In this document: positions 1 through 64,000 of the stretch, in pieces | Numbering within the stretch: position 1 is the stretch's first letter | Layout: the number at the start of each line of letters is the position of its first letter | Assembly (NCBI GenBank): GCA_964509365.1 | Contig: CAZDWN010000002.1 | Location: 3,701 to 67,700 of the forward strand | From: an uncultured Pseudomonadales bacterium | GTDB lineage: Bacteria > Patescibacteriota > Microgenomatia > UBA1400 > UBA12028 | Length of the DNA stretch: 64,000 nucleotides | Direction: 5' to 3' | Notes under the pieces: generated by a model | Told to the model about the DNA's origin: nothing | Seen by the model: the letters and a program-made list of their open reading frames with translations, nothing else | Database searches by the model: none | Position numbers and translations under genes: made by a program

Positions 1-197
1 AGTTACGCTTCTTTCGACACTACATTCTAAGAAATAACGTTGTGAATTGTCATCCTGAGTATTCAAGCGCGAAGCGCGTGAAGATCGAAGGACAGTTTTC
101 GTTTGTTTTGGTCTCTGAAAACTATCTTTCGACTACCAGGCTCGTTCCTCGCTTGGTCGCTCAAGATGACATGAAACACAGATTTGAATTACAATCT

Positions 198-3152
198 TTA
201 CCAATACACGAGGGTGCGCCAATACTCACCGTTGATCGTCGCTGAGTGGCGCATGACGTAGACATACTCTAGGCCGTCGGTCGTGCCCACTGTGACTAGT
301 CGCTGTCCGACGAGCGCAGCACCCATACCAAATGGCACGGTCGAGCTCGCAACAATCTTGTTTAGGACAATATCAAAATACATCAGACGACCGGTCGCGT
401 CCTTCGTGAAGTAAATGCGGTCGCCACCGTTGTAGTCAAACATCGACCCCGTGGTGAATGTCTCCATTTGTGGTGATACAGACATGTACTCCCAAATATC
501 GTTGCAAATGTCATATCGCTCGATCGTCGGAGTCGCGTTGCCACGGAAACTGTACATGTACCGCGTTCTGTTCCCTGAAGTATCTGATGTGCCATATGCG
601 CGGAAGAGACATGTCCCCGGACCTTTGGTGTTACCTCCCAGGATGGCATACATCGTGTTGGCATCGGAGATCGTCAAAGCACCGTACGTCAGTAAGTTAT
701 TCGTGTTCTGAGAAATAGCAGCTTCTCCTCCGGCTCCGGCAGCGGTGAGCAGTTTGATACGCTTACCGACCAAGATACCTGAGGTCGTATTTCCTTGCCA
801 GTTTTGCGTCGTATCCTGCAGTGTCGTCGTCGCAAATGTACCGGTGGCGAGTCCAAAGTTTTCCATGATTTGATAGACTGTCGTGTTATCTGGCGTAAAT
901 CCGTACCCAGCCGTGGTGATCGTGTTTGCATCATTCGAAGTGATCACGATCTCATTAGCGGTCACGTCGTATCCTGTACCTGCCATAATTTTTATTTTGC
1001 GTCCTGTCCAGAAGTTTGGTGGCCAGTTTTTGCTGCTGTCGACAAGTGTCGTCGATGTACCACCGGTGGCGATTCCCCAGGACCATCGTTCTGGCGCTCG
1101 TTTGGTCGATTCTGTACCTAAAGCTCTTGGATCCATGATGACGTACTTCGTCTGTCCGGAGACGGGTGCGCCCCCAAATGCCAGACCGACCGTGATCGTG
1201 GTCGCTGTGTTGTCGGTGATACGTCGCATATAGGTAGTCGTCGTATTGATACCTGGCGCTGCGATTTGGATGATCTTCCCGATCAATTCTTTTGCTGCCC
1301 AGTTCTTACACACATCGACCAAGAGTGTAGTCGATTGCGCGACAAGTGTCGCTGCCTGAGATGCAGACGTCGCGAATGCAAATGTGTTCGCAGCGGGGAC
1401 AGCGATGATCGTCACGCTGCCATTGAAGTTTGTCGCCCCAGCAGTATCTCCAGAGATGACGACGACGTCTCCAATCTGGAAATTATGGTTGACACCTGTC
1501 GTCGCCGTACCAATTGTCCCAGCAGTGATGTTGATGACTGCACCGGTACCAGCTCCACCCGCATTGATGGTCGTCGCTGAAGTGCCCGTGGAGTAGCCGC
1601 TCCCTGGAGTCTCGAGTGCGATACTTGTGATCGCGCCCGTCGATGGCGTCACTCCAGTGACGCGAACCGTCCCCAGTGTCCCGGTTGTGGTCAAGTTTAA
1701 GATCGCGCCGACGATGTATCCTGTACCTGCTGTATTGACTGAGACTGCCGTCACACCGGTGGTGACTCTCGCGATACCCGATAGACCAATGCCTTGCTGC
1801 CCACCCATCTGCGCACAGAGACCTCGAGCCACGCCATAGTCAAATTGGCGACACATCGTCATTTGGTCAGAATCATTACTAAACATATACATTGCAGATG
1901 CGGCCGATCCAATAGCATATAACTTATCGGAATCGCCCAAGACCTCATATGTGCTACTGGCGGCGACTGGAGTTGTGTCCCAAGCACGCGTCGGAAAGAA
2001 CGTCGTTGCATTATTCGCCAAGATTGTGCGCACTTGCCCGACGCCTGTCCCTCCAGTGATCCGGATCATATAGTTTGCATACCGGTTGATGGCCAGGGCT
2101 TGATTGCTATCGACAAGAGTACGAGCACTCTGCGTACCAGTCGCAGTTCCGGTGATGAGTGGTGTCTCTTGCTCACCAACTTCTTCGAAGGCAAGATCAG
2201 TACCCAAAGCAGCAATCATCAAGGAGTTTTGAGTCCCTCGGTAGTACCATGTATCCGCAACAATATCGTAGTATTGAAGCGTGTAAAACGGCGCTGCAGC
2301 GGCGGAAGACAGGAGCCAGAGACCTCCACTTTCGATCACGAATCGAGACGTGTGATCTGGCGCGGTGGTGAAAGCCGAATCGACGGTGATGATTGAGCTT
2401 TCGATCTGGAATGTACTGGCGTTTGCCGCCGGGACATACGCAGCGAGATACGGTGCGTTATACCATTTCTCGTTGTAGGCACCGACGTTTGGATCGGAGA
2501 TCGTGAGCGTGTTTCCCGTATTGGTGAGAATTTTTCGGATCTGAGATTGTCCAGTACCGTACACGATGCGGACCTGGTAGTCAGTCCATTGATTGTATTT
2601 CCATGTCTGCAAGACATATCCAGAAGCTTGCTGCACCGTCCCATCGGTGAGTGTATGTGCGACAGTCGCAGTGCCTGCAGTAATCGCGGTGATAAACCCA
2701 GAGTCTTGGACGACAGGTTCCGCGACAGACAAAATCGTACGCTCCTGTCCCGCACCTGTGCCAGATAAGATTCTGATCTTATATCCTTTCAGAGTTTGCC
2801 CTGTGAGTCCGGCAATCTGCAATTGGACTTTGGTACTCCCGGAGTCAGGACAAGAGATCACGCGCCCATAATATCCGTGTGTTGGATTTCGAGCAAAATT
2901 TGCTACCGTAAGTGGTGCAGTCGTCGGTGACATCAGCTGTTCCCATGAGTCTGAATACGTATCATAGCGATACATGGCTGGAACAGTGCCAAAAAGAGTG
3001 TAAATATACCGATTCTGTCCAGGATAACGTGAATATGTATCTGATGGACCTGCGGCCTGTACAGTCAGAGCGGTGACTGCAGCTGGGGTGAATCGCATCC
3101 ATTCCCAGACCGGGAGATCGACTTGGACTTTGAGATTATTTGTGAGTGCCAT
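198..3152 (-). CDS. Large repeat protein, no signal peptide. Kelch-like blade motifs at both termini and about five internal '[KR]I[KR]I..GTG.GQ.RTI' repeats. Phage tail-fibre/receptor-binding-like or hypothetical
   Basis: 984-aa ORF. Repeated motifs read directly from the translation (KIRILSGTGAGQERTI, MIRITGGTGVGQVRTI, KIKIMAGTGYDV, KRIKLLTAAGAGGE). Terminal 'RYDxxxDxW' Kelch-like strings. Product assignment is inference. Confidence 0.55.
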   Translation of the reverse strand: MALTNNLKVQVDLPVWEWMRFTPAAVTALTVQAAGPSDTYSRYPGQNRYIYTLFGTVPAMYRYDTYSDSWEQLMSPTTAPLTVANFARNPTHGYYGRVISCPDSGSTKVQLQIAGLTGQTLKGYKIRILSGTGAGQERTILSVAEPVVQDSGFITAITAGTATVAHTLTDGTVQQASGYVLQTWKYNQWTDYQVRIVYGTGQSQIRKILTNTGNTLTISDPNVGAYNEKWYNAPYLAAYVPAANASTFQIESSIITVDSAFTTAPDHTSRFVIESGGLWLLSSAAAAPFYTLQYYDIVADTWYYRGTQNSLMIAALGTDLAFEEVGEQETPLITGTATGTQSARTLVDSNQALAINRYANYMIRITGGTGVGQVRTILANNATTFFPTRAWDTTPVAASSTYEVLGDSDKLYAIGSAASAMYMFSNDSDQMTMCRQFDYGVARGLCAQMGGQQGIGLSGIARVTTGVTAVSVNTAGTGYIVGAILNLTTTGTLGTVRVTGVTPSTGAITSIALETPGSGYSTGTSATTINAGGAGTGAVINITAGTIGTATTGVNHNFQIGDVVVISGDTAGATNFNGSVTIIAVPAANTFAFATSASQAATLVAQSTTLLVDVCKNWAAKELIGKIIQIAAPGINTTTTYMRRITDNTATTITVGLAFGGAPVSGQTKYVIMDPRALGTESTKRAPERWSWGIATGGTSTTLVDSSKNWPPNFWTGRKIKIMAGTGYDVTANEIVITSNDANTITTAGYGFTPDNTTVYQIMENFGLATGTFATTTLQDTTQNWQGNTTSGILVGKRIKLLTAAGAGGEAAISQNTNNLLTYGALTISDANTMYAILGGNTKGPGTCLFRAYGTSDTSGNRTRYMYSFRGNATPTIERYDICNDIWEYMSVSPQMETFTTGSMFDYNGGDRIYFTKDATGRLMYFDIVLNKIVASSTVPFGMGAALVGQRLVTVGTTDGLEYVYVMRHSATINGEYWRTLVYW

Positions 3153-3524
3153 TTAACTCCAACTTAACTTACTACGGATACCGTTTGAATAGGTGTTTCT
3201 GGCGATGTCGATAAGCGAGAAGCGACTATCGATGATGTTTGCTGCGGCTGTCGCCTGTCCGCCAAAGCCGACCACGACTTGCCCCATGTTTACAGTCGAC
3301 GCCACAGCTGTCGAGTTTGCCGCGACTGTACCGGACGCTGTTACCAATAAGTTGGCTGCAGTCCCTTGCTCGACAATGACACGCTGGCGCTGACTCGAGT
3401 CTGTGACGGCGCTACTCTCCAATAATTTTGCGATGCGACGAAGTAAAATGATGGTTTCGTCTTGGACTGGATTGATTGCGGTGCCTGCAGCATTACTGAC
3501 ACGCGTTTGATCAAAATACGACAT
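3153..3524 (-). CDS. Hypothetical 123-aa protein, Ala/Thr/Val-rich, co-oriented with the large repeat protein
   Basis: ORF immediately upstream of (1-nt gap) the 198..3152 gene. No recognisable domain. Confidence 0.45.
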   Translation of the reverse strand: MSYFDQTRVSNAAGTAINPVQDETIILLRRIAKLLESSAVTDSSQRQRVIVEQGTAANLLVTASGTVAANSTAVASTVNMGQVVVGFGGQATAAANIIDSRFSLIDIARNTYSNGIRSKLSWS

Positions 3525-3562
3525 AACTCAACAATACAACATAATTGTTGAGCTTTTCAATC

Positions 3563-3934
3563 TCAAATAATAAACCAACTCGTTCCATTGGAGATGATAT
3601 CCATGGCTGAATACTGAAACGCGATGATGGCAGTCAGATCGCCATCGATCGTCTCACTGCCATTTCCATCGACAGTGACCGTATTGACTGAAGAATCTAT
3701 TTTCTTTATTTGGTAGATCTGATTGGGGTAACTTGCCGCTGCAGGAAGCGTGATCGTGATCGGTGCTGAAGCTGCGTTTACCAAAACAGTTGCGATCGAG
3801 CTGAGCGTAGTGTCTGTGCTGACCGTCGTGATGCTCGTAGTGACGAGGGTTCCGCCCCCAGGGAAAATAATGTCACTAGAAACGTGGGTATGCGAGAGGG
3901 GTTTCCCGAGGATTTTATCTATAGTCACGGCCAT
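3563..3934 (-). CDS. Hypothetical 123-aa Thr/Ser/Val-rich beta-rich protein, phage fibre-like
   Basis: ORF at the head of a three-gene minus-strand cluster. Motif 'ITITLPAAASYPNQIYQIKKIDSSVNTVTVDGNGSETIDGD' resembles small phage structural proteins. Inference only. Confidence 0.45.
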   Translation of the reverse strand: MAVTIDKILGKPLSHTHVSSDIIFPGGGTLVTTSITTVSTDTTLSSIATVLVNAASAPITITLPAAASYPNQIYQIKKIDSSVNTVTVDGNGSETIDGDLTAIIAFQYSAMDIISNGTSWFII

Positions 3935-3962
3935 ATACTGATCATATACTAAGCTCTACCAT

Positions 3963-4670
3963 ATGGAAAATGATGAGATTGGCGCCTTTATCGAAAAGTA
4001 TCAACCGTATTTTTATGAAGTCAGGATTCACTTGATTATCACCGTGATCTTGTTCGTGATCGGCTGTGTCGTTGGATTATTTTTCAGTCAAAATATTTTG
4101 GGATTTTTGCTATCGCTGTTTCATTTTGACGGGATTCATATCGTCACGACGTCGCCATATCAGTTTATCGATATTTCGTTGACGATTAGTTTCATCTTGG
4201 GAGTCATTTTCGCTACTCCCTATGCAGTCTTTCGCCTGTATCACTTTGTCCGACCTGCCCTGCGCACGCATGAACGACGATTTATACTCGCGTTCTTTCC
4301 GCTCGCGATCGGACTCTTTGCCGCTGGTTTTTACTTTGGTCTCTGGATCATGCAGCTCGTGATCAATCTGTATGTGCATATCAATAGCAGCTTCTCGATC
4401 AGCAGTTTTTGGGATGTGCAGCACTTTCTCTCGCAAATTTTGTTTACCTCTTTTTTGACTGGGATCGTGTTTGAGATTCCGATCGTCATTAGTGCACTGA
4501 TCAGACTTCACATCTTTTCTTATCATGATTTTGCCAAGCGGCGAAAAGTCGTGTACGCGATCCTCGTGGTCGTTGCGATCCTCTTGCCGACGACTGATTT
4601 TTTATCCCTTGTTCTTGAGACTTTGCCCCTTTTCTTTTTATTCGAGTTGGGGCTATTATTAAATAGATGA
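3963..4670 (+). CDS. tatC: Twin-arginine translocase subunit TatC
   Basis: 235-aa polytopic membrane protein with TatC-like helices and conserved 'ISFILGVIFATPY...FLTGIVFEIPIV' regions. Followed directly by tatA. Confidence 0.8.
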   Translation: MENDEIGAFIEKYQPYFYEVRIHLIITVILFVIGCVVGLFFSQNILGFLLSLFHFDGIHIVTTSPYQFIDISLTISFILGVIFATPYAVFRLYHFVRPALRTHERRFILAFFPLAIGLFAAGFYFGLWIMQLVINLYVHINSSFSISSFWDVQHFLSQILFTSFLTGIVFEIPIVISALIRLHIFSYHDFAKRRKVVYAILVVVAILLPTTDFLSLVLETLPLFFLFELGLLLNR

Positions 4671-4696
4671 GCTTATACTAAAAGAGAGGAAACCCT

Positions 4697-4879
4697 ATGG
4701 GATTTTTAGAAAATATTGGTACACCAGAAATAATTATTCTCGCAGTCGTTCTATTGATCTTGTTTGGACCAAAGAAGCTCCCAGAATTTGCCAAAGGTTT
4801 GGCTGATGCTGCTCGAGAGATCGTGAAAGCATTCAAAGGTGAAGGCGGATCAGACACCAAAGTCGCGAAAAAAGAATAA
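4697..4879 (+). CDS. tatA: Twin-arginine translocase TatA/E
   Basis: 60 aa, single TM then 'LLILFGPKKLPE' hinge/amphipathic helix hallmark of TatA. RBS-like AGAGAGG upstream. Confidence 0.85.
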   Translation: MGFLENIGTPEIIILAVVLLILFGPKKLPEFAKGLADAAREIVKAFKGEGGSDTKVAKKE

Positions 4880-4887
4880 AATCGACG

Positions 4888-7800
4888 ATGCCCTATAGTA
4901 GGTTGAAAAAAACTATCTGCGCTTGGATTGCGATCCTGGCCATCGTTTGTTCTACGCGCCCGTTTCAAGTATTGGCAGCTGGCACCAGCTACCAAGTTTG
5001 TAAAACAGCGGCCAATTGTACGGTGGGTGAGTATCTCTACGATGACTCCTACACCCCGATCACTTCTGCGACGTGCACGCTCACCAGTCGCAATACTGAT
5101 GGAACTCTGTATCACTCCAGTGTCGCGATGACGTCTGCGGCAGAAAATGATGGATGGTATTCGTACACGTTTGACACAACTGGAAAAGCTGAAGGCATCT
5201 ATCGCGCTCAAGTGTGTTGTACAAGTGGCAGTGACTACCTGTGCTTGGACAAGACATTTCAGATCAGTAGTACCAGTGCTCCGACGGCCGCCGAAGTGGC
5301 GTCGACAGTCTGGGATACGTCGGTCGCCTCTCATACTGTCGCGGGTTCGTTTGGCGCCAACCTCCAATCGCCAGCTCCTAGTGCCAGCGATATCTGGAAT
5401 TATTCCGGACGAAGTTTGACGACGTACGGCTCGCTCATCGCTGACATGTGGAGTTATTCGGGACGTTCTCTCACGAACTTCGGGACATTAATAGCTGATA
5501 TTTGGAGCAACGCGACCAGGACACTCACAGCGGGAATACTTTCCAATGGGACGCATATTGCGACGCAAGAAGACGTCCAGCTTGCGACTGACTCTGCCGT
5601 CGTCTCTATAAAGGGCGCTTCCAACAAAGATTTGACTCAAGTCGGTACGCAAGTGGCCGGAGTCCAATCGACCGCAGATACAATCAATGGCAAAGTAGAC
5701 ACATTGACGACGAGTGTCGGCACACTCAATACAAACATTTCTACCATCCTCACCAAGTGGGGATCCTATTCGGCTGCCGATATTTTGACCGCGGTCAATG
5801 GAGTCTCGACGACGATCGGGACCACCCTTGATACCTGTAGCAACAACACGGTATTTGGAAATGCCTACTGTGCGAAGTCAAAATGGGGAGTGGAGACTTC
5901 TTCCACACTTTTGACCGCGACGAACAATGTCGCGACGACGGCAGCTGCCCTACGAGCCGAACTTGCCTACAACGGCAAATCCACGACAGCGTATGAAGAC
6001 ATGCAGACACTGCTTACGAATTTGGGTACGGTATCTACTGGCGTCGGATCAGTGACTACCGCAATCAGTGGTGTCGATACCAAAGTCGATGCCGTCGCGC
6101 TCCAAGTCTTAGGCGTGCAAACGACTTCAAACACCATCAATGGGAAAGTCGATACTCTCATTTCGACGACAAATACGATCAATACGACGACGAGTACTGG
6201 TAGCGCTGCACTCGCGACTATCAATGCAAAGCTGGATTCCTTGGGGACAAAAGTCGATACACTGACGACCAATGTGACGACATTACTTGACAAGTGGGGA
6301 GCATACTCGGCAAGCGACATCTTCACGATTGTGTCGAGCCTCCAGACAAGTATTGGAACCAATAGCGACAGTTGTTTGTCGACGAGTTTATTTGGCTATG
6401 CGCGCTGTGCCAAAGAAAAATGGGGAACTGCGACGGCAGATGATTTGTTGACCGCCACGACTACTGTCGGTTCGACTGCCACTGCGCTACGAAATGAGCT
6501 TGCGTACAATGGCAAGTCGACGACCGCCTACGAAGATCTTCAAACGCTGTTGGCAAATTTAAGTTCGGTCTCGACGAATGTTAATACTGTTCACACGCAA
6601 GTGACCGGAATTGACACCAAGATGGATACGGTGACGGCCGACGTTCTCGGAATTAGTACGCAAGTCAGTACGGTCTCAGCGAAGATCGATGTGTTGACGA
6701 CCAAAGTCGACAACCTGGCGACGAGTGTGAGTGGCGTCGCCACCAATGTGACCTCGCTGCTCTCGCATTGGTCGACGTACACGATGAGTGATGTCATCAC
6801 AAAATTGACTTCGCTTGAGACGAGCCTCGGGACCTCATCGAACACTTGTGTCGATTTGACTGTCTTTGGTTATTTGACCTGCGTCGAAAACAATGGAGGT
6901 GGAGGTGGTGGAGGAAATGATGCCGCCATTCTCGCGGCTGCCACTGCTGCAGCGGCCGATGCTGCGGCTTTGCGTACGGAGCTTGATTACAATGGCAAGT
7001 CGACGACTGCATATGCCGATCTTCAAAATCTCAAGTCAAATATTACCACCATGCAGACGTTGATCGGTGGTAGTAGCGATGCCTCGAGTGCGACGACCTT
7101 ATTTGGGAGGATCAAAGATGTCCGTGAGACGATCGCCAATCTTGATACTTCTGGAGCGGGTCTTTCTGATCTGCTGGCCAAATGGGGGGATACCTCAGCC
7201 ACTGAGATCTACTCAAAAGTGAAAGATCTGTCAGAAAAAATTGATGCGGTGAATACGGTGTCTGATGTCTCGTCGATTCTAACGCTTTCCAAGGCAAATG
7301 CGGATGACATGCTCGTCCTCAAAAACAAAGTCTTAGAGCTTCGAGCGCTGACGCAACTCAATAAGACACTGCTGCAAGATGGCGCGACCAAGCCGGTTGT
7401 ACAGCTGTGGATGGAAGAAGGAAGTATCATCTTCAAAACTTTGATCACGAATCCTTCGAGCAGTAGTCAATCAGTCCCTGTGAAGTTTTACTTGCCGAAA
7501 GAAGCTGGCGAAAAAGACATCATGAAAATCGACACTGAGCTGACGGCGCATTATGATCCGGATCAAGACGCAGTCTACGTCGGCGGCAACTTCACCTTGG
7601 CGTCACATCAGACAAAGATCGTTTCGATTGAAGTGACTGATATCTGGAAAGTGACCGATGCCGAATTGTTGTCTTTACGTACGCAAGCAGACGAGTTGTT
7701 TAAACCTCTTGAAAAGACTTCGTACTTTGCGCAAGGGTCTACTCTCAAGTCTGATATCACTGCTGCCCTCGACACCGCCAAGCAAGTGCAAGCAGACGCC

Positions 7801-8826
7801 AAGACGCCAGAAGCGCGTATCAAAGCGTATAGAGATGCGACGTCCCAAGTGAAACGAGCGAAAGAAGATATGGCAAGTATGAAGACGTTGGTGACGCAAG
7901 CAGGTTCCGCAGGCTCCCTGCTCGGTTCGGTTGGCGGGATTCAAACCGTCGGGACTTGGGGTCTCATCATCATCTTGACGACCGGATTCGTCTTCTTAGC
8001 ACTCTACATGCGATTGTTGACGCAACAAATCCAAGCGCATCATGCGCAGCCAGTGAAAAAAACAGAAGCAGCATCCGCGGCACAATCTGCTCCTTCAAAT
8101 AAATTGGCATTCGTATTTCCAAATATTCCACCGGAAACGCGATTTATTGGGATGCTATTGATCGCGATTGTGGTCGCTGGTCTCGTGATCGCAATTGCTC
8201 TCAAGTCAAATTTCTTGCAGTCAAGTCGCATTGTACAGCCGACTCCGACACCGAAAGTACATGAGATCAGTGAGTCGCATCGCTCTCCTTCACCGAGTCC
8301 AAAGAGTACCGAACGTCTCGTCAAAGCACTTGAGAAGTATGGAGACTCCGTGAATTTGCGAGAAGGTCCTGGCAAGGAATTTGCTCTGGTCGGCACGATG
8401 AAAAAAGGCCAGTCCTATCCAGTCCTCGATACCTTGACCGACAAAACAAAGACGGTCTGGCTTGAGCTTTCGCAAGCTGCTACGAAAAAGGCATGGGTTT
8501 CCTCAGCATTTGTCGAAGACGTGGCTCAAATGTCGTCCACCTCAGGGTCAGGTGACGTCATGCTCAAAGACCAAAAACAGGTACTTGGCATCGCGACGGA
8601 ATCGAATCTTCCGAGCTACACGATCAATGAAGACAACGTAAAGCTTCGCATCCAACCAATTCCTGATTTTCGTTTTAAGATGATCTTAAGCAAAGGGATG
8701 AGAGTGACCAAGATCGGTGAAGAAAAAGAGTGGACCAATGTCGAGGTCTCGTATCAGGAAGGTCAATCGACCGTCGGGATCGATGGATGGGTGAAGACGG
8801 ATTATCTGGACAGGGCCGGCCTATGA
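4888..8826 (+). CDS. Giant secreted/membrane-anchored surface protein: signal peptide, ~1000-aa Thr/Ser-rich ectodomain with three tandem ~160-180-aa repeats, poly-Gly hinge, coiled-coil region, two TM helices, two C-terminal SH3b-like domains
   Basis: 1312-aa ORF. N-terminal hydrophobic signal. Repeats each contain 'KWGxYSxxDI...C...FGxxxC...ELAYNGKSTTAYEDxQTLL'. TM helices near aa 1020-1090. 'VNLREGPGKEFALVGTMKKGQSYPVLD' and 'MRVTKIGEEKEWTNVEVSYQEGQSTVGIDGWVKTDYL' look like bacterial SH3 domains. Confidence 0.8.
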   Translation: MPYSRLKKTICAWIAILAIVCSTRPFQVLAAGTSYQVCKTAANCTVGEYLYDDSYTPITSATCTLTSRNTDGTLYHSSVAMTSAAENDGWYSYTFDTTGKAEGIYRAQVCCTSGSDYLCLDKTFQISSTSAPTAAEVASTVWDTSVASHTVAGSFGANLQSPAPSASDIWNYSGRSLTTYGSLIADMWSYSGRSLTNFGTLIADIWSNATRTLTAGILSNGTHIATQEDVQLATDSAVVSIKGASNKDLTQVGTQVAGVQSTADTINGKVDTLTTSVGTLNTNISTILTKWGSYSAADILTAVNGVSTTIGTTLDTCSNNTVFGNAYCAKSKWGVETSSTLLTATNNVATTAAALRAELAYNGKSTTAYEDMQTLLTNLGTVSTGVGSVTTAISGVDTKVDAVALQVLGVQTTSNTINGKVDTLISTTNTINTTTSTGSAALATINAKLDSLGTKVDTLTTNVTTLLDKWGAYSASDIFTIVSSLQTSIGTNSDSCLSTSLFGYARCAKEKWGTATADDLLTATTTVGSTATALRNELAYNGKSTTAYEDLQTLLANLSSVSTNVNTVHTQVTGIDTKMDTVTADVLGISTQVSTVSAKIDVLTTKVDNLATSVSGVATNVTSLLSHWSTYTMSDVITKLTSLETSLGTSSNTCVDLTVFGYLTCVENNGGGGGGGNDAAILAAATAAAADAAALRTELDYNGKSTTAYADLQNLKSNITTMQTLIGGSSDASSATTLFGRIKDVRETIANLDTSGAGLSDLLAKWGDTSATEIYSKVKDLSEKIDAVNTVSDVSSILTLSKANADDMLVLKNKVLELRALTQLNKTLLQDGATKPVVQLWMEEGSIIFKTLITNPSSSSQSVPVKFYLPKEAGEKDIMKIDTELTAHYDPDQDAVYVGGNFTLASHQTKIVSIEVTDIWKVTDAELLSLRTQADELFKPLEKTSYFAQGSTLKSDITAALDTAKQVQADAKTPEARIKAYRDATSQVKRAKEDMASMKTLVTQAGSAGSLLGSVGGIQTVGTWGLIIILTTGFVFLALYMRLLTQQIQAHHAQPVKKTEAASAAQSAPSNKLAFVFPNIPPETRFIGMLLIAIVVAGLVIAIALKSNFLQSSRIVQPTPTPKVHEISESHRSPSPSPKSTERLVKALEKYGDSVNLREGPGKEFALVGTMKKGQSYPVLDTLTDKTKTVWLELSQAATKKAWVSSAFVEDVAQMSSTSGSGDVMLKDQKQVLGIATESNLPSYTINEDNVKLRIQPIPDFRFKMILSKGMRVTKIGEEKEWTNVEVSYQEGQSTVGIDGWVKTDYLDRAGL
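5386..5535 (+). repeat. Three short in-frame repeats 'SxSGRSLT(T/N)(Y/F)G(S/T)LIAD(M/I)WS' inside the giant protein
   Basis: Read directly in translation: SASDIWNYSGRSLTTYGSLIADMWSYSGRSLTNFGTLIADIWSNATRTLTAG. Confidence 0.7.
5755..7032 (+). repeat. Three tandem coding repeats (units starting near 5755, 6292, 6766) each with a conserved Cys pair and 'AYNGKSTTAYEDxQTLL' motif. Poly-Gly run encoded at 6895..6915
   Basis: Protein-level tandem repeat seen in the ORF translation. Unit boundaries approximate. Confidence 0.75.
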
Positions 8827-9221
8827 CGGAGACGATTCTCGCTCTCATGTTTGCGTTTGCACTTCCCTTACCGCTCCTCTTTCTTGAAGCGATTGCTCCT
8901 GTGCCATTCTTGATCGAAGAGATGGTTATGGCCATTTTGATACTATTTATTGTCCGCTCTTCGATTGAGGAGCGATGGAAGTTGCCTGCCGTGGTCCTTG
9001 CCGGATTCCTCTTTAGTATCTCTGAGACGATGTTTTACTTGATCAACTATTTGTCTATCGGACAATCGTATTTGGTATTCATCCGATTCTTATTCACTGG
9101 GAGCATGCATGTGCTGACGACCATCGTGATCTATCTCTTTGCGCGAAAGCGAGGCTATAGTGTCCTCATCGGACTCATTCTCGCGATCTTGATCCATTTT
9201 GTCTTCAATACCTTGATTTAA
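8823..9221 (+). CDS. Small polytopic membrane protein (about 4 TM), translationally coupled to the giant surface protein
   Basis: ATG at 8823 overlaps the TGA stop of 4888..8826 (ATGA). Hydrophobic helices throughout. The longer upstream extension from 8730 rejected. Confidence 0.55.
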   Translation: MTETILALMFAFALPLPLLFLEAIAPVPFLIEEMVMAILILFIVRSSIEERWKLPAVVLAGFLFSISETMFYLINYLSIGQSYLVFIRFLFTGSMHVLTTIVIYLFARKRGYSVLIGLILAILIHFVFNTLI

Positions 9222-9241
9222 AGTGTTAGAATCACGATTCT

Positions 9242-9751
9242 ATGAAAGAGCGACCACATCTCAAAGATTTTGTTATTCGATTGGCGAGCGCCGGAATTCT
9301 TATCGCGGTACTCGCTGACTGCTCTCCATCTCAAGTCATTCCGACGGCCGAAGCGACACAAATGACGCCTGAGCGTGTTCCGACGCCCGAGAAACTTATC
9401 GCTCGGTTCGTCCAAACAGAAGCTGGCCAACCTCCCTTGTTGGAACTGCCGGTTGATGCGGTCATGCGCGCTTCCTTTATCTCACCAGATCAAAGTTACA
9501 GCATTTCAGTAGTGAGCTATGCTGGCAAAGATTGGTTTTTGTTTACGAGCAGCAATCCCTTTGCATTGCAGGTCTCGAGCATTGGAGTGTCACCGATTGA
9601 TGTTTCGAGTGCTCCCGCCACGAGTAAGACACGGCCATTCACTTTTTTGTTTGACGCCACAGACGGTTCCAAATTTTTGTTTGATGCCAAGACCGGCGAA
9701 GTGACAGCGGTAGATCCAAGTGTGTTGACGCCTGTCGCTCCACATTTCTAG
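9242..9751 (+). CDS. Secreted/lipoprotein-like hypothetical protein
   Basis: 169 aa with N-terminal hydrophobic segment ending 'AVLADCS' (imperfect lipobox) and a mature Ser/Pro-rich region. Confidence 0.5.
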   Translation: MKERPHLKDFVIRLASAGILIAVLADCSPSQVIPTAEATQMTPERVPTPEKLIARFVQTEAGQPPLLELPVDAVMRASFISPDQSYSISVVSYAGKDWFLFTSSNPFALQVSSIGVSPIDVSSAPATSKTRPFTFLFDATDGSKFLFDAKTGEVTAVDPSVLTPVAPHF

Positions 9752-9766
9752 AGGATGAGGTTTCGC

Positions 9767-9795
9767 TGGAATCAAGCGCAGCTTCATTGTATAAT
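9767..9795 (+). promoter_or_regulatory. Candidate promoter for tRNA-Gly (TATAAT at 9790..9795, weak -35 TGGAAT about 17 bp upstream)
   Basis: Perfect -10 hexamer 18 nt upstream of the tRNA 5' end. The -35 is poor. Confidence 0.3.
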
Positions 9796-9813
9796 AGTGG
9801 TCCTGAGTGATTT

Positions 9814-9887
9814 GCGGCTATGGTTCAGTGGTAGAACACGTCCTTGCCAAGGACGAAATGCGGGTTCGATTCCCGCTAGCCGCTCCA
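9814..9887 (+). tRNA. tRNA-Gly (anticodon GCC), CCA encoded
   Basis: Manual fold: acceptor GCGGCTA/TAGCCGC, D-arm, anticodon stem CGTCC/GGACG with loop TTGCCAA (GCC), T-arm GCGGG-TTCGATT-CCCGC, discriminator T, CCA. Confidence 0.9.
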
Positions 9888-9999
9888 AATGTACACGACG
9901 TATGTACTAAAAAATACTTCTTCTGGTCGCCATTACATCGGATCGACCAACGATTTACCCCGGAGATTGAGTGAGCACAACCGAAGTTTGGTGAGAATA

Positions 10000-10317
10000 C
10001 TACTCTTGAGTATCTTCATTTCCCGATAGGCTTTCCTGCATGTAACGATAGACAATTGAAATAACTTCACGGATATCGTCATTCGCATTTTTGTATGCAA
10101 GCTTATCAAAAGCGACATCCCTGAGTTCTCGAATTGGATCACTAATTAACGCATGGATAAAAGACTGTGTGGCTCCACTTATACCCTTAAAATCTAGAAT
10201 AACTTCGTCACCACTTGATAAGGCTGGCATAATTTCTTCAATTCTCAACTTCTTTGCGATGTCTTTGTTTTCTGCGAATTCTCCAACTATTTTTTTCATT
10301 TTGATACTTTTCTTCAT
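10000..10317 (-). CDS. STAS-like (DUF4325-like) small protein, partner of the upstream GHKL ATPase
   Basis: 105 aa. 'EVILDFKGISGATQSFIHALI' resembles STAS/anti-sigma-antagonist-like DUF4325 as I recall it. ATGA start/stop overlap with the ATPase gene. A+T-rich. Confidence 0.55.
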   Translation of the reverse strand: MKKSIKMKKIVGEFAENKDIAKKLRIEEIMPALSSGDEVILDFKGISGATQSFIHALISDPIRELRDVAFDKLAYKNANDDIREVISIVYRYMQESLSGNEDTQE

Positions 10318-11282
10318 ATAAATCTTGGCTCTTTATAGGTTCCTTTTTTTCGTTCTCGAATGGCTTTATCATATACTTCACCAATGCTTGATAGCAGTTG
10401 ATTAAGTTCTGGTGTCTCATCGAGTGAAATATCTACTGCTACTAATGTTCCTTGAAAACTTGGAGCAGTGTTTGTCTTACTATGTAGATCGCGAGTTGGA
10501 TCTGCATACAATCTGGGTGCAACTTTGACTCGTTTATCATGTTTTAACAATGTATATTCTCCGGTACCGCTATAGATGACAAAATAGTTGCGTGTAGTCT
10601 TGGCAATAGATTTAATAAAGAATAAACCTGCTCCTGCATTTTCTGCAGTTCCTCCTTCTTTGCGAGTTGTCCCAGTAATCCCTGGAGTTAAAGCTAGTTT
10701 AATTGCTTCGATATCATTTTTAGGATGCCAGTACGTATTCATACTCTTCCAGATTCCTATACCTGTATCACAAATTCCTATGCTGACACGATTCGTTTTT
10801 TTGTAATACTGAGCAGCAACAATGGCTCCATTCTTTGCAAATGAATGTTCTAATACGTTTCTCACCAATTCGCCAATGATATATTTCACTACTACAGCAT
10901 TTTCTTCAGATAAATGGAGAAGTGGAATCATGTCAGTAATAAACGTAGACTGATCTTCGGCAGTTTTTATAACTTTAATCGGAACAAATCTACCCGCTTC
11001 CTCCTTTTTATGATATGAAAATGGAGAAGAAGTACTGGTGAGGTCATACAACCCCATCCTATCTAAGTAGAGGCCAGTATCAGGAACTTCTCCAATAATT
11101 TCAGAGTTTATCTTCCCCACCTGAATTGCTAAAGCAGCAGCCAAAACAAGATTTGCGGGATGAACTGTGACCCACTTATCATGTGTTGATATCTGGAGCT
11201 TTTCAGGCTCAGATAATTCAAGTGATTCAGCAAAACCTCTGAAATTTCTTAAATTGCCTTGATTTGACAAATGTATCTTCAT
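10314..11282 (-). CDS. GHKL-superfamily (histidine-kinase-like) ATPase with ~120-aa N-terminal domain of unknown function
   Basis: 322 aa. N-box 'ELVRNVLEHS', G1 'GICDTGIGI', G2 'GAGLFFIKS'. No HisKA/phospho-acceptor domain and no TM. Confidence 0.7.
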   Translation of the reverse strand: MKIHLSNQGNLRNFRGFAESLELSEPEKLQISTHDKWVTVHPANLVLAAALAIQVGKINSEIIGEVPDTGLYLDRMGLYDLTSTSSPFSYHKKEEAGRFVPIKVIKTAEDQSTFITDMIPLLHLSEENAVVVKYIIGELVRNVLEHSFAKNGAIVAAQYYKKTNRVSIGICDTGIGIWKSMNTYWHPKNDIEAIKLALTPGITGTTRKEGGTAENAGAGLFFIKSIAKTTRNYFVIYSGTGEYTLLKHDKRVKVAPRLYADPTRDLHSKTNTAPSFQGTLVAVDISLDETPELNQLLSSIGEVYDKAIRERKKGTYKEPRFI

Positions 11283-11292
11283 ACATGAATTC

Positions 11293-11379
11293 TACCCGTA
11301 GAGCGTGTTTATGTCAATACACGCTCTACGGGGTGATTTTTGCCCGTAGAGCGTGTTTTCTCGAGAAGACGTTCTACGG
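11293..11379. promoter_or_regulatory. Twin palindromes sharing arm CCCGTAGAGCGTGT in the divergent promoter region of the GHKL-STAS operon and the 11424 membrane gene
   Basis: Palindrome 1: CCCGTAGAGCGTGT-N10-ACACGCTCTACGGG (11293..11330), followed by TGATTTTTG. Palindrome 2: 39-nt imperfect palindrome 11341..11379 centred on CTCGAG. Read directly from the sequence. Confidence 0.5.
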
Positions 11380-11423
11380 GGAGAGATGCTGTCGTGGCGG
11401 GAAAATGAGAGTTTTTCCACCAA

Positions 11424-11993
11424 TTGAATGATTTTTGGAACTTCTTCCGACTATTGTCATGCATGGGAATTCGAATCGAAGCACGAAAGCGAATCGTATT
11501 TTTGACGGTACTTACACTACTGTGCATTGCTACTTGGCTGTACACATTTTTTGGTCCGATGTCGATGAACTCGATTTCGTCTGGATCGCTTTTGCCTTTT
11601 CTTTATCTTCGTCTTGGTGCGTTCCTCGTTGGATTTTCTTCTGGCATCCTTGCCCTCATTTCATTCATTTGGGACCAGCGCTACTCGGCACGAAGACTAT
11701 ATTTCTTCCAATTTCTATCAATTACTGCAGGTGTACTTAGCTTGCTGACATTGTTTACTTACATTCCAGTTACCAATTCTTTTCTGTACACCAAGGTTGT
11801 AGCCACTGAAGTTGTTGGAATACTTCTCGCTTTGCTTAGCTTGCTCATGCTTCCTTTCGGTCTCACTGTTGCTGCTCAGCGCAGACAGTCACTTATCCTC
11901 GCTATTTTGAATTGCCTCGTATTATCCCCATATATCTTTTGGGGAGCAATTCTGCTTTTTCTCCTAGGTATTGGATTTGGGCCACCATCGTGA
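11424..11993 (+). CDS. Hypothetical polytopic membrane protein
   Basis: 189 aa, 5-6 hydrophobic helices. No recognisable family. Confidence 0.55.
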   Translation: MNDFWNFFRLLSCMGIRIEARKRIVFLTVLTLLCIATWLYTFFGPMSMNSISSGSLLPFLYLRLGAFLVGFSSGILALISFIWDQRYSARRLYFFQFLSITAGVLSLLTLFTYIPVTNSFLYTKVVATEVVGILLALLSLLMLPFGLTVAAQRRQSLILAILNCLVLSPYIFWGAILLFLLGIGFGPPS

Positions 11994-12008
11994 TGCTATA
12001 CTTTCACC

Positions 12009-12734
12009 ATGTTTACCTACGACCAAGTATTTGCAAACAAACAAAAAATACTCATAGTCTCTGCGCATCCTGATGACTCGATCGTGTTTTTTGGCTCACT
12101 GATGGCAAGACTTACCAGCGAGAAAAAGGATGTGTACGTCCTCCTGGTGACCAATGGTGCCCGCGGCAGTCGCGACAATGAGATCTCCGAAGAGAAATTA
12201 GCCAAGCAACGTCTTGAAGAAGAGACCGCAGCGCTCGCCGCTGTCGGTGTATCAAAAGACCACATGTTTTGTTTGGGACATGCCGATGGCGAGGTGGAAA
12301 GTGATCTGCCATTTATCGGTGAGATCGCGAAATACATTCGCATGCTCAAGGTGGATATCGTTTGTACGCATGAGCCAAGTAATTTGTATCAGCAAAGTTA
12401 CGACAAGACTGGATACTTTGTCCAGCATCGAGATCACCGCAAAGTTGGCGAAGCAGTGATCGATGCGGTGTATCCATTCTCCCGTGATCGATCATTCTTC
12501 ACCGAGCACTATGCCGAAGGGCTTGAGCCACACTCGGTCTATGATATTTTGCTGACCGATGAAAAAGCGAGTAATTTTGATATGGATGTCACTGACCTTC
12601 AAGATGCGAAGCGTGCAGCACTTCGCGCTCACAAGAGTCAGTTTGATGAAAATTCTGTAGAGGAAGTGCTCAATTCGTTCAAAGACGGAGATCGTTTTTA
12701 CGAGAAGTTCAATTACTTACATTTAAACTGGTAG
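12009..12734 (+). CDS. PIG-L/LmbE-family N-acetylglucosaminyl deacetylase
   Basis: 'ILIVSAHPDDSIVFFG' zinc-binding motif near the N-terminus and 'HxDH' region typical of PIG-L family. Confidence 0.8.
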   Translation: MFTYDQVFANKQKILIVSAHPDDSIVFFGSLMARLTSEKKDVYVLLVTNGARGSRDNEISEEKLAKQRLEEETAALAAVGVSKDHMFCLGHADGEVESDLPFIGEIAKYIRMLKVDIVCTHEPSNLYQQSYDKTGYFVQHRDHRKVGEAVIDAVYPFSRDRSFFTEHYAEGLEPHSVYDILLTDEKASNFDMDVTDLQDAKRAALRAHKSQFDENSVEEVLNSFKDGDRFYEKFNYLHLNW

Positions 12735-13590
12735 ACAGGAAACCCAATACTTTTTCCTCAAACTCTTTCTTGTGAGCGGAGTAGACATCGTGAGGACTGT
12801 CCACCACCCAGAGCTCCTTTGGCTCGTTTGCTTTCTCATAGAGTAGCTTCGCATCCTTACGGTGGACTTCCGCATCTTGTGTCGCGCTGATCAGGAGGAT
12901 CGGCACATGCATTTTTCCGATGACGGCACTTGGGATCGCTTCACGATAGGCACTCCCGAGTTCTAGATATCCAGCGAGCTTCATCATCGGATGGATGATA
13001 GCGACCGGAAAACCTGCTGCTTGGATCTGAAAGTGATAGAGCGAATCCAGATCCGCGTATGGCACACTCGCGATCACAAAATCACCAGTGCCAGTCTTCC
13101 CTGCCGTCACGATAGACGTCGCTGCTCCCATCGAAATCCCTAGATATCCGATCTTTTTCCCAGCGTTTTCTGGCAATGATTTCATTTGCTCATAGACCGC
13201 TTCGACGTCTTGCCATTCTTTCGTCCCAAGTCCGATGTGATTCCCATCGCTCTCGCCAAAAGAGCGCAAATCCAAAATCGCTGTCGAGTACCCTGCTGCC
13301 TTCAGATATTCGACATGCCACAGCATCTGTGACTTCCCTCCTGGGTCACTATAGCCATGGACGAGGATGACGACTGCTTTCGGATCTGGCACCGGAAAAT
13401 ATTGATAGGCGATCTTGAAGCCATCTCTTGTCGTCACGTAGGCTGTGACTGCTCCTCGCGATGACTCAGTTTGGACGTCATCTTCTCGCGCATGAAGTGC
13501 CAATTTTGCGTGGAGTCGATACCAGGTGTAGAAAAACAGTACGATGATCGCAAGCAAGAAAATGGAGAAGATAAAGCCAAGTATTTTCAT
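12709..13590 (-). CDS. Membrane-anchored alpha/beta hydrolase
   Basis: N-terminal TM. 'VILVHGYSDPGG' and nucleophile elbow 'GISMGAATS'. Confidence 0.75.
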   Translation of the reverse strand: MKILGFIFSIFLLAIIVLFFYTWYRLHAKLALHAREDDVQTESSRGAVTAYVTTRDGFKIAYQYFPVPDPKAVVILVHGYSDPGGKSQMLWHVEYLKAAGYSTAILDLRSFGESDGNHIGLGTKEWQDVEAVYEQMKSLPENAGKKIGYLGISMGAATSIVTAGKTGTGDFVIASVPYADLDSLYHFQIQAAGFPVAIIHPMMKLAGYLELGSAYREAIPSAVIGKMHVPILLISATQDAEVHRKDAKLLYEKANEPKELWVVDSPHDVYSAHKKEFEEKVLGFLSTSLNVSN

Positions 13591-13635
13591 CTGAAAGATC
13601 AGTATAGCAAAGCGCTTGCTATACTATACGGACTA

Positions 13636-14412
13636 ATGACAAATTTCTCCCTTATACAAAAATATGTTGAGCTACAGACCGATATCATGTTTGATATCGT
13701 CACCGATCTTGACTACGCGATCTTGACGCACTCGACTGAAGATAAATCTCACTACTGGAACTATGCCCTGGTGAATGAAGTCCTCTCACCGTTGCAAATG
13801 AGCGGCGTCGAGCAACGGATGAACCAAAGCCAACGACCACCGGCTTTTTACTTTGAGAACACTGACAAGTTATCAGATCTTGCGATCGCACTCAAACAGC
13901 GTGGGTACAAACAAGCTGGTGAGGTCTCCTGGATGTTCTACACGAGCGCTCCGATCGACGAGTCAAAGTTTGGGATGGTCAAGAAAGTGGAAAATACTGG
14001 CGATCTGGAGGTCTATTTGCAGACATTTAATTTGTGCTATCAGAAAAATGATCCGACGAATCCATATGGTGAGCTAGGTGAATATCTTGAGGCAGCACGT
14101 CAAACGTGGATAAAGCATCATGCATCAAGTAGAGTGGAATATTTTTTGGTGTACAACGGATCTTCAGCTGTTGCAGTTAGTGCTCTGACAAACTATCAAG
14201 GAATTGGATATATTTCAAATGTTGGCTCGCTGATGAGCGTCCGTGGCCAAGGGTACGGCAAGCTGGCCACCATGTATGCCGTGAAGCAATCGCTACTTCA
14301 GAATAATAAGACGACATTTTTGTTGACCGAAGACGGCACAAACCCCAATCGCTTTTACACAGCACTTGGATTTGAGACGAAATTTACTGCCAGGCTCATG
14401 CTCAAACAATAA
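13636..14412 (+). CDS. GNAT-family N-acetyltransferase (C-terminal domain)
   Basis: 'VRGQGYGKLATMYAVKQSL...FYTALGFE' acetyl-CoA binding motif. Start moved to first ATG not overlapping the convergent hydrolase. The longer 13471 start is possible. Confidence 0.6.
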   Translation: MTNFSLIQKYVELQTDIMFDIVTDLDYAILTHSTEDKSHYWNYALVNEVLSPLQMSGVEQRMNQSQRPPAFYFENTDKLSDLAIALKQRGYKQAGEVSWMFYTSAPIDESKFGMVKKVENTGDLEVYLQTFNLCYQKNDPTNPYGELGEYLEAARQTWIKHHASSRVEYFLVYNGSSAVAVSALTNYQGIGYISNVGSLMSVRGQGYGKLATMYAVKQSLLQNNKTTFLLTEDGTNPNRFYTALGFETKFTARLMLKQ

Positions 14413-14416
14413 AAAT

Positions 14417-15325
14417 ATGAAAGACTCATCGAATACTATTAAGGGCACTTCGCTGATCTTAATTTCCGCGTTGATGTATGGCTTATATGGATTGTTTGCC
14501 AAATATCTCGAGCACTATGATATTTTGTTCCAGACGTACGTAAGATGCCTCTTCGTTGGGGGTATTCTCGCTGTGTACGGACTTTATACCCATAAGCTGA
14601 AAAGGATTCAACGAGCCGACTGGTACTGGTTTTGCGTCATCTTCGCTTTTACGTCATTTAGTATCGCGCCGATAATGTACTCATTCAGATTTTTGACATT
14701 AGGCACTTCATCGTTTATTTTTTATGCTTCACTCACGATCTTTTCTTATGTATTTGGATTTCTGTTTTTCAAAGAAAAAATGAGCATCGTAAAGATTGCA
14801 TCACTATTTTTTGCAATCATAGGAATGTTTCTCGTATTTTCACTGAACATCACATATCAGCTACTTTTTCCAGCGCTCATGGCAGTGCTAAACGGACTCG
14901 CCTCAAGTGGAGAAGTTGTTTTTTCGAAGAAAATTTCAGAAAAATACTCTAGCGTGCAGATAACCATGCTGGTTTTCTTCATCATTGCCGCATCACACTT
15001 TTTACTGTCATTGTATCTCGGCGAAAGGCAGGATTTAGCGCTTGTGACTACTTCACTTCCCACGCTACTTATGTTTGTGTTTGCCGCAATCATTGGCATG
15101 GTGGCGGTGGTGGAAGGTTATAAATATGTAGAGCCAAGTATAGGGTCGCTGATAGGTTTAATGGAAATTGTCTTTAGTGCAGTCATAGGAATCATAGTGT
15201 TTCATGAATCAATGACATTCACGAGCGCTCTAGGTGGTGTTTGCATTATATTTGCCGCAGGAATCCCAAGCCTGAGCAAAATTTTGCGAGAAAAATATGC
15301 CAAACGTACGTCAATGAATTCATGA
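14417..15325 (+). CDS. EamA/DMT-family transporter
   Basis: Ten predicted TM helices in two 5-TM halves. Start placed at ATG 14417 just after the GNAT stop. Confidence 0.7.
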   Translation: MKDSSNTIKGTSLILISALMYGLYGLFAKYLEHYDILFQTYVRCLFVGGILAVYGLYTHKLKRIQRADWYWFCVIFAFTSFSIAPIMYSFRFLTLGTSSFIFYASLTIFSYVFGFLFFKEKMSIVKIASLFFAIIGMFLVFSLNITYQLLFPALMAVLNGLASSGEVVFSKKISEKYSSVQITMLVFFIIAASHFLLSLYLGERQDLALVTTSLPTLLMFVFAAIIGMVAVVEGYKYVEPSIGSLIGLMEIVFSAVIGIIVFHESMTFTSALGGVCIIFAAGIPSLSKILREKYAKRTSMNS

Positions 15326-15338
15326 CCACTGCTCTGTG

Positions 15339-16565
15339 CTACTCCGTGTGCAATGCTTTGACGACTTTGTCGACAGCGACAGCATACGCTCCCATACGCA
15401 TGGTGACATTGAGCTTCGTCGTCTGTGCGTGACATTGATCAAAAGCGGCAGTGATCGTCTCCTGCAATTTTTTGAGCACATCCTCTTTGTTCCAATGTTC
15501 AACATGTTTATTTTGATACCACTCAAAGTACGAGACGGTGACGCCACCTGAGTTTGCCAAGACATCTGGGACGCTAGTGATCCCACGATTTTTGAGTATG
15601 ACATCTGCTTCCGGAGTGACTGGGCCATTCGCCATCTCGATGATCACTTTCGCTTGGATTTTCTCAGCATTCGCTTCCGTGATCACGGCTTCGAGCGCTG
15701 CCGGGACGAGGACGTCGACATCTAGCATGAGTAAGTCATCTGGCGAGATCTCACTGCATCCATAGCCGCTCAGACTTCCGTGCTCTTTTTTGTATGCGAA
15801 GACTGCTTGTGGATCAAGTCCTTTTGGCTCATACAATGCGACTTTCGAGTCTGACAACGCGACAATCGTATATCCATCTTCCTTTGCTTTCATCGCGAAA
15901 TACGAACCGACATTTCCGATGCCTTGGATCGCGATCGTCGTCCTCGCATGCTCTTTGCCTTGCGCTTCAAACAATCGATTGAGGACATATACTCCGCCAT
16001 ACCCAGTAGCTTCAGTGCGACCTTCACTGCCGCCCTCTTCGATCGCTTTCCCAGTAAAGGATGCAGGCGCTTTGCGTCCAATGGATTTTTCGTATGACTC
16101 ACGCATCCAGTTCATGATGCGGCCATCCGTATTGACGTCTGGAGCTGGTACGTCGATATCTTCACCGATGATGGCAGCAATTTTATCCCCAAATCCACGA
16201 GTGAGATTTTCAAGTTCTGTATTTGAGAGTTTTTTTGGATCGACGATGACGCCGGCCTTGCCTCCCCCAAATGGGATGTCAGCGATCGCACATTTCCAGG
16301 TCATCCACATGGACAGAGCTTTGACTTCAGAGAGACTGACATTTGGATGAAATCGAATCCCGCCTTTGTAGGGACCGCGGGCATTGTTGTGCTGCGAGCG
16401 GTAGCCGGTAAACATCTGTGTGTGGCCATCATCCATGCGCACGGGTATCTGGACAGTGAGGATTCGTTCTGGCTCGAGTAATCGATTGAGATCGTCGGCG
16501 GGAAGATTGATGAGAGAGGCGACTTCTTTGAGTTGGGCTTGCGAAGATGTGAATGGATCGTTCAT
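15339..16565 (-). CDS. gdhA: Glutamate dehydrogenase (Glu/Leu/Phe/Val dehydrogenase family)
   Basis: 408 aa. Catalytic 'KGGIRFHP' lysine motif, 'GGGKAGV', Rossmann 'GIGNVGSY'. Confidence 0.92.
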   Translation of the reverse strand: MNDPFTSSQAQLKEVASLINLPADDLNRLLEPERILTVQIPVRMDDGHTQMFTGYRSQHNNARGPYKGGIRFHPNVSLSEVKALSMWMTWKCAIADIPFGGGKAGVIVDPKKLSNTELENLTRGFGDKIAAIIGEDIDVPAPDVNTDGRIMNWMRESYEKSIGRKAPASFTGKAIEEGGSEGRTEATGYGGVYVLNRLFEAQGKEHARTTIAIQGIGNVGSYFAMKAKEDGYTIVALSDSKVALYEPKGLDPQAVFAYKKEHGSLSGYGCSEISPDDLLMLDVDVLVPAALEAVITEANAEKIQAKVIIEMANGPVTPEADVILKNRGITSVPDVLANSGGVTVSYFEWYQNKHVEHWNKEDVLKKLQETITAAFDQCHAQTTKLNVTMRMGAYAVAVDKVVKALHTE

Positions 16566-16700
16566 ACGAGATACCTCCTCAATAAGGGATCAAGCATACT
16601 CCTAGAGTGATGAATTGTGCAAGGAATTACTTCACGAAAACAAAGACTGCATGCAGACTTGAGGCGTAGCGTATGATGGATCCTACAGTACCCTACTTGT

Positions 16701-17057
16701 ATGATCAATGCCTTTCAAGAAACACGATACCTGGGATGGATGGGGATATTTGTGGTCGGCGACGCCCTCATCATTATCCCGTTTTGGATCCTCCTCACGT
16801 TGATCGCTGTGTTCTTTCATTCCTGGCGCATTTTTGAGCTTGGAGCATCGCTTTTTTGGGTAGTGAGAGGGTTTGGGGAGACGCAATATTGGATCCATGA
16901 GCAGTTTGCTGCCGATCATCGCAATGACCCAAAGAATTTGTTTGGGTATAGTCTAGTCAAGAGTGACGCAATTTGGTTCCTGTATCAGGTATTTTGGCAA
17001 TGTGTGACCGTCCTAGCGCTTCTGAGCTGTTTTCTGATTATTCATACGTATGGATAA
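16701..17057 (+). CDS. Small hypothetical membrane protein
   Basis: 118 aa, three hydrophobic helices. Confidence 0.45.
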   Translation: MINAFQETRYLGWMGIFVVGDALIIIPFWILLTLIAVFFHSWRIFELGASLFWVVRGFGETQYWIHEQFAADHRNDPKNLFGYSLVKSDAIWFLYQVFWQCVTVLALLSCFLIIHTYG

Positions 17058-17121
17058 TCTTATTGTGACTTTTAAATCGAACCAGTATGATTGATCTGAG
17101 AGTGATCAATGTTGTTCGATT

Positions 17122-17811
17122 ATGAAAACAGCTTTAAAAATACAAGCTATTTCCCTTCGACAAGATGGATTGTCCTACAGCGAAATCCTAGCGCAAGTTC
17201 CTGTGGCAAAGTCGACGCTGTCGGCGTGGCTACATTCAGTAGCGCTGGCAAAGCACCAACAACAGCGTTTGTCTGAGAAAAAGCGGCTCTCGGCTCTTCG
17301 AGGCGGAGCAGCTCGCAAAAATGAACGAATTTCAAGACAATCCATCATTATGGAAACAGCCCGAGCAGAAATAGGGCCAATTTCTACTCGTGAGCTTTGG
17401 CTCATGGGGGCTATGCTCTATTGGGCCGAGGGCTCAAAAGAAAAAAAATGGAAAACGGGACGACTCATATCTTTTACGAATTCCGATCCAGCGATGATTC
17501 GAGTTTACCTCGAGTGGGTTAGCATTTGTTTACATGTTCCACTTGAGGATATTGAGTTTGAACTTTATCTGCACGAGTCCCATTCGATTCAAACACATGA
17601 ACACCTTTCATTTTGGACTCAAATCGTAGGAATAGGGTATAATAGGATTGACAGAGTGTATCTGAAGAAAAATATACTCTCCACGAAGCGGAAAAATAGT
17701 AACTCAAATTATCATGGTCAGCTTCGAGTGACTGTAAAGAAAAGTGTTGATTTAAACAGAAAAATCGCTGGTTGGATTGAGGGGATCTGTGCACATTGCC
17801 CTGTCGTCTAA
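17122..17811 (+). CDS. HTH-domain protein with LAGLIDADG-like homing-endonuclease-type core (single motif)
   Basis: N-terminal resolvase-type HTH 'LSYSEILAQVPVAKSTLSAWL'. 'LWLMGAMLYWAEGSKEK...ISFTNSDPAMIRVYLEWV' matches the LAGLIDADG motif plus following beta-strands. A+T-rich. Stop codon lies within tRNA-Gln. Confidence 0.45.
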   Translation: MKTALKIQAISLRQDGLSYSEILAQVPVAKSTLSAWLHSVALAKHQQQRLSEKKRLSALRGGAARKNERISRQSIIMETARAEIGPISTRELWLMGAMLYWAEGSKEKKWKTGRLISFTNSDPAMIRVYLEWVSICLHVPLEDIEFELYLHESHSIQTHEHLSFWTQIVGIGYNRIDRVYLKKNILSTKRKNSNSNYHGQLRVTVKKSVDLNRKIAGWIEGICAHCPVV

Positions 17812-17867
17812 TGGTAGGACTTCAGATTTTGGATCTGAATATTTTGGTTCGAATCCAAGCGGGGCAA
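17797..17867 (+). tRNA. tRNA-Gln (anticodon TTG), no encoded CCA
   Basis: Manual fold: acceptor TGCCCTG/CGGGGCA (one G-U), D-arm GTCT-AATGGTA-GGAC, anticodon stem TCAGA/TCTGA with loop TTTTGGA (TTG), T-arm TTTGG-TTCGAAT-CCAAG. Confidence 0.75.
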
Positions 17868-17872
17868 CATCG

Positions 17873-18406
17873 TTAGTTTTCCATGAGTGCCAAGATTTTC
17901 TTGACCGTGGTGATATTTCGCATTGTCAGTTGCTTGTAAATCGGTTTGGAAATAAGTTTCTTAAACCCACTCTTCATCAAGCCCGCATTTTTGGTAGACA
18001 TGTAGAGCACATGCTCACCCATCTTCAAGAAATCGATATCTTTGGTCAGTTGCGTCTCCTCCCCCACTTGTTTGGGAGTGGCCGGTGGCCTCACAAATGC
18101 GACGTACACCCGATACTCTTTTTTTGGATCATCTTGATATGGACAGTCAGCGACGATTTTTTTGAGTCTCGCGTGAGGACAAAGCACGAGAGTGCCTTCG
18201 TACGAAAATCGTTTGGAGATGGCCGCTTCCAGTTTTTTCGCTAACGCAGTCTCGCTTTCTTGTGACGAAAAGATCACATTGCCACTATTGATGACCGTGA
18301 GCACATCTCTGCAACCGTGAGCCTCAAAGGTTTTTTTGAGCTCAGCCATGTTGACTTGCGTCTTGGTCCCGACATTGATCCCTCGTAAAAACGCAATGTA
18401 GTTCAT
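17873..18406 (-). CDS. DUF1697-family protein
   Basis: 'MNYIAFLRGINVG' N-terminal signature of DUF1697. Start placed at that Met. Confidence 0.65.
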   Translation of the reverse strand: MNYIAFLRGINVGTKTQVNMAELKKTFEAHGCRDVLTVINSGNVIFSSQESETALAKKLEAAISKRFSYEGTLVLCPHARLKKIVADCPYQDDPKKEYRVYVAFVRPPATPKQVGEETQLTKDIDFLKMGEHVLYMSTKNAGLMKSGFKKLISKPIYKQLTMRNITTVKKILALMEN

Positions 18407-18470
18407 CCATCTAGTATAACTCACTGGTTTTGCGTTTGAATGATCGAGTGATCCTTCGTATACTTGGCCA

Positions 18471-20438
18471 ATGGAAAAGACAGCCGACCGACGCATCTAC
18501 GCGCTGGATGGGATCCGTGGGATCGCCATTGTCATCGTCGTGCTCACACACGTGACCTCAAGCTTTATCCAAGCCATTCTGCCTCCATTTCTTGCTCGTG
18601 TCTTTTTCTCCAGTGGTGTCACCGGTGTCTCTCTGCTCTTTATCTTGTCAGGATTTTTCATGGCGCTCATGTATCCAGATCCGAAAGATCGAGCCGCTTT
18701 TATCCACAAGCGCTACACTCGCATCTTCCCGGTGTTTTTGATGATGTGCTTGCTCACGGTCATTGTGAGGATCATCGATCCTCACTGGTATACCGAGATC
18801 GCTCTCTATGTTGCTTTAGCCCTTTCATTTTATGTCGTATGGGTGCACATCGCTCAGCGCTATGCGAGTGCGCAAGTGAAACGCTGGGTGTTTTATGGAT
18901 TTGTCGCATTTCAGTTTCTCGTCGGCGGATTTTATTATTTCTATGTCATGCGCCAACCATCCAATGTCTTTGGCCAAGAGTGGTCCTTGCTCGCACGTGA
19001 ATCGATGACGGGGCTCGTGAATGGGACGCTGACACTGCCGCTTGGCAACTATATCCCCATGATTGATGGAGTGTATTGGAGTCTTGCTGCGGAAGTACTT
19101 TTTTATATTCTCTACGCGATTATTTGTGTCCCGCTGATCAAAAGTCTCATCCCGATCAAACGAGCCTACAAACTCTTTTTGTTGTTGATTTTGATTCCTT
19201 TTTTTGGGGGACTCCATATCCTCGCCACTCGCCTCTTGGGTTTGAGTCTCTTGCGACCGGAGTTTGGATATTACTTTGTGACGGGAATTGTCCTCGGATA
19301 TTTGTATCGGACGAAGAAATCCAGCTTCGAAACTATTCATCGATTCTTTCCAAGTATTCTTGGCCTCTTGCCACTCGCATTTTTCTTTGCGTGTGTCATG
19401 GTCAAAGATCAATCATTTCAATATGTCCCTCGCACGTTTGATCCATGGCTCCATATCTTGTGGGCGATCCCGATGACGCTAGCGATTGCACTGACATTGG
19501 ATCCCAAGATGTTGGTTTCCAAAGTCTTCCGTTGGCGCGGATGTGTCTATTTGGGCACGATCAGCTACTCCATGTATTTAAGTCACTCACTGACGCTGCA
19601 TTTACTCGAGCGAAATATGCCGATCACCAACGCCTCGCAGGATCTGGTGTATGTATTGCTCACACTCATCCTCACGATCGTCGGCTCGACGTTTTTGTAT
19701 ACGTTTTTGGAAAAGCCATATTTCAATCGGTCAGTACTCTCCCCAACGCAAACCGCTCCGACGCTGTTCCCATGGTTTCGGCGTCCCACGACCGTCGCGC
19801 TCATTTGCGGACTGCTCCTTTATGCGGGCATTTTGATCGCGTATCAATCAAATTTCAATTTCTTTTCGATGACGGTCCCAGTCACACATTTGACTATGGA
19901 GTCTCCGACTGTCCTCAAAGAAGGCAAAGCTGATATGTCTGCAAATCCGACGGTGAAGTTCTCATTTGTTTCACCTCACGATGACTTTGGAGTATTGACG
20001 CTCAAACTCGTGCACGTGTCGAAGCATGGCGAAGCGTTGAAAAAACAGCGACTCAATTTCTCCATCAAAGAAGACGGGCAATCTGATTGGTATGCTACCA
20101 ATTCCTACGCGCTTGAAGAGATCGGAGCGACCGATGGTGATCCGTACGGGTTCCCTGTGATCCGTGACGCGACGGGGAAAACATACGATGTAGAGTTCTC
20201 GCTGGAAGCGATCGACTCTCCCGATTCCGCAGTGCTGGATTTGTCATCGGTGAGTGGCGTGTACACGGTCAGTAAGAAAGATATCCTGACGCACCCGCTG
20301 ACACTGGTTCGCTATACGCTTGCGAGAGTCGAAGATGTCTTTGTGTTTGCCGATGCCAAGCGCATCCTCGTGTATGTCACCCCGACATTCTTGTTTTTTC
20401 TTGCTGTCTATCTTCACAAACGCGATCCAAATCGCTAG
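18471..20438 (+). CDS. Acyltransferase-3 family membrane O-acyltransferase with ~200-aa C-terminal extracytoplasmic domain
   Basis: 'RRIYALDGIRGIAIVIVVLTHV' start typical of PF01757 acyltransferases. About 10 TM, then a soluble non-SGNH domain. Confidence 0.8.
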   Translation: MEKTADRRIYALDGIRGIAIVIVVLTHVTSSFIQAILPPFLARVFFSSGVTGVSLLFILSGFFMALMYPDPKDRAAFIHKRYTRIFPVFLMMCLLTVIVRIIDPHWYTEIALYVALALSFYVVWVHIAQRYASAQVKRWVFYGFVAFQFLVGGFYYFYVMRQPSNVFGQEWSLLARESMTGLVNGTLTLPLGNYIPMIDGVYWSLAAEVLFYILYAIICVPLIKSLIPIKRAYKLFLLLILIPFFGGLHILATRLLGLSLLRPEFGYYFVTGIVLGYLYRTKKSSFETIHRFFPSILGLLPLAFFFACVMVKDQSFQYVPRTFDPWLHILWAIPMTLAIALTLDPKMLVSKVFRWRGCVYLGTISYSMYLSHSLTLHLLERNMPITNASQDLVYVLLTLILTIVGSTFLYTFLEKPYFNRSVLSPTQTAPTLFPWFRRPTTVALICGLLLYAGILIAYQSNFNFFSMTVPVTHLTMESPTVLKEGKADMSANPTVKFSFVSPHDDFGVLTLKLVHVSKHGEALKKQRLNFSIKEDGQSDWYATNSYALEEIGATDGDPYGFPVIRDATGKTYDVEFSLEAIDSPDSAVLDLSSVSGVYTVSKKDILTHPLTLVRYTLARVEDVFVFADAKRILVYVTPTFLFFLAVYLHKRDPNR

Positions 20439-20509
20439 CTATTTGCATGGAAGCTCAACTATTGATATGGTATCATTTGCGGTAGGTATCTTGAGTGAAG
20501 GAGAACGTT

Positions 20510-20914
20510 ATGATGAAAGGTTTTCGTGATTTTCTATTTCGGGGCAATGTCGTTGACCTCGCCGTCGCTGTCGTCATCGGTGGTGCATTCAGTGGAGTCG
20601 TGACGGCTCTGGTGAAAGATGTCGTCACTCCGATCATAGGTGCGATCGGTGGTCAGCCAGATTTCTCAGGCATTTTCTTTACAGTGAACAAAAGTAAGTT
20701 CATGGTCGGTGATTTCATGAATGCGATCGTCTCATTTGTGATCGTCGCGGCCGTGATTTATTTCTTCGTCGTCATTCCGATGAATCAATTGATGGCTCGC
20801 ATGAAGCGTGGAGAAAAAGTCGATCCAAGTGACAAAGTGTGTCCAGAATGCTTGAGCTTGATCCCAATCAAAGCCAAGCGCTGCAAATTCTGCACTGCAG
20901 TCCTCGCAAAATAA
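20510..20914 (+). CDS. mscL: Large-conductance mechanosensitive channel MscL with C-terminal CxxC...CxxC zinc-ribbon tail
   Basis: 'MMKGFRDFLFRGNVVDLAVAVVIGGAF' canonical MscL N-terminus. AAGGAG RBS 6 nt upstream of ATG 20510. Tail 'CPECLSLIPIKAKRCKFCTAV'. Confidence 0.85.
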   Translation: MMKGFRDFLFRGNVVDLAVAVVIGGAFSGVVTALVKDVVTPIIGAIGGQPDFSGIFFTVNKSKFMVGDFMNAIVSFVIVAAVIYFFVVIPMNQLMARMKRGEKVDPSDKVCPECLSLIPIKAKRCKFCTAVLAK

Positions 20915-20975
20915 GCTTGGAGTCAACGACTTCTTATTGATTCTTCGTTTCAAAGTGGTGTACGCTTAATCCACT

Positions 20976-22733
20976 ATGGCAAAAAAGAAACAGGTTCTCT
21001 GGGGTCGCGTGTTTGCATTTGTGGGTATCCTCCTCATGGTGTTCGTCGTCTTTATGATGAGCACAAACATGGTGCCGAGTACCACATTGATCAGATCGAT
21101 GTTGGCTCCAAAAGCTGCTGCTGGACAAAAGCAAGTCAAAGTCGTCTCTCTCGAATATTATCCTCGCTACACTGACGCGACCTCTCTCGCCGATCAAAAG
21201 ACAGCAGTAGGGTCTCTCATCAACAATACGTTGGCGGCACTGAGTACGGCCTCTATTCCAAAGGGATACAAGACAGCAGGCACTCCATATCTGCTGTTAT
21301 CAAATACTGCACGTATCCAGCGCAATGGGAACTCGCCGACCGTGACTGGTTCGCAAGGCACAGTCTTGCTTTCGATGAATGCGATGCTCAATTCGACGAG
21401 TGGCGTCCCTGGTGGAATCAGCTTATGTGATTACATCATCAACAACAAAATTGACGCAGTCTGGTTCTGGAAAGATGTCGGCAACGACAACGGAGGCTTC
21501 ACGCAAGAATACTTCAACGTGTGGTCAAATGCGCTGTGGCCGGGCCAGAATCCGTCATTCCTCTCCTGCGGTGGCAAGACCACGTTCATTTTCTACGGCC
21601 TTGATACGACACGTACCGAAGCCCAAGCCCTCCACAGCATGGGACATGCATTCGAAAATCGCATGTATGACTTGCAGGGAACAGATCTCTTCTGGACCAA
21701 GTGGGCTGGAGGGACTGACTGGATCTCACCATCGAAAATCTGTGGAAATATCCACTTCCCTCCAAATGGAAATATGGGTGCAGGAATGGGATATGACTAT
21801 GGAAACACGACCAACGTAACTACTGCCTGTCCAAACTGGAAGCCAGATGGGACGGGGACGAAAGTGACATTTAACTGTACGCTTTGGGGATGCTCTGAGG
21901 GCGGCTATATCAAGTGGTGGTTCCAGAATATTCCTGGTGCAGCAAATGGATTGACGTACTCGGGAAAACCAATACCAAACTGGTGGGACCTCTTCTTTGA
22001 TACTGAGAATGGAGTCTCCAATGCAAACAAAGCGGGACAATGGATTGCGCCGCAGTTTGCGACCTTTAAGATCGTGACGTCACCAACGCCGACACCGACC
22101 GTGACCCCTACTCCAACTCCGACACCGACGCCAAGTCCGACTCCAAATACAACAATTTCACTGCGACCAGTGGTCGATATCAAAATCAACAATGTCGATC
22201 GCTATGCATCAAATGTCATCGGGAAAGGTGGAGTAACGCTGACATGGACGACGAGCGGAGCGACGAGTTGCGTCGGACTTCGAGGGTGGAGTGGTACCAA
22301 AGCGTTGAACGGCTCGTTTGTAGTGACGCCAGTACCGACCGTAAATACATCCTATGTACTCCAATGCAAGACTGCGACAGGTGTGACGTGGTATGACGTA
22401 GCGACACTAGAGTATCCGCTCGTCAATGGGATTCAAATCCAGCGAGAAGGTAAATTGTTCGTCAATGGCTTTGATGATGCTCTGCAGCCTGCTGGGAGCG
22501 GAGTGGTTGGCGCTGGAGTCCAGCAAAAAGGATACATCAAGAGTGGCACCGCACCAAAATTGACGTGGTATCTCTGGAATGAGACGACGTGTGTCCCATC
22601 ATGGACTGCCGTCTTGCCAGCACAGCCAGTCACGATGCCTGCGATCACTGCAGCAAAGAATTACTCGTTGACCTGCCACTTTAAGACTGGTGACGCTGCG
22701 AATATCTATGCGGCGACCGCGAATGTGTACTAA
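20976..22733 (+). CDS. Secreted protein with N-terminal TM/signal anchor, Pro-Thr linker and C-terminal beta-rich domains
   Basis: 585 aa. Hydrophobic N-terminus. '[26 protein letters not shown]' linker. No catalytic motif recognised. Confidence 0.6.
   Translation: MAKKKQVLWGRVFAFVGILLMVFVVFMMSTNMVPSTTLIRSMLAPKAAAGQKQVKVVSLEYYPRYTDATSLADQKTAVGSLINNTLAALSTASIPKGYKTAGTPYLLLSNTARIQRNGNSPTVTGSQGTVLLSMNAMLNSTSGVPGGISLCDYIINNKIDAVWFWKDVGNDNGGFTQEYFNVWSNALWPGQNPSFLSCGGKTTFIFYGLDTTRTEAQALHSMGHAFENRMYDLQGTDLFWTKWAGGTDWISPSKICGNIHFPPNGNMGAGMGYDYGNTTNVTTACPNWKPDGTGTKVTFNCTLWGCSEGGYIKWWFQNIPGAANGLTYSGKPIPNWWDLFFDTENGVSNANKAGQWIAPQFATFKIVTSPTPTPTVTPTPTPTPTPSPTPNTTISLRPVVDIKINNVDRYASNVIGKGGVTLTWTTSGATSCVGLRGWSGTKALNGSFVVTPVPTVNTSYVLQCKTATGVTWYDVATLEYPLVNGIQIQREGKLFVNGFDDALQPAGSGVVGAGVQQKGYIKSGTAPKLTWYLWNETTCVPSWTAVLPAQPVTMPAITAAKNYSLTCHFKTGDAANIYAATANVY
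22078..22150 (+). repeat. Pro-Thr codon low-complexity repeat (ACNCCN tract)
   Basis: DNA-level near-periodic 6-nt repeats encoding the PT linker. Confidence 0.7.
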
Positions 22734-22754
22734 AGTGTGATCAAAGTAGCTTGT

Positions 22755-22818
22755 GAGCGAACCGTGTTTCACTGTACTACTAGAAGAGTATGGGAAAAAT
22801 GCGGTTCGCTTTTTTATT
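22755..22818 (+). terminator. Candidate rho-independent terminator downstream of 20976..22733
   Basis: Inverted repeat GAGCGAACCG ... CGGTTCGCT (long loop) followed by TTTTTTATTT. Confidence 0.4.
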
Positions 22819-22882
22819 TGTCAGCACGTTTGATACTGTCAGACCAAAATGAGTGTATAGTAGGAGCACAGGAGGTCACCGT

Positions 22883-23266
22883 ATGAAACCATTTGTCGCC
22901 AACATCGAGAAAAAGACGCGAGCCAATGAAAACTTCCGCGAAGTCTTACATACCGAGCAGCATTCGCAAGTCGTGGTGATGAGTTTGCTTCCCAAAGAAG
23001 ACATCGGGATGGAAGTGCACGAGATCGTGGATCAGTTTATTCGCATTGAAGTGGGTACTGGGAAAGCAATCATTGATGGTGTGGAGCATGCGATCTCTGA
23101 TGGATTCGCCGTCCTCGTTCCAGCCGGAGCCAAACATAATATCATCAATACTTCTGCAGATGAAAAAATGAAAATCTACACGGTCTATTGCCCTGCACAT
23201 CACAAAGATGGGACGGTACATAAGACCAAAGAAGACGCCAACAAAGACAAAGAAGATCACATCTAG
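22883..23266 (+). CDS. Cupin-domain protein
   Basis: Small beta-barrel protein with His/Glu-containing 'GMEVHEIVDQFIRIEVG' and 'GAKHNIIN' motifs typical of cupin_2. Confidence 0.6.
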   Translation: MKPFVANIEKKTRANENFREVLHTEQHSQVVVMSLLPKEDIGMEVHEIVDQFIRIEVGTGKAIIDGVEHAISDGFAVLVPAGAKHNIINTSADEKMKIYTVYCPAHHKDGTVHKTKEDANKDKEDHI

Positions 23267-23267
23267 T

Positions 23268-23738
23268 TCATTCACTTAGGAGTCGATGGCGCTTTTCGCG
23301 CTGCTTGTCCACGTATTGATTGGTGAAGAGGACGAAATATTTGGCGATCACGTTGCATTCTTGCTCTTGGTTGACGATATCTTTGAGCGTATCTTTGCTC
23401 ACCCAAGTATAGCTATCATGTTCGTCACTGAGCTTCACCTCCCCTGAGATGTAGGTGCAGGCATAGTACACATTGAATATCTTGCGTCCAGCGTTTTTGT
23501 TTTTTGAAGTGATCGGCAACTCAAAATATCCAGTCGCAAACGGATTCCCGACGGCTATCTCCAATCCCGTTTCTTCGCGCACTTCTCGCTTGAGTTCCTC
23601 GGTGAAATCAAGCTCACCTGCTTTGATCTTGCCACCCGGCAGATCACTTCCAAACTCAGGATCATGCATCACGAGAATTTTCCCGTCTTTGATGATCACT
23701 GCCTTTTGGCTCACGTAAAATTGCGCATCCTCTGACAT
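23268..23738 (-). CDS. Nudix hydrolase
   Basis: Nudix box 'GGKIKAGELDFTEELKREVREETGL' (GX5EX7REUXEEXGU). Confidence 0.85.
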   Translation of the reverse strand: MSEDAQFYVSQKAVIIKDGKILVMHDPEFGSDLPGGKIKAGELDFTEELKREVREETGLEIAVGNPFATGYFELPITSKNKNAGRKIFNVYYACTYISGEVKLSDEHDSYTWVSKDTLKDIVNQEQECNVIAKYFVLFTNQYVDKQREKRHRLLSE

Positions 23739-23776
23739 AGTGTGCCTAGTATATCAGGTGATAAAATGGATCGACT

Positions 23777-24352
23777 ATGGCGACACCCGAGCTTGAGATA
23801 CTCGCATTTACGGATTCCAAAAGTTATGAGAAGTGGATGGAGTCGCACTTTGATACGTCACCTGGCATTTGGATGCGACTGTACAATAAAGCGTCAACGC
23901 AAAAGACGATCTCCCATGCAGAAGCACTCGATATCGCGTTGTGTTTTGGCTGGATCGATAGTGCGGTGCAGAAATATCACGACCATTCTCATTTGCTCAA
24001 ATTTTCACCTCGTCGACCAAAGGGACTGTGGTCCAAGCGCAATCGAGAGCACATCGAACGATTGATTGCTGCTGGCAGGATGCGACCGAGCGGGCTGGCG
24101 CAAGTCGAATCTGCCAAAGCAGATGGACGCTGGGATGCCGCATATGATGCACCAAGTGAGATGGTGATCCCAGAAACATTCATGAAAGAGCTTGCGAAGA
24201 ATTCCAAAGCGCTTGCATTTTTCAAGACATTAAATAAAGCAAATACCTATGCAATTGGATGGAAGATCCAGACTGCAAAAAAAGAAGAGACGAAAGTGAG
24301 ACGTATCAATCAAATTATCGAGATGCTCTCTCGTGGCGAAAAATTTCACTAG
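23777..24352 (+). CDS. YdeI/OmpD-associated-family (DUF1905-like) protein
   Basis: Family resemblance recalled from 'bacteriocin-protection YdeI' proteins (ALDIALCFGWIDS... region). Moderate certainty. Confidence 0.5.
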   Translation: MATPELEILAFTDSKSYEKWMESHFDTSPGIWMRLYNKASTQKTISHAEALDIALCFGWIDSAVQKYHDHSHLLKFSPRRPKGLWSKRNREHIERLIAAGRMRPSGLAQVESAKADGRWDAAYDAPSEMVIPETFMKELAKNSKALAFFKTLNKANTYAIGWKIQTAKKEETKVRRINQIIEMLSRGEKFH

Positions 24353-24355
24353 ACT

Positions 24356-24799
24356 ATGATCACCATTTGTCCCGGGTGCGGTGTCGCACTGGAATCGACT
24401 ACATGTATTGCACTCATGGATGAAGTGAACGCGTGGACACTAGAGCTCCATGATCCTGAATTTATTCATCAGTTACTCGTCTGCACGTATGGAGCGAGTC
24501 ATTGGAAACCTGGCATGAAGCCCATCACACTGGCATTTGCACTCATCGGTTTGTATTTGGCCTGCGAGCGCGGCTACGACGGCAAGCAAATCCAGTCCAT
24601 GCACACAAAGCTTGCCAATGCTTCAAAGACATGGCCAGTATTTCCTGTGCCAGATACCAAAGCGACGCTCTCCATCAAAGACGTGATCGAAGTAGAACCA
24701 GAAAAACGCGCTGGGATGGTCTACGAGTGGGCACAATCAGTTTGGGGAGTTTGGCGCGATCAGTCAGATGACATCGCTCACCTCTTGGATGTACTATGA
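24356..24799 (+). CDS. Hypothetical protein with N-terminal CPGCG zinc-binding-like motif
   Basis: 147 aa, no recognised family. Confidence 0.5.
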   Translation: MITICPGCGVALESTTCIALMDEVNAWTLELHDPEFIHQLLVCTYGASHWKPGMKPITLAFALIGLYLACERGYDGKQIQSMHTKLANASKTWPVFPVPDTKATLSIKDVIEVEPEKRAGMVYEWAQSVWGVWRDQSDDIAHLLDVL

Positions 24800-25401
24800 A
24801 ACTGATGAAATCAAAAAAGCCACAACTCGCATCTCCGTTTTTCCGTACGCGGCGTGTGCTCATCGTTGCCGTCCTTGGCTTTGTAATCATCGCCGGAGGA
24901 TATCTCGCCTACTGGCGGATGAATCAAGATACCTACTGCTATCGCACTCATGCGACGACGAGCAAACCACCAGAACAACTCAAAGCTGCCTTTGATTGGT
25001 TTGAGCAAGGAAATTATGACTACGACACTGGAAATTGCGCCAAAGCTGTCGCTGACTATGGGATCGCCATTGGGATGTTCCCGCGATTCGCACAAGCTCT
25101 GAATAATCGAGCATATACCTATATGCGCATGCAAAATTATGAGATGGCATTGCCGGATTTGGATGCGGCGATCGAAGTCCGCCCACTGTATTTCAATGCG
25201 ATTCGCAATCGAGCAGATTTGCTGACGTTTTATCTGAAAAATTCTACTCGTTCGGGCGTACCTGATTACGACAAATTGGTAGAGCTTGGCCAGACCAAAG
25301 GCACGAGTGTCTGCGGTCATCGAGCGATTGCGATGCATCACAACATCGTTTTCTTTGCGTTTTGGAATTTCCTTACCAAGCCAAAAGGCTCTGGGTGCTA
25401 A
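24796..25401 (+). CDS. Membrane-anchored TPR-repeat protein
   Basis: N-terminal TM then TPR-like 'AxxxYxxAIxxxP' repeats (NNRAYTYMRMQNYEMALPDLDAAIEV...). Confidence 0.65.
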   Translation: MKLMKSKKPQLASPFFRTRRVLIVAVLGFVIIAGGYLAYWRMNQDTYCYRTHATTSKPPEQLKAAFDWFEQGNYDYDTGNCAKAVADYGIAIGMFPRFAQALNNRAYTYMRMQNYEMALPDLDAAIEVRPLYFNAIRNRADLLTFYLKNSTRSGVPDYDKLVELGQTKGTSVCGHRAIAMHHNIVFFAFWNFLTKPKGSGC

Positions 25402-25442
25402 GGTGCTGGAGCTCATGTTTACCCTATTCTATACTAATACCT

Positions 25443-26129
25443 ATGGCAGACAGTCCCAAAAATAAAGTCGGCGGTTTTATCGCTGCGCACCCATTCTTCA
25501 TTCAAATGCTCGCTGGTGCGAGTGTCGCTGCCTTTTCTTTTGCGTGCGTGTGGTACATCGCTGAAGATATTTTAGAGAAGCAAGTCATTACGTTTGATGT
25601 GAATCTCGTGAATATGATCTATGCGTTGCGCACGCCAAAGTTGACGTCCGTGATGCTTGCGATCACTTCCCTTGGGAGTGCGACCTCTTTCTTCATTTTG
25701 TCTATCTTGGTGTTTTTGTATTTGTATGCAAAAAAGCGGAAAGAAGCGATTTTGTTTACGTTTATTTTCATATCTGCGGCTGGGCTTAATTTTTTATTAA
25801 AAGTGGTATTTGCCAGACCGCGACCGACGCTGATGCCGCTGGTCATCGAGAAATCATTTAGTTTCCCATCAGGTCATTCGATGAACTCCATGGTGTTTTT
25901 TATGATGATGTCGTATTTTGTGTATCGCAATACCAAAGATGTCAAATTGACGGTAGCGATGTCAATCTTGTCGGTGATCATTGTGGGATTGATTGGATTT
26001 AGCCGGATTTATTTAGGAGCTCATTATCCCAGTGATGTCATCGCAGGATACGCGACGGGGGTCCTCTGGTGCACGATCATCATCATGATCGAAAAGTACA
26101 TCCACGCCCATCGAAACCCAGCTTTCTAG
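25443..26129 (+). CDS. PAP2-family phosphatase (undecaprenyl-diphosphatase/phosphatidate phosphatase-like)
   Basis: PAP2 motifs 'KVVFARPRP', 'PSGHS', 'SRIYLGAHYPSDV'. Start at MADSPK. Confidence 0.8.
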   Translation: MADSPKNKVGGFIAAHPFFIQMLAGASVAAFSFACVWYIAEDILEKQVITFDVNLVNMIYALRTPKLTSVMLAITSLGSATSFFILSILVFLYLYAKKRKEAILFTFIFISAAGLNFLLKVVFARPRPTLMPLVIEKSFSFPSGHSMNSMVFFMMMSYFVYRNTKDVKLTVAMSILSVIIVGLIGFSRIYLGAHYPSDVIAGYATGVLWCTIIIMIEKYIHAHRNPAF

Positions 26130-26809
26130 AGTTGTTTGCGCCGAACGTGTACGAACACATTTCCTTGGAAACTGACGTTCAAAAACAAGTAAATTTCCGT
26201 GATCACAGATTTGAGCAAAAGCAAACCAATTTTCGTAGTTCCTGGCTCGACATGTTTCGTTGCCCAGTCCACAAGTAGTTGCATGACAACAAATGGCACA
26301 AAGATTACTAGTGCGTAGGTAAAGACTTGCCATTTCGCGCCGTCCATAAGAATTCGACTCTCAATAAGCGCGTCCAAGTAGTTGCGTTTGCTAGTGAGCA
26401 AAACAAAATCTTTTACTAAAAATGCAAAGTAGAAAATGATACCAGGAATGACCAATAAAATTGATGCAGCGCCAACCAATGTTGCAGCGAGCAGAGTTGT
26501 CAGCACAAATGGCACAACTGCACTCCTCAAAGTTCTCAAGTGTCCTTCCGGAGCGGCTCCAACATTGATCAGTAGCCAGCGGGCGAGAAATAGTTGTGAG
26601 AAGAAAGTCAATACAAAGCTAGCAATGGAGACAAGTACACTAAAAAGTAGCATGCCCTCAGATTCAGGAATTGCCGCAATAGGAAATGCTAATTTGACTA
26701 CATAGAGCACGATTATACTTATCAGAAGCACTTTGTTTTCCGAGATCATCAGCTCACATGAGCGTACGAGATCACCGAAAAATTCCGAGAATGCTGGCAA
26801 CGATTTCAT
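26126..26809 (-). CDS. Hypothetical polytopic membrane protein
   Basis: Six hydrophobic helices. Start trimmed to Met 26809 to avoid overlap with the divergent DUF2207 gene. The longer start at 26905 is possible. Confidence 0.45.
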   Translation of the reverse strand: MKSLPAFSEFFGDLVRSCELMISENKVLLISIIVLYVVKLAFPIAAIPESEGMLLFSVLVSIASFVLTFFSQLFLARWLLINVGAAPEGHLRTLRSAVVPFVLTTLLAATLVGAASILLVIPGIIFYFAFLVKDFVLLTSKRNYLDALIESRILMDGAKWQVFTYALVIFVPFVVMQLLVDWATKHVEPGTTKIGLLLLKSVITEIYLFLNVSFQGNVFVHVRRKQL

Positions 26810-26855
26810 ATGAGTAGTATAACACTCGAGTATATCGTGGTGATACACTAAGACT

Positions 26856-28538
26856 ATGCCATACACAGATGATGTCGTTTCCTTCGCAAGCGACTTGACG
26901 CTCAATCAAGACACCACGCTGACGATCCATGAGACGATCGCCTACGAGACGACCATGACGAAGCATGGCATCTATCGGTATATTCCCTATCGCTACGAGA
27001 TCGGTGGCAAGAATATCACCACGAAGATCTCTCATGTGACGATCACGGATACTGAACATCACTCGATCCCCTACTCGACTTCCTACCAAAGCAATTCGAT
27101 GATTCTCAAAATTGGCGACAAAGATATCACGTTTTCGGGAGCAAAGACGTACCAGATTGAGTACACTGTCTCGCACGCGCTCCTCCTCGATGGTGAGTCG
27201 CCACGGCTTGTGTGGGACATCGTCGGCGAAGGTTGGCAAATTCCGGTGCATACGACCCATGCGACTTTCCATAGTCCATATGCTGCGCTGACGTCTGTCG
27301 CCTGCAAATCTGGCGCGATTGGTGGCGATGATGGCAAATGTACCGTCATCAAAAAAGATGCGAATACGGTGACGTTGGATTACAACCAAATGATCGAATC
27401 TGGAAGCAATGTGACGTTGGAGACGATGCTCGCATCTGCACATACGCTGGCGCTCCCTACGGCAACGCAGCAAAAGATCACACTCATCCAAGACAACTTG
27501 TGGGTGTCACTTTTTCTCGTCCCACCGATCGTGGCGCTCTACTTGTGGAACCGATTTGGAAGAGACTACGAGTATGTGCGCTACAATTTGTTTGACGACT
27601 CGGATCGGCCATTCCAAAAAAAGCCGCTCTTCGCTCGCGATCCAATTCCGATGGTCTATGAGCCGTTGAAGATCTCACCAGGGATGGCTGGAGCGATGCT
27701 GCATGAATCATATAGTGGAGTAGATTTGACAGCGGATTTGATCGACCTTGCGCGTCAAAAATACCTGAGCATCACGCAGACCAAAGAAAAGACCTGGATC
27801 CAAAATGCAGAGTATGAGTTCAAACGATTAGCAAAATCTGATACCACTCTTCCCAAACATCAATCATTGTTACTTCGTGAACTTTTTGCCACCAGTGACA
27901 CAGTGGCTCTCTCGAGTCTGAAGAAATCGTTTTATACCAGTTTTGCAAAAGTGAAGACAGTACTGTTTGATGAGTTGACACAGCAGCAGTACTTTACGCG
28001 CAAACCTGACGCTGCAAGAGCATGGGGTGCAGTGGCAGTGCTCGCTGTGACTGCAGTGTTGTTCCTCTTCTTAAAAATAGTTGATCTGTTGCCAATTACC
28101 AATGATTCGACGATGCTCATATTGATTCCGTCAGGCATCCTTGCCGGAATCATTTGCTTTCTCTGCTTCATGAACATGGTGCAAAAGACCGCCAAAGGGA
28201 GAAATAGCATGCTTCGTGCCAAAGGATTGCAAGAGACGATCAAACGTGGAGCGTGGCGAGAAAAAATCATGGAAAAGCATTTGTTCTTTGAAGAGATGCT
28301 TCCCTTCGCGATCGCGCTCGGAGTTGTCGATCAACTCGCAAAAAATATGAAAGGCTTAGATGTAGCGCCTCCTTCCTATATGCATGGAGTAAATAGCCAA
28401 GTCCTCTATTCCGGTGGCTTCTACAATGGATTTGCATCGGATGTCGGATCGAATATGACCGTCAGTCCGAGCTCCTCATCTGGTGGAGGTGGTGGCTCTG
28501 GTGGTGGTGGCGGCGGAGGAGGAGGTGGAAGTTGGTAA
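26856..28538 (+). CDS. DUF2207-family membrane protein with C-terminal poly-Gly tail
   Basis: N-terminal 'HGIYRYIPYRY' region, 2-3 TM in the C-terminal third, tail 'SSSSGGGGGSGGGGGGGGGGSW' typical of DUF2207. No N-terminal signal peptide seen. Confidence 0.65.
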   Translation: MPYTDDVVSFASDLTLNQDTTLTIHETIAYETTMTKHGIYRYIPYRYEIGGKNITTKISHVTITDTEHHSIPYSTSYQSNSMILKIGDKDITFSGAKTYQIEYTVSHALLLDGESPRLVWDIVGEGWQIPVHTTHATFHSPYAALTSVACKSGAIGGDDGKCTVIKKDANTVTLDYNQMIESGSNVTLETMLASAHTLALPTATQQKITLIQDNLWVSLFLVPPIVALYLWNRFGRDYEYVRYNLFDDSDRPFQKKPLFARDPIPMVYEPLKISPGMAGAMLHESYSGVDLTADLIDLARQKYLSITQTKEKTWIQNAEYEFKRLAKSDTTLPKHQSLLLRELFATSDTVALSSLKKSFYTSFAKVKTVLFDELTQQQYFTRKPDAARAWGAVAVLAVTAVLFLFLKIVDLLPITNDSTMLILIPSGILAGIICFLCFMNMVQKTAKGRNSMLRAKGLQETIKRGAWREKIMEKHLFFEEMLPFAIALGVVDQLAKNMKGLDVAPPSYMHGVNSQVLYSGGFYNGFASDVGSNMTVSPSSSSGGGGGSGGGGGGGGGGSW

Positions 28539-28834
28539 AAGCACTCATTGGGATCACGTTGATTTTGGCAGTTATACTTTTTGTACTCCATCGAAGTGGA
28601 GCGGAGTTTCAATGGTGTGATGAGCAAGCAAATGTGACTCGATGCTATCTTGGTATTCGTACCTCAATTCCAGTGACGAACGGATCGTTTGGGCTCGATG
28701 CAGTCGCATCACAGTACGGTTGTGGCAAATTGACCACGTGTTGGTGTGACAATGCAAATCTTGGCTGTTTCAAAGGAGTGAAACTTCTACTTACGAATGA
28801 ACGATTTTTATTTGCTCCGGGCGTCAATCCGTAG
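28532..28834 (+). CDS. Small secreted Cys-rich protein (TTG start)
   Basis: 100 aa. Hydrophobic N-terminal signal-like helix, six Cys in 'QWCDEQANVTRCY...GCGKLTTCWCDNANLGC'. Only a TTG start is available. Confidence 0.4.
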   Translation: MVKALIGITLILAVILFVLHRSGAEFQWCDEQANVTRCYLGIRTSIPVTNGSFGLDAVASQYGCGKLTTCWCDNANLGCFKGVKLLLTNERFLFAPGVNP

Positions 28835-28836
28835 TG

Positions 28837-29313
28837 TTACGGTGTGGGTGTTGGCGTGGGACTCGGTGTCGGACTTGGAGTCGGCGTCGCCGTCGGTGTG
28901 ACCGTTGGCGTCGGAGTAGGAGTCGCAGTTGGTGTTGGGCTTGGAGTCGGTGATGACGTCGGACTTGGAGTCGGAGAAGCAGTCGGTGTCGGTGTGGCGG
29001 TCGCGACTGGCTTCGGAGTTGGTGATGCAGTTGGTTTTGGTGTCACTGTTGCCGTCGGCTCTGGAGTCGGGATATCAGTGATCGGCAGATTTGAAGTTGG
29101 TTCTGGTGTGGTTAGGGGTTCAGGCGATGCAGACGGTGCTGGTCCAGCTCCCGCAGCGAGCAGCTTATTGATTCCAAACAAGAGCATTCCAGTAAAGAGG
29201 ACAGTCCCGACCGCAATTGCCGCGATCATTTTGGTTGACAATTTTTTGAGTGGTTGATCTTCATTTGATTGGCTCGGAAGTGGCGCAAAGGTATTCGTTT
29301 CCATAGTGGGCAT
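28837..29313 (-). CDS. Membrane-anchored Pro-Thr-rich low-complexity protein
   Basis: 158 aa. Short cytoplasmic N-terminus, one TM, then ~75 aa of PT(S/A) repeats to the C-terminus. Confidence 0.55.
28840..29070 (-). repeat. Pro-Thr codon low-complexity repeat
   Basis: Periodic CCN/ACN codons. Antisense gives a spurious G/V-rich ORF (28844..29257). Confidence 0.7.
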
Positions 29314-29350
29314 TAGGATACCAGATTTGCTACAATGACGCTAGCTCACT

Positions 29351-29686
29351 ATGAACAAATCAAAACATTTTTATCTTCTCGTTGTATTGAGCATCATTTC
29401 ATTTACTTTAGCGATTGTGATCGGCTACCGCGTCTTCAATCGTGTCGAAGACAAACCACGACCGCATCCGCGACAAACTGATGTCAGCACGATGCAAACA
29501 TGGATGACACTTCCCTACGTCTCCAAAGTCTATGGAGTGCCGCTTCCGGAATTTGATCGAGCATTTGGCCTTGATGCATCGACTCACAACAAAAGCATTG
29601 CGACGATCGCGAAACGTCTCAATAAAGATCCACAAGTCTTTCTCACGGAAATCCAGACTGTAATCACTACGTTCAAGAGACCATGA
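29351..29686 (+). CDS. Small membrane-anchored hypothetical protein
   Basis: 111 aa with one N-terminal TM. 4-nt overlap with DedA gene. Confidence 0.5.
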   Translation: MNKSKHFYLLVVLSIISFTLAIVIGYRVFNRVEDKPRPHPRQTDVSTMQTWMTLPYVSKVYGVPLPEFDRAFGLDASTHNKSIATIAKRLNKDPQVFLTEIQTVITTFKRP

Positions 29687-30300
29687 CCCAGCTCCTCAGT
29701 CTGTTCCTCACATTGCTTGTCACGTACGGCTATCCCACCGTCGCCTTTGTGATTTTAGTGAGTGGATTTGGTGCGCCGCTGCCCGCTTCGACAATTATCT
29801 TAGCTGCGGGATCATTTACAGTTGATGGACCCTTAAATTTTTGGGTACTCGTCGCAGTGGTGACCGTGATGGCGATCATTGGAGATCTCATCGGATATTT
29901 TATCGCTCATCGATTTGGGAACAATGTCGCGCGATTGACGCGGCGCTATGGGATTTCCGAAGCGCAACTGACATCTATTGATCGATTTTTACTGCGATGG
30001 GGTGTGTGGTGTATTTTCTTCACTCGCTGGTTGATCACTCCGCTCGGATTCCCGGTGAATCTCGGAGCGGGCTTACGCAAATATCCTCTCAAAAAATTTA
30101 TTCTCTTCATCTCACTTGGTGAATTTTTGTGGGCGCTCATTTACTCGTATCTTGGACACTTGTTTGGAGCGAGTTGGTCGACGCTCGTCGATTATTTGAA
30201 CGGTGCACCAGAAGTCCTCGCATTTCTGGCGATTGGAATTCTGACATCAGTCGTCGCTTGGCGCATGTGGAAACGACGCTCGTACAGTTCACGTGCGTAG
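29683..30300 (+). CDS. DedA/SNARE-associated family membrane protein
   Basis: 'VTYGYPTVAFVILVSGFGAPLPASTIILAAG' DedA signature and hydropathy. Confidence 0.8.
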   Translation: MTQLLSLFLTLLVTYGYPTVAFVILVSGFGAPLPASTIILAAGSFTVDGPLNFWVLVAVVTVMAIIGDLIGYFIAHRFGNNVARLTRRYGISEAQLTSIDRFLLRWGVWCIFFTRWLITPLGFPVNLGAGLRKYPLKKFILFISLGEFLWALIYSYLGHLFGASWSTLVDYLNGAPEVLAFLAIGILTSVVAWRMWKRRSYSSRA

Positions 30301-30333
30301 TACCCTGGTTTGAAGATAGAGTAAAATAGTGAA

Positions 30334-31077
30334 ATGGAAGCTCCCAGAGATATTCTCCAAAATGCGGAACAGGCAAGAGAGCGTGGCAACACCGACACTG
30401 CTTTCGAGCTCTATGAATTGGCGTTGTCACTCGCCCTCTCACAGCATGACATCGCTGTGGCGTCTGAGATCTGTGCCGCAAAATCGATCTTAAGTCGCAG
30501 ACTTGCCACCGAGGCGACCACGACCGAAGAGCGCCATCGCATGATTGAGCGAGCGACTGCTGAAGTGAAATCATCGCTTCTTCATGCCCGTCACGCCGAA
30601 TTCATGAGAGATCTGACTGCTCTGCCACTTGCGTTGTTGGCGCAAGCGAAGTTGCGAGCTCTGAAAGGCGATATTGAAGGAGCGATCCAGTCACTCTCTG
30701 ATGCACCAACCTATTCGCTCGATAGTTTGCCAGAAGCTCATCGGTTTGAATCAAGATTGCTGTATCTGCAATTGGAGCGTGCGATCCTGAGACTAAAAAA
30801 TAATGAAGACGCAGAAGCAGATGTGCTTCGATTGGTAGATCTCCTTATCAAGGACACGGGCCCAGACTCACACTACAATATTCCAGTCTGGGTATCCGGC
30901 GCGTATCTCGCGCTCGCGGAATACTGGATCGACACATCGCATGCGACCATAGATATTCAAAAAGCAAAGCAGTATCTGGAACTTTGCGAAGACATATTAA
31001 AATTTGATAACAGGATGCTCTTGCGACAAAAAGATTTTGATCGCGTCCAAGCGAAAGTACTTGCCACTGCACCATGA
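30334..31077 (+). CDS. Hypothetical helical protein (TPR-like)
   Basis: 247 aa, Ala/Leu-rich helical. ATGA overlap with the ABC-F gene. Confidence 0.5.
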   Translation: MEAPRDILQNAEQARERGNTDTAFELYELALSLALSQHDIAVASEICAAKSILSRRLATEATTTEERHRMIERATAEVKSSLLHARHAEFMRDLTALPLALLAQAKLRALKGDIEGAIQSLSDAPTYSLDSLPEAHRFESRLLYLQLERAILRLKNNEDAEADVLRLVDLLIKDTGPDSHYNIPVWVSGAYLALAEYWIDTSHATIDIQKAKQYLELCEDILKFDNRMLLRQKDFDRVQAKVLATAP

Positions 31078-32555
31078 TCCGAGCCAAACACATTTCATTT
31101 TCTTACGGGTATGATCCAGTCTTTGTCGACTGTAGTTTTTCAGTAGTTCGCGGCGACAAAGTCGGAGTCGTTGGTCCAAATGGCGCTGGGAAATCGACGT
31201 TGTTTAAGATGCTTTCAAAGAAAGAGTTTCCGAGTGATGGCAGGATCGAGCTTGATGGCGCGCTATCGCTCGTCCCGCAAGAAGTGAAATATGATCCAGC
31301 GCTACGAGTAGCCAAGTCGATCTATGAGTACGTGGATCCGACCCATACGCACACTGAGAGTGAGATACATACCATCTTTGCAGGGCTCGAACTCCCATGG
31401 CAAACGCTCGGGCAAGATCTGTTGGCCCTAAGTGGTGGGCAAAAAACCAAACTTGCATTGACCCGTGCATTTTTGCAGCAGCCAGATATTTTATTGTTGG
31501 ATGAGCCAACAAACTTTTTGGATGATGCAGGCAAAAAATGGGTGATGGAATTTTTAGGAAAATATCCAAAGACTTTGGTGATCGTCTCGCATGATCTTGC
31601 GCTACTGGATCGCCATATAAAAAAAGTCCTGTATTTGAATAGTCAGACACACGGCATTGATACCTATCCAGGGAACTACAGCAAGTTTGTGAAGTTAAAA
31701 CAAATCAAGGAAGATGTGCTGACCAAACAGATCCACGCGGAGTCTCAGCACATCAAACAAATGGAGTTGGGATTGGCGAGGCTTCGCAAGAATACGTCCA
31801 AAAAAGGCGTCAGACAACGAGTGATCTTGGAGCGGCGTATCGACCGCATGAAAGACAAGCTGCCAGCGATGCCTGCCATCTTAAAAAGCTTTACTGCGAA
31901 ATTTATTGAACCAGTTTCTGTCGGCGCAGTTCCGTTGCGAGCCGAGCATTTGACCAAGTCATTTGGGGCCAATACGATCATCGATGATTTGACGATTGAG
32001 ATCTTTCGGGGTGAGACCCTAGCACTCATTGGTCCAAATGGTGTTGGGAAGACGACGCTGATTAAGATGCTCACGGGGACACTCGCTCCTGATGTGGGAA
32101 AAGTGATCGCCAGTGAGTCACTGCATCTTGGATATTACTCCCAAGAAAGTGTGATGCTTGATGATCGTCAGACGGTGTACGAAGCGGTCGAAGCGACAGG
32201 ACGGGTACCGCGAGAAAAAGTGTACGGGTTTCTCATGCGATTTTTATTTTCCAAAGAGCGACTCGGTCAACACATCGGCACACTGTCTGGAGGTGAAAAG
32301 ACGCGATTGTCGATCGCGCTGCTGATGACGCATCCTTACAATGTATTGGTCTTGGATGAGCCAACGACGTATTTGGATGTCATGAGCCAGCGCGTGATCT
32401 TGGAGGCGCTCAAAGCGTATGAAGGGGCGATGGTGCTCGTCAGTCATACCGAGGAATTTGTGACAGAACTCGCTCCCGAGCGCGTGCTCCTCCTCCCTTC
32501 TCAAAAAATCCGTGTCTGGTCGGATGAGTTCAAAGATGAAGTGAGCAAAATCTAA
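31074..32555 (+). CDS. ABC-F family ATPase (tandem ABC domains, no TMD)
   Basis: Two Walker A motifs (GPNGAGKST, GPNGVGKTT), two signatures (LSGGQKTKLAL, LSGGEKTRLSI), charged inter-domain linker. Confidence 0.85.
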   Translation: MIRAKHISFSYGYDPVFVDCSFSVVRGDKVGVVGPNGAGKSTLFKMLSKKEFPSDGRIELDGALSLVPQEVKYDPALRVAKSIYEYVDPTHTHTESEIHTIFAGLELPWQTLGQDLLALSGGQKTKLALTRAFLQQPDILLLDEPTNFLDDAGKKWVMEFLGKYPKTLVIVSHDLALLDRHIKKVLYLNSQTHGIDTYPGNYSKFVKLKQIKEDVLTKQIHAESQHIKQMELGLARLRKNTSKKGVRQRVILERRIDRMKDKLPAMPAILKSFTAKFIEPVSVGAVPLRAEHLTKSFGANTIIDDLTIEIFRGETLALIGPNGVGKTTLIKMLTGTLAPDVGKVIASESLHLGYYSQESVMLDDRQTVYEAVEATGRVPREKVYGFLMRFLFSKERLGQHIGTLSGGEKTRLSIALLMTHPYNVLVLDEPTTYLDVMSQRVILEALKAYEGAMVLVSHTEEFVTELAPERVLLLPSQKIRVWSDEFKDEVSKI

Positions 32556-32557
32556 AT

Positions 32558-33325
32558 ATGGCACAACTCAAAGACAAAATCGTACTATATCTACTTCAAC
32601 ACAAAGGTAAAACATTTTCTGCATCCGAAATTGCAAACGGTTTATTTGGCGATGAACGCAATTCAGTTATCATCCAAAATTATTTGAGGGAGCTTATCGA
32701 GAGCACTGCCGCTGAACTTTTCTATTCTGTGGCACGAGAAGTAGATCTAACCGATGGCACTGAAAAGTACTCGATACCTGGTGATTTTCAGGATTGGTTA
32801 GCTTCTCTAACAGTGAAGTTACTTGAACGTGTGAATGTGTCTGAGAAGTATGAGTCTAGCCAGATGGACTTAAGCAGAAAAGACCATGTATTGTTAAACG
32901 AACTTATTAAACATTCTGGAAAAATCGTAACTTACTCATATTTAAGCAATTTGTTGTATGGTCGAGAGGATGAAATTGGAAAAACAAGGGAAATATTCAG
33001 TTATTTAAAAGACTCTGGCCAATTGGATTCAGCGGACGTGTACGTTGTAAATGATTTGGGAATTGGATTGGGCATTCGAAAGTTCGGTGTGTCTTTTGCT
33101 CAGTTCGAGATTTTAAAACTATTGTGGCTGAACCCAAATGGCTTAACAGCTTTTGAACTCTATGAGCATTTGTACGATTCAAAGAAGTCGTTAGATAGAA
33201 CAGAGCAACTGAAGCTACAATCAGTGATCAGTCGAACTAGAGTAGCGCTGAGTTCAAGTTCTTGTGACATAGAGCTGGTTCGTGGCGAGAGTAGCCGTCG
33301 CTATGTGCTGACAGTTAGAGATTAA
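32558..33325 (+). CDS. Winged-helix protein with OmpR/PhoB-type Trans_reg_C-like domain(s), no receiver domain
   Basis: C-terminal 'FAQFEILKLLWLNPNGLTAFELYEHLY...LQSVISRTRVAL...IELVRGESSRRYVL' matches Trans_reg_C. A weaker second copy in the middle. A+T-rich relative to the flanking ABC-F gene. Confidence 0.55.
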   Translation: MAQLKDKIVLYLLQHKGKTFSASEIANGLFGDERNSVIIQNYLRELIESTAAELFYSVAREVDLTDGTEKYSIPGDFQDWLASLTVKLLERVNVSEKYESSQMDLSRKDHVLLNELIKHSGKIVTYSYLSNLLYGREDEIGKTREIFSYLKDSGQLDSADVYVVNDLGIGLGIRKFGVSFAQFEILKLLWLNPNGLTAFELYEHLYDSKKSLDRTEQLKLQSVISRTRVALSSSSCDIELVRGESSRRYVLTVRD

Positions 33326-33361
33326 GCCAGACTTGCCTAGGTTTGACTGCACTTTGATACA

Positions 33362-34414
33362 ATGGATCTCATGAAGACCGCTCTTGTCAGTGTTGGAAGT
33401 GCCATTCTTTTTTTTGCAATTGGATTTTTTGTAGCGACTCGTCTGCAAGTGCCTGCAACTTCTCTGCCGATGATGCTGCAGCCTACTCCGATTCCGACTC
33501 CGCTCGCGGTCTACTCTTTTGACCATCTTTCGCAAACGAAATTCACTGCTTCTCCGATCGTATTGGGAGACGTGATCAGTGAGACGAAGACATCCATCAT
33601 GCAATCGTTTTCATACTCATTTGCACCAAGACCAGGTGATCAGTCACAGAAAAAAGTGACTGGTGTCATCAACGTCCCAAAGGCCCCAGGCACGTATCCG
33701 TTGATCGTCATGATGCGCGGATATATCCCACTTGCGAGTTATAAACCTGGAGCAGGCACGCAGCCATCTGCATCGGTATTTGTGAATCATGGATACATCA
33801 CCATCGCACCAGATTTCTTGGGCTATGGAGGATCAGATGCTCGTAGTGATGATCCGTACGAAGCACGGTTTCAAACCTACACGACAGCCCTGTCTCTCAT
33901 CTCTAGTCTCTCGTCTCTCAACTCTAGTTTCGATGCGAGTTACTCAGGGACGATTCGTATTGATCCTTCGAAGATTAGTATTTGGGGCCATAGTAATGGT
34001 GGTCACATCGCACTGGCGACGCTGGCCAGTAGTGGGGTCACCTATCCGACGGTCCTGTGGGCACCAGTCTCAAAGTCATTTCCCTATTCAGTGCTCGCAT
34101 ATACCGATGAAGATGATGATGGAGGACGAGCGGAGCGAAAAGATCTCGCGAGATTTGAGTCGCTCTATGACACCACGCAATTTGACCCTGCGGCAAATTA
34201 TCAAAACATCAAGGCACCACTCTCGATTTACCAAGGCACTGCTGATATTGAAGTCCCCTTTTGGTGGTCAGATGATCTCGTGAAATCACTGAAGAAAAAC
34301 GACATTACGGTCGAGTATCACGTCTTTCCCGGCAGCGACCACAACTTGCGTCCTGCATGGAACGATGTCGTGAACACCAGTATCGAGTTCTACGACAAAC
34401 AATTTTCAAAATAA
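33362..34414 (+). CDS. Membrane-anchored alpha/beta hydrolase (S9 peptidase/esterase-like)
   Basis: N-terminal TM. Nucleophile elbow 'IWGHSNGGHIA'. Acidic and His residues downstream. Confidence 0.7.
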   Translation: MDLMKTALVSVGSAILFFAIGFFVATRLQVPATSLPMMLQPTPIPTPLAVYSFDHLSQTKFTASPIVLGDVISETKTSIMQSFSYSFAPRPGDQSQKKVTGVINVPKAPGTYPLIVMMRGYIPLASYKPGAGTQPSASVFVNHGYITIAPDFLGYGGSDARSDDPYEARFQTYTTALSLISSLSSLNSSFDASYSGTIRIDPSKISIWGHSNGGHIALATLASSGVTYPTVLWAPVSKSFPYSVLAYTDEDDDGGRAERKDLARFESLYDTTQFDPAANYQNIKAPLSIYQGTADIEVPFWWSDDLVKSLKKNDITVEYHVFPGSDHNLRPAWNDVVNTSIEFYDKQFSK

Positions 34415-34424
34415 TCTCATTCTA

Positions 34425-34958
34425 TTAAAATGGATAGCCTTTGGAGCCGTGGACGCCTTTGATGGCACTGATCTCGCCTGCGAGACTGTAGGTATGCCCG
34501 ATGACAAATCCAGCGAGCAAACTCCCAAGCTTCTTTTTGCCCCAATCGCCCATATCGATCTCGGTATCCATATCAGTTTCACTGAGTGTCGCGACATATG
34601 CATCAGTGGCGGCATAGACGGCTTTGGCATATGCCTGCAGCGCAGCGAGATCAATAGTGACAGATTTTGACCATGATTCATTGTTTGCTGACCAGTTCGC
34701 ATCCATGGCAGGCATGGGACTACTGGCGCCAGTTTTATTTGCCCATTCGCCAGTGAAAAGAGGAGCTTTCTTTTGGATCATGCCGTTCACGATCGCATCT
34801 TCAGAGAAGACGAGATGCGCATAGAGACTTCCCGGTGGAAATGCTTTTCCACCCGGATCTTTATTGAGATCCGCTGGCTTGATATCGACGACAACTGATT
34901 CCAGCATGTCATGGGCATTTTTGATCTCTTCTTTGATGAGTGATAGTGTGGTGTACAT
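34425..34958 (-). CDS. DinB/YfiT-like (DinB_2) four-helix-bundle protein
   Basis: Family resemblance (His-containing helices, 'LYAHLVFSED', 'GHTYSLAGEI'). Moderate certainty. Confidence 0.55.
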   Translation of the reverse strand: MYTTLSLIKEEIKNAHDMLESVVVDIKPADLNKDPGGKAFPPGSLYAHLVFSEDAIVNGMIQKKAPLFTGEWANKTGASSPMPAMDANWSANNESWSKSVTIDLAALQAYAKAVYAATDAYVATLSETDMDTEIDMGDWGKKKLGSLLAGFVIGHTYSLAGEISAIKGVHGSKGYPF

Positions 34959-34998
34959 AGCTCCTCCTAACGTATGTTATCTAGTATACTTGGGTGAG

Positions 34999-35730
34999 AT
35001 GAAAAAAACACTCGCGATTGTGATACTGAGCACACTTTTATTTGCAGGTTGCAAGGAAAAGAATACTGAGCCACTGTTTGTGCAGCCAGATCAAATGCAA
35101 TCCCCTGTCATCTCACCGGAACCGACGTCCGGATCGGCGACGCCATCCGCGAGTCCGACTGGCAAACCGGGGACGAAGTCGTCACCGACACCAAAAGTCC
35201 AAGCAAGTGCGATTCCATTGACGATCATTCAGCTCCCTTCGACGAATAAAAGTGACAATGAGCGTGACCTGCAATCTATCGATACCATCATCGTCCATAC
35301 GCTCTACAATCCAAATGCACATGGGGATTTGTCGATCACAACTGCAAAGGAAGTCTTGGATGACGCGGCCGTGTCTTCACATTACGTGATCGCTCGTGAT
35401 GGCAAAGTCTATCAATTGGTAGCAGAAAAGTACCAAGCGTGGCATGCAGGCGAAAGCAAAATGCCGGGAGCCGATGGACGCACTGGCGTCAATGTCTTTA
35501 GTCTAGGGATTGAACTCATTGCCACGGAGACAAGCGGGATCACTACGGCGCAATACAACTCGCTTACCTCGCTCGTGCTTGATGTCTCCAGCAGACTACC
35601 GATCAAGAATATTTTAGGTCATGCTGACATCGCTCCAGGCAGAAAAACCGACCCGTGGAAGTTTGACTGGAAGAAGTGGCAGGCTTCCCTGCAGGCCAAA
35701 AGCTCCAAGACATTTACCTTCTTTCACTAG
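34999..35730 (+). CDS. N-acetylmuramoyl-L-alanine amidase (Amidase_2/PGRP fold) lipoprotein
   Basis: Lipobox 'LLFAGC'. Amidase_2 motifs 'IIVHTLYNP', 'SSHYVIARDGKVYQLV', 'AWHAG', 'ILGHADIAPGRKTDP'. Confidence 0.8.
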   Translation: MKKTLAIVILSTLLFAGCKEKNTEPLFVQPDQMQSPVISPEPTSGSATPSASPTGKPGTKSSPTPKVQASAIPLTIIQLPSTNKSDNERDLQSIDTIIVHTLYNPNAHGDLSITTAKEVLDDAAVSSHYVIARDGKVYQLVAEKYQAWHAGESKMPGADGRTGVNVFSLGIELIATETSGITTAQYNSLTSLVLDVSSRLPIKNILGHADIAPGRKTDPWKFDWKKWQASLQAKSSKTFTFFH

Positions 35731-35733
35731 AAA

Positions 35734-36357
35734 CTACTTCTTTTGAATTCCGTAGACAGTGGCGGCGAGGAAAGCACCGACCAATGGTCCGACGATGTAA
35801 AGGACGAGTGCGCCGAGTTTCATCGGGGCGCCAGTCAAATAGCCGACGATGTAGGCACCAAGGCCAATCGCAGGATTGAGCACTGCTCCCGAGATCGGTC
35901 CAGCGACAGTCGCTGCGATGAGGAGCGCCGCGCCAATAGCGAGACCGTAGTAACTATTTCCTTTGGTCTCTTTTGAGATTGCGGTGTGCAAGACGACGTA
36001 CGAGAGTACAAACGTAAACAGTATTTCAGCGATCAGTGGAGCGAAGAAGATCGAAGTGGTTGGAGCTGGAGCGAACGATGTCCCGGTCATGCCTTTGGCG
36101 ATCAGCAGTGCAGACATACTCCCTACCAGTTGGGAGATGAAATAGGCTCGAATTTTGCCTTTGCCAAAATTGCGAGTGAGTGCGACTGCGGTACTCACTG
36201 CGGGATTGTAATGCCCTCCCGAGATATATCCGCCAGCATAGACCATAATCATGAGTATCGCTCCGATCGCGAGTGGTGCGAGTGCATTGCCTGCAGACAA
36301 TGCGACCACGAGCGTCAAGAAAAAGGTGCCAATGAGTTCGGTGGTATACATTTTCAT
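35734..36357 (-). CDS. MIP-family aquaporin/glycerol facilitator
   Basis: Two NPA boxes ('SGGHYNPAVS', 'SGAVLNPAIGL'), six TM. Confidence 0.88.
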   Translation of the reverse strand: MKMYTTELIGTFFLTLVVALSAGNALAPLAIGAILMIMVYAGGYISGGHYNPAVSTAVALTRNFGKGKIRAYFISQLVGSMSALLIAKGMTGTSFAPAPTTSIFFAPLIAEILFTFVLSYVVLHTAISKETKGNSYYGLAIGAALLIAATVAGPISGAVLNPAIGLGAYIVGYLTGAPMKLGALVLYIVGPLVGAFLAATVYGIQKK

Positions 36358-36402
36358 AAATATTTCTCCAGTACTAGCCAGAGCCTACAATGCACAGAGA
36401 TT

Positions 36403-36828
36403 TTATGCAAGCACTTGCCCCATGCCACCAATCTTTTTTGCTTTGAGTAAGATCTCTTTGATGACTGCAAGATCGACATCTTCAAGGTGTCTAATACGGA
36501 TACAACTTTTGCCGATATTCGTTTTGGGAAGTTGATCTTTGAATTGTTCTGCAAGATATCCATGTTCATCGATGGAGCAGATATACGGTGAGATATAGTT
36601 TTTTTGACTAGCAAGGGCGATAAGTGCCCAATCACCTTCTCGTCCACTCGGGTATTTATAATGATACTTGCCGTATCCGATCATGCCGGTTTGGATAAAA
36701 GGCCGTTCATCGGGAAGCGTTCGGAGGATCAACTCATGAAGCGTTCGAAATTCAATGCGCCGTGGCTCTGGGATAAGCTCGATATATTCATTGACTGTTT
36801 TGGCTGCAGTCGGTTTAAACATGTTCAT
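36403..36828 (-). CDS. DUF1801-family protein
   Basis: 'VNEYIELIPEPRR...GMIGYGKYHYKYPSGREGDW...GKSCIRI' pattern recalled for DUF1801/YdhG-like proteins. Confidence 0.55.
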   Translation of the reverse strand: MNMFKPTAAKTVNEYIELIPEPRRIEFRTLHELILRTLPDERPFIQTGMIGYGKYHYKYPSGREGDWALIALASQKNYISPYICSIDEHGYLAEQFKDQLPKTNIGKSCIRIRHLEDVDLAVIKEILLKAKKIGGMGQVLA

Positions 36829-36919
36829 GCGTGTATGTTACCAAAAAATAGCACCCAGTGGAGAAAACTGGGTGCAATATGATTACTATACTAAATTGAA
36901 CTAAGAAACAGCTGAATGA

Positions 36920-37435
36920 TTAATATGCGTTTGGTTTCGTCGTTGCCGATGGAGTCGCTCCACCGCGGATCATCATTCCCATCTGTACGGGATCGAGCTG
37001 GATTGATGTCGCAGTCACACTCCCATCTGAGTTTTCACTACCGAATACCGCAACTTGTTTCCCGCTCACGAGATCGGAGACCGATCCCTTGTCAGCTTTG
37101 TTGATCGTCGTACTTTTGGACAATAAGATGATTTTGCTACTGCCGTCAGCGAGTTTGACTGTGATCGATGTGTCATCTGCTGAGATGATCTCACCGGAAA
37201 CAGGTCGGAAGCCACCACGAGCTCCGCCCATCATGCCAGTGCGGTATTGGCCATTGCCCATCATCCCTCCTGCTCCAGTACGACCGGCGAAACTATTCCC
37301 ACCAAAATTATTCGCTGTCAGGAATGTGGATGTTTTTTGTTGTTGCCATTTCATCCCCGCGCCAAATGCCAATACTCCGACGATCACTGCAATCACGACG
37401 ATTTTCAGGTATTCATTCTGCGCTGTCTTTTCCAT
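36920..37435 (-). CDS. Membrane-anchored Gly-rich secreted protein, last gene of the efflux operon
   Basis: N-terminal TM, Gly/Met-rich low-complexity region, then a beta-rich domain. 50 nt downstream of the MacB-type permease. Confidence 0.5.
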   Translation of the reverse strand: MEKTAQNEYLKIVVIAVIVGVLAFGAGMKWQQQKTSTFLTANNFGGNSFAGRTGAGGMMGNGQYRTGMMGGARGGFRPVSGEIISADDTSITVKLADGSSKIILLSKSTTINKADKGSVSDLVSGKQVAVFGSENSDGSVTATSIQLDPVQMGMMIRGGATPSATTKPNAY

Positions 37436-37485
37436 AAAAACTCCTTTGTATAGGTGTATTACACTCTTGGCGGCTGAGAATGAGC

Positions 37486-38709
37486 TTATTCGTAACGCAA
37501 AGCCTCAATCGGTTGAAGGCCTGCTGCCGTTCTGGCGGGATACCAGCCAAACAATATCCCTATGCCACCAGAGACGCCGATGGACAGTGCAATGGAAGCC
37601 GGAGAAAGTGTAAAGGGCAGAGACATGATCTTGGAGAGCGTAAATGAAATGGCGACTCCCAGGAGTATCCCGAAGATGCCGCCGACAAACGTGAGGATGA
37701 CCGCTTCTGTCAAAAATTGCGTGACGATCGTATTCTTCTTTGCTCCAAGTGCCTTGCGAAGTCCGATTTCTCGAGTGCGCTCAGTCACTGTGACGAGCAT
37801 GATGTTCATAATCCCAATGCCACCGACGAGCAGTGAGATCGCGGCGATACCGGAAAGGAGTGTCGTGAAGATTCCGGTGACTGACGATGCAGTGTTGAGG
37901 ATATCGTTTTGCGAAAAGATCGAAAAGTCAGCACTGGCAGGATCTGCGATCTTGTGACGAGCGAGTAAAAAATAGCCGACTTGATTTTGAGCATCGGTCA
38001 TCGTGTCTGCGCTTTTGGCTTCGACCGCTATGGTGGACAGATGTGTCGCTCCAAACAATATTTTCATGGCAGTTTGCAGCGGCACGTAGATCGCATCATC
38101 TGGATTCTGAAATCCAGTCCCCCCTTTTGCACTTGTTACTCCGACGACCGTGAGCAGTTGTCCGCTCATGCGAATTTGCTGACCGAGAGGATCGTTCGCT
38201 CCAAAGAGATTGCTGGCAGCGGTGGGTCCAAGCACCGCGACTTTGCGAAGCGTTGTATTGTCTGCATCAGCGATAAAGACGCCACTTGCCATCGTGACCT
38301 TGTGGATGTCGGCGTACACTGCAGTGACTCCGCTGATCGACGTATTGGTGTTGTTCGCTCCTGCCGTCACTTGCGATCGGCCCAAATATTCAGGGGATAC
38401 TTTCGAGACTTCGGTGAGCGTCGTATCCTTACTCATCGCGACAGCATCGTCGATGGTGAGTGTCGTTCCCCCTCCGGCTGCTCCACGGATCCCGCCACTA
38501 CTTTGACCTCCTGGGATGACGGTCAACAGATTACTTCCAAGTGATTGGATCGAGTTCTCAATCGATTTTTGACTTGACTGACCAAGCGACACTAGCGCGA
38601 TCACACTGCCGATGCCAATGACGATCCCAAGGACCGCCAAGCCCGTACGCAGCTTGTTGAGCGTCAGCGATCTAAATGATTCTCTAATTAATTCCACAAA
38701 GTCTTTCAC
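37486..38709 (-). CDS. MacB/FtsX-type ABC permease (GTG start)
   Basis: 'MKDFVELIRESFRSLTLNKLRT' canonical MacB N-terminus obtained from a GTG 2 nt after the ATPase stop. Periplasmic domain plus four TM (FtsX). Confidence 0.8.
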   Translation of the reverse strand: MKDFVELIRESFRSLTLNKLRTGLAVLGIVIGIGSVIALVSLGQSSQKSIENSIQSLGSNLLTVIPGGQSSGGIRGAAGGGTTLTIDDAVAMSKDTTLTEVSKVSPEYLGRSQVTAGANNTNTSISGVTAVYADIHKVTMASGVFIADADNTTLRKVAVLGPTAASNLFGANDPLGQQIRMSGQLLTVVGVTSAKGGTGFQNPDDAIYVPLQTAMKILFGATHLSTIAVEAKSADTMTDAQNQVGYFLLARHKIADPASADFSIFSQNDILNTASSVTGIFTTLLSGIAAISLLVGGIGIMNIMLVTVTERTREIGLRKALGAKKNTIVTQFLTEAVILTFVGGIFGILLGVAISFTLSKIMSLPFTLSPASIALSIGVSGGIGILFGWYPARTAAGLQPIEALRYE

Positions 38710-38710
38710 G

Positions 38711-39436
38711 TCATTTGTCCTGATTTGATATAAATTTCGCTTTCGTTTGTTTTGTATTGAGTTTGTCTTCGACCAAGTTGCCGTCTTTGATGACGATGAT
38801 GCGTTTGGCATGCGCGGCAATATCTGGTTCGTGCGTGATCATCACGACCGTGTGTCCATCGTCATTGAGTTTCTGAAATATCCCCATCACTTCCGATGCT
38901 TGATTCGAAGCGATGTTTCCCGTCGGTTCATCTGCCAGCAAGATCGCTGGATTCATGACGAGCCCTCGCGCGATAGCGACCCGTTGTTGCTGACCACCAG
39001 ACAGTTGATTTGAGGTGTGGTACATCCGATGTCCCAGTCCGACCATCTCCAAAAATTTCTTTGCTTTTGCTTCACGCTCAGCTTGCGGGATCCTTGCATA
39101 GCGCATCGGGAGACTGACATTTTTAATGGAGCTGGTACGTGGCAACAAATTAAATGCTTGGAAAATAAAGCCAATTTTCTGATTTCGCACCGTCGCCAGT
39201 TCATCGTCCGAAAGTTTGGAGACATTCTGGCCATCAAGAATATACTCACCTGACGTTGGAGTGTCCAGCGCTCCGAGGATATGCATGAGTGTGGATTTTC
39301 CACTGCCGGAGGGCCCCATAATCGCCACAAATTCTCCACGGGAAACTTCAAACGAGACATCAGCGAGTGCGACAGTTTCGACGTCGCCGACCGTATAGAC
39401 TTTGCGGATATGAGAAGCGGAAATAATTGGTTTCAT
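38711..39436 (-). CDS. ABC transporter ATP-binding protein (MacB/LolD-type)
   Basis: Walker A 'GPSGSGKST', signature 'LSGGQQQRVAIARGL', Walker B 'ILLADEPTGN'. Start at 'MKPIISASHIRKVY'. Confidence 0.85.
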   Translation of the reverse strand: MKPIISASHIRKVYTVGDVETVALADVSFEVSRGEFVAIMGPSGSGKSTLMHILGALDTPTSGEYILDGQNVSKLSDDELATVRNQKIGFIFQAFNLLPRTSSIKNVSLPMRYARIPQAEREAKAKKFLEMVGLGHRMYHTSNQLSGGQQQRVAIARGLVMNPAILLADEPTGNIASNQASEVMGIFQKLNDDGHTVVMITHEPDIAAHAKRIIVIKDGNLVEDKLNTKQTKAKFISNQDK

Positions 39437-39437
39437 G

Positions 39438-40691
39438 TTATCTCGTCGTTGTCTGTACACGCACGGCATTGCCACCAGTGCGTCCTCCACCAAAGGCACT
39501 AAAGGGCGATGTGGAAGTAGTACTTGCCGTCGATTTGGTGACTACGGCGGTGACGACAGTGTCCCCTTCGGACACTCCTGAGACGATCTCCGTCTCACTA
39601 TCAGACGAGAGACCTGTTGTCACAGTGACCGATGTCGGTGTCCCGTTTTTCATGATACGGACTGATTTTTCTCCATTGCTCGTTTGGATAGCAGTGGTCG
39701 GGACCATAAGTGCATCGGTTTTGCTATCGATGAGTATCGTCGCTTGGGAGGACATGTTCGGAAGCACATCACTGTTGCGCTCATCCAACGCGATGACTGC
39801 GGGATAGCTGGTCACTCCACTGCTGACAGATCCGACGGTATCGATGCTGACGATTTTTCCAGTGAATGTCTTCTCTGCATATGCGTCCAAGGTGATCGTC
39901 GCTTTTTGTCCGACTTTGATTTTTGGCACATCGATTTGCGTGAGATTGACGGAAATAGTTGGGATTGCATTGGTCGTCACGCTCGCAATTTTTTGCGACG
40001 AGGTCGAACCGGTCGTCGTCGTTTGTGCGGTGATCACTGAGCCTTCTTGCAGTGAGAATCCGGTCAACGTACCTGAGAGTGGAGCGTAAATCGCTGGCGA
40101 TGATTGCTGATAGGTGATCCACGCGGCAGACAGTGCATTTTGTGATTGCTTGATCACGGCTTGCTGACGGATGTAATCCGCCTCACTCGCTTTCCAATCG
40201 GCATTCTGTTGGATATACGTAGGATCGGATTCGGCAAGATCGTGCTGGGCCGCATCATTGATAAACTTTTGATTTGCAGCAAACATTTTACTTTGTGCGC
40301 TGTAGAGTCCACTCTTCGCAGCCGCGACTGCATTTTGCGCACTTTGATAGGATGAGAGTGCACTACTGTAGCGCTGTTGGCCAGTTTGATCGATTTCAAT
40401 ATCGGCGATCTTTTGTCCGACTTTGACACTGTCGCCATTTTTGACATAGATTTTTTTGATCACACCTGATGATTGCGTCGTCACTTGGACACTATTGGCA
40501 GTGGAAACTGTCCCTGATCCAGTGACCGAGACGATCAGCGTCCCTTTTGTAGCCGTAGCTGTTTGGTAGGTTGGCGAAGAGGATGAACTTGCATTCTTGG
40601 AATAAAAATAATACCCCAAACCCGCAACAATGATGAGGACAATGAGAGTGCGGATCCAATGAGTGCGAATCGATGCAAGGAAAGATTTCAT
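39438..40691 (-). CDS. HlyD-family periplasmic adaptor (membrane fusion) protein
   Basis: N-terminal TM, lipoyl-like 'VKNGDSVKVGQKIADIE', coiled-coil, beta-barrel region. Confidence 0.8.
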   Translation of the reverse strand: MKSFLASIRTHWIRTLIVLIIVAGLGYYFYSKNASSSSSPTYQTATATKGTLIVSVTGSGTVSTANSVQVTTQSSGVIKKIYVKNGDSVKVGQKIADIEIDQTGQQRYSSALSSYQSAQNAVAAAKSGLYSAQSKMFAANQKFINDAAQHDLAESDPTYIQQNADWKASEADYIRQQAVIKQSQNALSAAWITYQQSSPAIYAPLSGTLTGFSLQEGSVITAQTTTTGSTSSQKIASVTTNAIPTISVNLTQIDVPKIKVGQKATITLDAYAEKTFTGKIVSIDTVGSVSSGVTSYPAVIALDERNSDVLPNMSSQATILIDSKTDALMVPTTAIQTSNGEKSVRIMKNGTPTSVTVTTGLSSDSETEIVSGVSEGDTVVTAVVTKSTASTTSTSPFSAFGGGRTGGNAVRVQTTTR

Positions 40692-40731
40692 ACATGTATT
40701 GTCTCTCTGGATTCTGAGAGCACTCTGAGCA

Positions 40732-41757
40732 TTAGGTATTCAGTGTAACTTTGAAGATGGTTCCAGTGTTGACTTCACTCGCGACGCTGATCCTGCCCGC
40801 ATTCTGGACCACGATGGTCTTCGCGATCGCCAGACCCAAGCCAAACCCGTCCACTTTCTTTTTGTTGCGTGAGGAATCTGCACGATAGAATCGATTGAAA
40901 ATATACGGGAGCTCACTCGCGCGAATGCCGATGCCGTGATCGATGACTTCGACCAGGATATGTTTTTTGCTGGGATGTAGCGCGACCTCTATGGATCCGT
41001 GCTCATGACTATATTTGATGGCGTTATCAAGCAGGATGGTGAACAGTTCAATCAGTGAGACTTTGTTCCCGATGACACTTTGCGTCGCCAGGAGCTCGCT
41101 GCTATCGACAGTGATCTGTTTTTCTCTGGCTAAATGATCAGTGTGTTTCACTGCCGTTTCCAAGATCGTAGTCAAATTCACGTGTTCGAGTTTGAGGGCG
41201 TGATCGGCGGTATCCAGTGACGTGAGTTTGAGCAAATAATCAGACAGTGCGCGCATCTTGTCGATTTCTTCCAAATTGCTTTCTAGGATTTTGCGAGCGT
41301 CAGCGGTTTCGATTTTTTTTTCCCGGAGCATCACTTCGATCTCCGTGCGCATGGCTGTCAGCGGCGTGCGCAGCTCATGGCTTGCGTCAGAGACAAATTG
41401 TTTTTGCTTCTCCATGGCGTCTTGGATCGGTTTGAGCGTGCGCCCAGCGAGGATATAAGAAGCGGCAGTGGAAAATGCAAAGATCGCAGTATCAATTCCA
41501 ATTAATTGGATGAGGAGTCTGGTGCGAGCCGCTTCGAAGACTTCTTCATCTGGTTCATTGACGATCGACATAGGGACGAGACGATCATAGCGAGGGACAA
41601 AACGCAGTGCCTGCGTACGCAAACTTCGCTGCAGCTCGCCGACGGCGCCGCGGTACAAGACAAAACTAAACAACAATATGATGAGAAGCAAGATGAGGAC
41701 GTAGGAAGCAGTGAGCTTGATACGCGCCGAATCCAAGATGTTCATCCTGACAGTCAT
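40732..41757 (-). CDS. Sensor histidine kinase
   Basis: Two TM. H-box 'SHELRTPLTAM'. N, G1, G2 boxes ('GFGLGLAIAKTIV'). Confidence 0.85.
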   Translation of the reverse strand: MTVRMNILDSARIKLTASYVLILLLIILLFSFVLYRGAVGELQRSLRTQALRFVPRYDRLVPMSIVNEPDEEVFEAARTRLLIQLIGIDTAIFAFSTAASYILAGRTLKPIQDAMEKQKQFVSDASHELRTPLTAMRTEIEVMLREKKIETADARKILESNLEEIDKMRALSDYLLKLTSLDTADHALKLEHVNLTTILETAVKHTDHLAREKQITVDSSELLATQSVIGNKVSLIELFTILLDNAIKYSHEHGSIEVALHPSKKHILVEVIDHGIGIRASELPYIFNRFYRADSSRNKKKVDGFGLGLAIAKTIVVQNAGRISVASEVNTGTIFKVTLNT

Positions 41758-41758
41758 A

Positions 41759-42430
41759 TCATCCTATCTTATATCCAAAACCTCTGACGGTTTGAATCAG
41801 ATTTGGTTTATCCGGGAATGGCTTATCGATCTTCGTGCGCAAATAGCCGATGTACACTTCGATCGTATTTGGGAGGACATCACTATCATATTCCCATACA
41901 CTTTGGATGATTTGATCTTTGGTCATCGTCTTGCCACTGTGGCGCAAAAGGTAGACGAGAAGGTCAAATTCTTTGCGTGAGAGTGTGATGTTTTTCCCGC
42001 CTCGAGTGATCGTGAAGTTGGTGGTATCGACATGGAGGTCATCAAAATCGATGACATCGGCGATCCCTTCTTTACGACGTTTGGTGAGTGCGCGTACGCG
42101 AGCGATCAGCTCTGCAAAGGCAAAAGGCTTGACGAGATAGTCATCACTGCCGACGCGGAAGCCTTCGATCTTGTCATCAAGCTCTCCTTTTGCAGTAAGC
42201 ATGAGGATCGGAGTCTCGATCCCTTCTTGGCGAAGATCTTTGCAGATGGTCAGTCCACTCATGCCTGGCAGCATCAAATCCAAGATAATCGTGTCATAGC
42301 CGTTGCTGGCTGCCATGTCATACCCAGTAGTCCCGTCGTACGCGACGTCAGCAGTAAAGCGTTCTTGTTCGAGACCTCGTTTGATGGAGTCAGCGATCTT
42401 TTGTTCGTCTTCGATGATCAGTACTTTCAT
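41759..42430 (-). CDS. OmpR-family response regulator
   Basis: Receiver 'MKVLIIEDE...DTIILDLMLPGMSG' and winged-helix 'TIEVYIGYLRTKI...TVRGFGYKI'. Start at MKVLIIEDE. Confidence 0.85.
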   Translation of the reverse strand: MKVLIIEDEQKIADSIKRGLEQERFTADVAYDGTTGYDMAASNGYDTIILDLMLPGMSGLTICKDLRQEGIETPILMLTAKGELDDKIEGFRVGSDDYLVKPFAFAELIARVRALTKRRKEGIADVIDFDDLHVDTTNFTITRGGKNITLSRKEFDLLVYLLRHSGKTMTKDQIIQSVWEYDSDVLPNTIEVYIGYLRTKIDKPFPDKPNLIQTVRGFGYKIG

Positions 42431-42438
42431 GAGGATTA

Positions 42439-44214
42439 TTATATCCCTTTGCCTGAAGTTCTGCTGAAATGGAGGGTGTTCGTATTCATGATGTTTGCTT
42501 TGGTCGCCCATCCTCGTCGTGCATTCCATACGCCATACTGCATGAGCGGAAGTTGTGATTCGTGGTGTGCGTCGGTGTTGATGATCAGTGAGACGCCGGC
42601 ATCGATCGCTCGTTTAATGAGATGCGAGGAGAGATCGGTGCGACTTGGGGCGCTGTTGATCTCCATGTACTTTCCATGCTCTTTGGCGGCCGCGAACACT
42701 TCATCCCAATCGGCATCGATTCCTGCGCGTGACTGCAATACTTGCCCAGATGGATGCCCCATAAAAGTCACCAGGGGATGCGTGATCGCTTTGAGGACCC
42801 GAGCAGTGGCGGTCTTCTTGTCTTGCGTAAATGACGAGTGGACGGACGCGATGACATAATCAAGTTCAGCCAGTGCTTCATCTTCGAGCGCGAGTGTGCC
42901 ATCAGGCAGGATGTCGACTTCCATGCCGCAGTAGACATGGATGCTCGGCGTCTTTCCTTTGAAAAATTGTGACGCACGTTCACGGATATACACATTGCGG
43001 TCTTTGACGATTTTGATTTTTTCTTTCAGAGTGAGTCCAAGTCGTTTTGGATTGTGGTCGGAGAGTCCGATGGCAGTGTAGCCAAGTTCCTTCGCATGTA
43101 GCAGGATATTATCGACGCTGCTTTGCCCGAGATCATGACTGGTTGGAAACTGATAATTGGTGTGGATGTGAAAGTCCCCTTTGATATCTGAGAGTTCCAC
43201 TAACGTTGGGAGTGCATTCTTTTTGGCAAGCTCGATCTCGCCCATATCTTCGCGCAGTTCCGGTGGCACCCATTGCAGTCCCAGTTTTGCGTAGAATTTT
43301 TCTTCAGTTTCAAATGACTCTCGTATTCCTTCGTGCTCGATCCCAAACTCGTTGAGTGATAGGCCTTTTTTGAGTGCTTCCGTCCGCAGATGGATGTTGT
43401 GAAGTTTACTTCCAGTGAAATGCTGGAGGATCGATCCCCATTGGCTCGGATCGACCGTCTTGACGTCGACTTGCCAACCGGCACTATGGATCACTGACAT
43501 CGATTTTTCGCCACTCCCGACGATGCGCTTTTGGTGAGGAAATTCTTTGAGCCTCGCAAACACTGCTTGCGTGTTTGTTGTGGAGACAGCGATATCGATA
43601 TCTCCAGTGGTTGGTGAGCGTCTTCGCAGACTTCCGAGTGTTTCCGCTTTGATGACGTCTCCGCCTTTTTCAAGATAGGAGATGACTTCAGCGGCGATAG
43701 CGAGCGCATCTGGCAGAGGCAGTCTCTCTGCAGGTTTGTCTCGCATAGCTGCGATGGCATCAAGGATGCGCTTTTCCCCGACCGCAGTAAAGCCTTCGAT
43801 CTCGGAGATCTCACCTGCTTGGGCAGCAGCTGCGAGTTTTTTGATTGCTTCACTCGCTTTATCGAGTTTGAAATATGTCGCCAGTTTGAGCGCATTCTTT
43901 GGGCCGATCCCGGGGATGTCCATGAGCGCAAACATGCCAGCCGGCACTGTACTCATGATTTCTTCATAGTGAATGACTTTTCCGGTGGTGAGGAGCTCCT
44001 CGATATCAGCACGCAAGGCCTTTCCCAGCCCTGGGATGTCATCGAGCTTCCCTTCTTTATAGACATCGATGATTTGCGTCGGATAATTCTCTATACTCCC
44101 CGCAGCATTTTGAAAGGCTCGGATACTAAATATGTTCTCGCCATTGAGCTGTTTCACCGCCGCGACATTGCTGAGAAGTTTGGCGACTTGGGCATTGGTG
44201 AAAAGTTCGTTCAT
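42439..44214 (-). CDS. polX: DNA polymerase X family protein with C-terminal PHP domain
   Basis: HhH 'GIGPKNA', nucleotidyltransferase 'GSLRRRSPTTGDIDIAV', PHP 'DFHIHTNYQ...GLSDHN'. Confidence 0.85.
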   Translation of the reverse strand: MNELFTNAQVAKLLSNVAAVKQLNGENIFSIRAFQNAAGSIENYPTQIIDVYKEGKLDDIPGLGKALRADIEELLTTGKVIHYEEIMSTVPAGMFALMDIPGIGPKNALKLATYFKLDKASEAIKKLAAAAQAGEISEIEGFTAVGEKRILDAIAAMRDKPAERLPLPDALAIAAEVISYLEKGGDVIKAETLGSLRRRSPTTGDIDIAVSTTNTQAVFARLKEFPHQKRIVGSGEKSMSVIHSAGWQVDVKTVDPSQWGSILQHFTGSKLHNIHLRTEALKKGLSLNEFGIEHEGIRESFETEEKFYAKLGLQWVPPELREDMGEIELAKKNALPTLVELSDIKGDFHIHTNYQFPTSHDLGQSSVDNILLHAKELGYTAIGLSDHNPKRLGLTLKEKIKIVKDRNVYIRERASQFFKGKTPSIHVYCGMEVDILPDGTLALEDEALAELDYVIASVHSSFTQDKKTATARVLKAITHPLVTFMGHPSGQVLQSRAGIDADWDEVFAAAKEHGKYMEINSAPSRTDLSSHLIKRAIDAGVSLIINTDAHHESQLPLMQYGVWNARRGWATKANIMNTNTLHFSRTSGKGI

Positions 44215-44229
44215 GTGTAGTAGTATACT

Positions 44230-45099
44230 GTGACTATGGCTGCTGATAAATACTCCGCTGTGTGGTTATCGCATTCTTCGATCGCTGACTTCAAGAAATG
44301 TCCTCGTCTGTATTATTTGCGCAACATGTACAAAGATCCGAAGACCAAGCGCAAAGTGCAGCTCGTCTCCCCGTCACTCTCGCTCGGTATGGCAGTACAT
44401 GATGTGCTCGAATCGCTCTCCACGATTCCGACAGAACGACGATTTAAAGATGACCTCTTAGAACAATTTGCGAAAGTGTGGACTGCCTACGAAGGCAAAA
44501 AAGGTGGCTTTTTGGATCCAGAGACTGAGAGTCGATATCGCGAGCGCGGTGAAGATATGCTCCGTCGGGTACAGACGCATCCGGGGGTTTTAAAAAACAA
44601 AGCCGTGAAGTTAAAGCAAGAGCTTCCCTATTATTTCCTTTCTGAAGACGACAACATTATCTTGTGTGGCAAAATCGACTGGCTGGAGTATCTCCCTGAG
44701 ACCGACTCAGTCCATATCATCGACTTTAAGACGAGTAAGTCAGAAGAAGATCCAAATTCGCTTCAGCTCCCGATCTATACGCTTCTCGTCGCCAATACCC
44801 AGAAGCGCAAGACGACAAAAGCAAGTTACTGGTATCTCAATTTCTCCGATGAACTGCAGGAAAAAGAACTCCCAGATCTTGAAAAAAGCACTGAAGAGAT
44901 CTTGAAAATTGCCAAACGCATCGCTCTGGCACGAAAACTCAACAAACTAGAATGTGAGACTGGCGGTTGCCGCTACTGCGAGCCCATGGAGAAATTACTT
45001 CGTGGTGAAGCTGAGTATATTGGCGTCGATCCCAAGATGGGCAAAGACAACTATATCTTTAGTAAAGTCATCGAAGAGGATGACAGCGTGATTATTTAA
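44230..45099 (+). CDS. PD-(D/E)XK-superfamily nuclease with C-terminal Cys cluster (Cas4/AddB-like)
   Basis: 'DFKKCPRLYYL' N-terminal motif, 'IIDFKTSK' (D...EXK) core, C-terminal 'CETGGCRYCEP'. Confidence 0.6.
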   Translation: MTMAADKYSAVWLSHSSIADFKKCPRLYYLRNMYKDPKTKRKVQLVSPSLSLGMAVHDVLESLSTIPTERRFKDDLLEQFAKVWTAYEGKKGGFLDPETESRYRERGEDMLRRVQTHPGVLKNKAVKLKQELPYYFLSEDDNIILCGKIDWLEYLPETDSVHIIDFKTSKSEEDPNSLQLPIYTLLVANTQKRKTTKASYWYLNFSDELQEKELPDLEKSTEEILKIAKRIALARKLNKLECETGGCRYCEPMEKLLRGEAEYIGVDPKMGKDNYIFSKVIEEDDSVII

Positions 45100-45294
45100 T
45101 ATGAATCTTGAAGCTCCGTATCGTGGTGGTAGAAATGACTGTAGTATGAGAAAAGATGGCAGGTGCAAAATGACCGGAAAGAAATATCCATGTATGCCCT
45201 CGGAGCTCACAGTAGGACAAGCAATTGCGATAGTAGAAGAATGCACAAAAAAATTTACTGGTAGTACTCTTGGACAAGTAAAGCCAAAACGACT

Positions 45295-45552
45295 ATGAAT
45301 AAACTATGGTTTCGACGAAAGAAGTATGGTTATGGGTGGTATCCCGCCAGTTGGGAAGGATGGACAGTTTTAGTCGCGTTTGTGATTTTCCAAGTGTGGA
45401 ATTTCTTGAGACTTGATAGTACCAGTCATTCCAATAGCGACACGATTCGCCCATTTGTCATCGAGACATTTCTCGCTGTCCTCGTCTTGATCGCAATTTG
45501 CAGATTCACCGGTGAGCCGGCTCGCTGGCAGTGGGGAGAAAAAAAGAAGTAG
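45295..45552 (+). CDS. Small membrane protein
   Basis: 85 aa, two hydrophobic helices. Confidence 0.4.
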   Translation: MNKLWFRRKKYGYGWYPASWEGWTVLVAFVIFQVWNFLRLDSTSHSNSDTIRPFVIETFLAVLVLIAICRFTGEPARWQWGEKKK

Positions 45553-45559
45553 GGAGAAA

Positions 45560-45922
45560 TTATTCCTTCGAATTGTCACTCGTTAGGCTAAGTACTGCCT
45601 GTCGGATAACTGCGTAATAGAACGGTCCGACACGAGGAAAGGTCTCATCTTGTTGTTCTACACTGTACAAGATATTTTGGACTGCAGTCTGAGGAATGTC
45701 CTGTGCATCTCGGTATTTATTTTTGACAATAGCAGATATTCTTGTCACGACAGATCTGATATCTTGATTTCCATGAGAGATATTTTGATCTCTCACGATT
45801 GCAGCCACGGCTTGTTCGAAGTCTGGAAACGAAATTGGACGAGCGACTTTCGCGAGTGCATCCTCGGGAAGGTGTCGTTCGCCTCTGCGCGGTGACCATT
45901 GGTATTCATCTTTCCTCGACAT
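45560..45922 (-). CDS. Hypothetical protein
   Basis: 120-aa ORF. No family recognised. Confidence 0.45.
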   Translation of the reverse strand: MSRKDEYQWSPRRGERHLPEDALAKVARPISFPDFEQAVAAIVRDQNISHGNQDIRSVVTRISAIVKNKYRDAQDIPQTAVQNILYSVEQQDETFPRVGPFYYAVIRQAVLSLTSDNSKE

Positions 45923-45978
45923 CAGTGCATTGTACCAAATGTACTTAGCTAAGAGGCTTTGGCTTTACGATTGGCACC

Positions 45979-46377
45979 ATGCGTTACAATACCCGTATGA
46001 CCTCACTCACTCAAACCTACCACATCGATGCATCAGTAGAAAACGTCTGGGATGCTCTCGTCAATCCCGATACGATCGAAGCTTGGGGTGGCGTTCCGGC
46101 GAATATGTCTGACCGACTCGTAGCGTTTACACTGTGGGATGGCGAGATTCATGGGAAAAATCTCAAAGTCGTCAAGGAAAAAGAACTTGTACAAGAATGG
46201 TACGCCTGGGATCAGTCGCTTGGTGCGTCCACTGTGACCTTTAGGCTATCTACTGAAGGAAAAGAAACAGTGGTGGAGCTCACGCAGACGAATATCCCAG
46301 AGTCGGAGTACGAAGATGTCGAAGCTGGATGGAGGAACTTCTACATGGAGCCACTGATCGAATTGGTGGAAGCGTAG
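45979..46377 (+). CDS. SRPBCC (AHSA1/polyketide-cyclase-like) domain protein
   Basis: 'YHIDASVENVWDALVNPDTIEAWGG' typical SRPBCC N-terminus. Confidence 0.65.
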   Translation: MRYNTRMTSLTQTYHIDASVENVWDALVNPDTIEAWGGVPANMSDRLVAFTLWDGEIHGKNLKVVKEKELVQEWYAWDQSLGASTVTFRLSTEGKETVVELTQTNIPESEYEDVEAGWRNFYMEPLIELVEA

Positions 46378-47141
46378 ATTGACTGCAGTTCGGTCAAGAA
46401 ATGCTCAATGGCAGGGTTGATTGTCGAAGTTAACCCTCGTTTTTCTTCAATTGGCCAGCTTGTATACGTATACAAATCACGTCCATGATACCGAAATTGC
46501 GCGTGAAGATCGTCGATCAACGATTTGATTTTGAGCGCACGCGGATCACTGTGAGGAGTCTTATCGATCATCGTGCTGATTCCATGAAACAGGCCATACA
46601 TGGCATAGTTTGTATTGCCTCGGATCTTTGACTTATCCAAGAAAGCTCTGACGATCGTCCCCAGGACTTCGTAGACCGCATCTCTATCTTCTCGGCGACT
46701 CTTATGATTGATGTCATGCTCATCAGTGATGATTGGCGAGTTGTAGTACTCGACAAGTACTTCGCACAGCTCGCTGATACGCGTCTGCGTCTTTGCTGGC
46801 AACCAGTCGACGGAATGAGGCAGTTGAATCTCTTGGAGCATGATCGGTGGATACAGTGCTCTCACTCTATGCTCTGGGCGTAAAAGTTTCTCAAGCAGTC
46901 CGAGAACCATTCGGTCAGCTTGCATCTCGGGACTATTTTGAGGGTCGACGACAAACGTAGGATCATCCAGCTGTTCATTCAGCAACTGAATCTGTTGTTC
47001 GAGATCGAGCAGAAGCGACTCGATCACTTGCGGATCACTCTCCGTAAAAATAGATGTCTTCTCAGGACTTTTAGTTTCCGATTCATCAGGTACAAAATTA
47101 CGTGTATCCATACCGTTAGCTACGTCGTTGTCGATAAATGT
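46341..47141 (-). CDS. Hypothetical protein
   Basis: Long ORF. Start ambiguous (47141, 47171 or 47273). Confidence 0.4.
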   Translation of the reverse strand, partial: TFIDNDVANGMDTRNFVPDESETKSPEKTSIFTESDPQVIESLLLDLEQQIQLLNEQLDDPTFVVDPQNSPEMQADRMVLGLLEKLLRPEHRVRALYPPIMLQEIQLPHSVDWLPAKTQTRISELCEVLVEYYNSPIITDEHDINHKSRREDRDAVYEVLGTIVRAFLDKSKIRGNTNYAMYGLFHGISTMIDKTPHSDPRALKIKSLIDDLHAQFRYHGRDLYTYTSWPIEEKRGLTSTINPAIEHFLTELQSIYASTNSISGSM

Positions 47142-47496
47142 TGCGGATGACGGCGATGCGATCAAACGCATGATCAGTTTTACTGACAAATTGTGAGTTG
47201 TCGAGATCAGAAGCGTCATCGAGCTGATCAGCATAGACGATGACTCGATCTGTGGGAATGCCTTGAGAAGCAATTTTCTCGACGTCTTGAGCTGCCTGTA
47301 TCCCAGTACTCGTCAAGATAATCATTTTGTCATTAGACCACGTCTTCGCCTGTTCTTGCAAAGCATCTTCAATCGAGTCAAATCGTTCGATGACTGCTCG
47401 AGTATTCTGAGCGGTGGCTTGCAGTTGGAGGATAAGGCTTAATGCACTGAGAGGCTTGTCGATGATGACCCAATGCTCGCGGTATTCTTCTGACAT
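47116..47496 (-). CDS. Hypothetical protein
   Basis: 126-aa ORF downstream of the GT2 gene. Confidence 0.4.
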   Translation of the reverse strand: MSEEYREHWVIIDKPLSALSLILQLQATAQNTRAVIERFDSIEDALQEQAKTWSNDKMIILTSTGIQAAQDVEKIASQGIPTDRVIVYADQLDDASDLDNSQFVSKTDHAFDRIAVIRNIYRQRRS

Positions 47497-47538
47497 AGCT
47501 GTTATGGTACCAGAATTTTACTTTCTGTGGTCGGATGT

Positions 47539-49143
47539 TTACGAGCTCGCAAATTGACTCAGTCGGATTTTTCCGAACGACTGACGCATTGTCGAACTTG
47601 CGTGCAAACGATCGATGGTATTCTCCATCAAAATCATTCCAAAGAATCCGTACATGAGAGTCGTGTTGAGCGCCGCGAGGATGAGCAGATGTGGTGCTTG
47701 ATGACCTGTCCAATTCGAGATGATGATTCCTGCTAGAGTAATACTCCCGAGGATAGCATGAGGGTAAAACAAGTGGAGTGGAGTGCTTTGACGTTGCGCT
47801 TTTCCTTTTGGCGTCACTTTGTACTGAAGTGACTTGCCGGTTATGACTTTGAAAAACGCGAGCATATAGATTGGCCAGACAGCGAGATTGAGTAGTCGTC
47901 CTCGCACGAGATAACTTGCCTCGTTCACGGGATCGATAAAGTATTGCTCGAGCCAAAGCGAGATGCCGAGTTGATACAGGAGGACGCTGCCATACAAGAT
48001 GACCATCGGGAGGACTTGGGCACTCATGGCTTCGATGCCAAACACAAAATACAAAGTAAGTAAGACGATTGCGATTCCTTGAGCGATCCCATCAAAATAG
48101 TATTGCTGCAAAAAGAAAAAGTGCAGCGCGTGTTTGAGACGCATTTTGGGGAGTATTTTTGGACTTTGCGTAAAGTAAATATGCATCAAGCCATATGCCC
48201 ATCGCATCTGCTGACTAAAGTACCCACCCCATGTAGATGGTCCCTCACCGATTGCTAAAATCTGAGGGACGTAGACGCTCTTCCATGCTTTGGTATACAA
48301 GTGCATACCGGTGAGATGGTCTTCGACGATATGGCCAGCGTAGCCACCGATGTGAGCGTGTGCTTGGGTACGCATGATGTGATTGGCTCCAATAAGGAGT
48401 AACATGTCATGCCCAAACAATCCACGTTGGATATGTCCGTAAAAATTAAATGCTTGTTCGGCTGCTCCTCTCGCAATCCAAGATTCGCTATGATTTCCAT
48501 AGATTTGGGGTGTCCCCACAAACGCTACTTTTGGATCTCGAAAGTATCCGAGTGTGCTCGTCAAGAAATGCTTGACGGGGATAAAATCAACATCATGTTG
48601 GGCTACGATATCGTACTGATGTGAGTGTGCATGGTACCAAGAGTTGAAATTCCCGCCCTTGGTTTTCGCTTTAAACTTTCCTTCAACTTGATTGTACTCC
48701 GCACGTTCTTTTCTGCTGAAGTGATAGACGCCATACCGAGCACAGATCTCTTTCGCTAATGGATCATTCCCCTCATCCAGTAGCCATGTATCATGGGGAT
48801 ACTCACAAGATACCATAGCACTCAATGCTTTCTCCAAGACTTCATATGGTTCTTTTCCAGGTACAAATGCGGTGATCATCGCGACGCGAAGACCAGCCTG
48901 CGCTTTGAGCGGGATGACTTCCTTCATCCCAGCTGCCAGATACCAAATGAAGATCTCGTTCACGATTTGATGCCAGATGATAAAACTCAAGAGCACGTAC
49001 ATGGATACTTCGATCAAGTGTCTCCAATCATTGTAGAGATGCGGGACGTGAGACGGGGCAAACCACCAGAGGGCAAAAATGAGCACTCCTAGATACCCAA
49101 AGAAGAGTATGAGTGCATATGCCATCCGAGAAGATCGGGACAT
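47539..49143 (-). CDS. Processive family-2 glycosyltransferase (cellulose/chitin-synthase-like)
   Basis: TM-GT2-TM architecture. 'LDEGND' DxD, 'VEDHL' ED, 'QQMRWAYG' QxxRW. Confidence 0.8.
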   Translation of the reverse strand: MSRSSRMAYALILFFGYLGVLIFALWWFAPSHVPHLYNDWRHLIEVSMYVLLSFIIWHQIVNEIFIWYLAAGMKEVIPLKAQAGLRVAMITAFVPGKEPYEVLEKALSAMVSCEYPHDTWLLDEGNDPLAKEICARYGVYHFSRKERAEYNQVEGKFKAKTKGGNFNSWYHAHSHQYDIVAQHDVDFIPVKHFLTSTLGYFRDPKVAFVGTPQIYGNHSESWIARGAAEQAFNFYGHIQRGLFGHDMLLLIGANHIMRTQAHAHIGGYAGHIVEDHLTGMHLYTKAWKSVYVPQILAIGEGPSTWGGYFSQQMRWAYGLMHIYFTQSPKILPKMRLKHALHFFFLQQYYFDGIAQGIAIVLLTLYFVFGIEAMSAQVLPMVILYGSVLLYQLGISLWLEQYFIDPVNEASYLVRGRLLNLAVWPIYMLAFFKVITGKSLQYKVTPKGKAQRQSTPLHLFYPHAILGSITLAGIIISNWTGHQAPHLLILAALNTTLMYGFFGMILMENTIDRLHASSTMRQSFGKIRLSQFASS

Positions 49144-49206
49144 GGTCGGTGCTTTTTGGATTGTCAGATAGCGGTATTATACCGACTGTAGGCCTGCAAA
49201 GCAATA

Positions 49207-50745
49207 CTATGGGACTAATAGCTTGATGTCTGTGGATGGAAGTGCAGATCCGGTCGCAAGCTTCGTGATGACAAAGGCATCCGAGACATGTGCCGTCTCT
49301 TTGATCTTGGCGATGGCCCTTGGGTCAATATGGTCAGCGAGAATGATCATGGTCGCGGATGTCGTCGCGTTCTTCATGACGAGCTGCCCGGCTTTACTTG
49401 GGAATCCAGCAGCATTGAGCGTATCTCTCATCCCGGCAGATGCCGAGGAGTTTCGCCAATTGCCATCGACCTCGATAAGCGGATGCTCGATGGTCTTTGT
49501 CGAGTCAATAGTCCGTGCCACCCATGCTTTGATCGGATCGTAACTTTGGACACCGGTAAGCGGGAACAGTTGAAATTGCCCATCAGCCGTATATCCTTGT
49601 CCAAGATAATTATCAGTGGAGAGTGTCAGACTCGTGATCTGAAAGCCGCGATACTCCTGCGCTTTGGGAAGCATCGAGATGATCTCAGCGGTCGAGAGAT
49701 CCGTATCCAGATGCGAGCGAAGCGTCGAGAAAAAAGTCGGAATCTTGGTGATGGCCCCGATCGAAAACAATCGATCTGCCACTGCCTGCAAGAGTATTTT
49801 TTGACGGCGCGAGCGAGAGAAATCATTTCCATCTTCATTGGAATGGCGTGAGCGCACATATTTGAGCGCTGTCGGACCATCCAAATGTTGTTTTCCAGCG
49901 TCAAAATGCAGAAGTTCATAGCGGCACGGATATGCTTTCGGGAGCTCAGGCAATGTGTTCACATCGAGCTTTCCATTGGCTGCCAGATCAGCTTCAGAAA
50001 TTGTCCCACTTGGGCTGGCGTTGGCAGTGTACGTCGCACAGTCGAGATCTTCCCGCCCTGCGATCGGATATTCAAAATCAGTAAACGCTTTGTCGACGGT
50101 CAGATCGACGCCACCGATACTACTCACCGCTTGCTCAAATCCAGAAAAGTCGACGGTGACATATTTATCGATCGAAAGACCAGTGATACTCCCGACCACA
50201 TCTTTGGCCAGCGTGCCGCCACCATTTGCTCCGGTATACTTGTCTGCTTTTCCTGCGTAGTTGTGAGCGTCGATACCGATGGCATACGCGCTATTTATTT
50301 TCCCCATCACTCCATCGGTCCCTTTGTAGGGGATATTGACCCAGAGATCACGAGGTAATGAAAGCAAAATAATTCGTTTTTGTGTTTCGAGTATTCGCGC
50401 GACCACGATCGTATCCGAGAGAGCTCCACCGTCATGCCCAGCACCGCCTCGGCCCATCATCAAGACAGTGAGTCCAGGCTCAGGAGTCGCTGATGGCGTC
50501 GGAGTTGCATTCCGGCTATTCGATGCAGGTTGCACAAAAAAAGGAACTGATGTGCCATGCGCCATTGCGTAGCGGCGCACATAGATCACTGCGCACACCA
50601 GAAGGAGGCTTCCGATGAGCCACCAGCGATTGCGTTGGTTGTGTGTAGCATCTGGAGGCAGTTCCATCTCTTCGTGGTCGTCAAGTGGTTGGGGAATCGC
50701 TGTCATGAGCACACTAGTATACCGAAAGTTGCTTCCGATTTCCAC
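49207..50745 (-). CDS. LytR-CpsA-Psr (LCP) family wall-polymer ligase
   Basis: N-terminal TM. LCP core 'DTIVVARI...IILLSLPRDLWVNIP'. C-terminal LytR_C-like domain. Confidence 0.8.
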   Translation of the reverse strand: MEIGSNFRYTSVLMTAIPQPLDDHEEMELPPDATHNQRNRWWLIGSLLLVCAVIYVRRYAMAHGTSVPFFVQPASNSRNATPTPSATPEPGLTVLMMGRGGAGHDGGALSDTIVVARILETQKRIILLSLPRDLWVNIPYKGTDGVMGKINSAYAIGIDAHNYAGKADKYTGANGGGTLAKDVVGSITGLSIDKYVTVDFSGFEQAVSSIGGVDLTVDKAFTDFEYPIAGREDLDCATYTANASPSGTISEADLAANGKLDVNTLPELPKAYPCRYELLHFDAGKQHLDGPTALKYVRSRHSNEDGNDFSRSRRQKILLQAVADRLFSIGAITKIPTFFSTLRSHLDTDLSTAEIISMLPKAQEYRGFQITSLTLSTDNYLGQGYTADGQFQLFPLTGVQSYDPIKAWVARTIDSTKTIEHPLIEVDGNWRNSSASAGMRDTLNAAGFPSKAGQLVMKNATTSATMIILADHIDPRAIAKIKETAHVSDAFVITKLATGSALPSTDIKLLVP

Positions 50746-50828
50746 ACTTGAGGATTGTGCTATGGATCACTGCAATTTCACGCAGTGATGGTAGTCTGCG
50801 GGTAGTATCTTATCTACGGAGTTTACGT

Positions 50829-51179
50829 ATGACAGAACGAATTCAAGAGAGAGTGTCCGAACCAAGTGCGGAAGTGCCAGTTACCCCATATACGATTATG
50901 CGAGCACATGGTGTGATCGTCGGCCTGATGGTCGATGTGCAAGGCATCGTGTTATCTCACGATTTAATTGATGCATATATGAAACAACGATACACTGATC
51001 AAGACATGAAAAATAAAAAAATGTTTTTGTGTCAGTGGCATGATGGAGATGCAGAGCTGAACTTTCAAGTTGTTGGAGCCGAAAATACGGATGCGGATAT
51101 GAAAGTGGCGGCAGAATACATCCGATCATGTACTTTGGTTCGAGCGTTAGCTGAAGCGGAAGCTCGATCTACCAAATAA
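50829..51179 (+). CDS. Hypothetical protein
   Basis: Start placed at ATG 50829 (the 50748 start would overlap the divergent LCP gene). Confidence 0.45.
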   Translation: MTERIQERVSEPSAEVPVTPYTIMRAHGVIVGLMVDVQGIVLSHDLIDAYMKQRYTDQDMKNKKMFLCQWHDGDAELNFQVVGAENTDADMKVAAEYIRSCTLVRALAEAEARSTK

Positions 51180-51211
51180 TTCTCCATTTTCAACGTCTGC
51201 GTTTGCGTGGA

Positions 51212-51451
51212 TCAATCTCTTTGCGGTGTTTTTTTCTTGATGTGTTCCCGGATTGCCCCACGCTTCTCGTAGCGTTCTTGTTGAGTTTGACTGGGTTTAA
51301 GATCTAGGTACAACGCTTGTAATGTTGCAAGACTCAACGTGCTCAGTTGTTCTCTCGTGAAGATTGGCTTTCCAGCGACGTCGACATGGCGTAAAAAAAT
51401 CGAGATAACAAATGCCTGGCGTGTCTTCGGCATGTACGGATGTTCTTTCAT
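51212..51451 (-). CDS. Small hypothetical protein (downstream gene of a two-gene overlapping cassette)
   Basis: 79 aa. 4-nt overlap with the upstream 89-aa ORF. Confidence 0.3.
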   Translation of the reverse strand: MKEHPYMPKTRQAFVISIFLRHVDVAGKPIFTREQLSTLSLATLQALYLDLKPSQTQQERYEKRGAIREHIKKKTPQRD

Positions 51452-51717
51452 ACGTTTGAAGTTTGTAATGCATTGAGTATCATGGCAACTCGTGCTCGTT
51501 CGGATGCGATGAATGCAGTTTCGTGTGCATCCTGCCCCCCACTTCTCGCTTCACGGGCAGTGAGTACAGCAAGATACGTATTCCAAATCGCAATTTCATT
51601 AAGCAGATGATAGTCAATCAGTGGACGCCGAATTCGTTCGATCATTTTCCGATTGTACACCACAGTGATGATCTTCGTTTTGCAGTTTAATTTTGAAAGG
51701 AGTAGGATTGTGGCCAA
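51448..51717 (-). CDS. Small hypothetical protein (upstream gene of a two-gene overlapping cassette)
   Basis: 89 aa. Divergent from the dinD-like pseudogene. Confidence 0.3.
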   Translation of the reverse strand: MATILLLSKLNCKTKIITVVYNRKMIERIRRPLIDYHLLNEIAIWNTYLAVLTAREARSGGQDAHETAFIASERARVAMILNALQTSNV

Positions 51718-52550
51718 ATGGATACCGCTCTAATTCAAATTCAAAAAAATCTAGACATGATTAAAAAAACTCAAGATGAACTTGAGTATTGGTCTGCTCG
51801 AGAACTGATGGTATTTTTGGGATATTCAAAATGGCAAACTTTTGAAGATGTACTTAAGAGAGCGAAAATTGCTTGTCAAAACAGCGACCAACCAATTAAA
51901 AACCATTTTATTGGCGCCAGTAAAATGGTCAAAACGGGATCGGGTGCTAAAAGAAATATCGAAGATGTTCTCCTCACTCGCTTCGCTTGTTATCTAGTTG
52001 CCCAAAATGGTGATCCTAGAAAGCCTCAGATTGCTTTGGCTCAGACCTATTTTGCCACACAAACTCGCAAACAAGAATTAATGCAGCAAAGAGATGAAGA
52101 AAACAAAAGACTGGATTCTCGCCTAAAATTAAAGGAAACCGAGCAAAAGATCGAGTCAACTGTCTATGAGAGAGGGATTCGATTGTCCATTGAATTTGAA
52201 CATTTAAAGATAAACATATTCGAGCTCTTTACGGTGGTATTTCGACCAAAGAACTCAAAGAGAAGCGAGGTATTCCGCTAACTCGCGCATTGGCCGATTT
52301 TGATACCGACGTTGAGTTACGAGCAAAAGATTCTGCTTTGGCAATGTCTGATCACAATATTAGACAAAAGAATCTCGCAGGGTCATTCAAATTAAATCAA
52401 GAAGTAGTTAAGAGCAGTAAAGCGACTAGACAGACTCTGCTTTCTCGTGGAATTCTGCCAGAAAAACTCAATGCACAAGAAGATTTGAGAAAAATTGAAG
52501 CGCGAAGAGTAAAAGAACTGCAAGTAGCGATTGATAAACGGATCAAGTAG
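51718..52550 (+). pseudogene. DinD/RhuM-family (DNA-damage-inducible protein D-like) gene interrupted by a frameshift near 52197..52212
   Basis: First ORF strongly resembles the DinD N-terminal/central part ('WSARELMVFLGYSKWQTFEDVLKRAKIAC...SGAKRNIEDVLLTRFACYLVAQNGDPRKPQIALAQTYFATQTRKQEL'). After a 1-nt frame change the 'LYGGISTKELKEKRG' continuation is read in the frame of ORF 52290..52550. A+T-rich. Confidence 0.6.
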
Positions 52551-52551
52551 T

Positions 52552-54015
52552 TTACTTTTCCAGATCGAGGATGCGATCGATGCGGATCTGACTGACAAAG
52601 TCAGGCACGTGCGAGATGAGGATCATCGCTCCTTGATAGTCATGGAGAGCTTTCGCGATGACTGGGAGGTGACGGAAATTGATGTGGTTGGTTGGTTCAT
52701 CCAGGATCAGGAGTCCTGGTTTTTGCAGCACGAGTCGTGCAAACGAGACCAATCCTTTTTGCCCTTCCGAGACATAGCCGATCCGAGTCTTCATCAGCTC
52801 TCCAGTGAGCAAGAATCCTGCTCCGACTGATCGTAGTTGCTGCTCATGCACCGGTTGCCCTGAAGTCTCCAGTGCTTCGACCAGTGACTCATAGATCGTA
52901 TGCTCGTAGTTGAGGGTTGAGAAATCTTGGCGGTAGTAGCCGACTGAGACTCCACTGGCGATTTTGGCTCCCGGAGATGCCCCCATTGCGATGGACTCGA
53001 TCAACGTACTCTTGCCGATCCCATTTGGACCAGCGATGAGCAAATGCTCTTTTTTCCCGAGGACGACGTGAGTTTCCTTCGTGATCTGTCGATGATCTTT
53101 CATGATCGTATAGGAGTCGATTGTGAGCACAGGACCGATGAGATCTTCTTGATAAGGGATCGTAAATGGGCGGATGGTTTTATCTTCTCGTCTGACATCG
53201 ACCATATTTTCTTCCAGCTCATCTGCTTTCTCGCGCATTTTTTTCGCTACGTTGCGCAATCGTCCGCCTTTGTGAGCGAAGTAGTTTGCTTTTTCTTTGT
53301 TCTCGATGGCTTCTTTGGTCAGTCGCGCGTTCTGGCGATTTTCCTTTTCGATTCGCGCTGCGATTTGCTCGATCACGTCAAAGTAATTGCCGACATATTG
53401 CTCTACTTTGTGAGAAAACGTATCGACGTAGAGCACTCCTTCGGTAAATGCATTCAAAAAGTCAGCGTCGTGAGAGATGATGAGCACCGATTTCTCATAA
53501 GTGATCAAAAAATTCATCAGATGAATAATTCCTGCCGGATCGAGATTGTTGGTCGGTTCATCGAGTAATAGCAGATCTGGATTCTGGATGAGTGCGGCAG
53601 CGAGCAAGAGTCTGGCTTGTTGACCACCCGAGAAGTCTTTGATTTTCTTATCGACAGGCGCGTGGAGATTGACGACTTCGAGGACCGCGAGGATCGCTCG
53701 ACGAAGTGGTGAGTCACGGAGGCCCGAGTATTTTTGAAAATACGCTTCGACCGAAAGTTCGAGATCATCGAGCGCCATCACTTGCCTAGCGGTCGCGACT
53801 TTCATGCTTTTATCGATGGAGATCTCGCCGGATTCTGGGCGGATCTCACGAGTCATGAGCTTGAAGATTGTGGACTTCCCAGCTCCATTTTGTCCCATGA
53901 GCGCGATTTTCATGTTTTGGCGCATGGAAAAATTCACCTCATCCAAGATGATTTTATTGAATTCAAACCGATGGGTCACGTTTGTGAAACGGACGATTGT
54001 GTCGTTTGCAGCCAT
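52552..54015 (-). CDS. ABC-F family ATPase (second paralog)
   Basis: Walker A 'GQNGAGKST' and 'GPNGIGKST', signatures 'FSGGQQARLLLAAAL'/'VSEGQKGLVSFARLVL', charged linker. Start at 'MAANDTIVRF'. The longer start at 54105 is possible. Confidence 0.8.
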   Translation of the reverse strand: MAANDTIVRFTNVTHRFEFNKIILDEVNFSMRQNMKIALMGQNGAGKSTIFKLMTREIRPESGEISIDKSMKVATARQVMALDDLELSVEAYFQKYSGLRDSPLRRAILAVLEVVNLHAPVDKKIKDFSGGQQARLLLAAALIQNPDLLLLDEPTNNLDPAGIIHLMNFLITYEKSVLIISHDADFLNAFTEGVLYVDTFSHKVEQYVGNYFDVIEQIAARIEKENRQNARLTKEAIENKEKANYFAHKGGRLRNVAKKMREKADELEENMVDVRREDKTIRPFTIPYQEDLIGPVLTIDSYTIMKDHRQITKETHVVLGKKEHLLIAGPNGIGKSTLIESIAMGASPGAKIASGVSVGYYRQDFSTLNYEHTIYESLVEALETSGQPVHEQQLRSVGAGFLLTGELMKTRIGYVSEGQKGLVSFARLVLQKPGLLILDEPTNHINFRHLPVIAKALHDYQGAMILISHVPDFVSQIRIDRILDLEK

Positions 54016-54079
54016 AACTCTTTCTTGAGGGAAAAAATAAGCACACAGGTGAGCTGTTATTTTACCACACGTAGCGATG

Positions 54080-54292
54080 TCACTTGTCTTCCATGTGATT
54101 GACAATTGCTTGGCCGAGCGAGGATCCTGATTTTTTCAGATTCTTGAGTGCCCAGTGATAGTCCGCTCTAGCATCTTGAATGATAGCCTGATCGGAACCT
54201 AATAGAATCACCTCCAGGAGACGTTGGACACTTAAGGCCAGAGCTGCTTCTGCTTCGAGCGCCTTTGTACTTGGATCCTTTTCATGTGACAT
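54080..54292 (-). CDS. Small hypothetical protein between the 659-aa gene and ABC-F
   Basis: 70-aa ORF, helical. Co-oriented in an apparent operon. Confidence 0.35.
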   Translation of the reverse strand: MSHEKDPSTKALEAEAALALSVQRLLEVILLGSDQAIIQDARADYHWALKNLKKSGSSLGQAIVNHMEDK

Positions 54293-54325
54293 AATGCACC
54301 AATTCTATCACTTTGATTGACCTTT

Positions 54326-56305
54326 TCATTTCTTCATATACAAGGCTTCAAGCTCACGATGCGATACGATTGCAAACACAGAAGCATTTCCTTCTAAGCC
54401 GTTTTCTTGCGCCAAAATTCGAAAGTTCTTGTCATATCGAATTGCCCACACTGGGTTACCCGGGTTGGGTCCGGCGATGCGCGAGTAGACTTTGACGACA
54501 CAGCCACCTCTATTTGCACGGTCGAGTGTCGCTTTGAGTCGCGACGGACTCACTTCCGCTTTACTACTCACAAAATTCAATGGAAATTCAAACTGCGGTC
54601 GATAGCGCGACTGCAGGATTTGTTCCTCAAAAGAATGAGGAGCGTTCTCAAGTGCATGTGCATTTTTGTCGCGCTGCGACCTTGCCGTTTTTGGTGACTT
54701 CATCTGCTCTGGCCCTTTTGGCTTAATTTTATGGACCGAAATTGGGTTGGTGTATTCTTTGGACTGCGTTTTTGATTCTTGACGATTCGACGTGATTTTT
54801 TTGGCGTTGAGTTTGAGGATGTTGGCGACGATCCCTGCGAAGCAATTTTCCAAGAATTCATCTTCTCGCTCGTCGTCAATGACACGAAGATAGATTTTTG
54901 GAGGGTCCATGAAGAGGTCAAGTGCGACCGTCATTTCGGTAAAACCCGCGGCTTTGAGAGGCTCGGATGGCGAATAATTCTCTACTGCGTTGCTATCATG
55001 TACGAAGAATATTTGAAAATAGATTACGTCATCTATTTTCTTTGCCTGAGTCGTCAAACGCTCCGTGGGTATTTTTAATCCGGAGACGCCGACGTCGAGC
55101 AGCTGCGTCGATTTATGTGATAATTTGAGTTTTTCGACATTGGTGCGCACTTCATCCCAATCGACGGGATCTTCCTTGTCTTCAGGATCAAAGTATTTCC
55201 GCATTGCGTCTTTCGTAATGACGATCATATCGGTCTGGTTTTCAAAAAACACTCTGATGTGAGCCGCAATGTTTGAATAGAGAGGGTTTGGACTGTCGGC
55301 TGCAATTATCGTCACTGATCGATACAGCGAGGCAATATCCAAATCAAGGTGAACTCCTCGAAGTGCGGCTCCTCTGGCGATAAATTCATACCATTCATCT
55401 TCATTGAGAGTAAGTGACGTTGTATGGACAAGGGAATTCAGAAGTTTGACTGCATCTTCATGGCGAGGATCATCGTCGTCCATCAATGAGCCATAGGTTT
55501 GCATGATGATGTTTTCAAAGAGCAAATAGAGTTGTGTGGCCAGAGATTTCTCTTTTGACTCTGCGGAATGTCGTTTCAATACACTGAGTGCTTCATTTTT
55601 TGGCGCGAGTAAAAAGGTTTTCAAGAAGTTTGTGAGTGTTGGTGAAGCATTTGTTTGCAGGAGGTGTGTGAGGAGTTCGGCAACTCGTTTGTATTGATCG
55701 ACGGACTCAGTGTCATCGCCAATTTTTTTTCGTGCTTCACTCGATAGTATGTCGTATACCCCAAATATTTCAGAGAGTTTCTTCGGTTGGCCAAGTTCAT
55801 GCGAAAGTTCACGAACAGGGATCTTCGTCCACTTTGGCATTTGATAGATGATGGCGTCATCTAGTGCATTCTCAAATTGTTGATGCAATTGAGACAGGAG
55901 TGCAATTCCGCTTTCGGCAAATGACACTGAAGATGCGAACGATTGCATTTCCCATTCAAAGGTCTGATAGTCTTGCTCAATGGCTGGCTTATCATCAAGA
56001 TTGAGAGTGTGGCGCCTGGCTGTAACTTTTTGAAACGATAAATAGGATTTGCAAAATGCTGTAGCGAGATTGTTGACGTTGAGGATGTTTCGTTTTCGCA
56101 CTGCTTCCATGAATAGCGCATTCACATTTGTCGCCGATTGGATCTCAGCATCTGCTTTTGCTTTCTGATTTGATGCAAATTGTATGGCAGCTTCTTCTTT
56201 CGTTGTCTGGTCAGTGAGTGTGAGCACTCGGTTCTCAGATTTGCCACCGAGATTTTGCTCGGGAAAAGATTTAGAAGGATCGAAGTGTAACCGTTCGTTT
56301 GCCAT
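54326..56305 (-). CDS. Large hypothetical protein with RelE/YoeB-like C-terminal ~60 aa
   Basis: 659-aa ORF. C-terminal 'VWAIRYDKNFRILAQ...ASVFAIVSHRELEALY' resembles the YoeB 'FWSRRITEEHRLVYAV...LLIAACRYHY' core. The rest is unassigned. Confidence 0.6.
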   Translation of the reverse strand: MANERLHFDPSKSFPEQNLGGKSENRVLTLTDQTTKEEAAIQFASNQKAKADAEIQSATNVNALFMEAVRKRNILNVNNLATAFCKSYLSFQKVTARRHTLNLDDKPAIEQDYQTFEWEMQSFASSVSFAESGIALLSQLHQQFENALDDAIIYQMPKWTKIPVRELSHELGQPKKLSEIFGVYDILSSEARKKIGDDTESVDQYKRVAELLTHLLQTNASPTLTNFLKTFLLAPKNEALSVLKRHSAESKEKSLATQLYLLFENIIMQTYGSLMDDDDPRHEDAVKLLNSLVHTTSLTLNEDEWYEFIARGAALRGVHLDLDIASLYRSVTIIAADSPNPLYSNIAAHIRVFFENQTDMIVITKDAMRKYFDPEDKEDPVDWDEVRTNVEKLKLSHKSTQLLDVGVSGLKIPTERLTTQAKKIDDVIYFQIFFVHDSNAVENYSPSEPLKAAGFTEMTVALDLFMDPPKIYLRVIDDEREDEFLENCFAGIVANILKLNAKKITSNRQESKTQSKEYTNPISVHKIKPKGPEQMKSPKTARSQRDKNAHALENAPHSFEEQILQSRYRPQFEFPLNFVSSKAEVSPSRLKATLDRANRGGCVVKVYSRIAGPNPGNPVWAIRYDKNFRILAQENGLEGNASVFAIVSHRELEALYMKK

Positions 56306-56406
56306 AGAAAGCCAATAACTAAATGACAGCAGATTATATCACGCCTCGAGTGAATGGAGTGTATTCTTCGATGGCCATGCCCTCTAGTTTCAGCTAGAAT
56401 AGCCAA

Positions 56407-57627
56407 ATGAAGCGAAGTGAGAGTGACCAGTTGGCATTTGATTTGGAGCCTGAGTTCTCAGTCTCAGAGTTTTTAGATCTCCTCAATGGGACATTTGGTG
56501 CTCGTGAGTTTACGGTCATCGGTGAGATCGCGGAGGTGAATGTCCGCGGCAAAGCAGTGTACATCAAGCTCAAAGACAAAGCCGATGGTTCGACGCTGGA
56601 GACGATCCTATGGACGTACAATGCGCGTCGACTGGGTTTTGATCCGACGGAAGGACAAGAAGTCAAAGTCGTCGGCAAAGTACAGATCTACAAGCCGTAT
56701 GGCAAACTCTCGCTGATCATCTCGCATATCTCACCACTGGGTGAAGGTGCTCTCAAAGCTGCTTTTGAAAAACTCAAAAAAGATTTGGAAGCTCGAGGAT
56801 ATTTTGATGAAGCTCGCAAACGCGAACTTCCAGCATATCCCTCACATATTGGATTGATCACCTCGCGGATGGGTGATGCGCGCAAAGATTTCCTCACGCA
56901 TTTAGCTCCATATTGGATTCGAGTATCGTTTTTGGATGCACGAGTAGAAGGAGTGAGTGCCATCGATAGTATCGTGAGTGCACTACATGAGTTCAATCGT
57001 CTTCCCGCGTCAGTTGATTTGATTGTCCTCACACGTGGTGGCGGCAGTATCGAGAGTCTCCAAGCTTTCAATTCCTACGAAGTAGCTCAAGCTATTTTTA
57101 GTTCTCGGATCCCTGTCGTCTCAGCGGTCGGGCATGAAAATGATATTACGATCGCGGACCTCGTCGCTGATGTGCGAGCCTCCACACCGACGCACGCGGG
57201 TCAGCTGGTCAGTCGTGGCTATGTGGATGCTGCGAGTGAGTTATCTTTGCTGCACGCTCGTCTGATCAACAACTTCGCATCACTGCTCTCCAATTTCCGA
57301 TTGACGACAGAGATGTTTACGCGCAATAGCACGGCCATTCTTCGCACGGTCCGTGACAAACAGCAGCAGTTGCTCACTCTCTCTACTCGGCTTGATTCAG
57401 ATATTCGCATGACATTGACTCGGTCGTTAGAAAGACTAGAGGCCCAAGCGACCTTACTTGATTCCAATGATCCCGAGAAGAAAATATCGCAAGGATATTC
57501 GATCGTCCGTGACAGTTCTGGCCATGTGGTCAAAGATCCGACACAGCTTCGAGCCGATGATATACTCATGCTTCGCATGAAACAGGCAGTGGTCAGTACA
57601 CAAGTATCCGAGGTAACGCCGCTATGA
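56407..57627 (+). CDS. xseA: Exodeoxyribonuclease VII large subunit
   Basis: N-terminal OB-fold 'REFTVIGEIAEVNVRGKAVYIKLKD', central catalytic region, C-terminal coiled-coil. Confidence 0.85.
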   Translation: MKRSESDQLAFDLEPEFSVSEFLDLLNGTFGAREFTVIGEIAEVNVRGKAVYIKLKDKADGSTLETILWTYNARRLGFDPTEGQEVKVVGKVQIYKPYGKLSLIISHISPLGEGALKAAFEKLKKDLEARGYFDEARKRELPAYPSHIGLITSRMGDARKDFLTHLAPYWIRVSFLDARVEGVSAIDSIVSALHEFNRLPASVDLIVLTRGGGSIESLQAFNSYEVAQAIFSSRIPVVSAVGHENDITIADLVADVRASTPTHAGQLVSRGYVDAASELSLLHARLINNFASLLSNFRLTTEMFTRNSTAILRTVRDKQQQLLTLSTRLDSDIRMTLTRSLERLEAQATLLDSNDPEKKISQGYSIVRDSSGHVVKDPTQLRADDILMLRMKQAVVSTQVSEVTPL

Positions 57628-57917
57628 AAAATATGCACGTCAATTTCACCGATGCGATGAAAGAGCTTGCTGAGATCAATGCGTGGTTCGCCCGCTCCGA
57701 TATCGATTTGGATGAAGCGATGGAGAAACTCAAGCGAGGTAATTTTCTCATCAAAGAATGTAGGAAGAAACTTGTCCAAGTGGAAAATGAGTTTGAAGAG
57801 ATTCAAAAAGACTCAGTGGATGAGTCTGAAAGTACCGTGGACGCCACCATCGTCATTGCCGCAGAGTCGGATACCAGTGATGTTACTGCTGATTCCGCGG
57901 ACGACATGCCGTTTTAG
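57624..57917 (+). CDS. xseB: Exodeoxyribonuclease VII small subunit
   Basis: 97-aa helical protein with ATGA overlap to xseA. 'FEDAMKELAEI...LDEAMEKLKRGNFLIKECRKKL'. Confidence 0.8.
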   Translation: MKNMHVNFTDAMKELAEINAWFARSDIDLDEAMEKLKRGNFLIKECRKKLVQVENEFEEIQKDSVDESESTVDATIVIAAESDTSDVTADSADDMPF

Positions 57918-58378
57918 CGACTCAAAATTGCAATTCTTCGCAAGTGTTCTTGTAAGAACGGGTCAAGATACGTTGAAAGCGTGCCATCCTCATTTGTAGT
58001 TACACCACTTTTGAGATGTGTTCCCTTCATATCTTCATTGAGAAGTTGTGCCCGCATGATGCAGAGTTGGTCATAACAGTCTTGGTGAAACCTTAATTTA
58101 TCTTCAGGCGACATGCCATTCGCATTGAATTCAGGGTGTAGTTTGCTGATGCGGCTCTCCAAATATGCTATTCGCGCGTCAGTGTGTGCGATCAAGACTC
58201 CATTTTGAGCTTTGTGAAGGAGCATGTTGGCATTTGGATTCGGAAGAGCTGAGAGTTTTTCATCCAAGTCTTTTGCGACCATGCTGATTTTTAAGAGTCC
58301 AGAAAGTTCTTGCAACATTGATTCCATTTCATCAGATTGAGCGTGTTCATGGTTTGTCATATCTTCGGATTGTATCAC
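57914..58378 (-). CDS. Hypothetical protein, distal gene downstream of hsdR
   Basis: 154-aa ORF. 4-nt convergent overlap with xseB. Confidence 0.45.
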   Translation of the reverse strand: MIQSEDMTNHEHAQSDEMESMLQELSGLLKISMVAKDLDEKLSALPNPNANMLLHKAQNGVLIAHTDARIAYLESRISKLHPEFNANGMSPEDKLRFHQDCYDQLCIMRAQLLNEDMKGTHLKSGVTTNEDGTLSTYLDPFLQEHLRRIAILSR

Positions 58379-58384
58379 CAGTCA

Positions 58385-58633
58385 CTAGCTTTGATCCGCG
58401 GTTTCCAAGATTGCCAATCCTTTCGCGACGATCTCAGCGAGCGCGATCGTCTCGGTGCGCTCCACATCCGTGAGCAGATCCAGTTTCGGCCAGAGTTTCT
58501 CGACTTTGTCTCTGATCTTGTAGATATCATCACGAAATTCATCCCGAAGTTCTTTCGAGTCTTGGAGCTTTTTCATGAACTTCACGACATCCTTTTTGTC
58601 GCTCGTGCTCAGATCCACATTTTTTTTTGGCAT
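58385..58633 (-). CDS. Small hypothetical protein 23 nt downstream of hsdR
   Basis: 82-aa charged helical ORF. Confidence 0.45.
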   Translation of the reverse strand: MPKKNVDLSTSDKKDVVKFMKKLQDSKELRDEFRDDIYKIRDKVEKLWPKLDLLTDVERTETIALAEIVAKGLAILETADQS

Positions 58634-58656
58634 AGTTCAAAGCGAAGACGTTACCT

Positions 58657-61569
58657 TTACTTAAATTTCTTAATAACTACATCAACTAGTCTGTTTAGTA
58701 ATTTTGGAAATACCGTAGCATCAACCGAATCTTTGTAATTTTTAAGGAGCACTTCCTGAATTGTCTGCTTTATTGATTTTATGAACTCTTCTCTCTTTGA
58801 AGAATTTTGCCAGTTCGTATCAAGATTTGCGTTCAACTCATACGTTAGTGTATGAGTAATATCACCAAGTTTTTCGTCTTTCTGATCTGTAATGAACTCT
58901 TGTAAAAGTCTAAAAATACCCATCTCTTGCAGAGAAAAACCTAATGCCTTGGCCTCCTCATGTTTAGTTTTCATGTCGTCGAGCAGGTGATAGTATCGTT
59001 TAATCCGTTCAGATAAATCGATTTGCTGTTTTTCAAACTCTTCCTTAATCACTGCCAGCCGTTCACTAAATTTTAAGAAGCTTGGATCAGAATCTATCTG
59101 TATACGAAGTTCATGTTGAATAATTCTTTCTAATTGGATTGCTTTCTCTTCCTGAGAATCATTGGTCAATTTGTTTAAGACATAAATATCGTTGACCGTA
59201 AGTTCTCTGAAATTGCGTGTAATTCCTTCATAATCAATCTTATCCTGAATGATTTTCTTCACTTTTTCTCCATATTCAGCGAGTATTTCGTTATCATTTT
59301 CTGGAGATCTGTAGGTTTTCACAAACGCAAGATAAAAGGATGTGATCCACTCGAAACGTCGCAAATACGGAAGTAAAAAAGGGTCAGGAGACAAAATCTC
59401 ATAATACATGCGCAAGGAACTATAACGGTCAACAAAGTAATTTTGTTTTTGCTCATTATCCGAAAAGATCTTGAGCGCTCGACGAAGATTTTCCATCGAA
59501 GGATCTTCTATCGAGATAGTAATAAAGAGCTCCATTACTTGATCAATAGTTTCTGAAAATTGATCCTTTATTTTGGCAATGTTGACCAATGCAGCATCGA
59601 CGATACTCTCATCAAAGTTTAATGAGTCGTATAGGTTTTTTGTTATTCCATAATAATCAATTATTCTTCCACAACCTTTATTGGGGTAAACTCTGTTTGT
59701 TCTTGCTATCGCCTGAAGCAGATTATGATCGCGTAATGGTTTATCGAGGTACATCACTTGTTCAATAGGGGCATCAAAGCCAGTCAGTAACATATCGCAC
59801 ACAATCAAAAATCGAATTGAGCCTTGTGCATCTTTAAATCTGGAGATGATATCCTCACGCTCTTGTTTGCTTGTGTGATGCAGCTTGAGGTCTTCATTTT
59901 CAGTATTGGGATCACCCGGGGAGTAGACTACTACTGACCACTCTGTGGGGATCAATGTATCGAGGAGTGATTTATACTTTGCTGCAGATTCGCGATCGTA
60001 GCATACGAGCTGCGCTTTAAATCCATTTGGCTCCACATAGAGTCTAAAGTGCTCGACAAGATCTTTCGCAATTGTTTCCATCCGCTTGTCAAGTTTTATT
60101 AGCGCTGCTTTCTTGCCATATTTTCGCATGAGTATGTCTTTTTGCTCTGAGGACAGATCAGTTGTCAGTGAATCGAACTGCTCGTCTACTTTTTGCTCAT
60201 CAATCGAAAACTTCGAAAGCCTGGCTTCATATGTCACAGGTAATGTTGCTCCATCGTCAATCGCCTGCTGGATGGAGTAATAATCTAAGTATCTTTCTCC
60301 GACCTCTCCAAAATTTCTATGAGTATTGAGTGTTGTTTTGTCTATTGGAGTACCCGTAAATCCAAAGAAAAATGCATTGTGCATGGAAGATCTCAAATGG
60401 ATGGCTGACACTCCTTCGTTGTCACGATGTGCTTCATCAGACAGTACAATAATATTTTCATTGTGATTCACTATAGTGCTGCTCAATTCACTAAATTTCT
60501 GAACAGTTGAGATAAATATTCCACGCTGCGGACTTTGAATCTTTTGTTCCAGGTCTTTCCTAGAGGTCACGCGAATTACATTTTCGCCACCGCAATGAAT
60601 GAACGTGTCGTGTATCTGATCGTCGAGATCAATGCGGTCGACAAGGACGAACACTTTTGGATTTTTAAGCTTTGGGTCAAAACGCAGTTTCCACGCTGAA
60701 AAAAACATAGTGAGGCTTTTTCCTGATCCCTGAGTGTGCCAGATTAGTCCTTTTCTTTTCTCGCCATTTTGAACTCGTTCCACGATTTTGTTGGTTGCTC
60801 GTACCTGCTGATATCTAGCGATCTTCTTCTCTTTTCCAGTCTTGGTTTTCTCAAAGACAATGAAGTTATCGATGAGATCAAGCACATTTTTCGGATCCAA
60901 TAACGAAAAGAGTGTCATCTCCAAAGATCCTCCAAGGTCGGTCTCGAGTTTCTCATCTTTCCACTGTAAAAACGACTGAAGTGGAGCGTATGTAGCGCCA
61001 TACATTGTTTGCAGTCCATCTGTGGCAATGTTGAAACAATTTGGCAGAAAGAGGCGTGGAGCATTTTTTTCATATCTCTTCAGTTGACCGACAGCGAGTG
61101 AGTAGTCGACGACTATACTGGCTGTCGGACTTTTCGCTTCGATATCGACGACAGGTATGCCATTGATGAAGACGAGAATATCTGGGCGTATGTTTTCTAG
61201 CGTCCCTTCAAAATAGAACTGGTTGGTGATCACAAACCGATTGTTGCCTTGCTTTGCCACGTCGATGACACGGTAGTCTTGCATCTTCCCCGTTTGCTGA
61301 TTCTTGATATTAATGCCATCACGAAACAATTTGAGAAAAGACTCGTTGCTGTCGATCTTTCGAATTTCTCGCAGCACACTGGCTGCCTCATCGTCATCGA
61401 TGGCATTGATTTTTTTGATTGCGTCAGTCAAATGAGAGGTTATGAGTAATTCATTCTCAAATTCACGAAGTTTTGAGAACTGTTCTGGTGGAATATACTC
61501 ATACCCCAGCGTCTTTGTGAGGAACTTGATGATATGTCTCTCCACTGTATATTCTTCGTTAAATTTCAT
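58657..61569 (-). CDS. hsdR: Type I restriction enzyme R (endonuclease/helicase) subunit
   Basis: 970 aa. N-terminal nuclease region. SF2 helicase Walker A 'HTQGSGKSLTM', 'LSDEAHR' DEAH box, helicase C-terminal motifs. A+T-rich. Confidence 0.9.
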   Translation of the reverse strand: MKFNEEYTVERHIIKFLTKTLGYEYIPPEQFSKLREFENELLITSHLTDAIKKINAIDDDEAASVLREIRKIDSNESFLKLFRDGINIKNQQTGKMQDYRVIDVAKQGNNRFVITNQFYFEGTLENIRPDILVFINGIPVVDIEAKSPTASIVVDYSLAVGQLKRYEKNAPRLFLPNCFNIATDGLQTMYGATYAPLQSFLQWKDEKLETDLGGSLEMTLFSLLDPKNVLDLIDNFIVFEKTKTGKEKKIARYQQVRATNKIVERVQNGEKRKGLIWHTQGSGKSLTMFFSAWKLRFDPKLKNPKVFVLVDRIDLDDQIHDTFIHCGGENVIRVTSRKDLEQKIQSPQRGIFISTVQKFSELSSTIVNHNENIIVLSDEAHRDNEGVSAIHLRSSMHNAFFFGFTGTPIDKTTLNTHRNFGEVGERYLDYYSIQQAIDDGATLPVTYEARLSKFSIDEQKVDEQFDSLTTDLSSEQKDILMRKYGKKAALIKLDKRMETIAKDLVEHFRLYVEPNGFKAQLVCYDRESAAKYKSLLDTLIPTEWSVVVYSPGDPNTENEDLKLHHTSKQEREDIISRFKDAQGSIRFLIVCDMLLTGFDAPIEQVMYLDKPLRDHNLLQAIARTNRVYPNKGCGRIIDYYGITKNLYDSLNFDESIVDAALVNIAKIKDQFSETIDQVMELFITISIEDPSMENLRRALKIFSDNEQKQNYFVDRYSSLRMYYEILSPDPFLLPYLRRFEWITSFYLAFVKTYRSPENDNEILAEYGEKVKKIIQDKIDYEGITRNFRELTVNDIYVLNKLTNDSQEEKAIQLERIIQHELRIQIDSDPSFLKFSERLAVIKEEFEKQQIDLSERIKRYYHLLDDMKTKHEEAKALGFSLQEMGIFRLLQEFITDQKDEKLGDITHTLTYELNANLDTNWQNSSKREEFIKSIKQTIQEVLLKNYKDSVDATVFPKLLNRLVDVVIKKFK

Positions 61570-61571
61570 AG

Positions 61572-62420
61572 TTACTTCTTTTTCTCAAGTAGCTTCTTCA
61601 TCTTATCAGTAAACGTCTTGGCCTTACTTTTTCTAGTTTGAATTTCCTCTACGAGATAGATCAAAATATTTTTAATATTATCTGCTGACTCCAAACATTC
61701 TTCGTCTGTTCTATTATGGAGCCCATCGCTCAATGATGAATGTAGGAGCTTTAGCGGATTGTTGCCATTAGGCTGTAAGGATGTTGGAAGAAGATCTTGG
61801 ACTAGTTCGATCTTTTGTTCGGCAACTCGAGTTTTTTTGACTTGATCCAGTGCATCTTTATATTTTCCTTTGTCTTCCTCATCAATAAGATCCTCGACGG
61901 ATATTAGAAGTTCGTCTATTATCTTTTCGGTAATTTGTCGGAAGTATGCATACGCACCGATTCCATAACTCTCTGATTCGCAAACGAGCCCTTTCTTGTA
62001 AAGGTCGGCATGCTCACCGAGCGTCTTTTCTAGTTTTGGGTCCATGTCTATTTCCCACTGAGGTGTTTGCCCAATTTTTTGAACGCTGCCACTGTAATAA
62101 ATGGTGCCATTCTTTTCAGCTTTAGTCTTTAGTGAAAATAATACGTAGAAGTGATAAAAATAGGAATTACAGGCCGAACACAAATACCTCATTCGTATAG
62201 GAACTCCCCAAACATCAATAGTTTTAGCTCCATATTCATTTGATGCAAGGATCTCCCAGATTTCGTTACTTATATTAAACGTTTGGACGGAACCACAACT
62301 CTTGCAGTACATATTAATTGCAGGGGTGGATATGTCATCGAGCTGCGTATTGTAGTAAGGCTCATCGACTTTTAGCTTTCGATAAAGTGGATACGTTTCT
62401 AAAAACTCTTTTGTGATCAT
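61572..62420 (-). CDS. Hypothetical protein embedded between hsdS and hsdR, with N-terminal CxxC...CxxC zinc-finger-like motif (possibly DUF4145-like)
   Basis: 282-aa ORF overlapping hsdS by 4 nt and 2 nt from hsdR. 'CKSCGS...CSACNS'. C-terminal region reminiscent of DUF4145 accessory proteins of R-M loci (recollection, uncertain). Confidence 0.55.
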   Translation of the reverse strand: MITKEFLETYPLYRKLKVDEPYYNTQLDDISTPAINMYCKSCGSVQTFNISNEIWEILASNEYGAKTIDVWGVPIRMRYLCSACNSYFYHFYVLFSLKTKAEKNGTIYYSGSVQKIGQTPQWEIDMDPKLEKTLGEHADLYKKGLVCESESYGIGAYAYFRQITEKIIDELLISVEDLIDEEDKGKYKDALDQVKKTRVAEQKIELVQDLLPTSLQPNGNNPLKLLHSSLSDGLHNRTDEECLESADNIKNILIYLVEEIQTRKSKAKTFTDKMKKLLEKKK

Positions 62421-63559
62421 ATGTCTGCCTTTCTCCCAAATATCTCTTTCATAATTCCTGATTTTGTATTCCTCAGTGTAAATTGAGCTTTCCTTTCCAA
62501 CTCGATCTTTTGATCCAATGTATATAAAAGGTCGGCGATTTTCTTCTGTTCCTCAATGGGTGGAAGTGGAATTTTGATCTTCTTAAAAAATGATAAGCCA
62601 ATGGTTTTTATCGTGGAACCCGATGCTATTTGCTCAAAAACTGGCTTCCTGTGCTGAAGAATGTAATAAAGGAATAGGTTGTTTAACCTTTCTCCACACC
62701 TCCAGGCAATGAAATGCTGGCTAACTGCCATTGGTTCAGTTGTTATTGCACTTTTTCCAATACCGGCATCCCTAGATAAGACGACAACCCCTTCGGGATG
62801 CATAACTGCAGAAGAATGCTCAATCCCTTCCTGAGAAATCTGCTTTGATGTCTGTGAAATGTATACCCGGTCGAGTCTAAAGGTGTCTGAAAGAGATATC
62901 CACTTAATTCCTCCATTCCAATAATTTGGAAATGTTTTATTTGGAGTATGACCACTCCCTCTTTTGGCAACGTGATCTAATAATTCAACTTCCCAATTTT
63001 CAGGAATACTGCCAATCTCAGTTTTCTTAAAATCTGTATGCCCAATGCCTTTGGTCAAAAGTTCCTGCATCAAGCCTTGCTTTAGTTCTTCTGTCTTTTG
63101 AATAGTTTGATCTGTGATGCTAATGGCGTTATCAACGATTTCTAATTCACTCGCGATTTTCTTCTGTACACTACGTGCGGGGAGTGAAATCTCTAATTTA
63201 TAAACATCATCCCTGTTAAGTCCAGGTACACCTGTCCCTCGATTCATCTTGCCTAGCTCGAGTGTTTGGAGCATGAAATAAATCCATTTAAGATCCACCA
63301 TATCACTTTCAGTAATGTAGTAGGTGGTATCAATCGGCCAAAAAGGTTCGTCAGACCATTCAAGCTTTCCTATACTCCCTTTTCTACCGACAATTATTCC
63401 TTTTGTGTTTACAAGACTATTTCCATTCGTCCCTACGATTCCATTAGAGCCATATACAGGAATATCTCCAGGAGTCCTTTTTTGGGAAGGCAAATTCTTA
63501 CCATATTCAAGTTTTAAGATGTCTCCAATTTTTATCTTTTTCAAATTTTGAGTTGACAT
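62417..63559 (-). CDS. hsdS: Type I restriction-modification specificity subunit
   Basis: 380 aa with two target-recognition domains separated by a conserved helical spacer ('LKQGLMQELLTKG') and a C-terminal conserved helix. Confidence 0.85.
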   Translation of the reverse strand: MSTQNLKKIKIGDILKLEYGKNLPSQKRTPGDIPVYGSNGIVGTNGNSLVNTKGIIVGRKGSIGKLEWSDEPFWPIDTTYYITESDMVDLKWIYFMLQTLELGKMNRGTGVPGLNRDDVYKLEISLPARSVQKKIASELEIVDNAISITDQTIQKTEELKQGLMQELLTKGIGHTDFKKTEIGSIPENWEVELLDHVAKRGSGHTPNKTFPNYWNGGIKWISLSDTFRLDRVYISQTSKQISQEGIEHSSAVMHPEGVVVLSRDAGIGKSAITTEPMAVSQHFIAWRCGERLNNLFLYYILQHRKPVFEQIASGSTIKTIGLSFFKKIKIPLPPIEEQKKIADLLYTLDQKIELERKAQFTLRNTKSGIMKEIFGRKADI

Positions 63560-63563
63560 AGGT

Positions 63564-64000
63564 TTAAGTTTCTTCGCCGGAATAGAGTTCGACTGTTTCG
63601 TGCAACTTCTTCACTCTACTTTTTGCGCCTGAAATACCATCAAATGCTGGGAGTTTCTCAGGCATGGTGCCACCGATCTCTTGGATGGCTTTGCGCACTT
63701 GCCTCCCGACTTCAAAGTGCGTTTGATTTGCTCTCGCCTCACCCTTGATGTTTTCTCGTTTAAGCTTGGCATCTGCTTGTGTTGCGCGAAACAAATTGGC
63801 AGCAAGTTCTTCGCTGCCCATGTGGTCGAGTATGCCTTGACTCTTTTTCAAACCTTTTAATGTATGGATATCCTGCGATGTGAGCCCTGCATACAATCCT
63901 TTGTATCCGTAATTGGTAAAAACACCGTAGTTTTTGACACCTGCTCTGCTGGCAGTCTCCGCAAGATGTTTGTTGTGTGCGGTAATCTCATCGCGAAGCA
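63564..64000 (-). CDS. DinD/RhuM-family protein, 3' part. The gene continues beyond the window end
   Basis: Translation upstream of the tabulated ORF stays open to the window edge. 'LRDEITAHNKHLAETASRAGVKNYGVFTNYGYKGLYAGLTSQDIHTLKGLKKSQGILDHMGSEELAANLFRATQ...THFEVGRQVRKAIQEIGGTMPEKLP' closely parallels the E. coli DinD C-terminal half as I recall it. Confidence 0.7.
   Translation of the reverse strand, partial: LRDEITAHNKHLAETASRAGVKNYGVFTNYGYKGLYAGLTSQDIHTLKGLKKSQGILDHMGSEELAANLFRATQADAKLKRENIKGEARANQTHFEVGRQVRKAIQEIGGTMPEKLPAFDGISGAKSRVKKLHETVELYSGEET

Follow-up and report, generated by a model that had tools for sequence, protein, structure and literature searches.

We propose that the 51.7 to 64 kb part of the DNA analyzed here (a stretch of 64,000 nucleotides, hereafter the window, from a probable Patescibacteria/CPR genome) is a mosaic, in which a conserved backbone of LCP, ABC-F, xseA, xseB and orf82 is interspersed with three separately variable slots, the first holding a standalone, frameshifted dinD and the third an imported Type I restriction-modification (R-M) operon with a passenger dinD. 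We regard this as the likely explanation of the region, which an earlier note had read as a single ~12-kb accessory or defense island bracketed by two inverted DinD/RhuM-family genes. Both of those genes exist, in inverted orientation, and both match the DinD family model NF008573, but like-named genes at either end are not enough to define an island. Beyond correcting that over-interpretation and the annotation, the significance is slight: the proximal dinD offers a clean case of very recent single-base gene inactivation, and the distal copy is a further case, from CPR/Patescibacteria, of accessory genes sitting inside Type I R-M operons, a pattern already known.

Conserved backbone and proposed variable slots

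Two related metagenomic lineages served for comparison (L003/L004 and L017), with xseAB and the downstream side covered by L017 only. L003/L004 carry the order PDDEXK-AHSA1-LCP-small ORFs-dinD-ABC-F and are collinear with the window from 44.2 to 53.7 kb at 67 to 90% amino-acid identity, with an intact dinD at the same position between LCP and ABC-F as the proximal copy. L017 has the order LCP-110aa-ABC-F without dinD (LCP 72%, ABC-F ~87%, xseA 82% and xseB 69% identical to the window); between ABC-F and xseA its genes differ from those of the window, and downstream of xseB other defense-like genes, for an Mrr-like nuclease, a CapP/CapH-like pair and a PIF1/RecD-like helicase, take the place of a Type I R-M system, which L017 lacks. 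The ABC-F/xseAB backbone is thus shared while the slots vary separately. Composition divides the region along similar lines: against a gene G+C background of 0.479 +/- 0.037, values are native for ABC-F (0.484), orf659, xseA (0.49), xseB (0.46) and orf82 (0.478), and the low outliers (z -2.2 to -2.7) are the proximal dinD at 0.38 to 0.39 and the three genes hsdR, orf282 and hsdS at 0.384 to 0.395.

Slot 1 would extend from LCP to ABC-F. Between LCP and dinD, three small, fast-evolving ORFs occupy 50748..51717 (143 aa on the plus strand, 79 aa and 89 aa on the minus strand) and have counterparts by position in L003 of 106, 69 and 61 aa, the same gene order being found in L003/L004; only the first, 143-aa ORF retains detectable similarity to its L003 counterpart (24.5%, E 4e-5). 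On the far side of dinD lies the ABC-F ATPase (52552..54105, minus strand; NF000355 3.4e-92), whose true start is probably the ATG at 54018 and which is 87.5% identical to its L017 ortholog and 84.5% to that of L004.

Slot 2, from ABC-F to xseA, would comprise the orphan orf659 (54326..56305, minus strand) and, downstream of it, a called ORF of 70 aa (54080..54292, minus strand) with no family matches and no L017 homolog. The orf659 product, which has three homologs among 1.8 billion representatives and is absent from L017, has a helical N-terminal part of ~520 aa joined by a Lys/Ser-rich linker to a C-terminal domain of ~100 aa. The AF2 model of that domain (pLDDT 76.6) had RelE, YafQ, ParE and YoeB as its top Foldseek matches in the PDB, with E values of 0.03 to 0.5 (best 0.033, none at or below 0.001) and TM scores of 0.43 to 0.51, so that its predicted fold is weakly RelE/ParE-like. 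The description of this protein as toxin-like in the earlier note gains weak support from this prediction; a sequence profile of the C terminus against the PDB gave nothing significant, and the catalytic residues are not conserved across the four orf659 homologs.

The exonuclease VII genes xseA-xseB (56407..57917, plus strand), identified by Exonuc_VII_L and Exonuc_VII_S Pfam domains on their homologs, are followed by a called 154-aa ORF (57914..58378, minus strand), for which neither family matches nor an L017 homolog were found, and by the small gene orf82 (58385..58633, minus strand), 79% identical to positions 9717-9965 of L017, which marks the inner edge of the low-G+C R-M block. Relative to xseAB, orf82 has changed sides between the window and L017, indicating a rearrangement. 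The earlier inventory of the intervening genes (ABC-F, the 659-aa ORF, xseA/xseB, two small ORFs, hsdR and hsdS) was accurate except that it omitted the 282-aa ORF between hsdS and hsdR.

The frameshifted proximal dinD

The proximal dinD (51718..52550, plus strand) was correctly described as A+T-rich and as broken near 52200. In profile searches its frame 0 (51718-52281) aligns to positions 8-169 of NCBIfam NF008573 (9.6e-60) and its -1 frame (52203-52550) to positions 170-275 (2.4e-20), giving 202.4 + 73.1 bits over two frames and positions 8-275 of 288, which is above the curated cut-off of 242 bits for the summed pieces and below it for each piece. A Bro-N domain (PF02498; 6.9e-10, residues 21-111) at its N terminus is the sole Pfam match among the two dinD copies, and the gene also matches PADLOC PDC-S13 (2.5e-63). 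Frame 0 ends at a stop codon at 52279-52281, the C-terminal part is encoded in the -1 frame from 52203, and homology switches frame at 52198-52203. DNA alignment with the L003/L004 orthologs locates the frameshift at 52195..52203 and reveals one missing base, the window reading GAATTT-GAACATTT against GAATTTGGGACATTC in the intact ortholog: in a Gly codon, at 52198/52199, the ancestral TTT GGN ACA has lost one G and become TTT G-A ACA, at a site where the consensus among DinD homologs is EFGTFK(D/N)KHI.

Inserting a G after 52198 restores that consensus and a 277-aa ORF, which is 73% identical to the intact homolog P0008 and keeps every invariant family residue. The part 3' of the frameshift shows no sign of decay, with dN at 0.164 in the C-terminal part versus 0.212 in the N-terminal part, and more than 7000 homologs are encoded intact in a single frame. 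Its ortholog is standalone, likewise five of six sampled homologs, and no hsdM, hsdS or hsdR remnants lie nearby, which speaks against the suggestion that the gene is left over from an older R-M cassette. As judged from these comparisons, the proximal dinD appears to be a standalone gene freshly inactivated by a single-base deletion, unless that deletion is an assembly error; it would have come from an ancestor shared with the related lineage in which it is intact, and may be a dispensable accessory gene that is being lost.

That assembly or sequencing introduced the frameshift, and the gene is intact and functional in the organism, is the most serious alternative, and we rate it as unlikely though by no means negligible. 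It would account for a gene that is undamaged apart from one G and no more diverged downstream of the break than upstream. However, the deletion sits in a G run of 2-3 nt and not in a long homopolymer, and LCP, ABC-F, xseA, xseB and orf82 (5/5 comparable genes) each align at approximately full length to L017 in a single tblastn segment, which together with a coding density of 92% by simple ORF picking indicates that the assembly is not indel-prone; dinD is, moreover, dispensable in the lineage, being absent from L017. Programmed -1 ribosomal frameshifting to a full-length DinD at U_UUA_AAG (52203-52209), a slippery heptamer of the canonical X_XXY_YYZ form that lies in the zero frame right at the homology frame switch, is extremely improbable, given that DinD homologs are single-frame, that orthologous DNA has one extra base and lacks the heptamer (TTC AAA G), that slippage would yield EFEHLK in place of the conserved EFGTFK, with the invariant F163 replaced, and that no RNA structure was found downstream of the heptamer (z -0.39).

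The Type I R-M genes and the distal dinD

Slot 3, downstream of xseB/orf82, holds a packed minus-strand run dinD-hsdS-orf282-hsdR with gaps or overlaps of 2-4 nt. The Type I restriction subunit HsdR (58657..61569; 970 aa, apparently intact; TIGR00348 1.3e-163; G+C 0.395) combines an N-terminal nuclease and an SF2 helicase (HSDR_N, SWI2_SNF2, T1R_D3-like and T1RH-like_C domains). orf282 (61572..62420, minus strand; phrog_25239 6.7e-42; G+C 0.384), 2 nt from hsdR and overlapping hsdS by 4 nt, encodes two CxxC pairs, and its homologs are hypothetical proteins of Leptospira plasmids and a Rhizobium phage. The specificity gene hsdS (62417..63559, minus strand) has two target-recognition domains (PF01420 2.9e-49, in two stretches; PADLOC Specificity_I 1e-87) and an internal conserved 38-nt repeat, D1. 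Three HsdM queries run by tblastn had no match in the window (1-64000), which closes partway through the distal dinD; because intact hsdS and hsdR imply a partner hsdM, that gene is presumed to lie just beyond 64000. At a G+C content of 0.38-0.40 versus a background of 0.48, the hsdR-orf282-hsdS block points to horizontal acquisition of the operon.

The distal dinD (63564..64000, minus strand) contributes its C-terminal 144 codons to the window; positions 63564-63998 align to positions 141-276 of NF008573 (3.8e-45) with 154.4 bits, for a gene that is cut by the window end with its N terminus beyond it and against a cut-off of 242 bits set for the full length. It also matches PADLOC PDC-S13 (4.7e-49) and the Specificity_I fusion model (1.1e-43). 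As had been reported, it is transcribed opposite to the proximal copy, runs off the window end and abuts hsdS, with 4 nt separating its stop codon from the hsdS start (63559) on the same strand. Its placement in a Type I gene run has a close parallel in the metagenome locus L025, where the order is hsdM-dinD-hsdS-hsdR and the DinD is 68% identical to the distal copy, and DinD of the distal type occurs in an R-M context in 6 of 21 well-flanked metagenome loci. We propose that the operon reads (hsdM)-dinD-hsdS-orf282-hsdR and that the distal dinD may be a passenger sharing a transcript with the R-M genes, an arrangement known from other bacteria.

The distal dinD is, as the earlier note observed, the more G+C-rich of the two copies (0.468, against 0.387 for the adjacent hsdS), and the homolog nearest to it (81%, L021) stands alone in a CPR-like genome; given this native-like composition and standalone relative, the operon may be chimeric, or the distal dinD resident rather than imported. 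In its stronger form, the latter reading holds that dinD is a resident gene outside the R-M unit, beside which an hsdS-orf282-hsdR cassette (possibly orphaned, or with its hsdM elsewhere) was inserted, in line with most DinD homologs being standalone. We think this improbable in view of the 4-nt, same-strand gap to hsdS, the identical gene order of L025, and the fact that the hsdM implied by intact hsdS and hsdR occurs nowhere else in the 64 kb. A passenger dinD within the operon therefore remains our preferred reading.

That DinD genes can lie within Type I R-M loci, or be joined to the genes of such loci, has already been described in other bacteria; examples are a functional dinD-hsdS fusion (PMC4996451), dinD CDSs between the core genes of Type I systems and a CDS that unites dinD with RhuM (both PMC9881135). 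As in Btr190I of Bibersteinia trehalosi, the loci of PMC9881135 and PADLOC Specificity_I (PDLC03083), a model which itself includes a DinD N terminus, the DinD gene of the window stands directly upstream of hsdS in the hsd run; it differs in that dinD and hsdS are two distinct ORFs with 4 nt between them and not a fusion, that orf282 intervenes between hsdS and hsdR, and that hsdM is not in the window. E. coli dinD is regulated by LexA as part of the SOS response and its product is an inhibitor of postsynaptic RecA filaments (Uranga et al. 2011, as cited in PMC10602874 and PMC4849656). Each of the two window genes can be aligned to the DinD profile, the distal C terminus being ~53% identical to E. 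coli DinD and the proximal copy carrying Bro-N; the E. coli gene is, however, a standalone chromosomal one, whereas of the window copies, known here from their sequence, one is frameshifted and the other stands in an R-M operon. By analogy, DinD might bind DNA through its Bro-N domain and take RecA filaments apart, or serve as an accessory defense factor.

A non-R-M gene nested in a Type I hsd operon is also the arrangement of the prr locus, in which the Type Ic system EcoprrI contains the embedded anticodon nuclease PrrC and which is a conceptual model of "guarded" second-line effectors, although DinD and orf282 have no sequence relationship to PrrC. Extending that analogy, DinD and the putative zinc ribbon encoded by orf282 (phrog_25239) could be PrrC-like back-up effectors that the Hsd complex keeps in check until a phage anti-restriction protein puts that complex out of action, and the site 3' of xseB could, as judged from n = 2 lineages, be a dedicated defense-swapping hotspot in a little-studied Patescibacteria lineage. 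We offer this as a doubtful speculation; if DinD or orf282 were defense or anti-recombination factors coupled to restriction, such loci would help to define that coupling.

Relation between the two dinD copies

The two copies share ~19% amino-acid identity and no nucleotide alignment (blastn, word size 7), and on this comparison appear to be distant paralogs with separate histories. No inverted-repeat arms linking 51.7-52.6 kb to 63.5-64 kb were found, and with neither DNA similarity nor inverted repeats the copies cannot drive homologous inversion; an invertible or shufflon-type segment was rejected on the same grounds, and the cassette exchange once suggested for the pair lacks a substrate for homologous recombination. 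The bracketed island, with the proximal copy as an old R-M relic and the pair mediating inversion or exchange, drew its appeal from two inverted genes of one family closing a region with defense genes, and from the occurrence of both DinD subtypes within Type I R-M loci elsewhere (L025, L099). It is nevertheless highly unlikely. The conserved, native-G+C ABC-F and xseAB lie inside it, one of its supposed brackets, the proximal dinD, occupies a conserved position in L003/L004, and low G+C is confined to two blocks. For that copy, a conserved core position is among the outcomes that the earlier note had itself set against the island. Nor were boundary repeats of 51.7-64 kb found, a tRNA gene anywhere in the window beyond 17.9 kb, or, in profile searches, an integrase or recombinase family match in 51.7-64 kb.

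Both copies are strong matches to PDC-S13, a computational candidate system for which our literature search found no mention in papers and for which we know of no defense phenotype. RhuM membership, also assigned to both genes previously, fails: neither copy has a PF13310 match at E <= 0.01. Genes of the RhuM family (PF13310, often with Fic) also commonly ride in hsd operons, and DinD and RhuM are distinct families that the label "DinD/RhuM-family" conflates. With the same Pfam tool, RhuM genes were detected a few kb from dinD in L013 and L021 (2.4e-99).

Gene content and the relationship of the two dinD copies

An earlier note had interpreted 51718-64000 as a ~12-kb defence island bracketed by two inverted genes of the DinD/RhuM family. 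Taken as a whole, this interpretation survives in part: the observation that the distal dinD lies within a restriction-modification (R-M) operon is supported, but the island, the bracketing, the inversion and the R-M relic are not supported, given a conserved backbone and the lack of repeats and of hsd remnants. ORF listing and profile searches confirmed the gene content as first read. The proximal dinD (51718-52550, +) matched the DinD model NF008573 in two frames, with residues 7-162 of frame 0 corresponding to model positions 8-169 (9.6e-60) and the -1 frame, from 52203, to positions 170-275 (2.4e-20), and carried a Bro-N domain at its N-terminus. The distal dinD (63564-63998, -), which continues past the window end, matched positions 141-276 (3.8e-45), and a 4-nt gap separates its stop codon from the start of hsdS (63559). 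In the same profile searches the RhuM model (PF13310) matched neither copy, so that the label 'DinD/RhuM' is a conflation and both genes are better assigned to DinD, not RhuM. Between the two copies are an ABC-F gene (52552-54105, -), a 70-aa ORF (54080-54292, -) directly downstream of the 659-aa orf659 (54326-56305, -), xseA and xseB, ORFs of 154 aa and 82 aa, hsdR (58657-61569, -; TIGR00348, 1.3e-163), a 282-aa ORF absent from the first reading (orf282; 61572-62420, -) and hsdS (62417-63559, -).

The paired copies had been proposed to mediate inversion or cassette exchange. The nucleotide-level comparison called for by the earlier note yielded no alignment (blastn, word size 7), nor did BLASTP align the proteins; their homology was visible only via profiles and multiple alignment, at ~19% identity. 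Repeat searches found neither inverted arms joining the two dinD genes nor boundary repeats. With no alignment and no inverted arms, homologous recombination between the two genes has nothing to act on, whether to invert the segment or to exchange cassettes.

A conserved backbone with variable flanking content

The best named XseA matches were from Patescibacteria/CPR bacteria, and we compared the region with metagenome loci of two related lineages, L003/L004 and L017. Samples ERR2985262 and ERR14064714/5 are among those in which relatives occur. L003/L004, which encode the closest DinD to the proximal copy (P0008), run PD-(D/E)XK ... AHSA1 ... LCP, ORFs of 106, 69 and 61 aa, an intact dinD and ABC-F, collinear with 44.2-53.7 kb of the window at 67-90% amino-acid identity, and this collinearity places the proximal dinD at a conserved, orthologous position. 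In L017, from a 138-kb contig (identities to the window: xseA 82%, ABC-F 87.5%, LCP 72%, xseB 69%, orf82 79%), LCP is followed by a 110-aa ORF and ABC-F without dinD, then by ORFs of 160 aa and 206 aa, an orf82 homolog and xseA-xseB. Beyond xseB, L017 has an unrelated 282-aa ORF, then an Mrr-like nuclease and an M78 peptidase + HTH pair (CapP/CapH-like), and further on small ORFs and the genes for a PIF1/RecD-like helicase, PAP2 and G6PD; both orf659 and Type I R-M genes are absent from L017. Judged by gene order in these two lineages, ABC-F and xseAB are backbone genes, and the flanking content, in three slots within 51.7-64 kb, appears to vary independently. A single island bracketed by the dinD copies is therefore unsupported, given that ABC-F and xseAB are conserved and the proximal dinD is orthologously placed in L003/L004.

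Several further differences were observed among these loci. The Mrr-like nuclease and CapP/CapH-like regulator pair of L017 (12958-14524) occupy the place downstream of xseB that is taken by the R-M operon in the window. The orf82 homolog of L017 (9717-9965, 79% identical) is immediately upstream of xseA, whereas orf82 in the window (58385-58633, -) is downstream of xseB and adjoins hsdR, a local rearrangement. Between AHSA1 and LCP, the window carries a 310-aa ORF and a 534-aa ORF that is a candidate family-2 glycosyltransferase (46341-49143, -), where L003 and L017 have only a ~175-aa gene; by this comparison the interval, which precedes the 51.7-64 kb region, looks to be variable too, the fourth such slot.

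The distal dinD within a predicted Type I R-M operon

In the run dinD-hsdS-orf282-hsdR, dinD and hsdS are 4 nt apart, hsdS and orf282 overlap by 4 nt, and orf282 and hsdR are 2 nt apart; this tight packing indicates a single predicted operon. hsdM was undetected anywhere within the 64-kb window and presumably lies just upstream, beyond 64000. Promoter-like sites were about as frequent as in shuffled sequence, and terminator-like sites, although in modest excess, gave no help in delimiting operons. The embedding of the distal dinD in the R-M operon, as first noted, is supported by this tight run and by metagenome locus L025, where the order is exactly hsdM-dinD-hsdS-hsdR. Distal-type DinD was found at 72 metagenome loci, of which 21 were flanked by 2 kb or more on each side, and Type I genes were within 6 kb of dinD in six of these 21. 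L026, a single Type I locus (157-5611), is ordered hsdM-hsdS-Shedu-dinD-hsdR; hsdS and hsdR there enclose a Shedu nuclease as well as dinD. The closest relative of the distal DinD (L021, 81%) is standalone.

The arrangement is already known, and published work has linked DinD to Type I R-M: Btr190I of Bibersteinia trehalosi has a dinD-hsdS fusion whose hsdS is functional (PMC4996451), whereas in the window the two are 4 nt apart, and PMC9881135 lists a CDS with a dinD domain that is flanked by Type I core genes. The PADLOC 'Specificity_I' model (717 aa) has a DinD N-terminus, and DinD itself is the PADLOC candidate PDC-S13, a name for which a literature search found no papers.

Against a background gene GC of 0.479 +/- 0.037, ABC-F (0.484), orf659 (0.447), xseA (0.493), xseB (0.456) and orf82 (0.478) look native, and the proximal dinD (0.38-0.39) and hsdR/orf282/hsdS (0.384-0.395) are low outliers. 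A sharp step separates the distal dinD (63564-64000; 0.468) from the adjoining hsdS (62417-63559; 0.387), and this contrast suggests that the operon is chimeric or that a resident dinD sits beside an imported cassette. We favour a reading in which the distal dinD is a passenger that would be expressed together with an imported Type I R-M system. E. coli DinD is described, in passages of PMC10602874 and PMC4849656 citing Uranga 2011, as SOS-induced and inhibiting postsynaptic RecA filaments; the distal DinD may serve as a recombination modulator or an accessory defence factor. Elsewhere in the window, genes at 10000-11282 (-), 14366-15325 (+) and 32558-33325 (+) are also low in GC (0.365-0.398; z -2.2 to -3.1) and may be further horizontal acquisitions.

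Nested between hsdS and hsdR, orf282 has two CxxC pairs and matched phrog_25239 (6.7e-42). It has homologs, classed as hypothetical proteins, in Rhizobium phage TRX32-1 and on Leptospira plasmids, where they lie near Shedu, ImmA/IrrE and Rpn genes. No relatives were found in viral contigs or at any of the 72 DinD metagenome loci, and a search against PDB sequences returned only noise.

The frameshift in the proximal dinD

The proximal dinD had also been considered a possible relic of an R-M cassette, but its flanks hold no hsd remnants. Five of six sampled proximal-type homologs are standalone, one between rpsG and fusA (CPR-like metagenome contigs L097/L098, 5001-5837) and one a tandem pair (in another lineage, L005-L012, two tandem 277-aa dinD genes adjoin a DUF2779 gene); the sixth, L099, is ordered hsdR-dinD-hsdM-x-x-hsdS. 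In the three plasmid records inspected (H12, H5, H6), dinD has toxin-antitoxin, insertion-sequence or partition genes as neighbours and no hsd genes.

The frameshift reported near 52200 is real in the assembled sequence, as the two-frame NF008573 match and one G missing relative to the orthologous DNA attest. More than 7000 homologs of the repaired protein are single-frame and ~278 aa long (best, 73% identical); in the multiple alignment, the family consensus at the site is EFGTFK(D/N)KHIxALYGG. Orthologous DNA of L003/L004 reads GAATTTGGGACATTC versus GAATTT-GAACATTT in the window, where a Gly codon is short of one G at 52198/52199; once that base is put back, a 277-aa ORF containing EFGTFKDKHIRALYGG is recovered. 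Compared with the ortholog, dN was 0.164 downstream of the break versus 0.212 upstream (dN/dS had no value, as dS was saturated), and since the downstream part is no more diverged, the lesion appears to be either very recent or an assembly error. At 52190-52210 the deletion form is TTTGAACA, and the true reads behind an assembly error would have the form TTTGGAACA.

A canonical -1 slippery heptamer, T_TTA_AAG (52203-52209, +, zero frame), coincides exactly with the frame switch, and programmed -1 frameshifting could in principle produce full-length DinD from it. We consider this unlikely, and the heptamer a coincidence, because homologs are single-frame, the orthologous DNA lacks the heptamer, slippage would put another residue in place of the invariant F163, and the RNA downstream has no predicted structure (z -0.39). 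If the lesion is genuine, the proximal gene would be a standalone, dispensable DinD paralog in the act of being lost.

orf659 as a plausible toxin

orf659 is nearly an orphan, with three homologs among 1.8 billion representatives. The closest (28% identical, L016) has a conjugative-element-like context, neighboured by a VirD4/TraG-like gene, Replic_Relax, Fic and a YafQ toxin-antitoxin pair. A single-sequence AlphaFold model of the whole protein was unusable (pLDDT 33), and a profile of the C-terminus against PDB sequences gave only noise. For the conserved C-terminal ~100 aa (54326-54630; model pLDDT 76.6), the top Foldseek matches were RelE/YafQ/ParE toxins, at weak E values of 0.03-0.5, faintly suggesting a RelE/ParE-like fold. 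The earlier description of orf659 as toxin-like is thus plausible through these matches, and the 70-aa ORF at 54080-54292 could be its partner.

Follow-up and report, generated by a model that had tools for sequence, protein, structure and literature searches.

Gene layout and promoters

Three co-oriented genes in close succession in a Patescibacteria genome raise the question of whether they form one toxin and ribosome-rescue operon or stand side by side by chance. Within the window (the whole 64-kb stretch of DNA analysed here), they lie on the minus strand and encode a 659-aa multidomain protein (p659, 54326..56305), a 70-aa open reading frame (orf70, 54080..54292) and, outside the p659 feature itself, a 487-aa ABC-F ATPase (52552..54015). 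The first-pass annotation had described the three genes as an operon separated by short gaps, and the common strand, the coordinates and the gaps of 33 nt (54293-54325, between p659 and orf70) and 64 nt (54016-54079, between orf70 and the ABC-F gene) were all reproduced. The ABC-F start at ATG 54015 is backed by full-length alignment with 22 orthologs; a longer TTG start at 54105 in the open reading frame listing would overlap orf70. In the compact genomes of Patescibacteria, short same-strand gaps alone do not indicate an operon.

The operon itself was not borne out by the upstream regions, as each gene is preceded by an extended -10-like element of its own. The element TGATATAAT (56333..56341, minus strand) precedes the p659 ATG by 27 nt, and TGATAGAAT (54302..54310, minus strand) precedes that of orf70 by 9 nt, a spacing from which a leaderless or near-leaderless orf70 start is predicted. 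The third, TGGTAAAAT (54059..54067, minus strand), falls inside a conserved GTGTGGTAAAAT block and is the predicted promoter of the ABC-F gene. The extended -10-like pattern TGNTANAAT has ten matches in the whole 64-kb window, three of which are in the short regions upstream of p659, orf70 and the ABC-F gene. The TGGTAAAAT box is identical in a relative (L003) where p659 and orf70 are absent upstream, and similar TGnTAnnnT boxes stand before many ABC-F orthologs. Read-through from p659 and orf70 into the ABC-F gene may nevertheless occur, since no terminator was found in the 33-nt or the 64-nt gap. A search around the region for a tRNA as a flanking integration site found none.

The ABC-F ATPase is a conserved neighbour

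The assignment of the 487-aa protein to the ABC-F family was upheld by two ABC_tran domains (PF00005), a match to NF000355 (309.7 bits over residues 7-482) and a paralog at 31074-32555 that is 31% identical. It has the two nucleotide-binding domains and helical linker of the family and no membrane domain, an architecture shared with EttA, YbiT, YheS and Uup and with the antibiotic resistance (ARE) proteins PoxtA, Vga, Lsa and Msr. Its best relatives in the PDB (PoxtA, YheS, YbiT and EttA) match about equally well. Unlike the members of the named subfamilies, the protein scores below every cut-off, both for NF000355 (309.7/380) and EttA (225/599) and, by a wide margin, for the ARE models (Sal 217/725, Vga 185/725, Msr 185/680, Lsa 147/750, OptrA 139/1450; CplR and producer-type models were also scored), and belongs to a Patescibacteria-wide clade that nothing ties to a toxin. 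The 22 orthologs in Patescibacteria are 46–86% identical to it; the ABCF survey PMC6723617 makes no mention of CPR lineages.

In the relative metagenome-assembled genome L003, the ABC-F is 86% identical and its downstream side, with an LCP gene, is syntenic, whereas the upstream side is unrelated. Nucleotide homology stops at window position 54070, just past the GTGTGGTAAAAT box in the 64-nt gap, and this synteny breakpoint probably accounts for the adjacency of the ABC-F gene to p659 and orf70. Co-occurrence points the same way. A p659-family match near the ABC-F orthologs was found in 0 of 22 loci (tblastn and the profile HMMs A1 and A2; at least 2 kb of upstream flank in 17 of them), and an ABC-F neighbour in 0 of the 3 other p659-family loci (L001, L002 and L041), although statistics from the p659 side are thin because the family has only four members. 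In the closest relative, the p659 homologue (P0005) and the ABC-F are encoded on one contig, about 58 kb apart. The proposal that the ABC-F is a linked rescue or immunity partner thus failed in both directions on the refuting observation that the first-pass annotation had itself named, and the best reading is that it is a Patescibacteria-wide, conserved housekeeping-type gene and a chance neighbour of p659.

A single operon in which p659 is a ribosome-dependent mRNase toxin, orf70 its antitoxin and the ABC-F a dedicated rescue or immunity partner is therefore very improbable. Co-orientation, short gaps without a predicted terminator and the RelE-like predicted fold of the p659 C-terminal domain would suit such an arrangement, as would the fact that ABC-F proteins act on ribosomes (PMC6723617). 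Set against them are the lack of co-occurrence and the distance in the closest relative, the promoter box kept in a relative with neither gene upstream and the synteny break exactly there, and the unequal conservation between the two genomes (ABC-F 86% versus p659 28%). We also found no paper tying an ABC-F to toxin-antitoxin systems, and no other precedent in the literature.

p659 belongs to a very rare, fast-diverging family

The first-pass annotation saw no recognisable domains in most of p659, and database searches agree: the protein has no match in Pfam, NCBIfam, PHROG, PADLOC or a PDB sequence search. Its codon score (0.172) is one expected of coding sequence. When 1.84 billion protein representatives were scanned exhaustively with HMMER, only three relatives emerged (P0005, P0006 and P0007), giving a family of four, and a word-indexed search of 5.8e9 proteins, queried with p659 alone and with the family alignment, returned p659 itself only. 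No match was obtained by tblastn against plasmid and phage collections, and no further members were found in genome contigs (with p659 itself as query), in metagenome contigs (profiles A2 and A5) or in viral contigs (A2 and P0007). An alternative genetic code was considered for the in-frame stop before the 171-aa P0006 and rejected, as this stop is TAA, which UGA recoding does not explain.

p659 and P0005 share 28% identity, while in the same two genomes the ABC-F shares 86% and LCP 60%, so simple vertical descent does not describe p659. Residues 1-114 have no alignment to P0005, and the last ~100 residues are the best-conserved stretch in the four-member alignment, holding most of the invariant columns, including R629-I-L-A. 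The surroundings are of a conflict-system or mobile-element kind. P0005 is flanked by PIF1, TraG-like, Replic_Relax and Fic genes and by YafQ and BrnT pairs; in the window, p659 adjoins a split DinD pseudogene, and a low-GC type I restriction-modification block lies about 2.4 kb away, across the housekeeping xseA/xseB pair.

A predicted RelE/ParE-type fold at the C terminus of p659

Residues 559-659 (54329..54631, minus strand) are predicted by AlphaFold2 (AF2) and Foldseek to form a RelE/ParE (BECR)-fold domain. The AF2 models were built from four sequences; that of residues 559-659 (pLDDT 76.6, pTM 0.70) has the topology beta-alpha-beta4-alpha and displays the N-terminal strand, helical hairpin, antiparallel three- to four-stranded sheet and optional C-terminal helix of the BECR fold. 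When this model was compared with the PDB, RelE-superfamily toxins ranked on top (probability 0.97, E 0.04, TM 0.45-0.51), and the full-length model recovered them again (TM at most 0.54). Matches of both models are mostly RelE, YafQ, HP0892/0894, YoeB, ParE and the RelE domain of Cami1, with the best structural matches being RelE of T. thermophilus and P. horikoshii, HP0892/0894 of H. pylori and YafQ.

Sequence methods returned no such relation. In all four members, the C-terminal ~100 aa drew no Pfam match at E<=10; phmmer and hmmsearch against the PDB gave no RelE-type match, and alignment to an E. coli RelE-family profile with hhalign was not significant (probability 0.7%, P 0.083). The register of this non-significant alignment is the expected one (FEFP/LDFD, VWAIR/YKIKL, FRILAQ/YRLVYQ, VFAI/VFVI) and places the family-invariant R629 at the position of RelE R61. 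In the same register, the four members have R/R/R/K at the position of RelE K54 and retain a basic residue in the K80/R81 region, but they have A/A/A/E at that of K52, and a counterpart of Y87 occurs in the window protein only. Catalytic competence of p659 is uncertain because the K52 and Y87 equivalents are unconserved, and since RelE subfamilies differ in their catalytic sets, the pattern neither proves nor excludes activity. The domain as a whole is basic (pI 9.7). Of the YoeB/RelE-like motif proposed for this region, the W..R.....RIL part is present (WAIRYDKNFRIL), but 17 residues, not 11, separate it from HR, and 5, not 3, separate HR from Y; HR...Y also has no counterpart in the homologs (EFKSE in P0005 and P0006, PRRDL in P0007). 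The suggested RelE/YoeB-like mRNase domain thus gains moderate structural support for its fold, from Foldseek on two models, and none at the sequence level from Pfam, PDB or hhalign.

We therefore consider, with moderate support, that the C-terminal ~100 aa of p659 adopt a RelE/ParE-type fold. The domain may still be no toxin: it could be an inactive RelE-fold module binding RNA, the ribosome or protein, or the fold call could be a false positive, and p659 would then be a mobile-element or lineage-specific protein serving an unrelated function, a reading that we regard as unlikely while taking it seriously. Consistent with it, no significant sequence relation to any RelE/ParE family exists and the best Foldseek E value is 0.04, the K52 and Y87 equivalents vary, and a solo gene with no conserved antitoxin partner is awkward for an unneutralised toxin in small genomes. 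What argues for a toxin instead is that RelE-superfamily toxins are consistently on top for both models, that Arg is invariant at the RelE R61 position while two other active-site positions keep basic residues, and that the domain is both basic and the most conserved part of a protein found in genomic contexts of the conflict-system type.

N-terminal region and linker of p659

The remainder of p659 consists of an acidic N-terminal region (residues 1-506; 54788..56305, minus strand; net charge about -20) and a basic K/P/Q-rich linker (residues 507-558; 54632..54787, minus strand; pI 10.1, net charge +6) that is predicted to be disordered (pLDDT 25-40) and has KG and R positions shared by all family members. 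AF2 predicts, with low to moderate confidence, that residues ~36-360 are helical and that ~400-506 form a beta-sheet and a long helix. The full-length model (pLDDT 52.8) is too low in confidence for the N-terminal region to be read, and Foldseek of this part gave no confident match; YbjN-like and helical-repeat matches (probability <=0.4) were disregarded. The resulting charge polarity, with about -20 in the N-terminal part and about +11 in the linker and C-terminal domain together, is alike in P0005. An intramolecular restraint of the C-terminal domain by the N-terminal region could be imagined from this architecture, but autoinhibition is speculation, given the low confidence of the model in this region.

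orf70, a probably coding orphan

orf70 appears to be coding, with a codon log-odds of 0.108 in frame, whereas the five alternative frames score -0.26 to -0.42, and it encodes a mildly acidic protein (pI 5.8). It forms a singleton cluster, with no homolog in the 41 loci fetched or in viral contigs and no counterpart beside P0005, P0006 or P0007. On the idea that the small ORF is an antitoxin the evidence is neutral: the ORF appears to be coding, but no other family member has a counterpart next to it. The conserved, adjacent and co-transcribed antitoxin of type II toxin-antitoxin systems is not seen here, as orf70 has its own -10-like box and p659 no recurring partner.

Polymorphic toxin loci combine a large N-terminal region with a C-terminal toxin domain and a small downstream ORF. 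p659 and orf70 resemble this layout, with a BECR-type domain in the C-terminal position, and the two genes could be a toxin-antitoxin or toxin-immunity pair particular to this locus, to which the ABC-F is unrelated. We judge this to be rather improbable. The gene order, toxin first and small neutraliser downstream, has parallels in HigBA and in polymorphic-toxin/immunity pairs, the gap is only 33 nt, and the acidity of a probably coding orf70 would complement the basic C-terminal domain (pI 5.8 versus 9.7). Elsewhere in the family, however, the arrangement does not recur: P0005 and P0007 are followed by convergent genes rather than by a co-directional small ORF, and P0006 by an unrelated membrane protein. 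orf70 has no homolog in anything searched, and inverted-repeat or palindromic operators were looked for at both promoters and not found. Unlike proteins of polymorphic toxin systems, p659 carries no Pfam trafficking or secretion domain and no signal peptide, has no conserved downstream gene, and is most conserved in its C-terminal part and variable in its N-terminal part, the reverse of their pattern.

p659 as a candidate conflict system

We assign a probability of roughly 0.55 to the joint reading that the locus comprises three independent transcription units, with a vertically inherited ABC-F, p659 as a conflict effector and orf70 as an orphan. The ABC-F would then be a housekeeping-type translation factor with a promoter to itself, the conserved extended -10 element of the 64-nt gap. 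p659 would represent a very rare, fast-diverging Patescibacteria family of variable or mobile-element contexts, its core being a basic RelE/ParE-fold C-terminal domain tethered by a basic disordered linker to an acidic N-terminal region. Most likely it would act as a self-contained conflict or defence effector, whose N-terminal region may hold the domain or sense a signal as an intramolecular antitoxin-like part; after its release, the RelE-like domain would target the translating ribosome or mRNA. The analysis shows the gene layout, the rarity of the family, its conservation pattern, the missing co-occurrence with the ABC-F and the conserved promoter box; the RelE-like fold is a prediction, and toxicity, the ribosome as target and autoinhibition are what we infer. 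orf70 would be a locus-specific orphan gene that may or may not modulate p659.

The closest known counterparts are fused toxin-antitoxin single-gene modules, PtuZ (PMC11980606) and Cami1 (CARF-RelE, PDB 8phj/8phb), in which a larger protein likewise ends in a RelE-type domain, with a regulating or neutralising role ascribed to the N-terminal part; Cami1 is itself represented among the Foldseek matches by its RelE domain. In contrast to these proteins, the N-terminal ~500 aa of p659 match no antitoxin, PIN, CARF or other known domain, and no CRISPR, Ptu or other partner genes are associated with p659. With the toxins of RelBE, YefM-YoeB, DinJ-YafQ and HigBA, p659 shares the predicted fold and strand order, the Arg at the R61 position and a basic domain. 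Canonical type II toxins, however, are stand-alone proteins of about 85-100 aa with a conserved adjacent antitoxin in an autoregulated bicistronic operon, whereas this domain forms the end of a 659-aa protein, has no conserved partner gene, shows no significant sequence similarity and carries an incomplete RelE catalytic set. Many multidomain BECR-fold proteins without a recognisable antitoxin have been acknowledged yet left unanalysed (Gerdes 2025, PMC11980606). Those proteins were found through Pfam membership, whereas the C-terminal domain of p659 is invisible to every Pfam RelE/ParE model.

We tentatively raise the possibility that the p659 family represents a new, self-contained kind of single-gene conflict system in Patescibacteria (CPR), in which a basic disordered linker would join an undescribed acidic N-terminal sensor or neutraliser to a highly divergent RelE-fold ribosome-dependent RNase. 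Such a family would reside in mobile or variable regions and be too divergent for current RelE/ParE profiles, with orf70 as a possible accessory modulator in this genome. An ABC-F that confers immunity to, or rescue from, a ribosome-dependent toxin would have amounted to a new principle, but comparative genomics lends it no support. If both the fold and the effector role of p659 are true, the known set of multidomain RelE/ParE-fold proteins would gain an architecture invisible to sequence methods, and p659 would be a rare candidate for a conflict system peculiar to Patescibacteria and their reduced genomes.

Gene arrangement and predicted promoters

Three co-oriented genes lie together on the minus strand: p659, encoding a 659-aa protein (54326–56305), orf70, a 70-aa ORF (54080–54292), and an ABC-F ATPase gene ending at 52552, with an xseA/xseB pair transcribed divergently on the other side of p659. 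The ORF lister placed the ABC-F start at TTG 54105; 22 orthologs align from ATG 54015, as residue 1 of a 487-aa product, and with this start the 33- and 64-nt gaps reported in the first-pass annotation are exact. That annotation had proposed an operon of a possible toxin with a RelE/YoeB-like C-terminus, a possible antitoxin (orf70) and an ABC-F acting in rescue or immunity. An operon is unsupported, as each gene is preceded by a −10-like box and that of ABC-F is retained in a relative. Of only ten occurrences of the motif TGNTANAAT across the 64-kb window, three lie directly upstream of p659 (56333–56341), orf70 (54302–54310) and ABC-F. Ahead of ABC-F, the extended −10 box TGGTAAAAT (54059–54067) falls within a GTGTGGTAAAAT block conserved in the relative, and TGnTAnnnT-like boxes precede many ABC-F orthologs.

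Boxes of the −10 type (TAGAAT) end 6 nt ahead of the xseA ATG (56395–56407, plus strand) and 9 nt ahead of the orf70 ATG (54302–54292, minus strand), with no evident Shine-Dalgarno sequence, a pattern pointing to transcripts here that are leaderless or nearly so. A 13-nt inverted repeat without spacer (GAAAATAGATTAC/GTCATCTATTTTC, 92% complementary) was also observed inside the p659 coding region (55015–55040).

orf70 is probably a real gene: its codon-usage log-odds of 0.108, against −0.26 to −0.42 in the other five frames, sits among the lower values for true 70-codon windows and clearly exceeds those of off-frame ones. It encodes a mildly acidic product (pI 5.8), is a singleton in a collection of 15 billion proteins and has no detected relatives in viral contigs or in the loci retrieved for comparison. 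orf70 may act locally with p659, a role that no conserved feature supports.

A conserved ABC-F at a synteny breakpoint

The 487-aa product contains two ABC_tran domains and matches NCBIfam NF000355 (‘ribosomal protection-like ABC-F’) over its whole length, scoring 309.7 bits, under the cut-off of 380. It falls below the cut-off of every ARE and named housekeeping subfamily, is about equally similar to PoxtA, YheS, YbiT and EttA, and shares 31% identity with the second ABC-F of the window (31074–32555). The closest relative recovered (86% identity) is from a MAG labelled Candidatus Woesebacteria (contig JBDTWD010000001.1), with other orthologs in MAGs carrying labels such as Saccharibacteria, Peregrinibacteria and Paceibacterota. 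These relatives assign the window to a Patescibacteria (CPR) genome.

Co-localisation, set by the first-pass annotation as the test of a link between ABC-F and p659, fails in both directions. No p659-family sequence was found by tblastn or by HMMs from full-length and C-terminal alignments in any of 22 Patescibacteria loci carrying ABC-F orthologs (46–86% identity; 17/22 with 2 kb or more of upstream sequence), and none of the three loci with p659 relatives contains an ABC-F. Downstream of these relatives are a convergent 173-aa gene (P0005), an unrelated membrane protein (P0006) and a convergent gene (P0007). The most telling case is the Woesebacteria MAG, which carries both genes on one contig roughly 58 kb apart (ABC-F at ~52.6–54.0 kb, P0005 at ~112.5–114.5 kb). 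We found no literature tying an ABC-F to a toxin-antitoxin system.

The window and JBDTWD010000001.1 are collinear downstream of ABC-F (LCP gene at 60% identity). This collinearity (window ~44380–54070) runs at nearly equal contig coordinates from about 44 kb to ABC-F and is followed by complete divergence, placing p659 and orf70 exactly at the synteny breakpoint. Nucleotide homology stops at 54070, 3 nt past the GTGTGGTAAAAT block, beyond which the relative carries unrelated genes. Together, the co-localisation result, the end of synteny and the promoter boxes indicate that ABC-F is a conserved gene with its own predicted promoter, abutting a synteny breakpoint. The three-gene arrangement is real; the ABC-F link is unsupported.

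A rare family with a predicted RelE-type C-terminal domain

The description of the 659-aa protein as lacking recognisable domains is borne out, with zero matches in Pfam, NCBIfam, PHROGs, PADLOC and PDB sequences. Members of the family are extremely rare: when 1.84 billion cluster representatives were scanned exhaustively with HMMER, three relatives emerged in total, P0005 (660 aa, 28% identity, E 2e-59), P0006 (a 171-aa C-terminal piece) and P0007 (617 aa, E 4e-4), and collections of genome, metagenome, viral, plasmid and phage sequences yielded no others when scanned. P0006 (1–536 of its 929-bp contig) is preceded by an in-frame TAA, ahead of which a few residues are still family-like (KLN...); on this short contig, P0006 may represent a linker-plus-RelE-like form that stands alone or a gene that has been disrupted. 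p659 and P0005 share only 28% identity, against 60–86% for core genes compared between the two genomes, as would fit a gene that evolves fast or moves horizontally. Most invariant columns of the four-sequence alignment fall in the C-terminal third and include N598, G600, K605, G612-P613, I622, R629-I-L-A632 and A641.

The last 105 residues were modelled with AlphaFold2 at pLDDT 76.6 and pTM 0.70; in the model, a helix, a strand and a second helix precede four strands and a C-terminal helix. The best PDB matches of this model by Foldseek are almost exclusively RelE-superfamily toxins (H. pylori HP0892/HP0894, T. thermophilus and P. horikoshii RelE, YafQ, M. tuberculosis RelE1-3, YoeB, ParE, HigB and the RelE domain of Cami1), with probabilities up to 0.97, E-values of only 0.04–0.6 and TM-scores of 0.45–0.51. 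The separate full-length model (pLDDT 52.8) again gave RelE and YafQ on the C-terminal domain as sole high-probability matches (probability 0.93, TMt 0.54) and no identification of the N-terminal fold. Sequence methods did not follow: Pfam had no match at E≤10 for any of the four family members, PDB sequence and profile searches returned no RelE-type match, and hhalign against a 23-sequence E. coli RelE-family profile reached a probability of 0.7% (P 0.083), leaving the sequence relationship unconfirmed. The hhalign register, at that probability, is the structurally expected one; in it R629, the invariant equivalent of RelE R61, is accompanied by K54 and K80/R81 equivalents that stay basic and K52 and Y87 equivalents that are not conserved. 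The YoeB/RelE motif first described at the C-terminus holds in its first half (WAIRYDKNFRIL) and departs in its spacings (17 to HR and 5 to Y, versus 11 and 3), and HR...Y is confined to the window protein among family members. A RelE/ParE-type fold is probable for this domain, with moderate support that comes only from structure prediction.

Residues 507–558 form a basic linker (pI 10.1) of low model confidence. Residues 1–506 are acidic (net charge about −20), and linker plus C-terminal domain carry about +11, a polarity shared by P0005 that is the pattern of an antitoxin-toxin pair inside one chain.

Genomic surroundings of p659 and P0005

The surroundings of P0005 (1–21983 of its locus) encode a PIF1 helicase, DUF2779, a DUF87/TraG-like ATPase, Replic_Relax, Fic-MerR, DUF2958 and two toxin-antitoxin pairs (YafQ-like and BrnT/BrnA). 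This gene content is typical of mobile elements and conflict systems, and the neighbourhood looks like an integrated mobile element. Near p659 are a split DinD-like gene and a low-GC type I restriction-modification block. The DinD-like gene (DNA-damage-inducible protein D, Bro-N domain; 51718–52550, plus strand; GC 0.38) consists of two ORFs (51718–52281 and 52290–52550) matching the N- and C-terminal parts of NF008573, respectively, and is therefore probably a pseudogene. Its end meets the stop codon of ABC-F head-to-tail, and the stretch between ABC-F and the LCP gene, which includes it, has no nucleotide counterpart in the syntenic part of the Woesebacteria relative. The restriction-modification block (58657–63896, minus strand; GC 0.39–0.41) holds HsdR (970 aa), HsdS (380 aa), a partial specificity-like 110-aa ORF and a 282-aa gene (61572–62420) without Pfam or PADLOC match; two orphan ORFs of 154 and 82 aa (57914–58633) separate it from xseB.

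Relation to known systems

Multidomain proteins with the RelE/ParE (BECR) fold are a recognised class that includes fused toxin-antitoxin proteins, PtuZ and transmembrane ToxM (Gerdes 2025, PMC11980606); that survey set aside many multidomain cases without identifiable antitoxin or with too few members (PMC11980606). Cami1 is a further example. In its predicted working p659 most resembles this class; it differs in failing, by sequence, to belong to a Pfam RelE/ParE family and in its undescribed N-terminal architecture. A canonical type II module was rejected because p659 has no conserved partner, and a polymorphic toxin because p659 lacks a trafficking domain and conservation, not variability, marks its C-terminal part. 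The best explanation, in which our confidence is 0.55, is a chance juxtaposition: a core ABC-F would adjoin p659 by chance, orf70 would be an orphan small gene at the same locus, and p659 would be a rare, self-contained multidomain conflict protein with a predicted RelE fold.

What the first reader, a model, noticed from the sequence alone, without database searches (positions are those of the whole stretch)
58385..63559. A+T-rich Type I R-M cassette (hsdR, embedded zinc-finger gene, hsdS) lacking adjacent hsdM, followed by two small co-transcribed genes
hsdR, a 282-aa CxxC...CxxC protein and hsdS overlap or abut (4-nt and 2-nt junctions) and are visibly more A+T-rich than the G+C-richer genes on either side (the dinD-like gene and the 82/154-aa ORFs). 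The embedded gene is typical of accessory anti-phage or regulatory genes (DUF4145-like) riding in Type I loci. hsdM is separated from hsdS by the dinD-like gene and lies outside the window. The 82-aa ORF begins 23 nt after hsdR, so it and the 154-aa ORF are probably read through from the R-M operon.
Basis: partly seen in the sequence, partly recalled or inferred. Interest (0 to 1): 0.55.

Follow-up and report, generated by a model that had tools for sequence, protein, structure and literature searches.

The report
Type I restriction operon carrying RAZR-like gene
This is an ordinary, horizontally acquired Type I restriction-modification operon whose slot between the specificity and restriction genes carries a highly conserved but unnamed zinc-ribbon protein, a distant relative of the RAZR/DUF4145 abortive-infection RNases that lacks their catalytic arginine.

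Summary
On the minus strand lie a dinD/Bro-N-like gene cut by the window end, hsdS, a 282-aa Cys4 gene (X) and hsdR. The junctions are a 4-nt gap, an ATGA overlap and a 2-nt gap. hsdS to hsdR is the lowest-G+C 4.9 kb of the window (0.392 against 0.468).

"Lacking hsdM" is almost certainly a window-edge effect. The closest relative reads hsdM, Bro-N (73% identical to the window fragment), hsdS, X.

In about 50 sister operons the order is hsdM, cargo, hsdS, cargo, hsdR, YgjP. The cargo is very diverse defence-type material: ThsB-TIR, Abi_alpha, Shedu, NYN, MazF, AAA_13 and true RAZR/PD-T7-4.

X has no Pfam, NCBIfam or PADLOC hit. It belongs to a large family (3397 representatives) in Bacteria and Archaea. 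It is embedded in Type I or Type III operons in Patescibacteria, mostly solitary elsewhere, and fused once to an Mrr nuclease.

Profile comparison (82-85%) and weak fold matches make X a divergent zinc-ribbon plus DUF4145/HEPN-like protein. The His is invariant, but the Arg position is H/Y/F.

The 82-aa and 148/154-aa ORFs are orphans sitting where relatives have YgjP. Their co-transcription is untested.

Verdict: a new, uncharacterised member or variant of a known kind, of moderate interest.

The parts
63564..64000 (-). 3' part (144 codons) of a DinD/Bro-N-family gene; cargo in the hsdM-hsdS slot; its 5' end and hsdM lie beyond the window
   Evidence: NCBIfam PRK11525 DinD 3.8e-45, profile positions 141-276 of 288. 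PADLOC PDC-S13 4.7e-49. 73% identical over 132 aa to the Bro-N protein that lies between hsdM and hsdS in L171. 4-nt gap to hsdS.
62417..63559 (-). hsdS, Type I specificity subunit (380 aa, two target-recognition domains)
   Evidence: Pfam Methylase_S 2.9e-49, two stretches. PADLOC Specificity_I 1e-87. Best relative among 170 loci is 53% identical over residues 104-374 only, the others 40% or less.
61572..62420 (-). X: 282-aa Cys4 zinc-ribbon/beta N-domain (residues 1-120) plus helical DUF4145/HEPN-like C-domain (128-281); cargo in the hsdS-hsdR slot
   Evidence: No Pfam, NCBIfam or PADLOC hit. 280 word-indexed homologues and 3397 representatives at E<=1e-3. AF2 pLDDT 91.9. hhalign to the Zn-ribbon-DUF4145 family 82-85%. 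C-domain Foldseek top hit is HEPN-T 2q00. phrog_25239 6.7e-42. ATGA overlap with hsdS and 2-nt gap to hsdR.
58657..61569 (-). hsdR, Type I restriction subunit (970 aa, full length)
   Evidence: TIGR00348 1.3e-163. Pfam HSDR_N, SWI2_SNF2, ResIII, T1R_D3-like and T1RH-like_C. 57-72% identical over residues 1-969 to many metagenomic relatives.
58385..58633 (-). 82-aa orphan ORF, 23 nt downstream of hsdR, at the window's own G+C level (0.478)
   Evidence: No family in Pfam, NCBIfam, PADLOC or PHROGs apart from a sub-threshold NCBIfam ArnR match, 19.9 bits against a cut-off of 400. No tblastn match in about 170 related loci. No terminator-like site between it and hsdR.
57914..58378 (-). 154-aa ORF (more likely 148 aa from ATG 58360); orphan; its end overlaps the end of xseB (57624-57917, + strand) convergently by 4 nt
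   Evidence: The 148-aa form is the one held in the protein collection. Only one partial homologue, 85% identical and 84 aa long. No family hits.

Best explanation
The region is the distal part of a horizontally acquired Type I R-M operon of a clade common in Patescibacteria (CPR) metagenomes. Its canonical order is hsdM (with an N-terminal MerR-type HTH), cargo, hsdS, cargo, hsdR, YgjP-like.

In this window the hsdM-hsdS slot holds a DinD/Bro-N-family gene and the hsdS-hsdR slot holds X. hsdM lies just beyond coordinate 64000. The usual YgjP-like gene after hsdR is absent.

X is an autonomous two-domain module. It has an N-terminal Cys4 zinc-ribbon/beta domain and a C-terminal helical domain that is a divergent DUF4145/HEPN-like fold.

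By analogy with RAZR (PD-T7-4), I infer that X is a second-line, abortive-infection-type sensor-effector co-expressed with the R-M enzyme. In RAZR the zinc-finger domain senses phage ring proteins and the DUF4145 HEPN domain cleaves RNA. In X the zinc-ribbon domain would sense a phage or foreign trigger, or possibly the state of the R-M complex, and the helical domain would execute or transmit the response.

The canonical HEPN Arg is replaced by H/Y/F. Another residue set is invariant instead (E148, R161, N221, S231, H235, C242). So the chemistry is either a non-canonical nuclease site or a non-catalytic signalling or adaptor role.

Shown: gene identities, operon architecture, slot variability, family distribution, remote homology, and loss of the Arg.

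Inferred: the defence function, the sensor/effector division of labour, co-transcription, and any dependence on the R-M enzyme.
For: Operon and slots:
- Among HsdR relatives that are 57-72% identical, the order hsdM, cargo, hsdS, cargo, hsdR, YgjP recurs in about 50 loci.
- 84 cargo proteins include ThsB_TIR x6, AAA_15/AAA_21, NYN, AAA_13, Abi_alpha, SduA_C, DUF3800, DUF4145 x2, AbiJ_NTD4, Bro-N, PemK and Fic.
- One cargo protein is a full-length PD-T7-4/RAZR (8.5e-91).
- X occupies the hsdS-hsdR slot in L011, L017, L028, L032, L054, L090, L128, L171 and L172.
- X lies next to Type III-like res/mod genes in L001-L004, L007 and L012.
- The closest relative, L171, reads hsdM, Bro-N, hsdS, a 446-aa gene, X, Abi_alpha. 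Its Bro-N protein is 73% identical to the window fragment.

Nature of X:
- Cys4 is invariant in 254-255 of 255 members.
- The AF2 models are confident, pLDDT 91.9 and 90.3.
- hhalign against a Zn-ribbon-DUF4145 family that matches PD-T7-4 gives 82-85% probability at E 6e-6 to 1e-5. It runs over the whole length and aligns X H235 with the DUF4145 His.
- The best Foldseek matches of the C-domain are HEPN proteins: 2q00 (TM 0.48/0.59) and sacsin HEPN 3o10 (TM 0.47/0.53).
- X is fused to an Mrr_cat restriction-endonuclease domain in L089.
- The family shows a patchy, HGT-like spread over many bacterial phyla and over Asgard, Methanoperedens and Bathyarchaeia archaea.
- Integrase or resolvase neighbours occur in 6 solitary loci.
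- The family is present in PHROGs and on one viral contig.

RAZR mechanism: PMC13017515. DUF4145 as a HEPN family linked to R-M operons and fused to zinc ribbons and REases: PMC3710099.

Horizontal origin:
- The block is the lowest-G+C stretch of the window.
- The same genes have G+C 0.33-0.39 in relatives whatever their flanks.
Against: - No experiment and no curated model supports a defence role for X. PADLOC, Pfam and NCBIfam give nothing.
- The homology to DUF4145 is remote: 82-85% hhalign probability, and the Foldseek E-values of 0.1-1.6 are not significant. The full-length model found nothing in PDB or BFVD.
- The Arg of the R-x7-H motif, essential in RAZR (R146), is never present. Position 227 is H in 144 members, Y in 107 and F in 3.
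- Most homologues outside CPR are solitary genes among housekeeping genes. The unusually high conservation, 37-65% identity across domains of life, would also fit a non-defence cellular role.
- hsdM was not seen, so a complete and functional R-M system in this genome is not demonstrated.
Confidence: 0.6

Rival explanations
1. X is a guard of the R-M enzyme in the PrrC/EcoprrI manner. It would be held silent by binding the HsdMSR complex and released as a toxin when a phage anti-restriction protein inactivates the enzyme.
For: X sits in the slot between hsdS and hsdR that prrC occupies in the prr locus (established knowledge; position shown). It is translationally coupled by the ATGA overlap and the 2-nt gap. 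AAA_13, which I recall as the PrrC/RloC ATPase family, occurs as alternative cargo in sister operons. X also appears inside Type III-like operons and fused to an Mrr nuclease, which suggests physical or functional coupling to restriction nucleases.
Against: Most family members are solitary, with no R-M gene within 10 kb, so the protein cannot depend on an R-M partner in general. X shows no homology to PrrC or RloC and has no ATPase domain. X associates with unrelated R-M types, which argues for carriage rather than a specific protein-protein interaction.
Confidence: 0.15
2. X is not a toxin or effector. It is a regulatory or adaptor protein, for example a zinc-ribbon nucleic-acid-binding factor that tunes expression or activity of neighbouring nucleases, or a housekeeping factor that is only sometimes captured by R-M operons.
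For: The catalytic Arg of the HEPN motif is lost in all 255 members examined. Conservation is very high across Bacteria and Archaea. Solitary copies lie among housekeeping genes, for example between proB and a DUF2007 gene in Desulfobaccales. The fusion to Mrr_cat fits a sensor or regulatory module attached to a separate effector.
Against: An invariant polar constellation (E148, R161, N221, S231, H235, C242) looks more like an active or ligand site than a mere scaffold. The distribution is patchy with mobile-element neighbours. The slots it occupies are otherwise filled by effectors, not regulators. It has no HTH or other known DNA-binding regulator domain.
Confidence: 0.2
3. The cassette is a decaying remnant: an orphan hsdS-X-hsdR without a methyltransferase, inactive and on its way to loss.
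For: hsdM is not in the 64-kb window (tblastn). The YgjP-like gene that follows hsdR in nearly all relatives is missing.
Against: All three ORFs are full length and intact, with tight coupling. An active HsdR without HsdM would have no complex to act in, and the closest relatives place hsdM exactly upstream of the Bro-N gene. The window simply ends about 420 nt short of the dinD-like start codon.
Confidence: 0.05

Closest known systems
RAZR / PD-T7-4 (ring-activated zinc-finger RNase; PDB 9y9c; PMC13017515)
   Same: Single polypeptide with an N-terminal Cys4 zinc-ribbon domain, a conserved linker and a C-terminal helical DUF4145-type domain. The His and the 'FRR' helix are conserved. It is a single-gene module found solitary and, as shown here, also as cargo in the same Type I operon slots (L130 and L124). 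There is remote profile homology via the L124 family.
   Different: The PD-T7-4 model gives no hit. X is 60-70 aa longer, with a larger beta-rich N-domain (1-120) and a longer helical domain. The catalytic Arg (RAZR R146) is replaced by H/Y/F, and the Asn at position -4 from the His by an invariant Ser. Triggers, RNase activity and oligomerisation are unknown.
Pfam DUF4145 (PF13643), a HEPN-superfamily family 'in operon with R-M' and fused to zinc ribbons and REases (PMC3710099)
   Same: Same kind of genomic associations: R-M operons, a zinc-ribbon fusion and an REase fusion in L089. Same helical topology. The motif skeleton x-x-x-[GL]-[NS]-x-G-x-H is kept.
   Different: The Pfam model does not detect X or, as far as listed, any of 48 relatives. 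The Arg of the motif is absent. In this it resembles the 'conserved H but lacks R' HEPN families (c2405; PaREP1, PDB 2q00) listed in that paper.
prrC / rloC and other 'R-linked ORFs' embedded in Type I loci (EcoprrI prr locus; Campylobacter rlo genes), from established knowledge
   Same: A gene intercalated between hsdS and hsdR and co-oriented with them, tightly coupled, in an operon family whose slots hold many alternative abortive-infection genes.
   Different: No sequence or domain relationship: no ABC-type ATPase and no anticodon-nuclease domain. X is mostly solitary elsewhere, so R-M dependence is not implied.
BxaP (BREX-associated) and Ishtar (anti-plasmid) DUF4145/HEPN proteins (PMC10799925; bioRxiv 10.64898/2026.07.06.735840)
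   Same: A DUF4145-type HEPN domain joined to a second, poorly understood domain. They ride next to, or stand in for, self/non-self systems.
   Different: Different domain order and partners: HEPN is N-terminal in both, with a HEAT-like or beta/alpha C-domain. No detectable direct similarity to X was tested or seen.

Membership tests
Type I restriction-modification system | HsdR: N-terminal nuclease domain plus SF2 motor plus C-terminal helical domain | tested here: met
   TIGR00348 546 bits (cut-off 284.55). Pfam HSDR_N, SWI2_SNF2, ResIII, T1R_D3-like and T1RH-like_C.
Type I restriction-modification system | HsdS with two target-recognition domains | tested here: met
   Methylase_S 2.9e-49, two stretches. 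PADLOC Specificity_I 1e-87 over residues 5-330.
Type I restriction-modification system | HsdM methyltransferase encoded with hsdS and hsdR | not testable with these tools
   No HsdM match anywhere in the window. The source contig could not be retrieved. Relatives place hsdM directly upstream of the Bro-N/DinD-like gene.
Pfam DUF4145 (PF13643) | Match to the family HMM at or above the gathering score | tested here: not met
   No DUF4145 hit for X even at E<=10. None among the families listed for 48 relatives. P0071, which UniRef names DUF4145, has no hit at E<=0.1.
Pfam DUF4145 (PF13643) | Remote homology by profile-profile comparison with bona fide members | tested here: inconclusive
   hhalign of A1 against A4 gives 81.6% probability at E 1.1e-5 over 111 columns. 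With relaxed mact it gives 85.5% at E 5.7e-6 over 209 columns.
RAZR / PD-T7-4 | Match to the PADLOC PD-T7-4 model | tested here: not met
   No PADLOC hit for X, P0025 or P0115 at E<=0.1. The positive controls L130 (8.5e-91) and L124 (3.6e-10) do match.
RAZR / PD-T7-4 | N-terminal Cys4 zinc-ribbon domain | tested here: met
   C39, C42, C81 and C84 are invariant in 254-255 of 255 members. They align with the CxxC pairs of the DUF4145 family.
RAZR / PD-T7-4 | Catalytic Arg and His (R146/H154, R-x7-H) in the C-terminal domain | tested here: not met
   His is present (H235, 254 of 255). The position 8 residues upstream is H (144), Y (107) or F (3) and never R.
HEPN superfamily | Four-helix up-down HEPN fold | tested here: inconclusive
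   The C-domain model (pLDDT 90.3) has top Foldseek hit 2q00_B, a HEPN-T PaREP1 protein: TM 0.48/0.59, rmsd 3.9, E 0.11. Sacsin HEPN 3o10 is rank 7 (TM 0.47/0.53). The E-values are not significant.
HEPN superfamily | R-x4-6-H motif | tested here: not met
   Only the His is kept. PMC3710099 lists other HEPN families of the 'lacks R but H is conserved' type.
PrrC/RloC anticodon nucleases | ABC-type ATPase N-domain (AAA_13) plus a C-terminal nuclease domain | tested here: not met
   X has no AAA_13 or any ATPase hit. AAA_13 proteins do occur as alternative cargo in sister operons.

The most novel reading that the evidence does not exclude
X defines a new, widespread single-gene immune family present in Bacteria, Asgard and other Archaea, and some phages. 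It would be related to RAZR but with a re-wired HEPN-like site (E148, R161, N221, S231, H235, C242 in place of R-x-H). Patescibacteria would have repeatedly plugged it into Type I and Type III restriction operons as a second line of defence, and one Planctomycete fused it to an Mrr nuclease. It would then be a natural example of a zinc-ribbon sensor module being exchanged between RNase-type and DNase-type effectors.
Probability: 0.35. Interest if true: 0.6.

Novelty: new variant of a known kind. Interest (0 to 1): 0.4.

Why it matters
The Type I cassette itself is routine. Two things have some value.

First, X belongs to a large, strongly conserved family with no name in Pfam, NCBIfam or PADLOC. 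There are 3397 representatives at 50% identity. It can now be tied by remote homology, architecture and context to the recently solved RAZR/DUF4145 zinc-finger RNases. It has lost the canonical catalytic Arg, which makes it a clear test case for how far HEPN-like immune effectors can diverge.

Second, the clade of Type I operons to which this one belongs is a natural "cargo rack". Its two slots hold dozens of alternative defence genes in organisms with tiny genomes (CPR). That makes it a useful hunting ground for new defence genes: many slot occupants have no family at all.

Nothing here overturns current understanding.

Tried and rejected
- **Retrieving the source contig beyond 64000 failed.** The goal was to see hsdM. 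Exact-product look-ups of X and HsdS are not on record. The GTDB-representative scan does not contain the genome. The metagenome scan gave relatives of at most 72% identity only.
- **Full-length fold search found nothing usable.** Neither PDB nor BFVD gave a TM above 0.3. Only the isolated C-domain gave weak HEPN matches.
- **A PDB sequence-profile search with the X family found nothing relevant**.
- **hhalign against only two DUF4145 sequences was useless** (2% probability). A 36-sequence profile was needed.
- **A conserved partner gene for solitary X copies was rejected.** Neighbour clustering finds no recurrent partner outside R-M genes.
- **The small ORFs as a degraded YgjP gene were rejected.** There is no tblastn similarity.
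- **The small ORFs as conserved operon members were rejected.** They have no homologue in about 170 loci and one partial hit in 5.8 billion clusters.
- **HsdS target-recognition-domain 'novelty' was not pursued further.** The domains are divergent, as is normal for HsdS.
- **Promoter and terminator scans are at or below shuffle expectation**, so they are uninformative.
Full report
**1. What is in the sequence**

| Gene | Coordinates | Junction to the next gene downstream |
|---|---|---|
| dinD-like fragment | 63564 to beyond 64000 | 4-nt gap |
| hsdS | 62417-63559 | ATGA stop/start overlap |
| X, 282 aa | 61572-62420 | 2-nt gap |
| hsdR | 58657-61569 | 23-nt gap |
| 82-aa ORF | 58385-58633 | 6 nt (GTG 58378) or 24 nt (ATG 58360) |
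| 154-aa ORF | 57914-58378 | its end overlaps the end of xseB convergently by 4 nt |

The junctions were read directly from the sequence. The public protein collection holds the last ORF as 148 aa from ATG 58360, not as 154 aa from the GTG.

- HsdR is a full-length TIGR00348 protein (546 bits against a cut-off of 284.55) with all five usual Pfam domains.
- HsdS has two Methylase_S domains.
- The truncated upstream gene matches DinD (PRK11525, 3.8e-45) over profile positions 141-276 of 288. About 140 codons therefore lie beyond the window.

**2. Composition**

hsdR, X and hsdS have G+C of 0.395, 0.384 and 0.387. The 4.9-kb block is 0.392 against a window mean of 0.468. It is the lowest of all sliding windows of that size, about 3.7 SD below their mean.

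The boundary on the hsdR side is sharp, because the 82-aa ORF is 0.478. The dinD-like fragment is 0.467.

The same genes have G+C of 0.33-0.39 in relatives, whatever the G+C of their flanks. hsdM and Bro-N are always somewhat richer, at 0.40-0.44. The deviation is real. It fits an operon family that carries its own composition into a richer host, which points to horizontal acquisition.

**3. Where is hsdM?**

No HsdM-like sequence exists anywhere in the 64 kb (tblastn). I could not retrieve the source contig. Relatives answer the question indirectly.

- L171 encodes the closest X homologue (64% identity). Its order is hsdM (with an N-terminal MerR HTH), Bro-N, hsdS, a 446-aa gene, X, Abi_alpha.
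- The L171 Bro-N protein is 73% identical over 132 residues to the window's dinD-like fragment.
- L005/L011 read hsdM, Bro-N, DUF2321, hsdS, X, a 256-aa gene, hsdR, YgjP.
- L172 reads hsdM, DUF2321, hsdS, X, a 309-aa gene, hsdR, YgjP.

"Lacking adjacent hsdM" is therefore almost certainly an effect of the window edge plus an intercalated cargo gene.

**4. The operon family is a cargo carrier**

A metagenome scan with HsdR returned 80 loci, most of them 57-72% identical over the whole protein. Annotating them against reference proteins shows a conserved frame: hsdM, slot, hsdS, slot, hsdR, YgjP-like.

- In the close clade both slots are nearly always filled with co-oriented genes of very different sizes.
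- In the distant clade (36-38% identical HsdR) the three hsd genes are contiguous.
- The slot proteins fall into many small clusters or singletons.
- Pfam on 84 of them gives ThsB_TIR (6), AAA_15, AAA_21 and SMC_N (3 each), NYN (3), TIR_2 (3), AAA_13 (2), Abi_alpha (2), SduA_C (2), DUF3800 (2), DUF4145 (2), AbiJ_NTD4 (2), Bro-N (2), PemK (2), and single cases of DUF3644, Fic, WYL and others.
- X occupies the hsdS-hsdR slot in only one (L128) of the roughly 45 loci of this HsdR-selected set in which both hsdS and hsdR could be placed. It is one option among many.
- The window differs from nearly all relatives in lacking the YgjP-like gene after hsdR, and no remnant is detectable.

**5. The embedded protein X**

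X has no hit in Pfam, NCBIfam or PADLOC. Its only Pfam entry is a sub-threshold DUF6650 match at E 0.006.

*Family size*
- The word-indexed search gives 280 hits down to about 45% identity.
- The exhaustive profile search gives 3397 cluster representatives at E<=1e-3 and 960 at E<=1e-30.
- None of the listed members carries a precomputed Pfam domain.
- X matches phrog_25239, of unknown function (6.7e-42).
- One IMG/VR contig carries a homologue next to a small-terminase gene.

*Distribution.* Eighty loci from GTDB species representatives span Patescibacteria, Bacteroidota, Proteobacteria, Planctomycetota, Cyanobacteria and Leptospira. They also include Asgard, Methanoperedens and Bathyarchaeia archaea, at 37-62% identity.

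*Context*
- In Patescibacteria the gene is tightly packed into Type I operons, always between hsdS and hsdR.
- It also lies beside a Type III-like res (861 aa) and mod (N6_N4_Mtase) pair.
- In most other phyla it stands alone with 100-400-nt intergenic gaps.
- Its immediate neighbours there are heterogeneous. Most are housekeeping singletons, with 3 integrases, 3 resolvases, 2 AAA_15/21 proteins and 2 HNH proteins among 98 neighbours.
- No recurrent partner exists outside R-M genes.
- In L089 (Thermoguttaceae) the X module continues without a stop into an Mrr_cat restriction-endonuclease domain.

**6. Structure and remote homology**

The AF2 model is confident (pLDDT 91.9). It shows a beta-rich N-domain (residues 1-120) that contains the two CxxC pairs, a conserved GQxPxWEI linker, and a six-helix C-domain (128-281). 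The full-length model has no meaningful match in PDB or BFVD.

Two slot proteins of sister operons are true DUF4145 proteins with N-terminal CxxC pairs. L130:6396-7028 is a full-length PD-T7-4 (PADLOC 8.5e-91). L124:3183-3890 matches the same model at 3.6e-10. A 36-sequence profile of the L124 family finds PDB 9y9c, the RAZR structure, at 2.5e-20.

hhalign of the X family against that profile gives:
- 81.6% probability at E 1.1e-5 over the zinc ribbon, linker and first helices;
- 85.5% at E 5.7e-6 over 209 columns with a relaxed alignment threshold. That alignment places X G233 and H235 on the G and H of the DUF4145 motif R-x-x-G-N-x-G-x-H, and X R161/R162 on the DUF4145 "FRR".

The isolated C-domain model (pLDDT 90.3) has as best PDB neighbour 2q00_B (TM 0.48/0.59, rmsd 3.9 A, E 0.11). 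Sacsin HEPN 3o10 is at rank 7. PMC3710099 lists 2q00 as the structure of the HEPN-T/PaREP1 family, which "lacks R but H is conserved". These fold matches are weak, but they point the same way as the profile comparison.

A more distant X-like protein without the cysteines lies between hsdM and hsdS in L096. It shares the C-domain motifs and the same PHROG.

**7. The active-site question**

RAZR needs R146 and H154 (PMC13017515). Counts in 255 X-family members are as follows.

| Position | Residue counts |
|---|---|
| Four Cys (39, 42, 81, 84) | 254-255 |
| H235 | 254 |
| 227 (8 residues upstream of the His) | H 144, Y 107, F 3, never R |
| 231 (Asn in DUF4145, at -4 from the His) | S 253 |
| E148 | 253 |
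| R161 | 254 |
| N221 | 252 |
| D239 | 233 (E in 21 more) |
| C242 | 254 |

X therefore keeps the architecture and the His, but not the canonical HEPN dyad.

**8. Interpretation**

The best-supported reading is a horizontally acquired Type I operon of a cargo-carrying clade. Its hsdS-hsdR slot holds an autonomous, RAZR-like zinc-ribbon plus HEPN-like module of unknown chemistry.

- A defence role is inferred from three things: the company it keeps in the slots, its R-M and Mrr associations, and its patchy, mobile distribution. It is not shown.
- A PrrC-type guard mechanism is possible, but solitary copies dominate, which argues against it.
- A regulatory or adaptor role is a serious rival because the catalytic Arg is lost.

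**9. The two small ORFs**

They have no family, apart from a sub-threshold NCBIfam ArnR match for the 82-aa ORF at 19.9 bits against a cut-off of 400. They have no counterpart in about 170 related loci. The 148-aa ORF has one partial homologue in the 5.8-billion-cluster collection.

They sit where relatives have YgjP, and the 82-aa ORF has the window's own G+C level. No terminator-like hairpin separates them from hsdR, so read-through is permitted. Nothing shows that it occurs. They are best treated as lineage-specific orphans at the edge of the inserted operon.

**10. Novelty**

Embedded abortive-infection genes in Type I loci are long known: prrC, rloC, the rlo genes, and DUF4145 "in operon with R-M" in PMC3710099. 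What is new is modest. This is an unnamed, very widespread family that can be attached to the RAZR/DUF4145 lineage as an Arg-less variant, plus a clear picture of a CPR Type I clade acting as a rack for interchangeable defence genes.

Noticed in passing
window 10000-11282 (minus strand): A second low-G+C patch of the window (0.396 over 10001-12000). It holds an overlapping gene pair: a DUF4325 (STAS-like) protein of 105 aa and a 322-aa protein with weak HATPase_c/HATPase_c_2 similarity. It may be another acquired two-gene module.
   Followed up: partly
L089:9713-11650 (Thermoguttaceae MAG JBEKTY010000164.1): The X module (38% identical, starting at the Met at ORF residue 97) is fused in one ORF to a C-terminal Mrr_cat restriction-endonuclease domain (1.2e-17).
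   Followed up: partly
L096:2335-3162: A distant X-like protein (275 aa) has the C-domain motifs (LSKGVH...EEC, YLRRI) and the same PHROG but lacks the four cysteines. It sits in the hsdM-hsdS slot rather than the hsdS-hsdR slot.
   Followed up: partly
L091-L161 (HsdR relatives) and window 58385-58656: Nearly every close relative has a YgjP-like (DUF45/PF01863) gene starting 0-5 nt after hsdR. The window has none and no remnant. In this clade HsdM also carries an N-terminal MerR-type HTH.
   Followed up: partly
L091-L160, slots between hsdM/hsdS and hsdS/hsdR: Many slot proteins have no Pfam family, for example the 446-aa gene in L171, the 309-aa gene in L172, and the 278-283-aa cluster in L109, L136 and L137 (L109 matches PADLOC PDC-S32). 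A recurrent four-gene cargo set of 162-164, 139-140, 229-231 and 189-191 aa fills the hsdM-hsdS slot of L119 and L141, and its first three genes also that of L101, L142 and L160. These are candidates for unknown defence genes.
   Followed up: no
window 54326-56305 (minus strand): A 659-aa ORF with no hit in Pfam or NCBIfam lies between an ABC-F ATPase gene and xseA.
   Followed up: no
window 57914-57917: The 148/154-aa ORF (minus strand) and xseB (plus strand, 57624-57917) converge and overlap by 4 nt. The only terminator-like hairpin for the minus strand (57827-57809) lies inside xseB.
   Followed up: no
L001/L002 105-2055: In the Woesebacteria loci that carry res, X, mod, a SMODS plus AGS_C (CBASS-type cyclase) gene and a LexA-like gene lie within 6 kb. 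The neighbourhood looks like a defence island.
   Followed up: no
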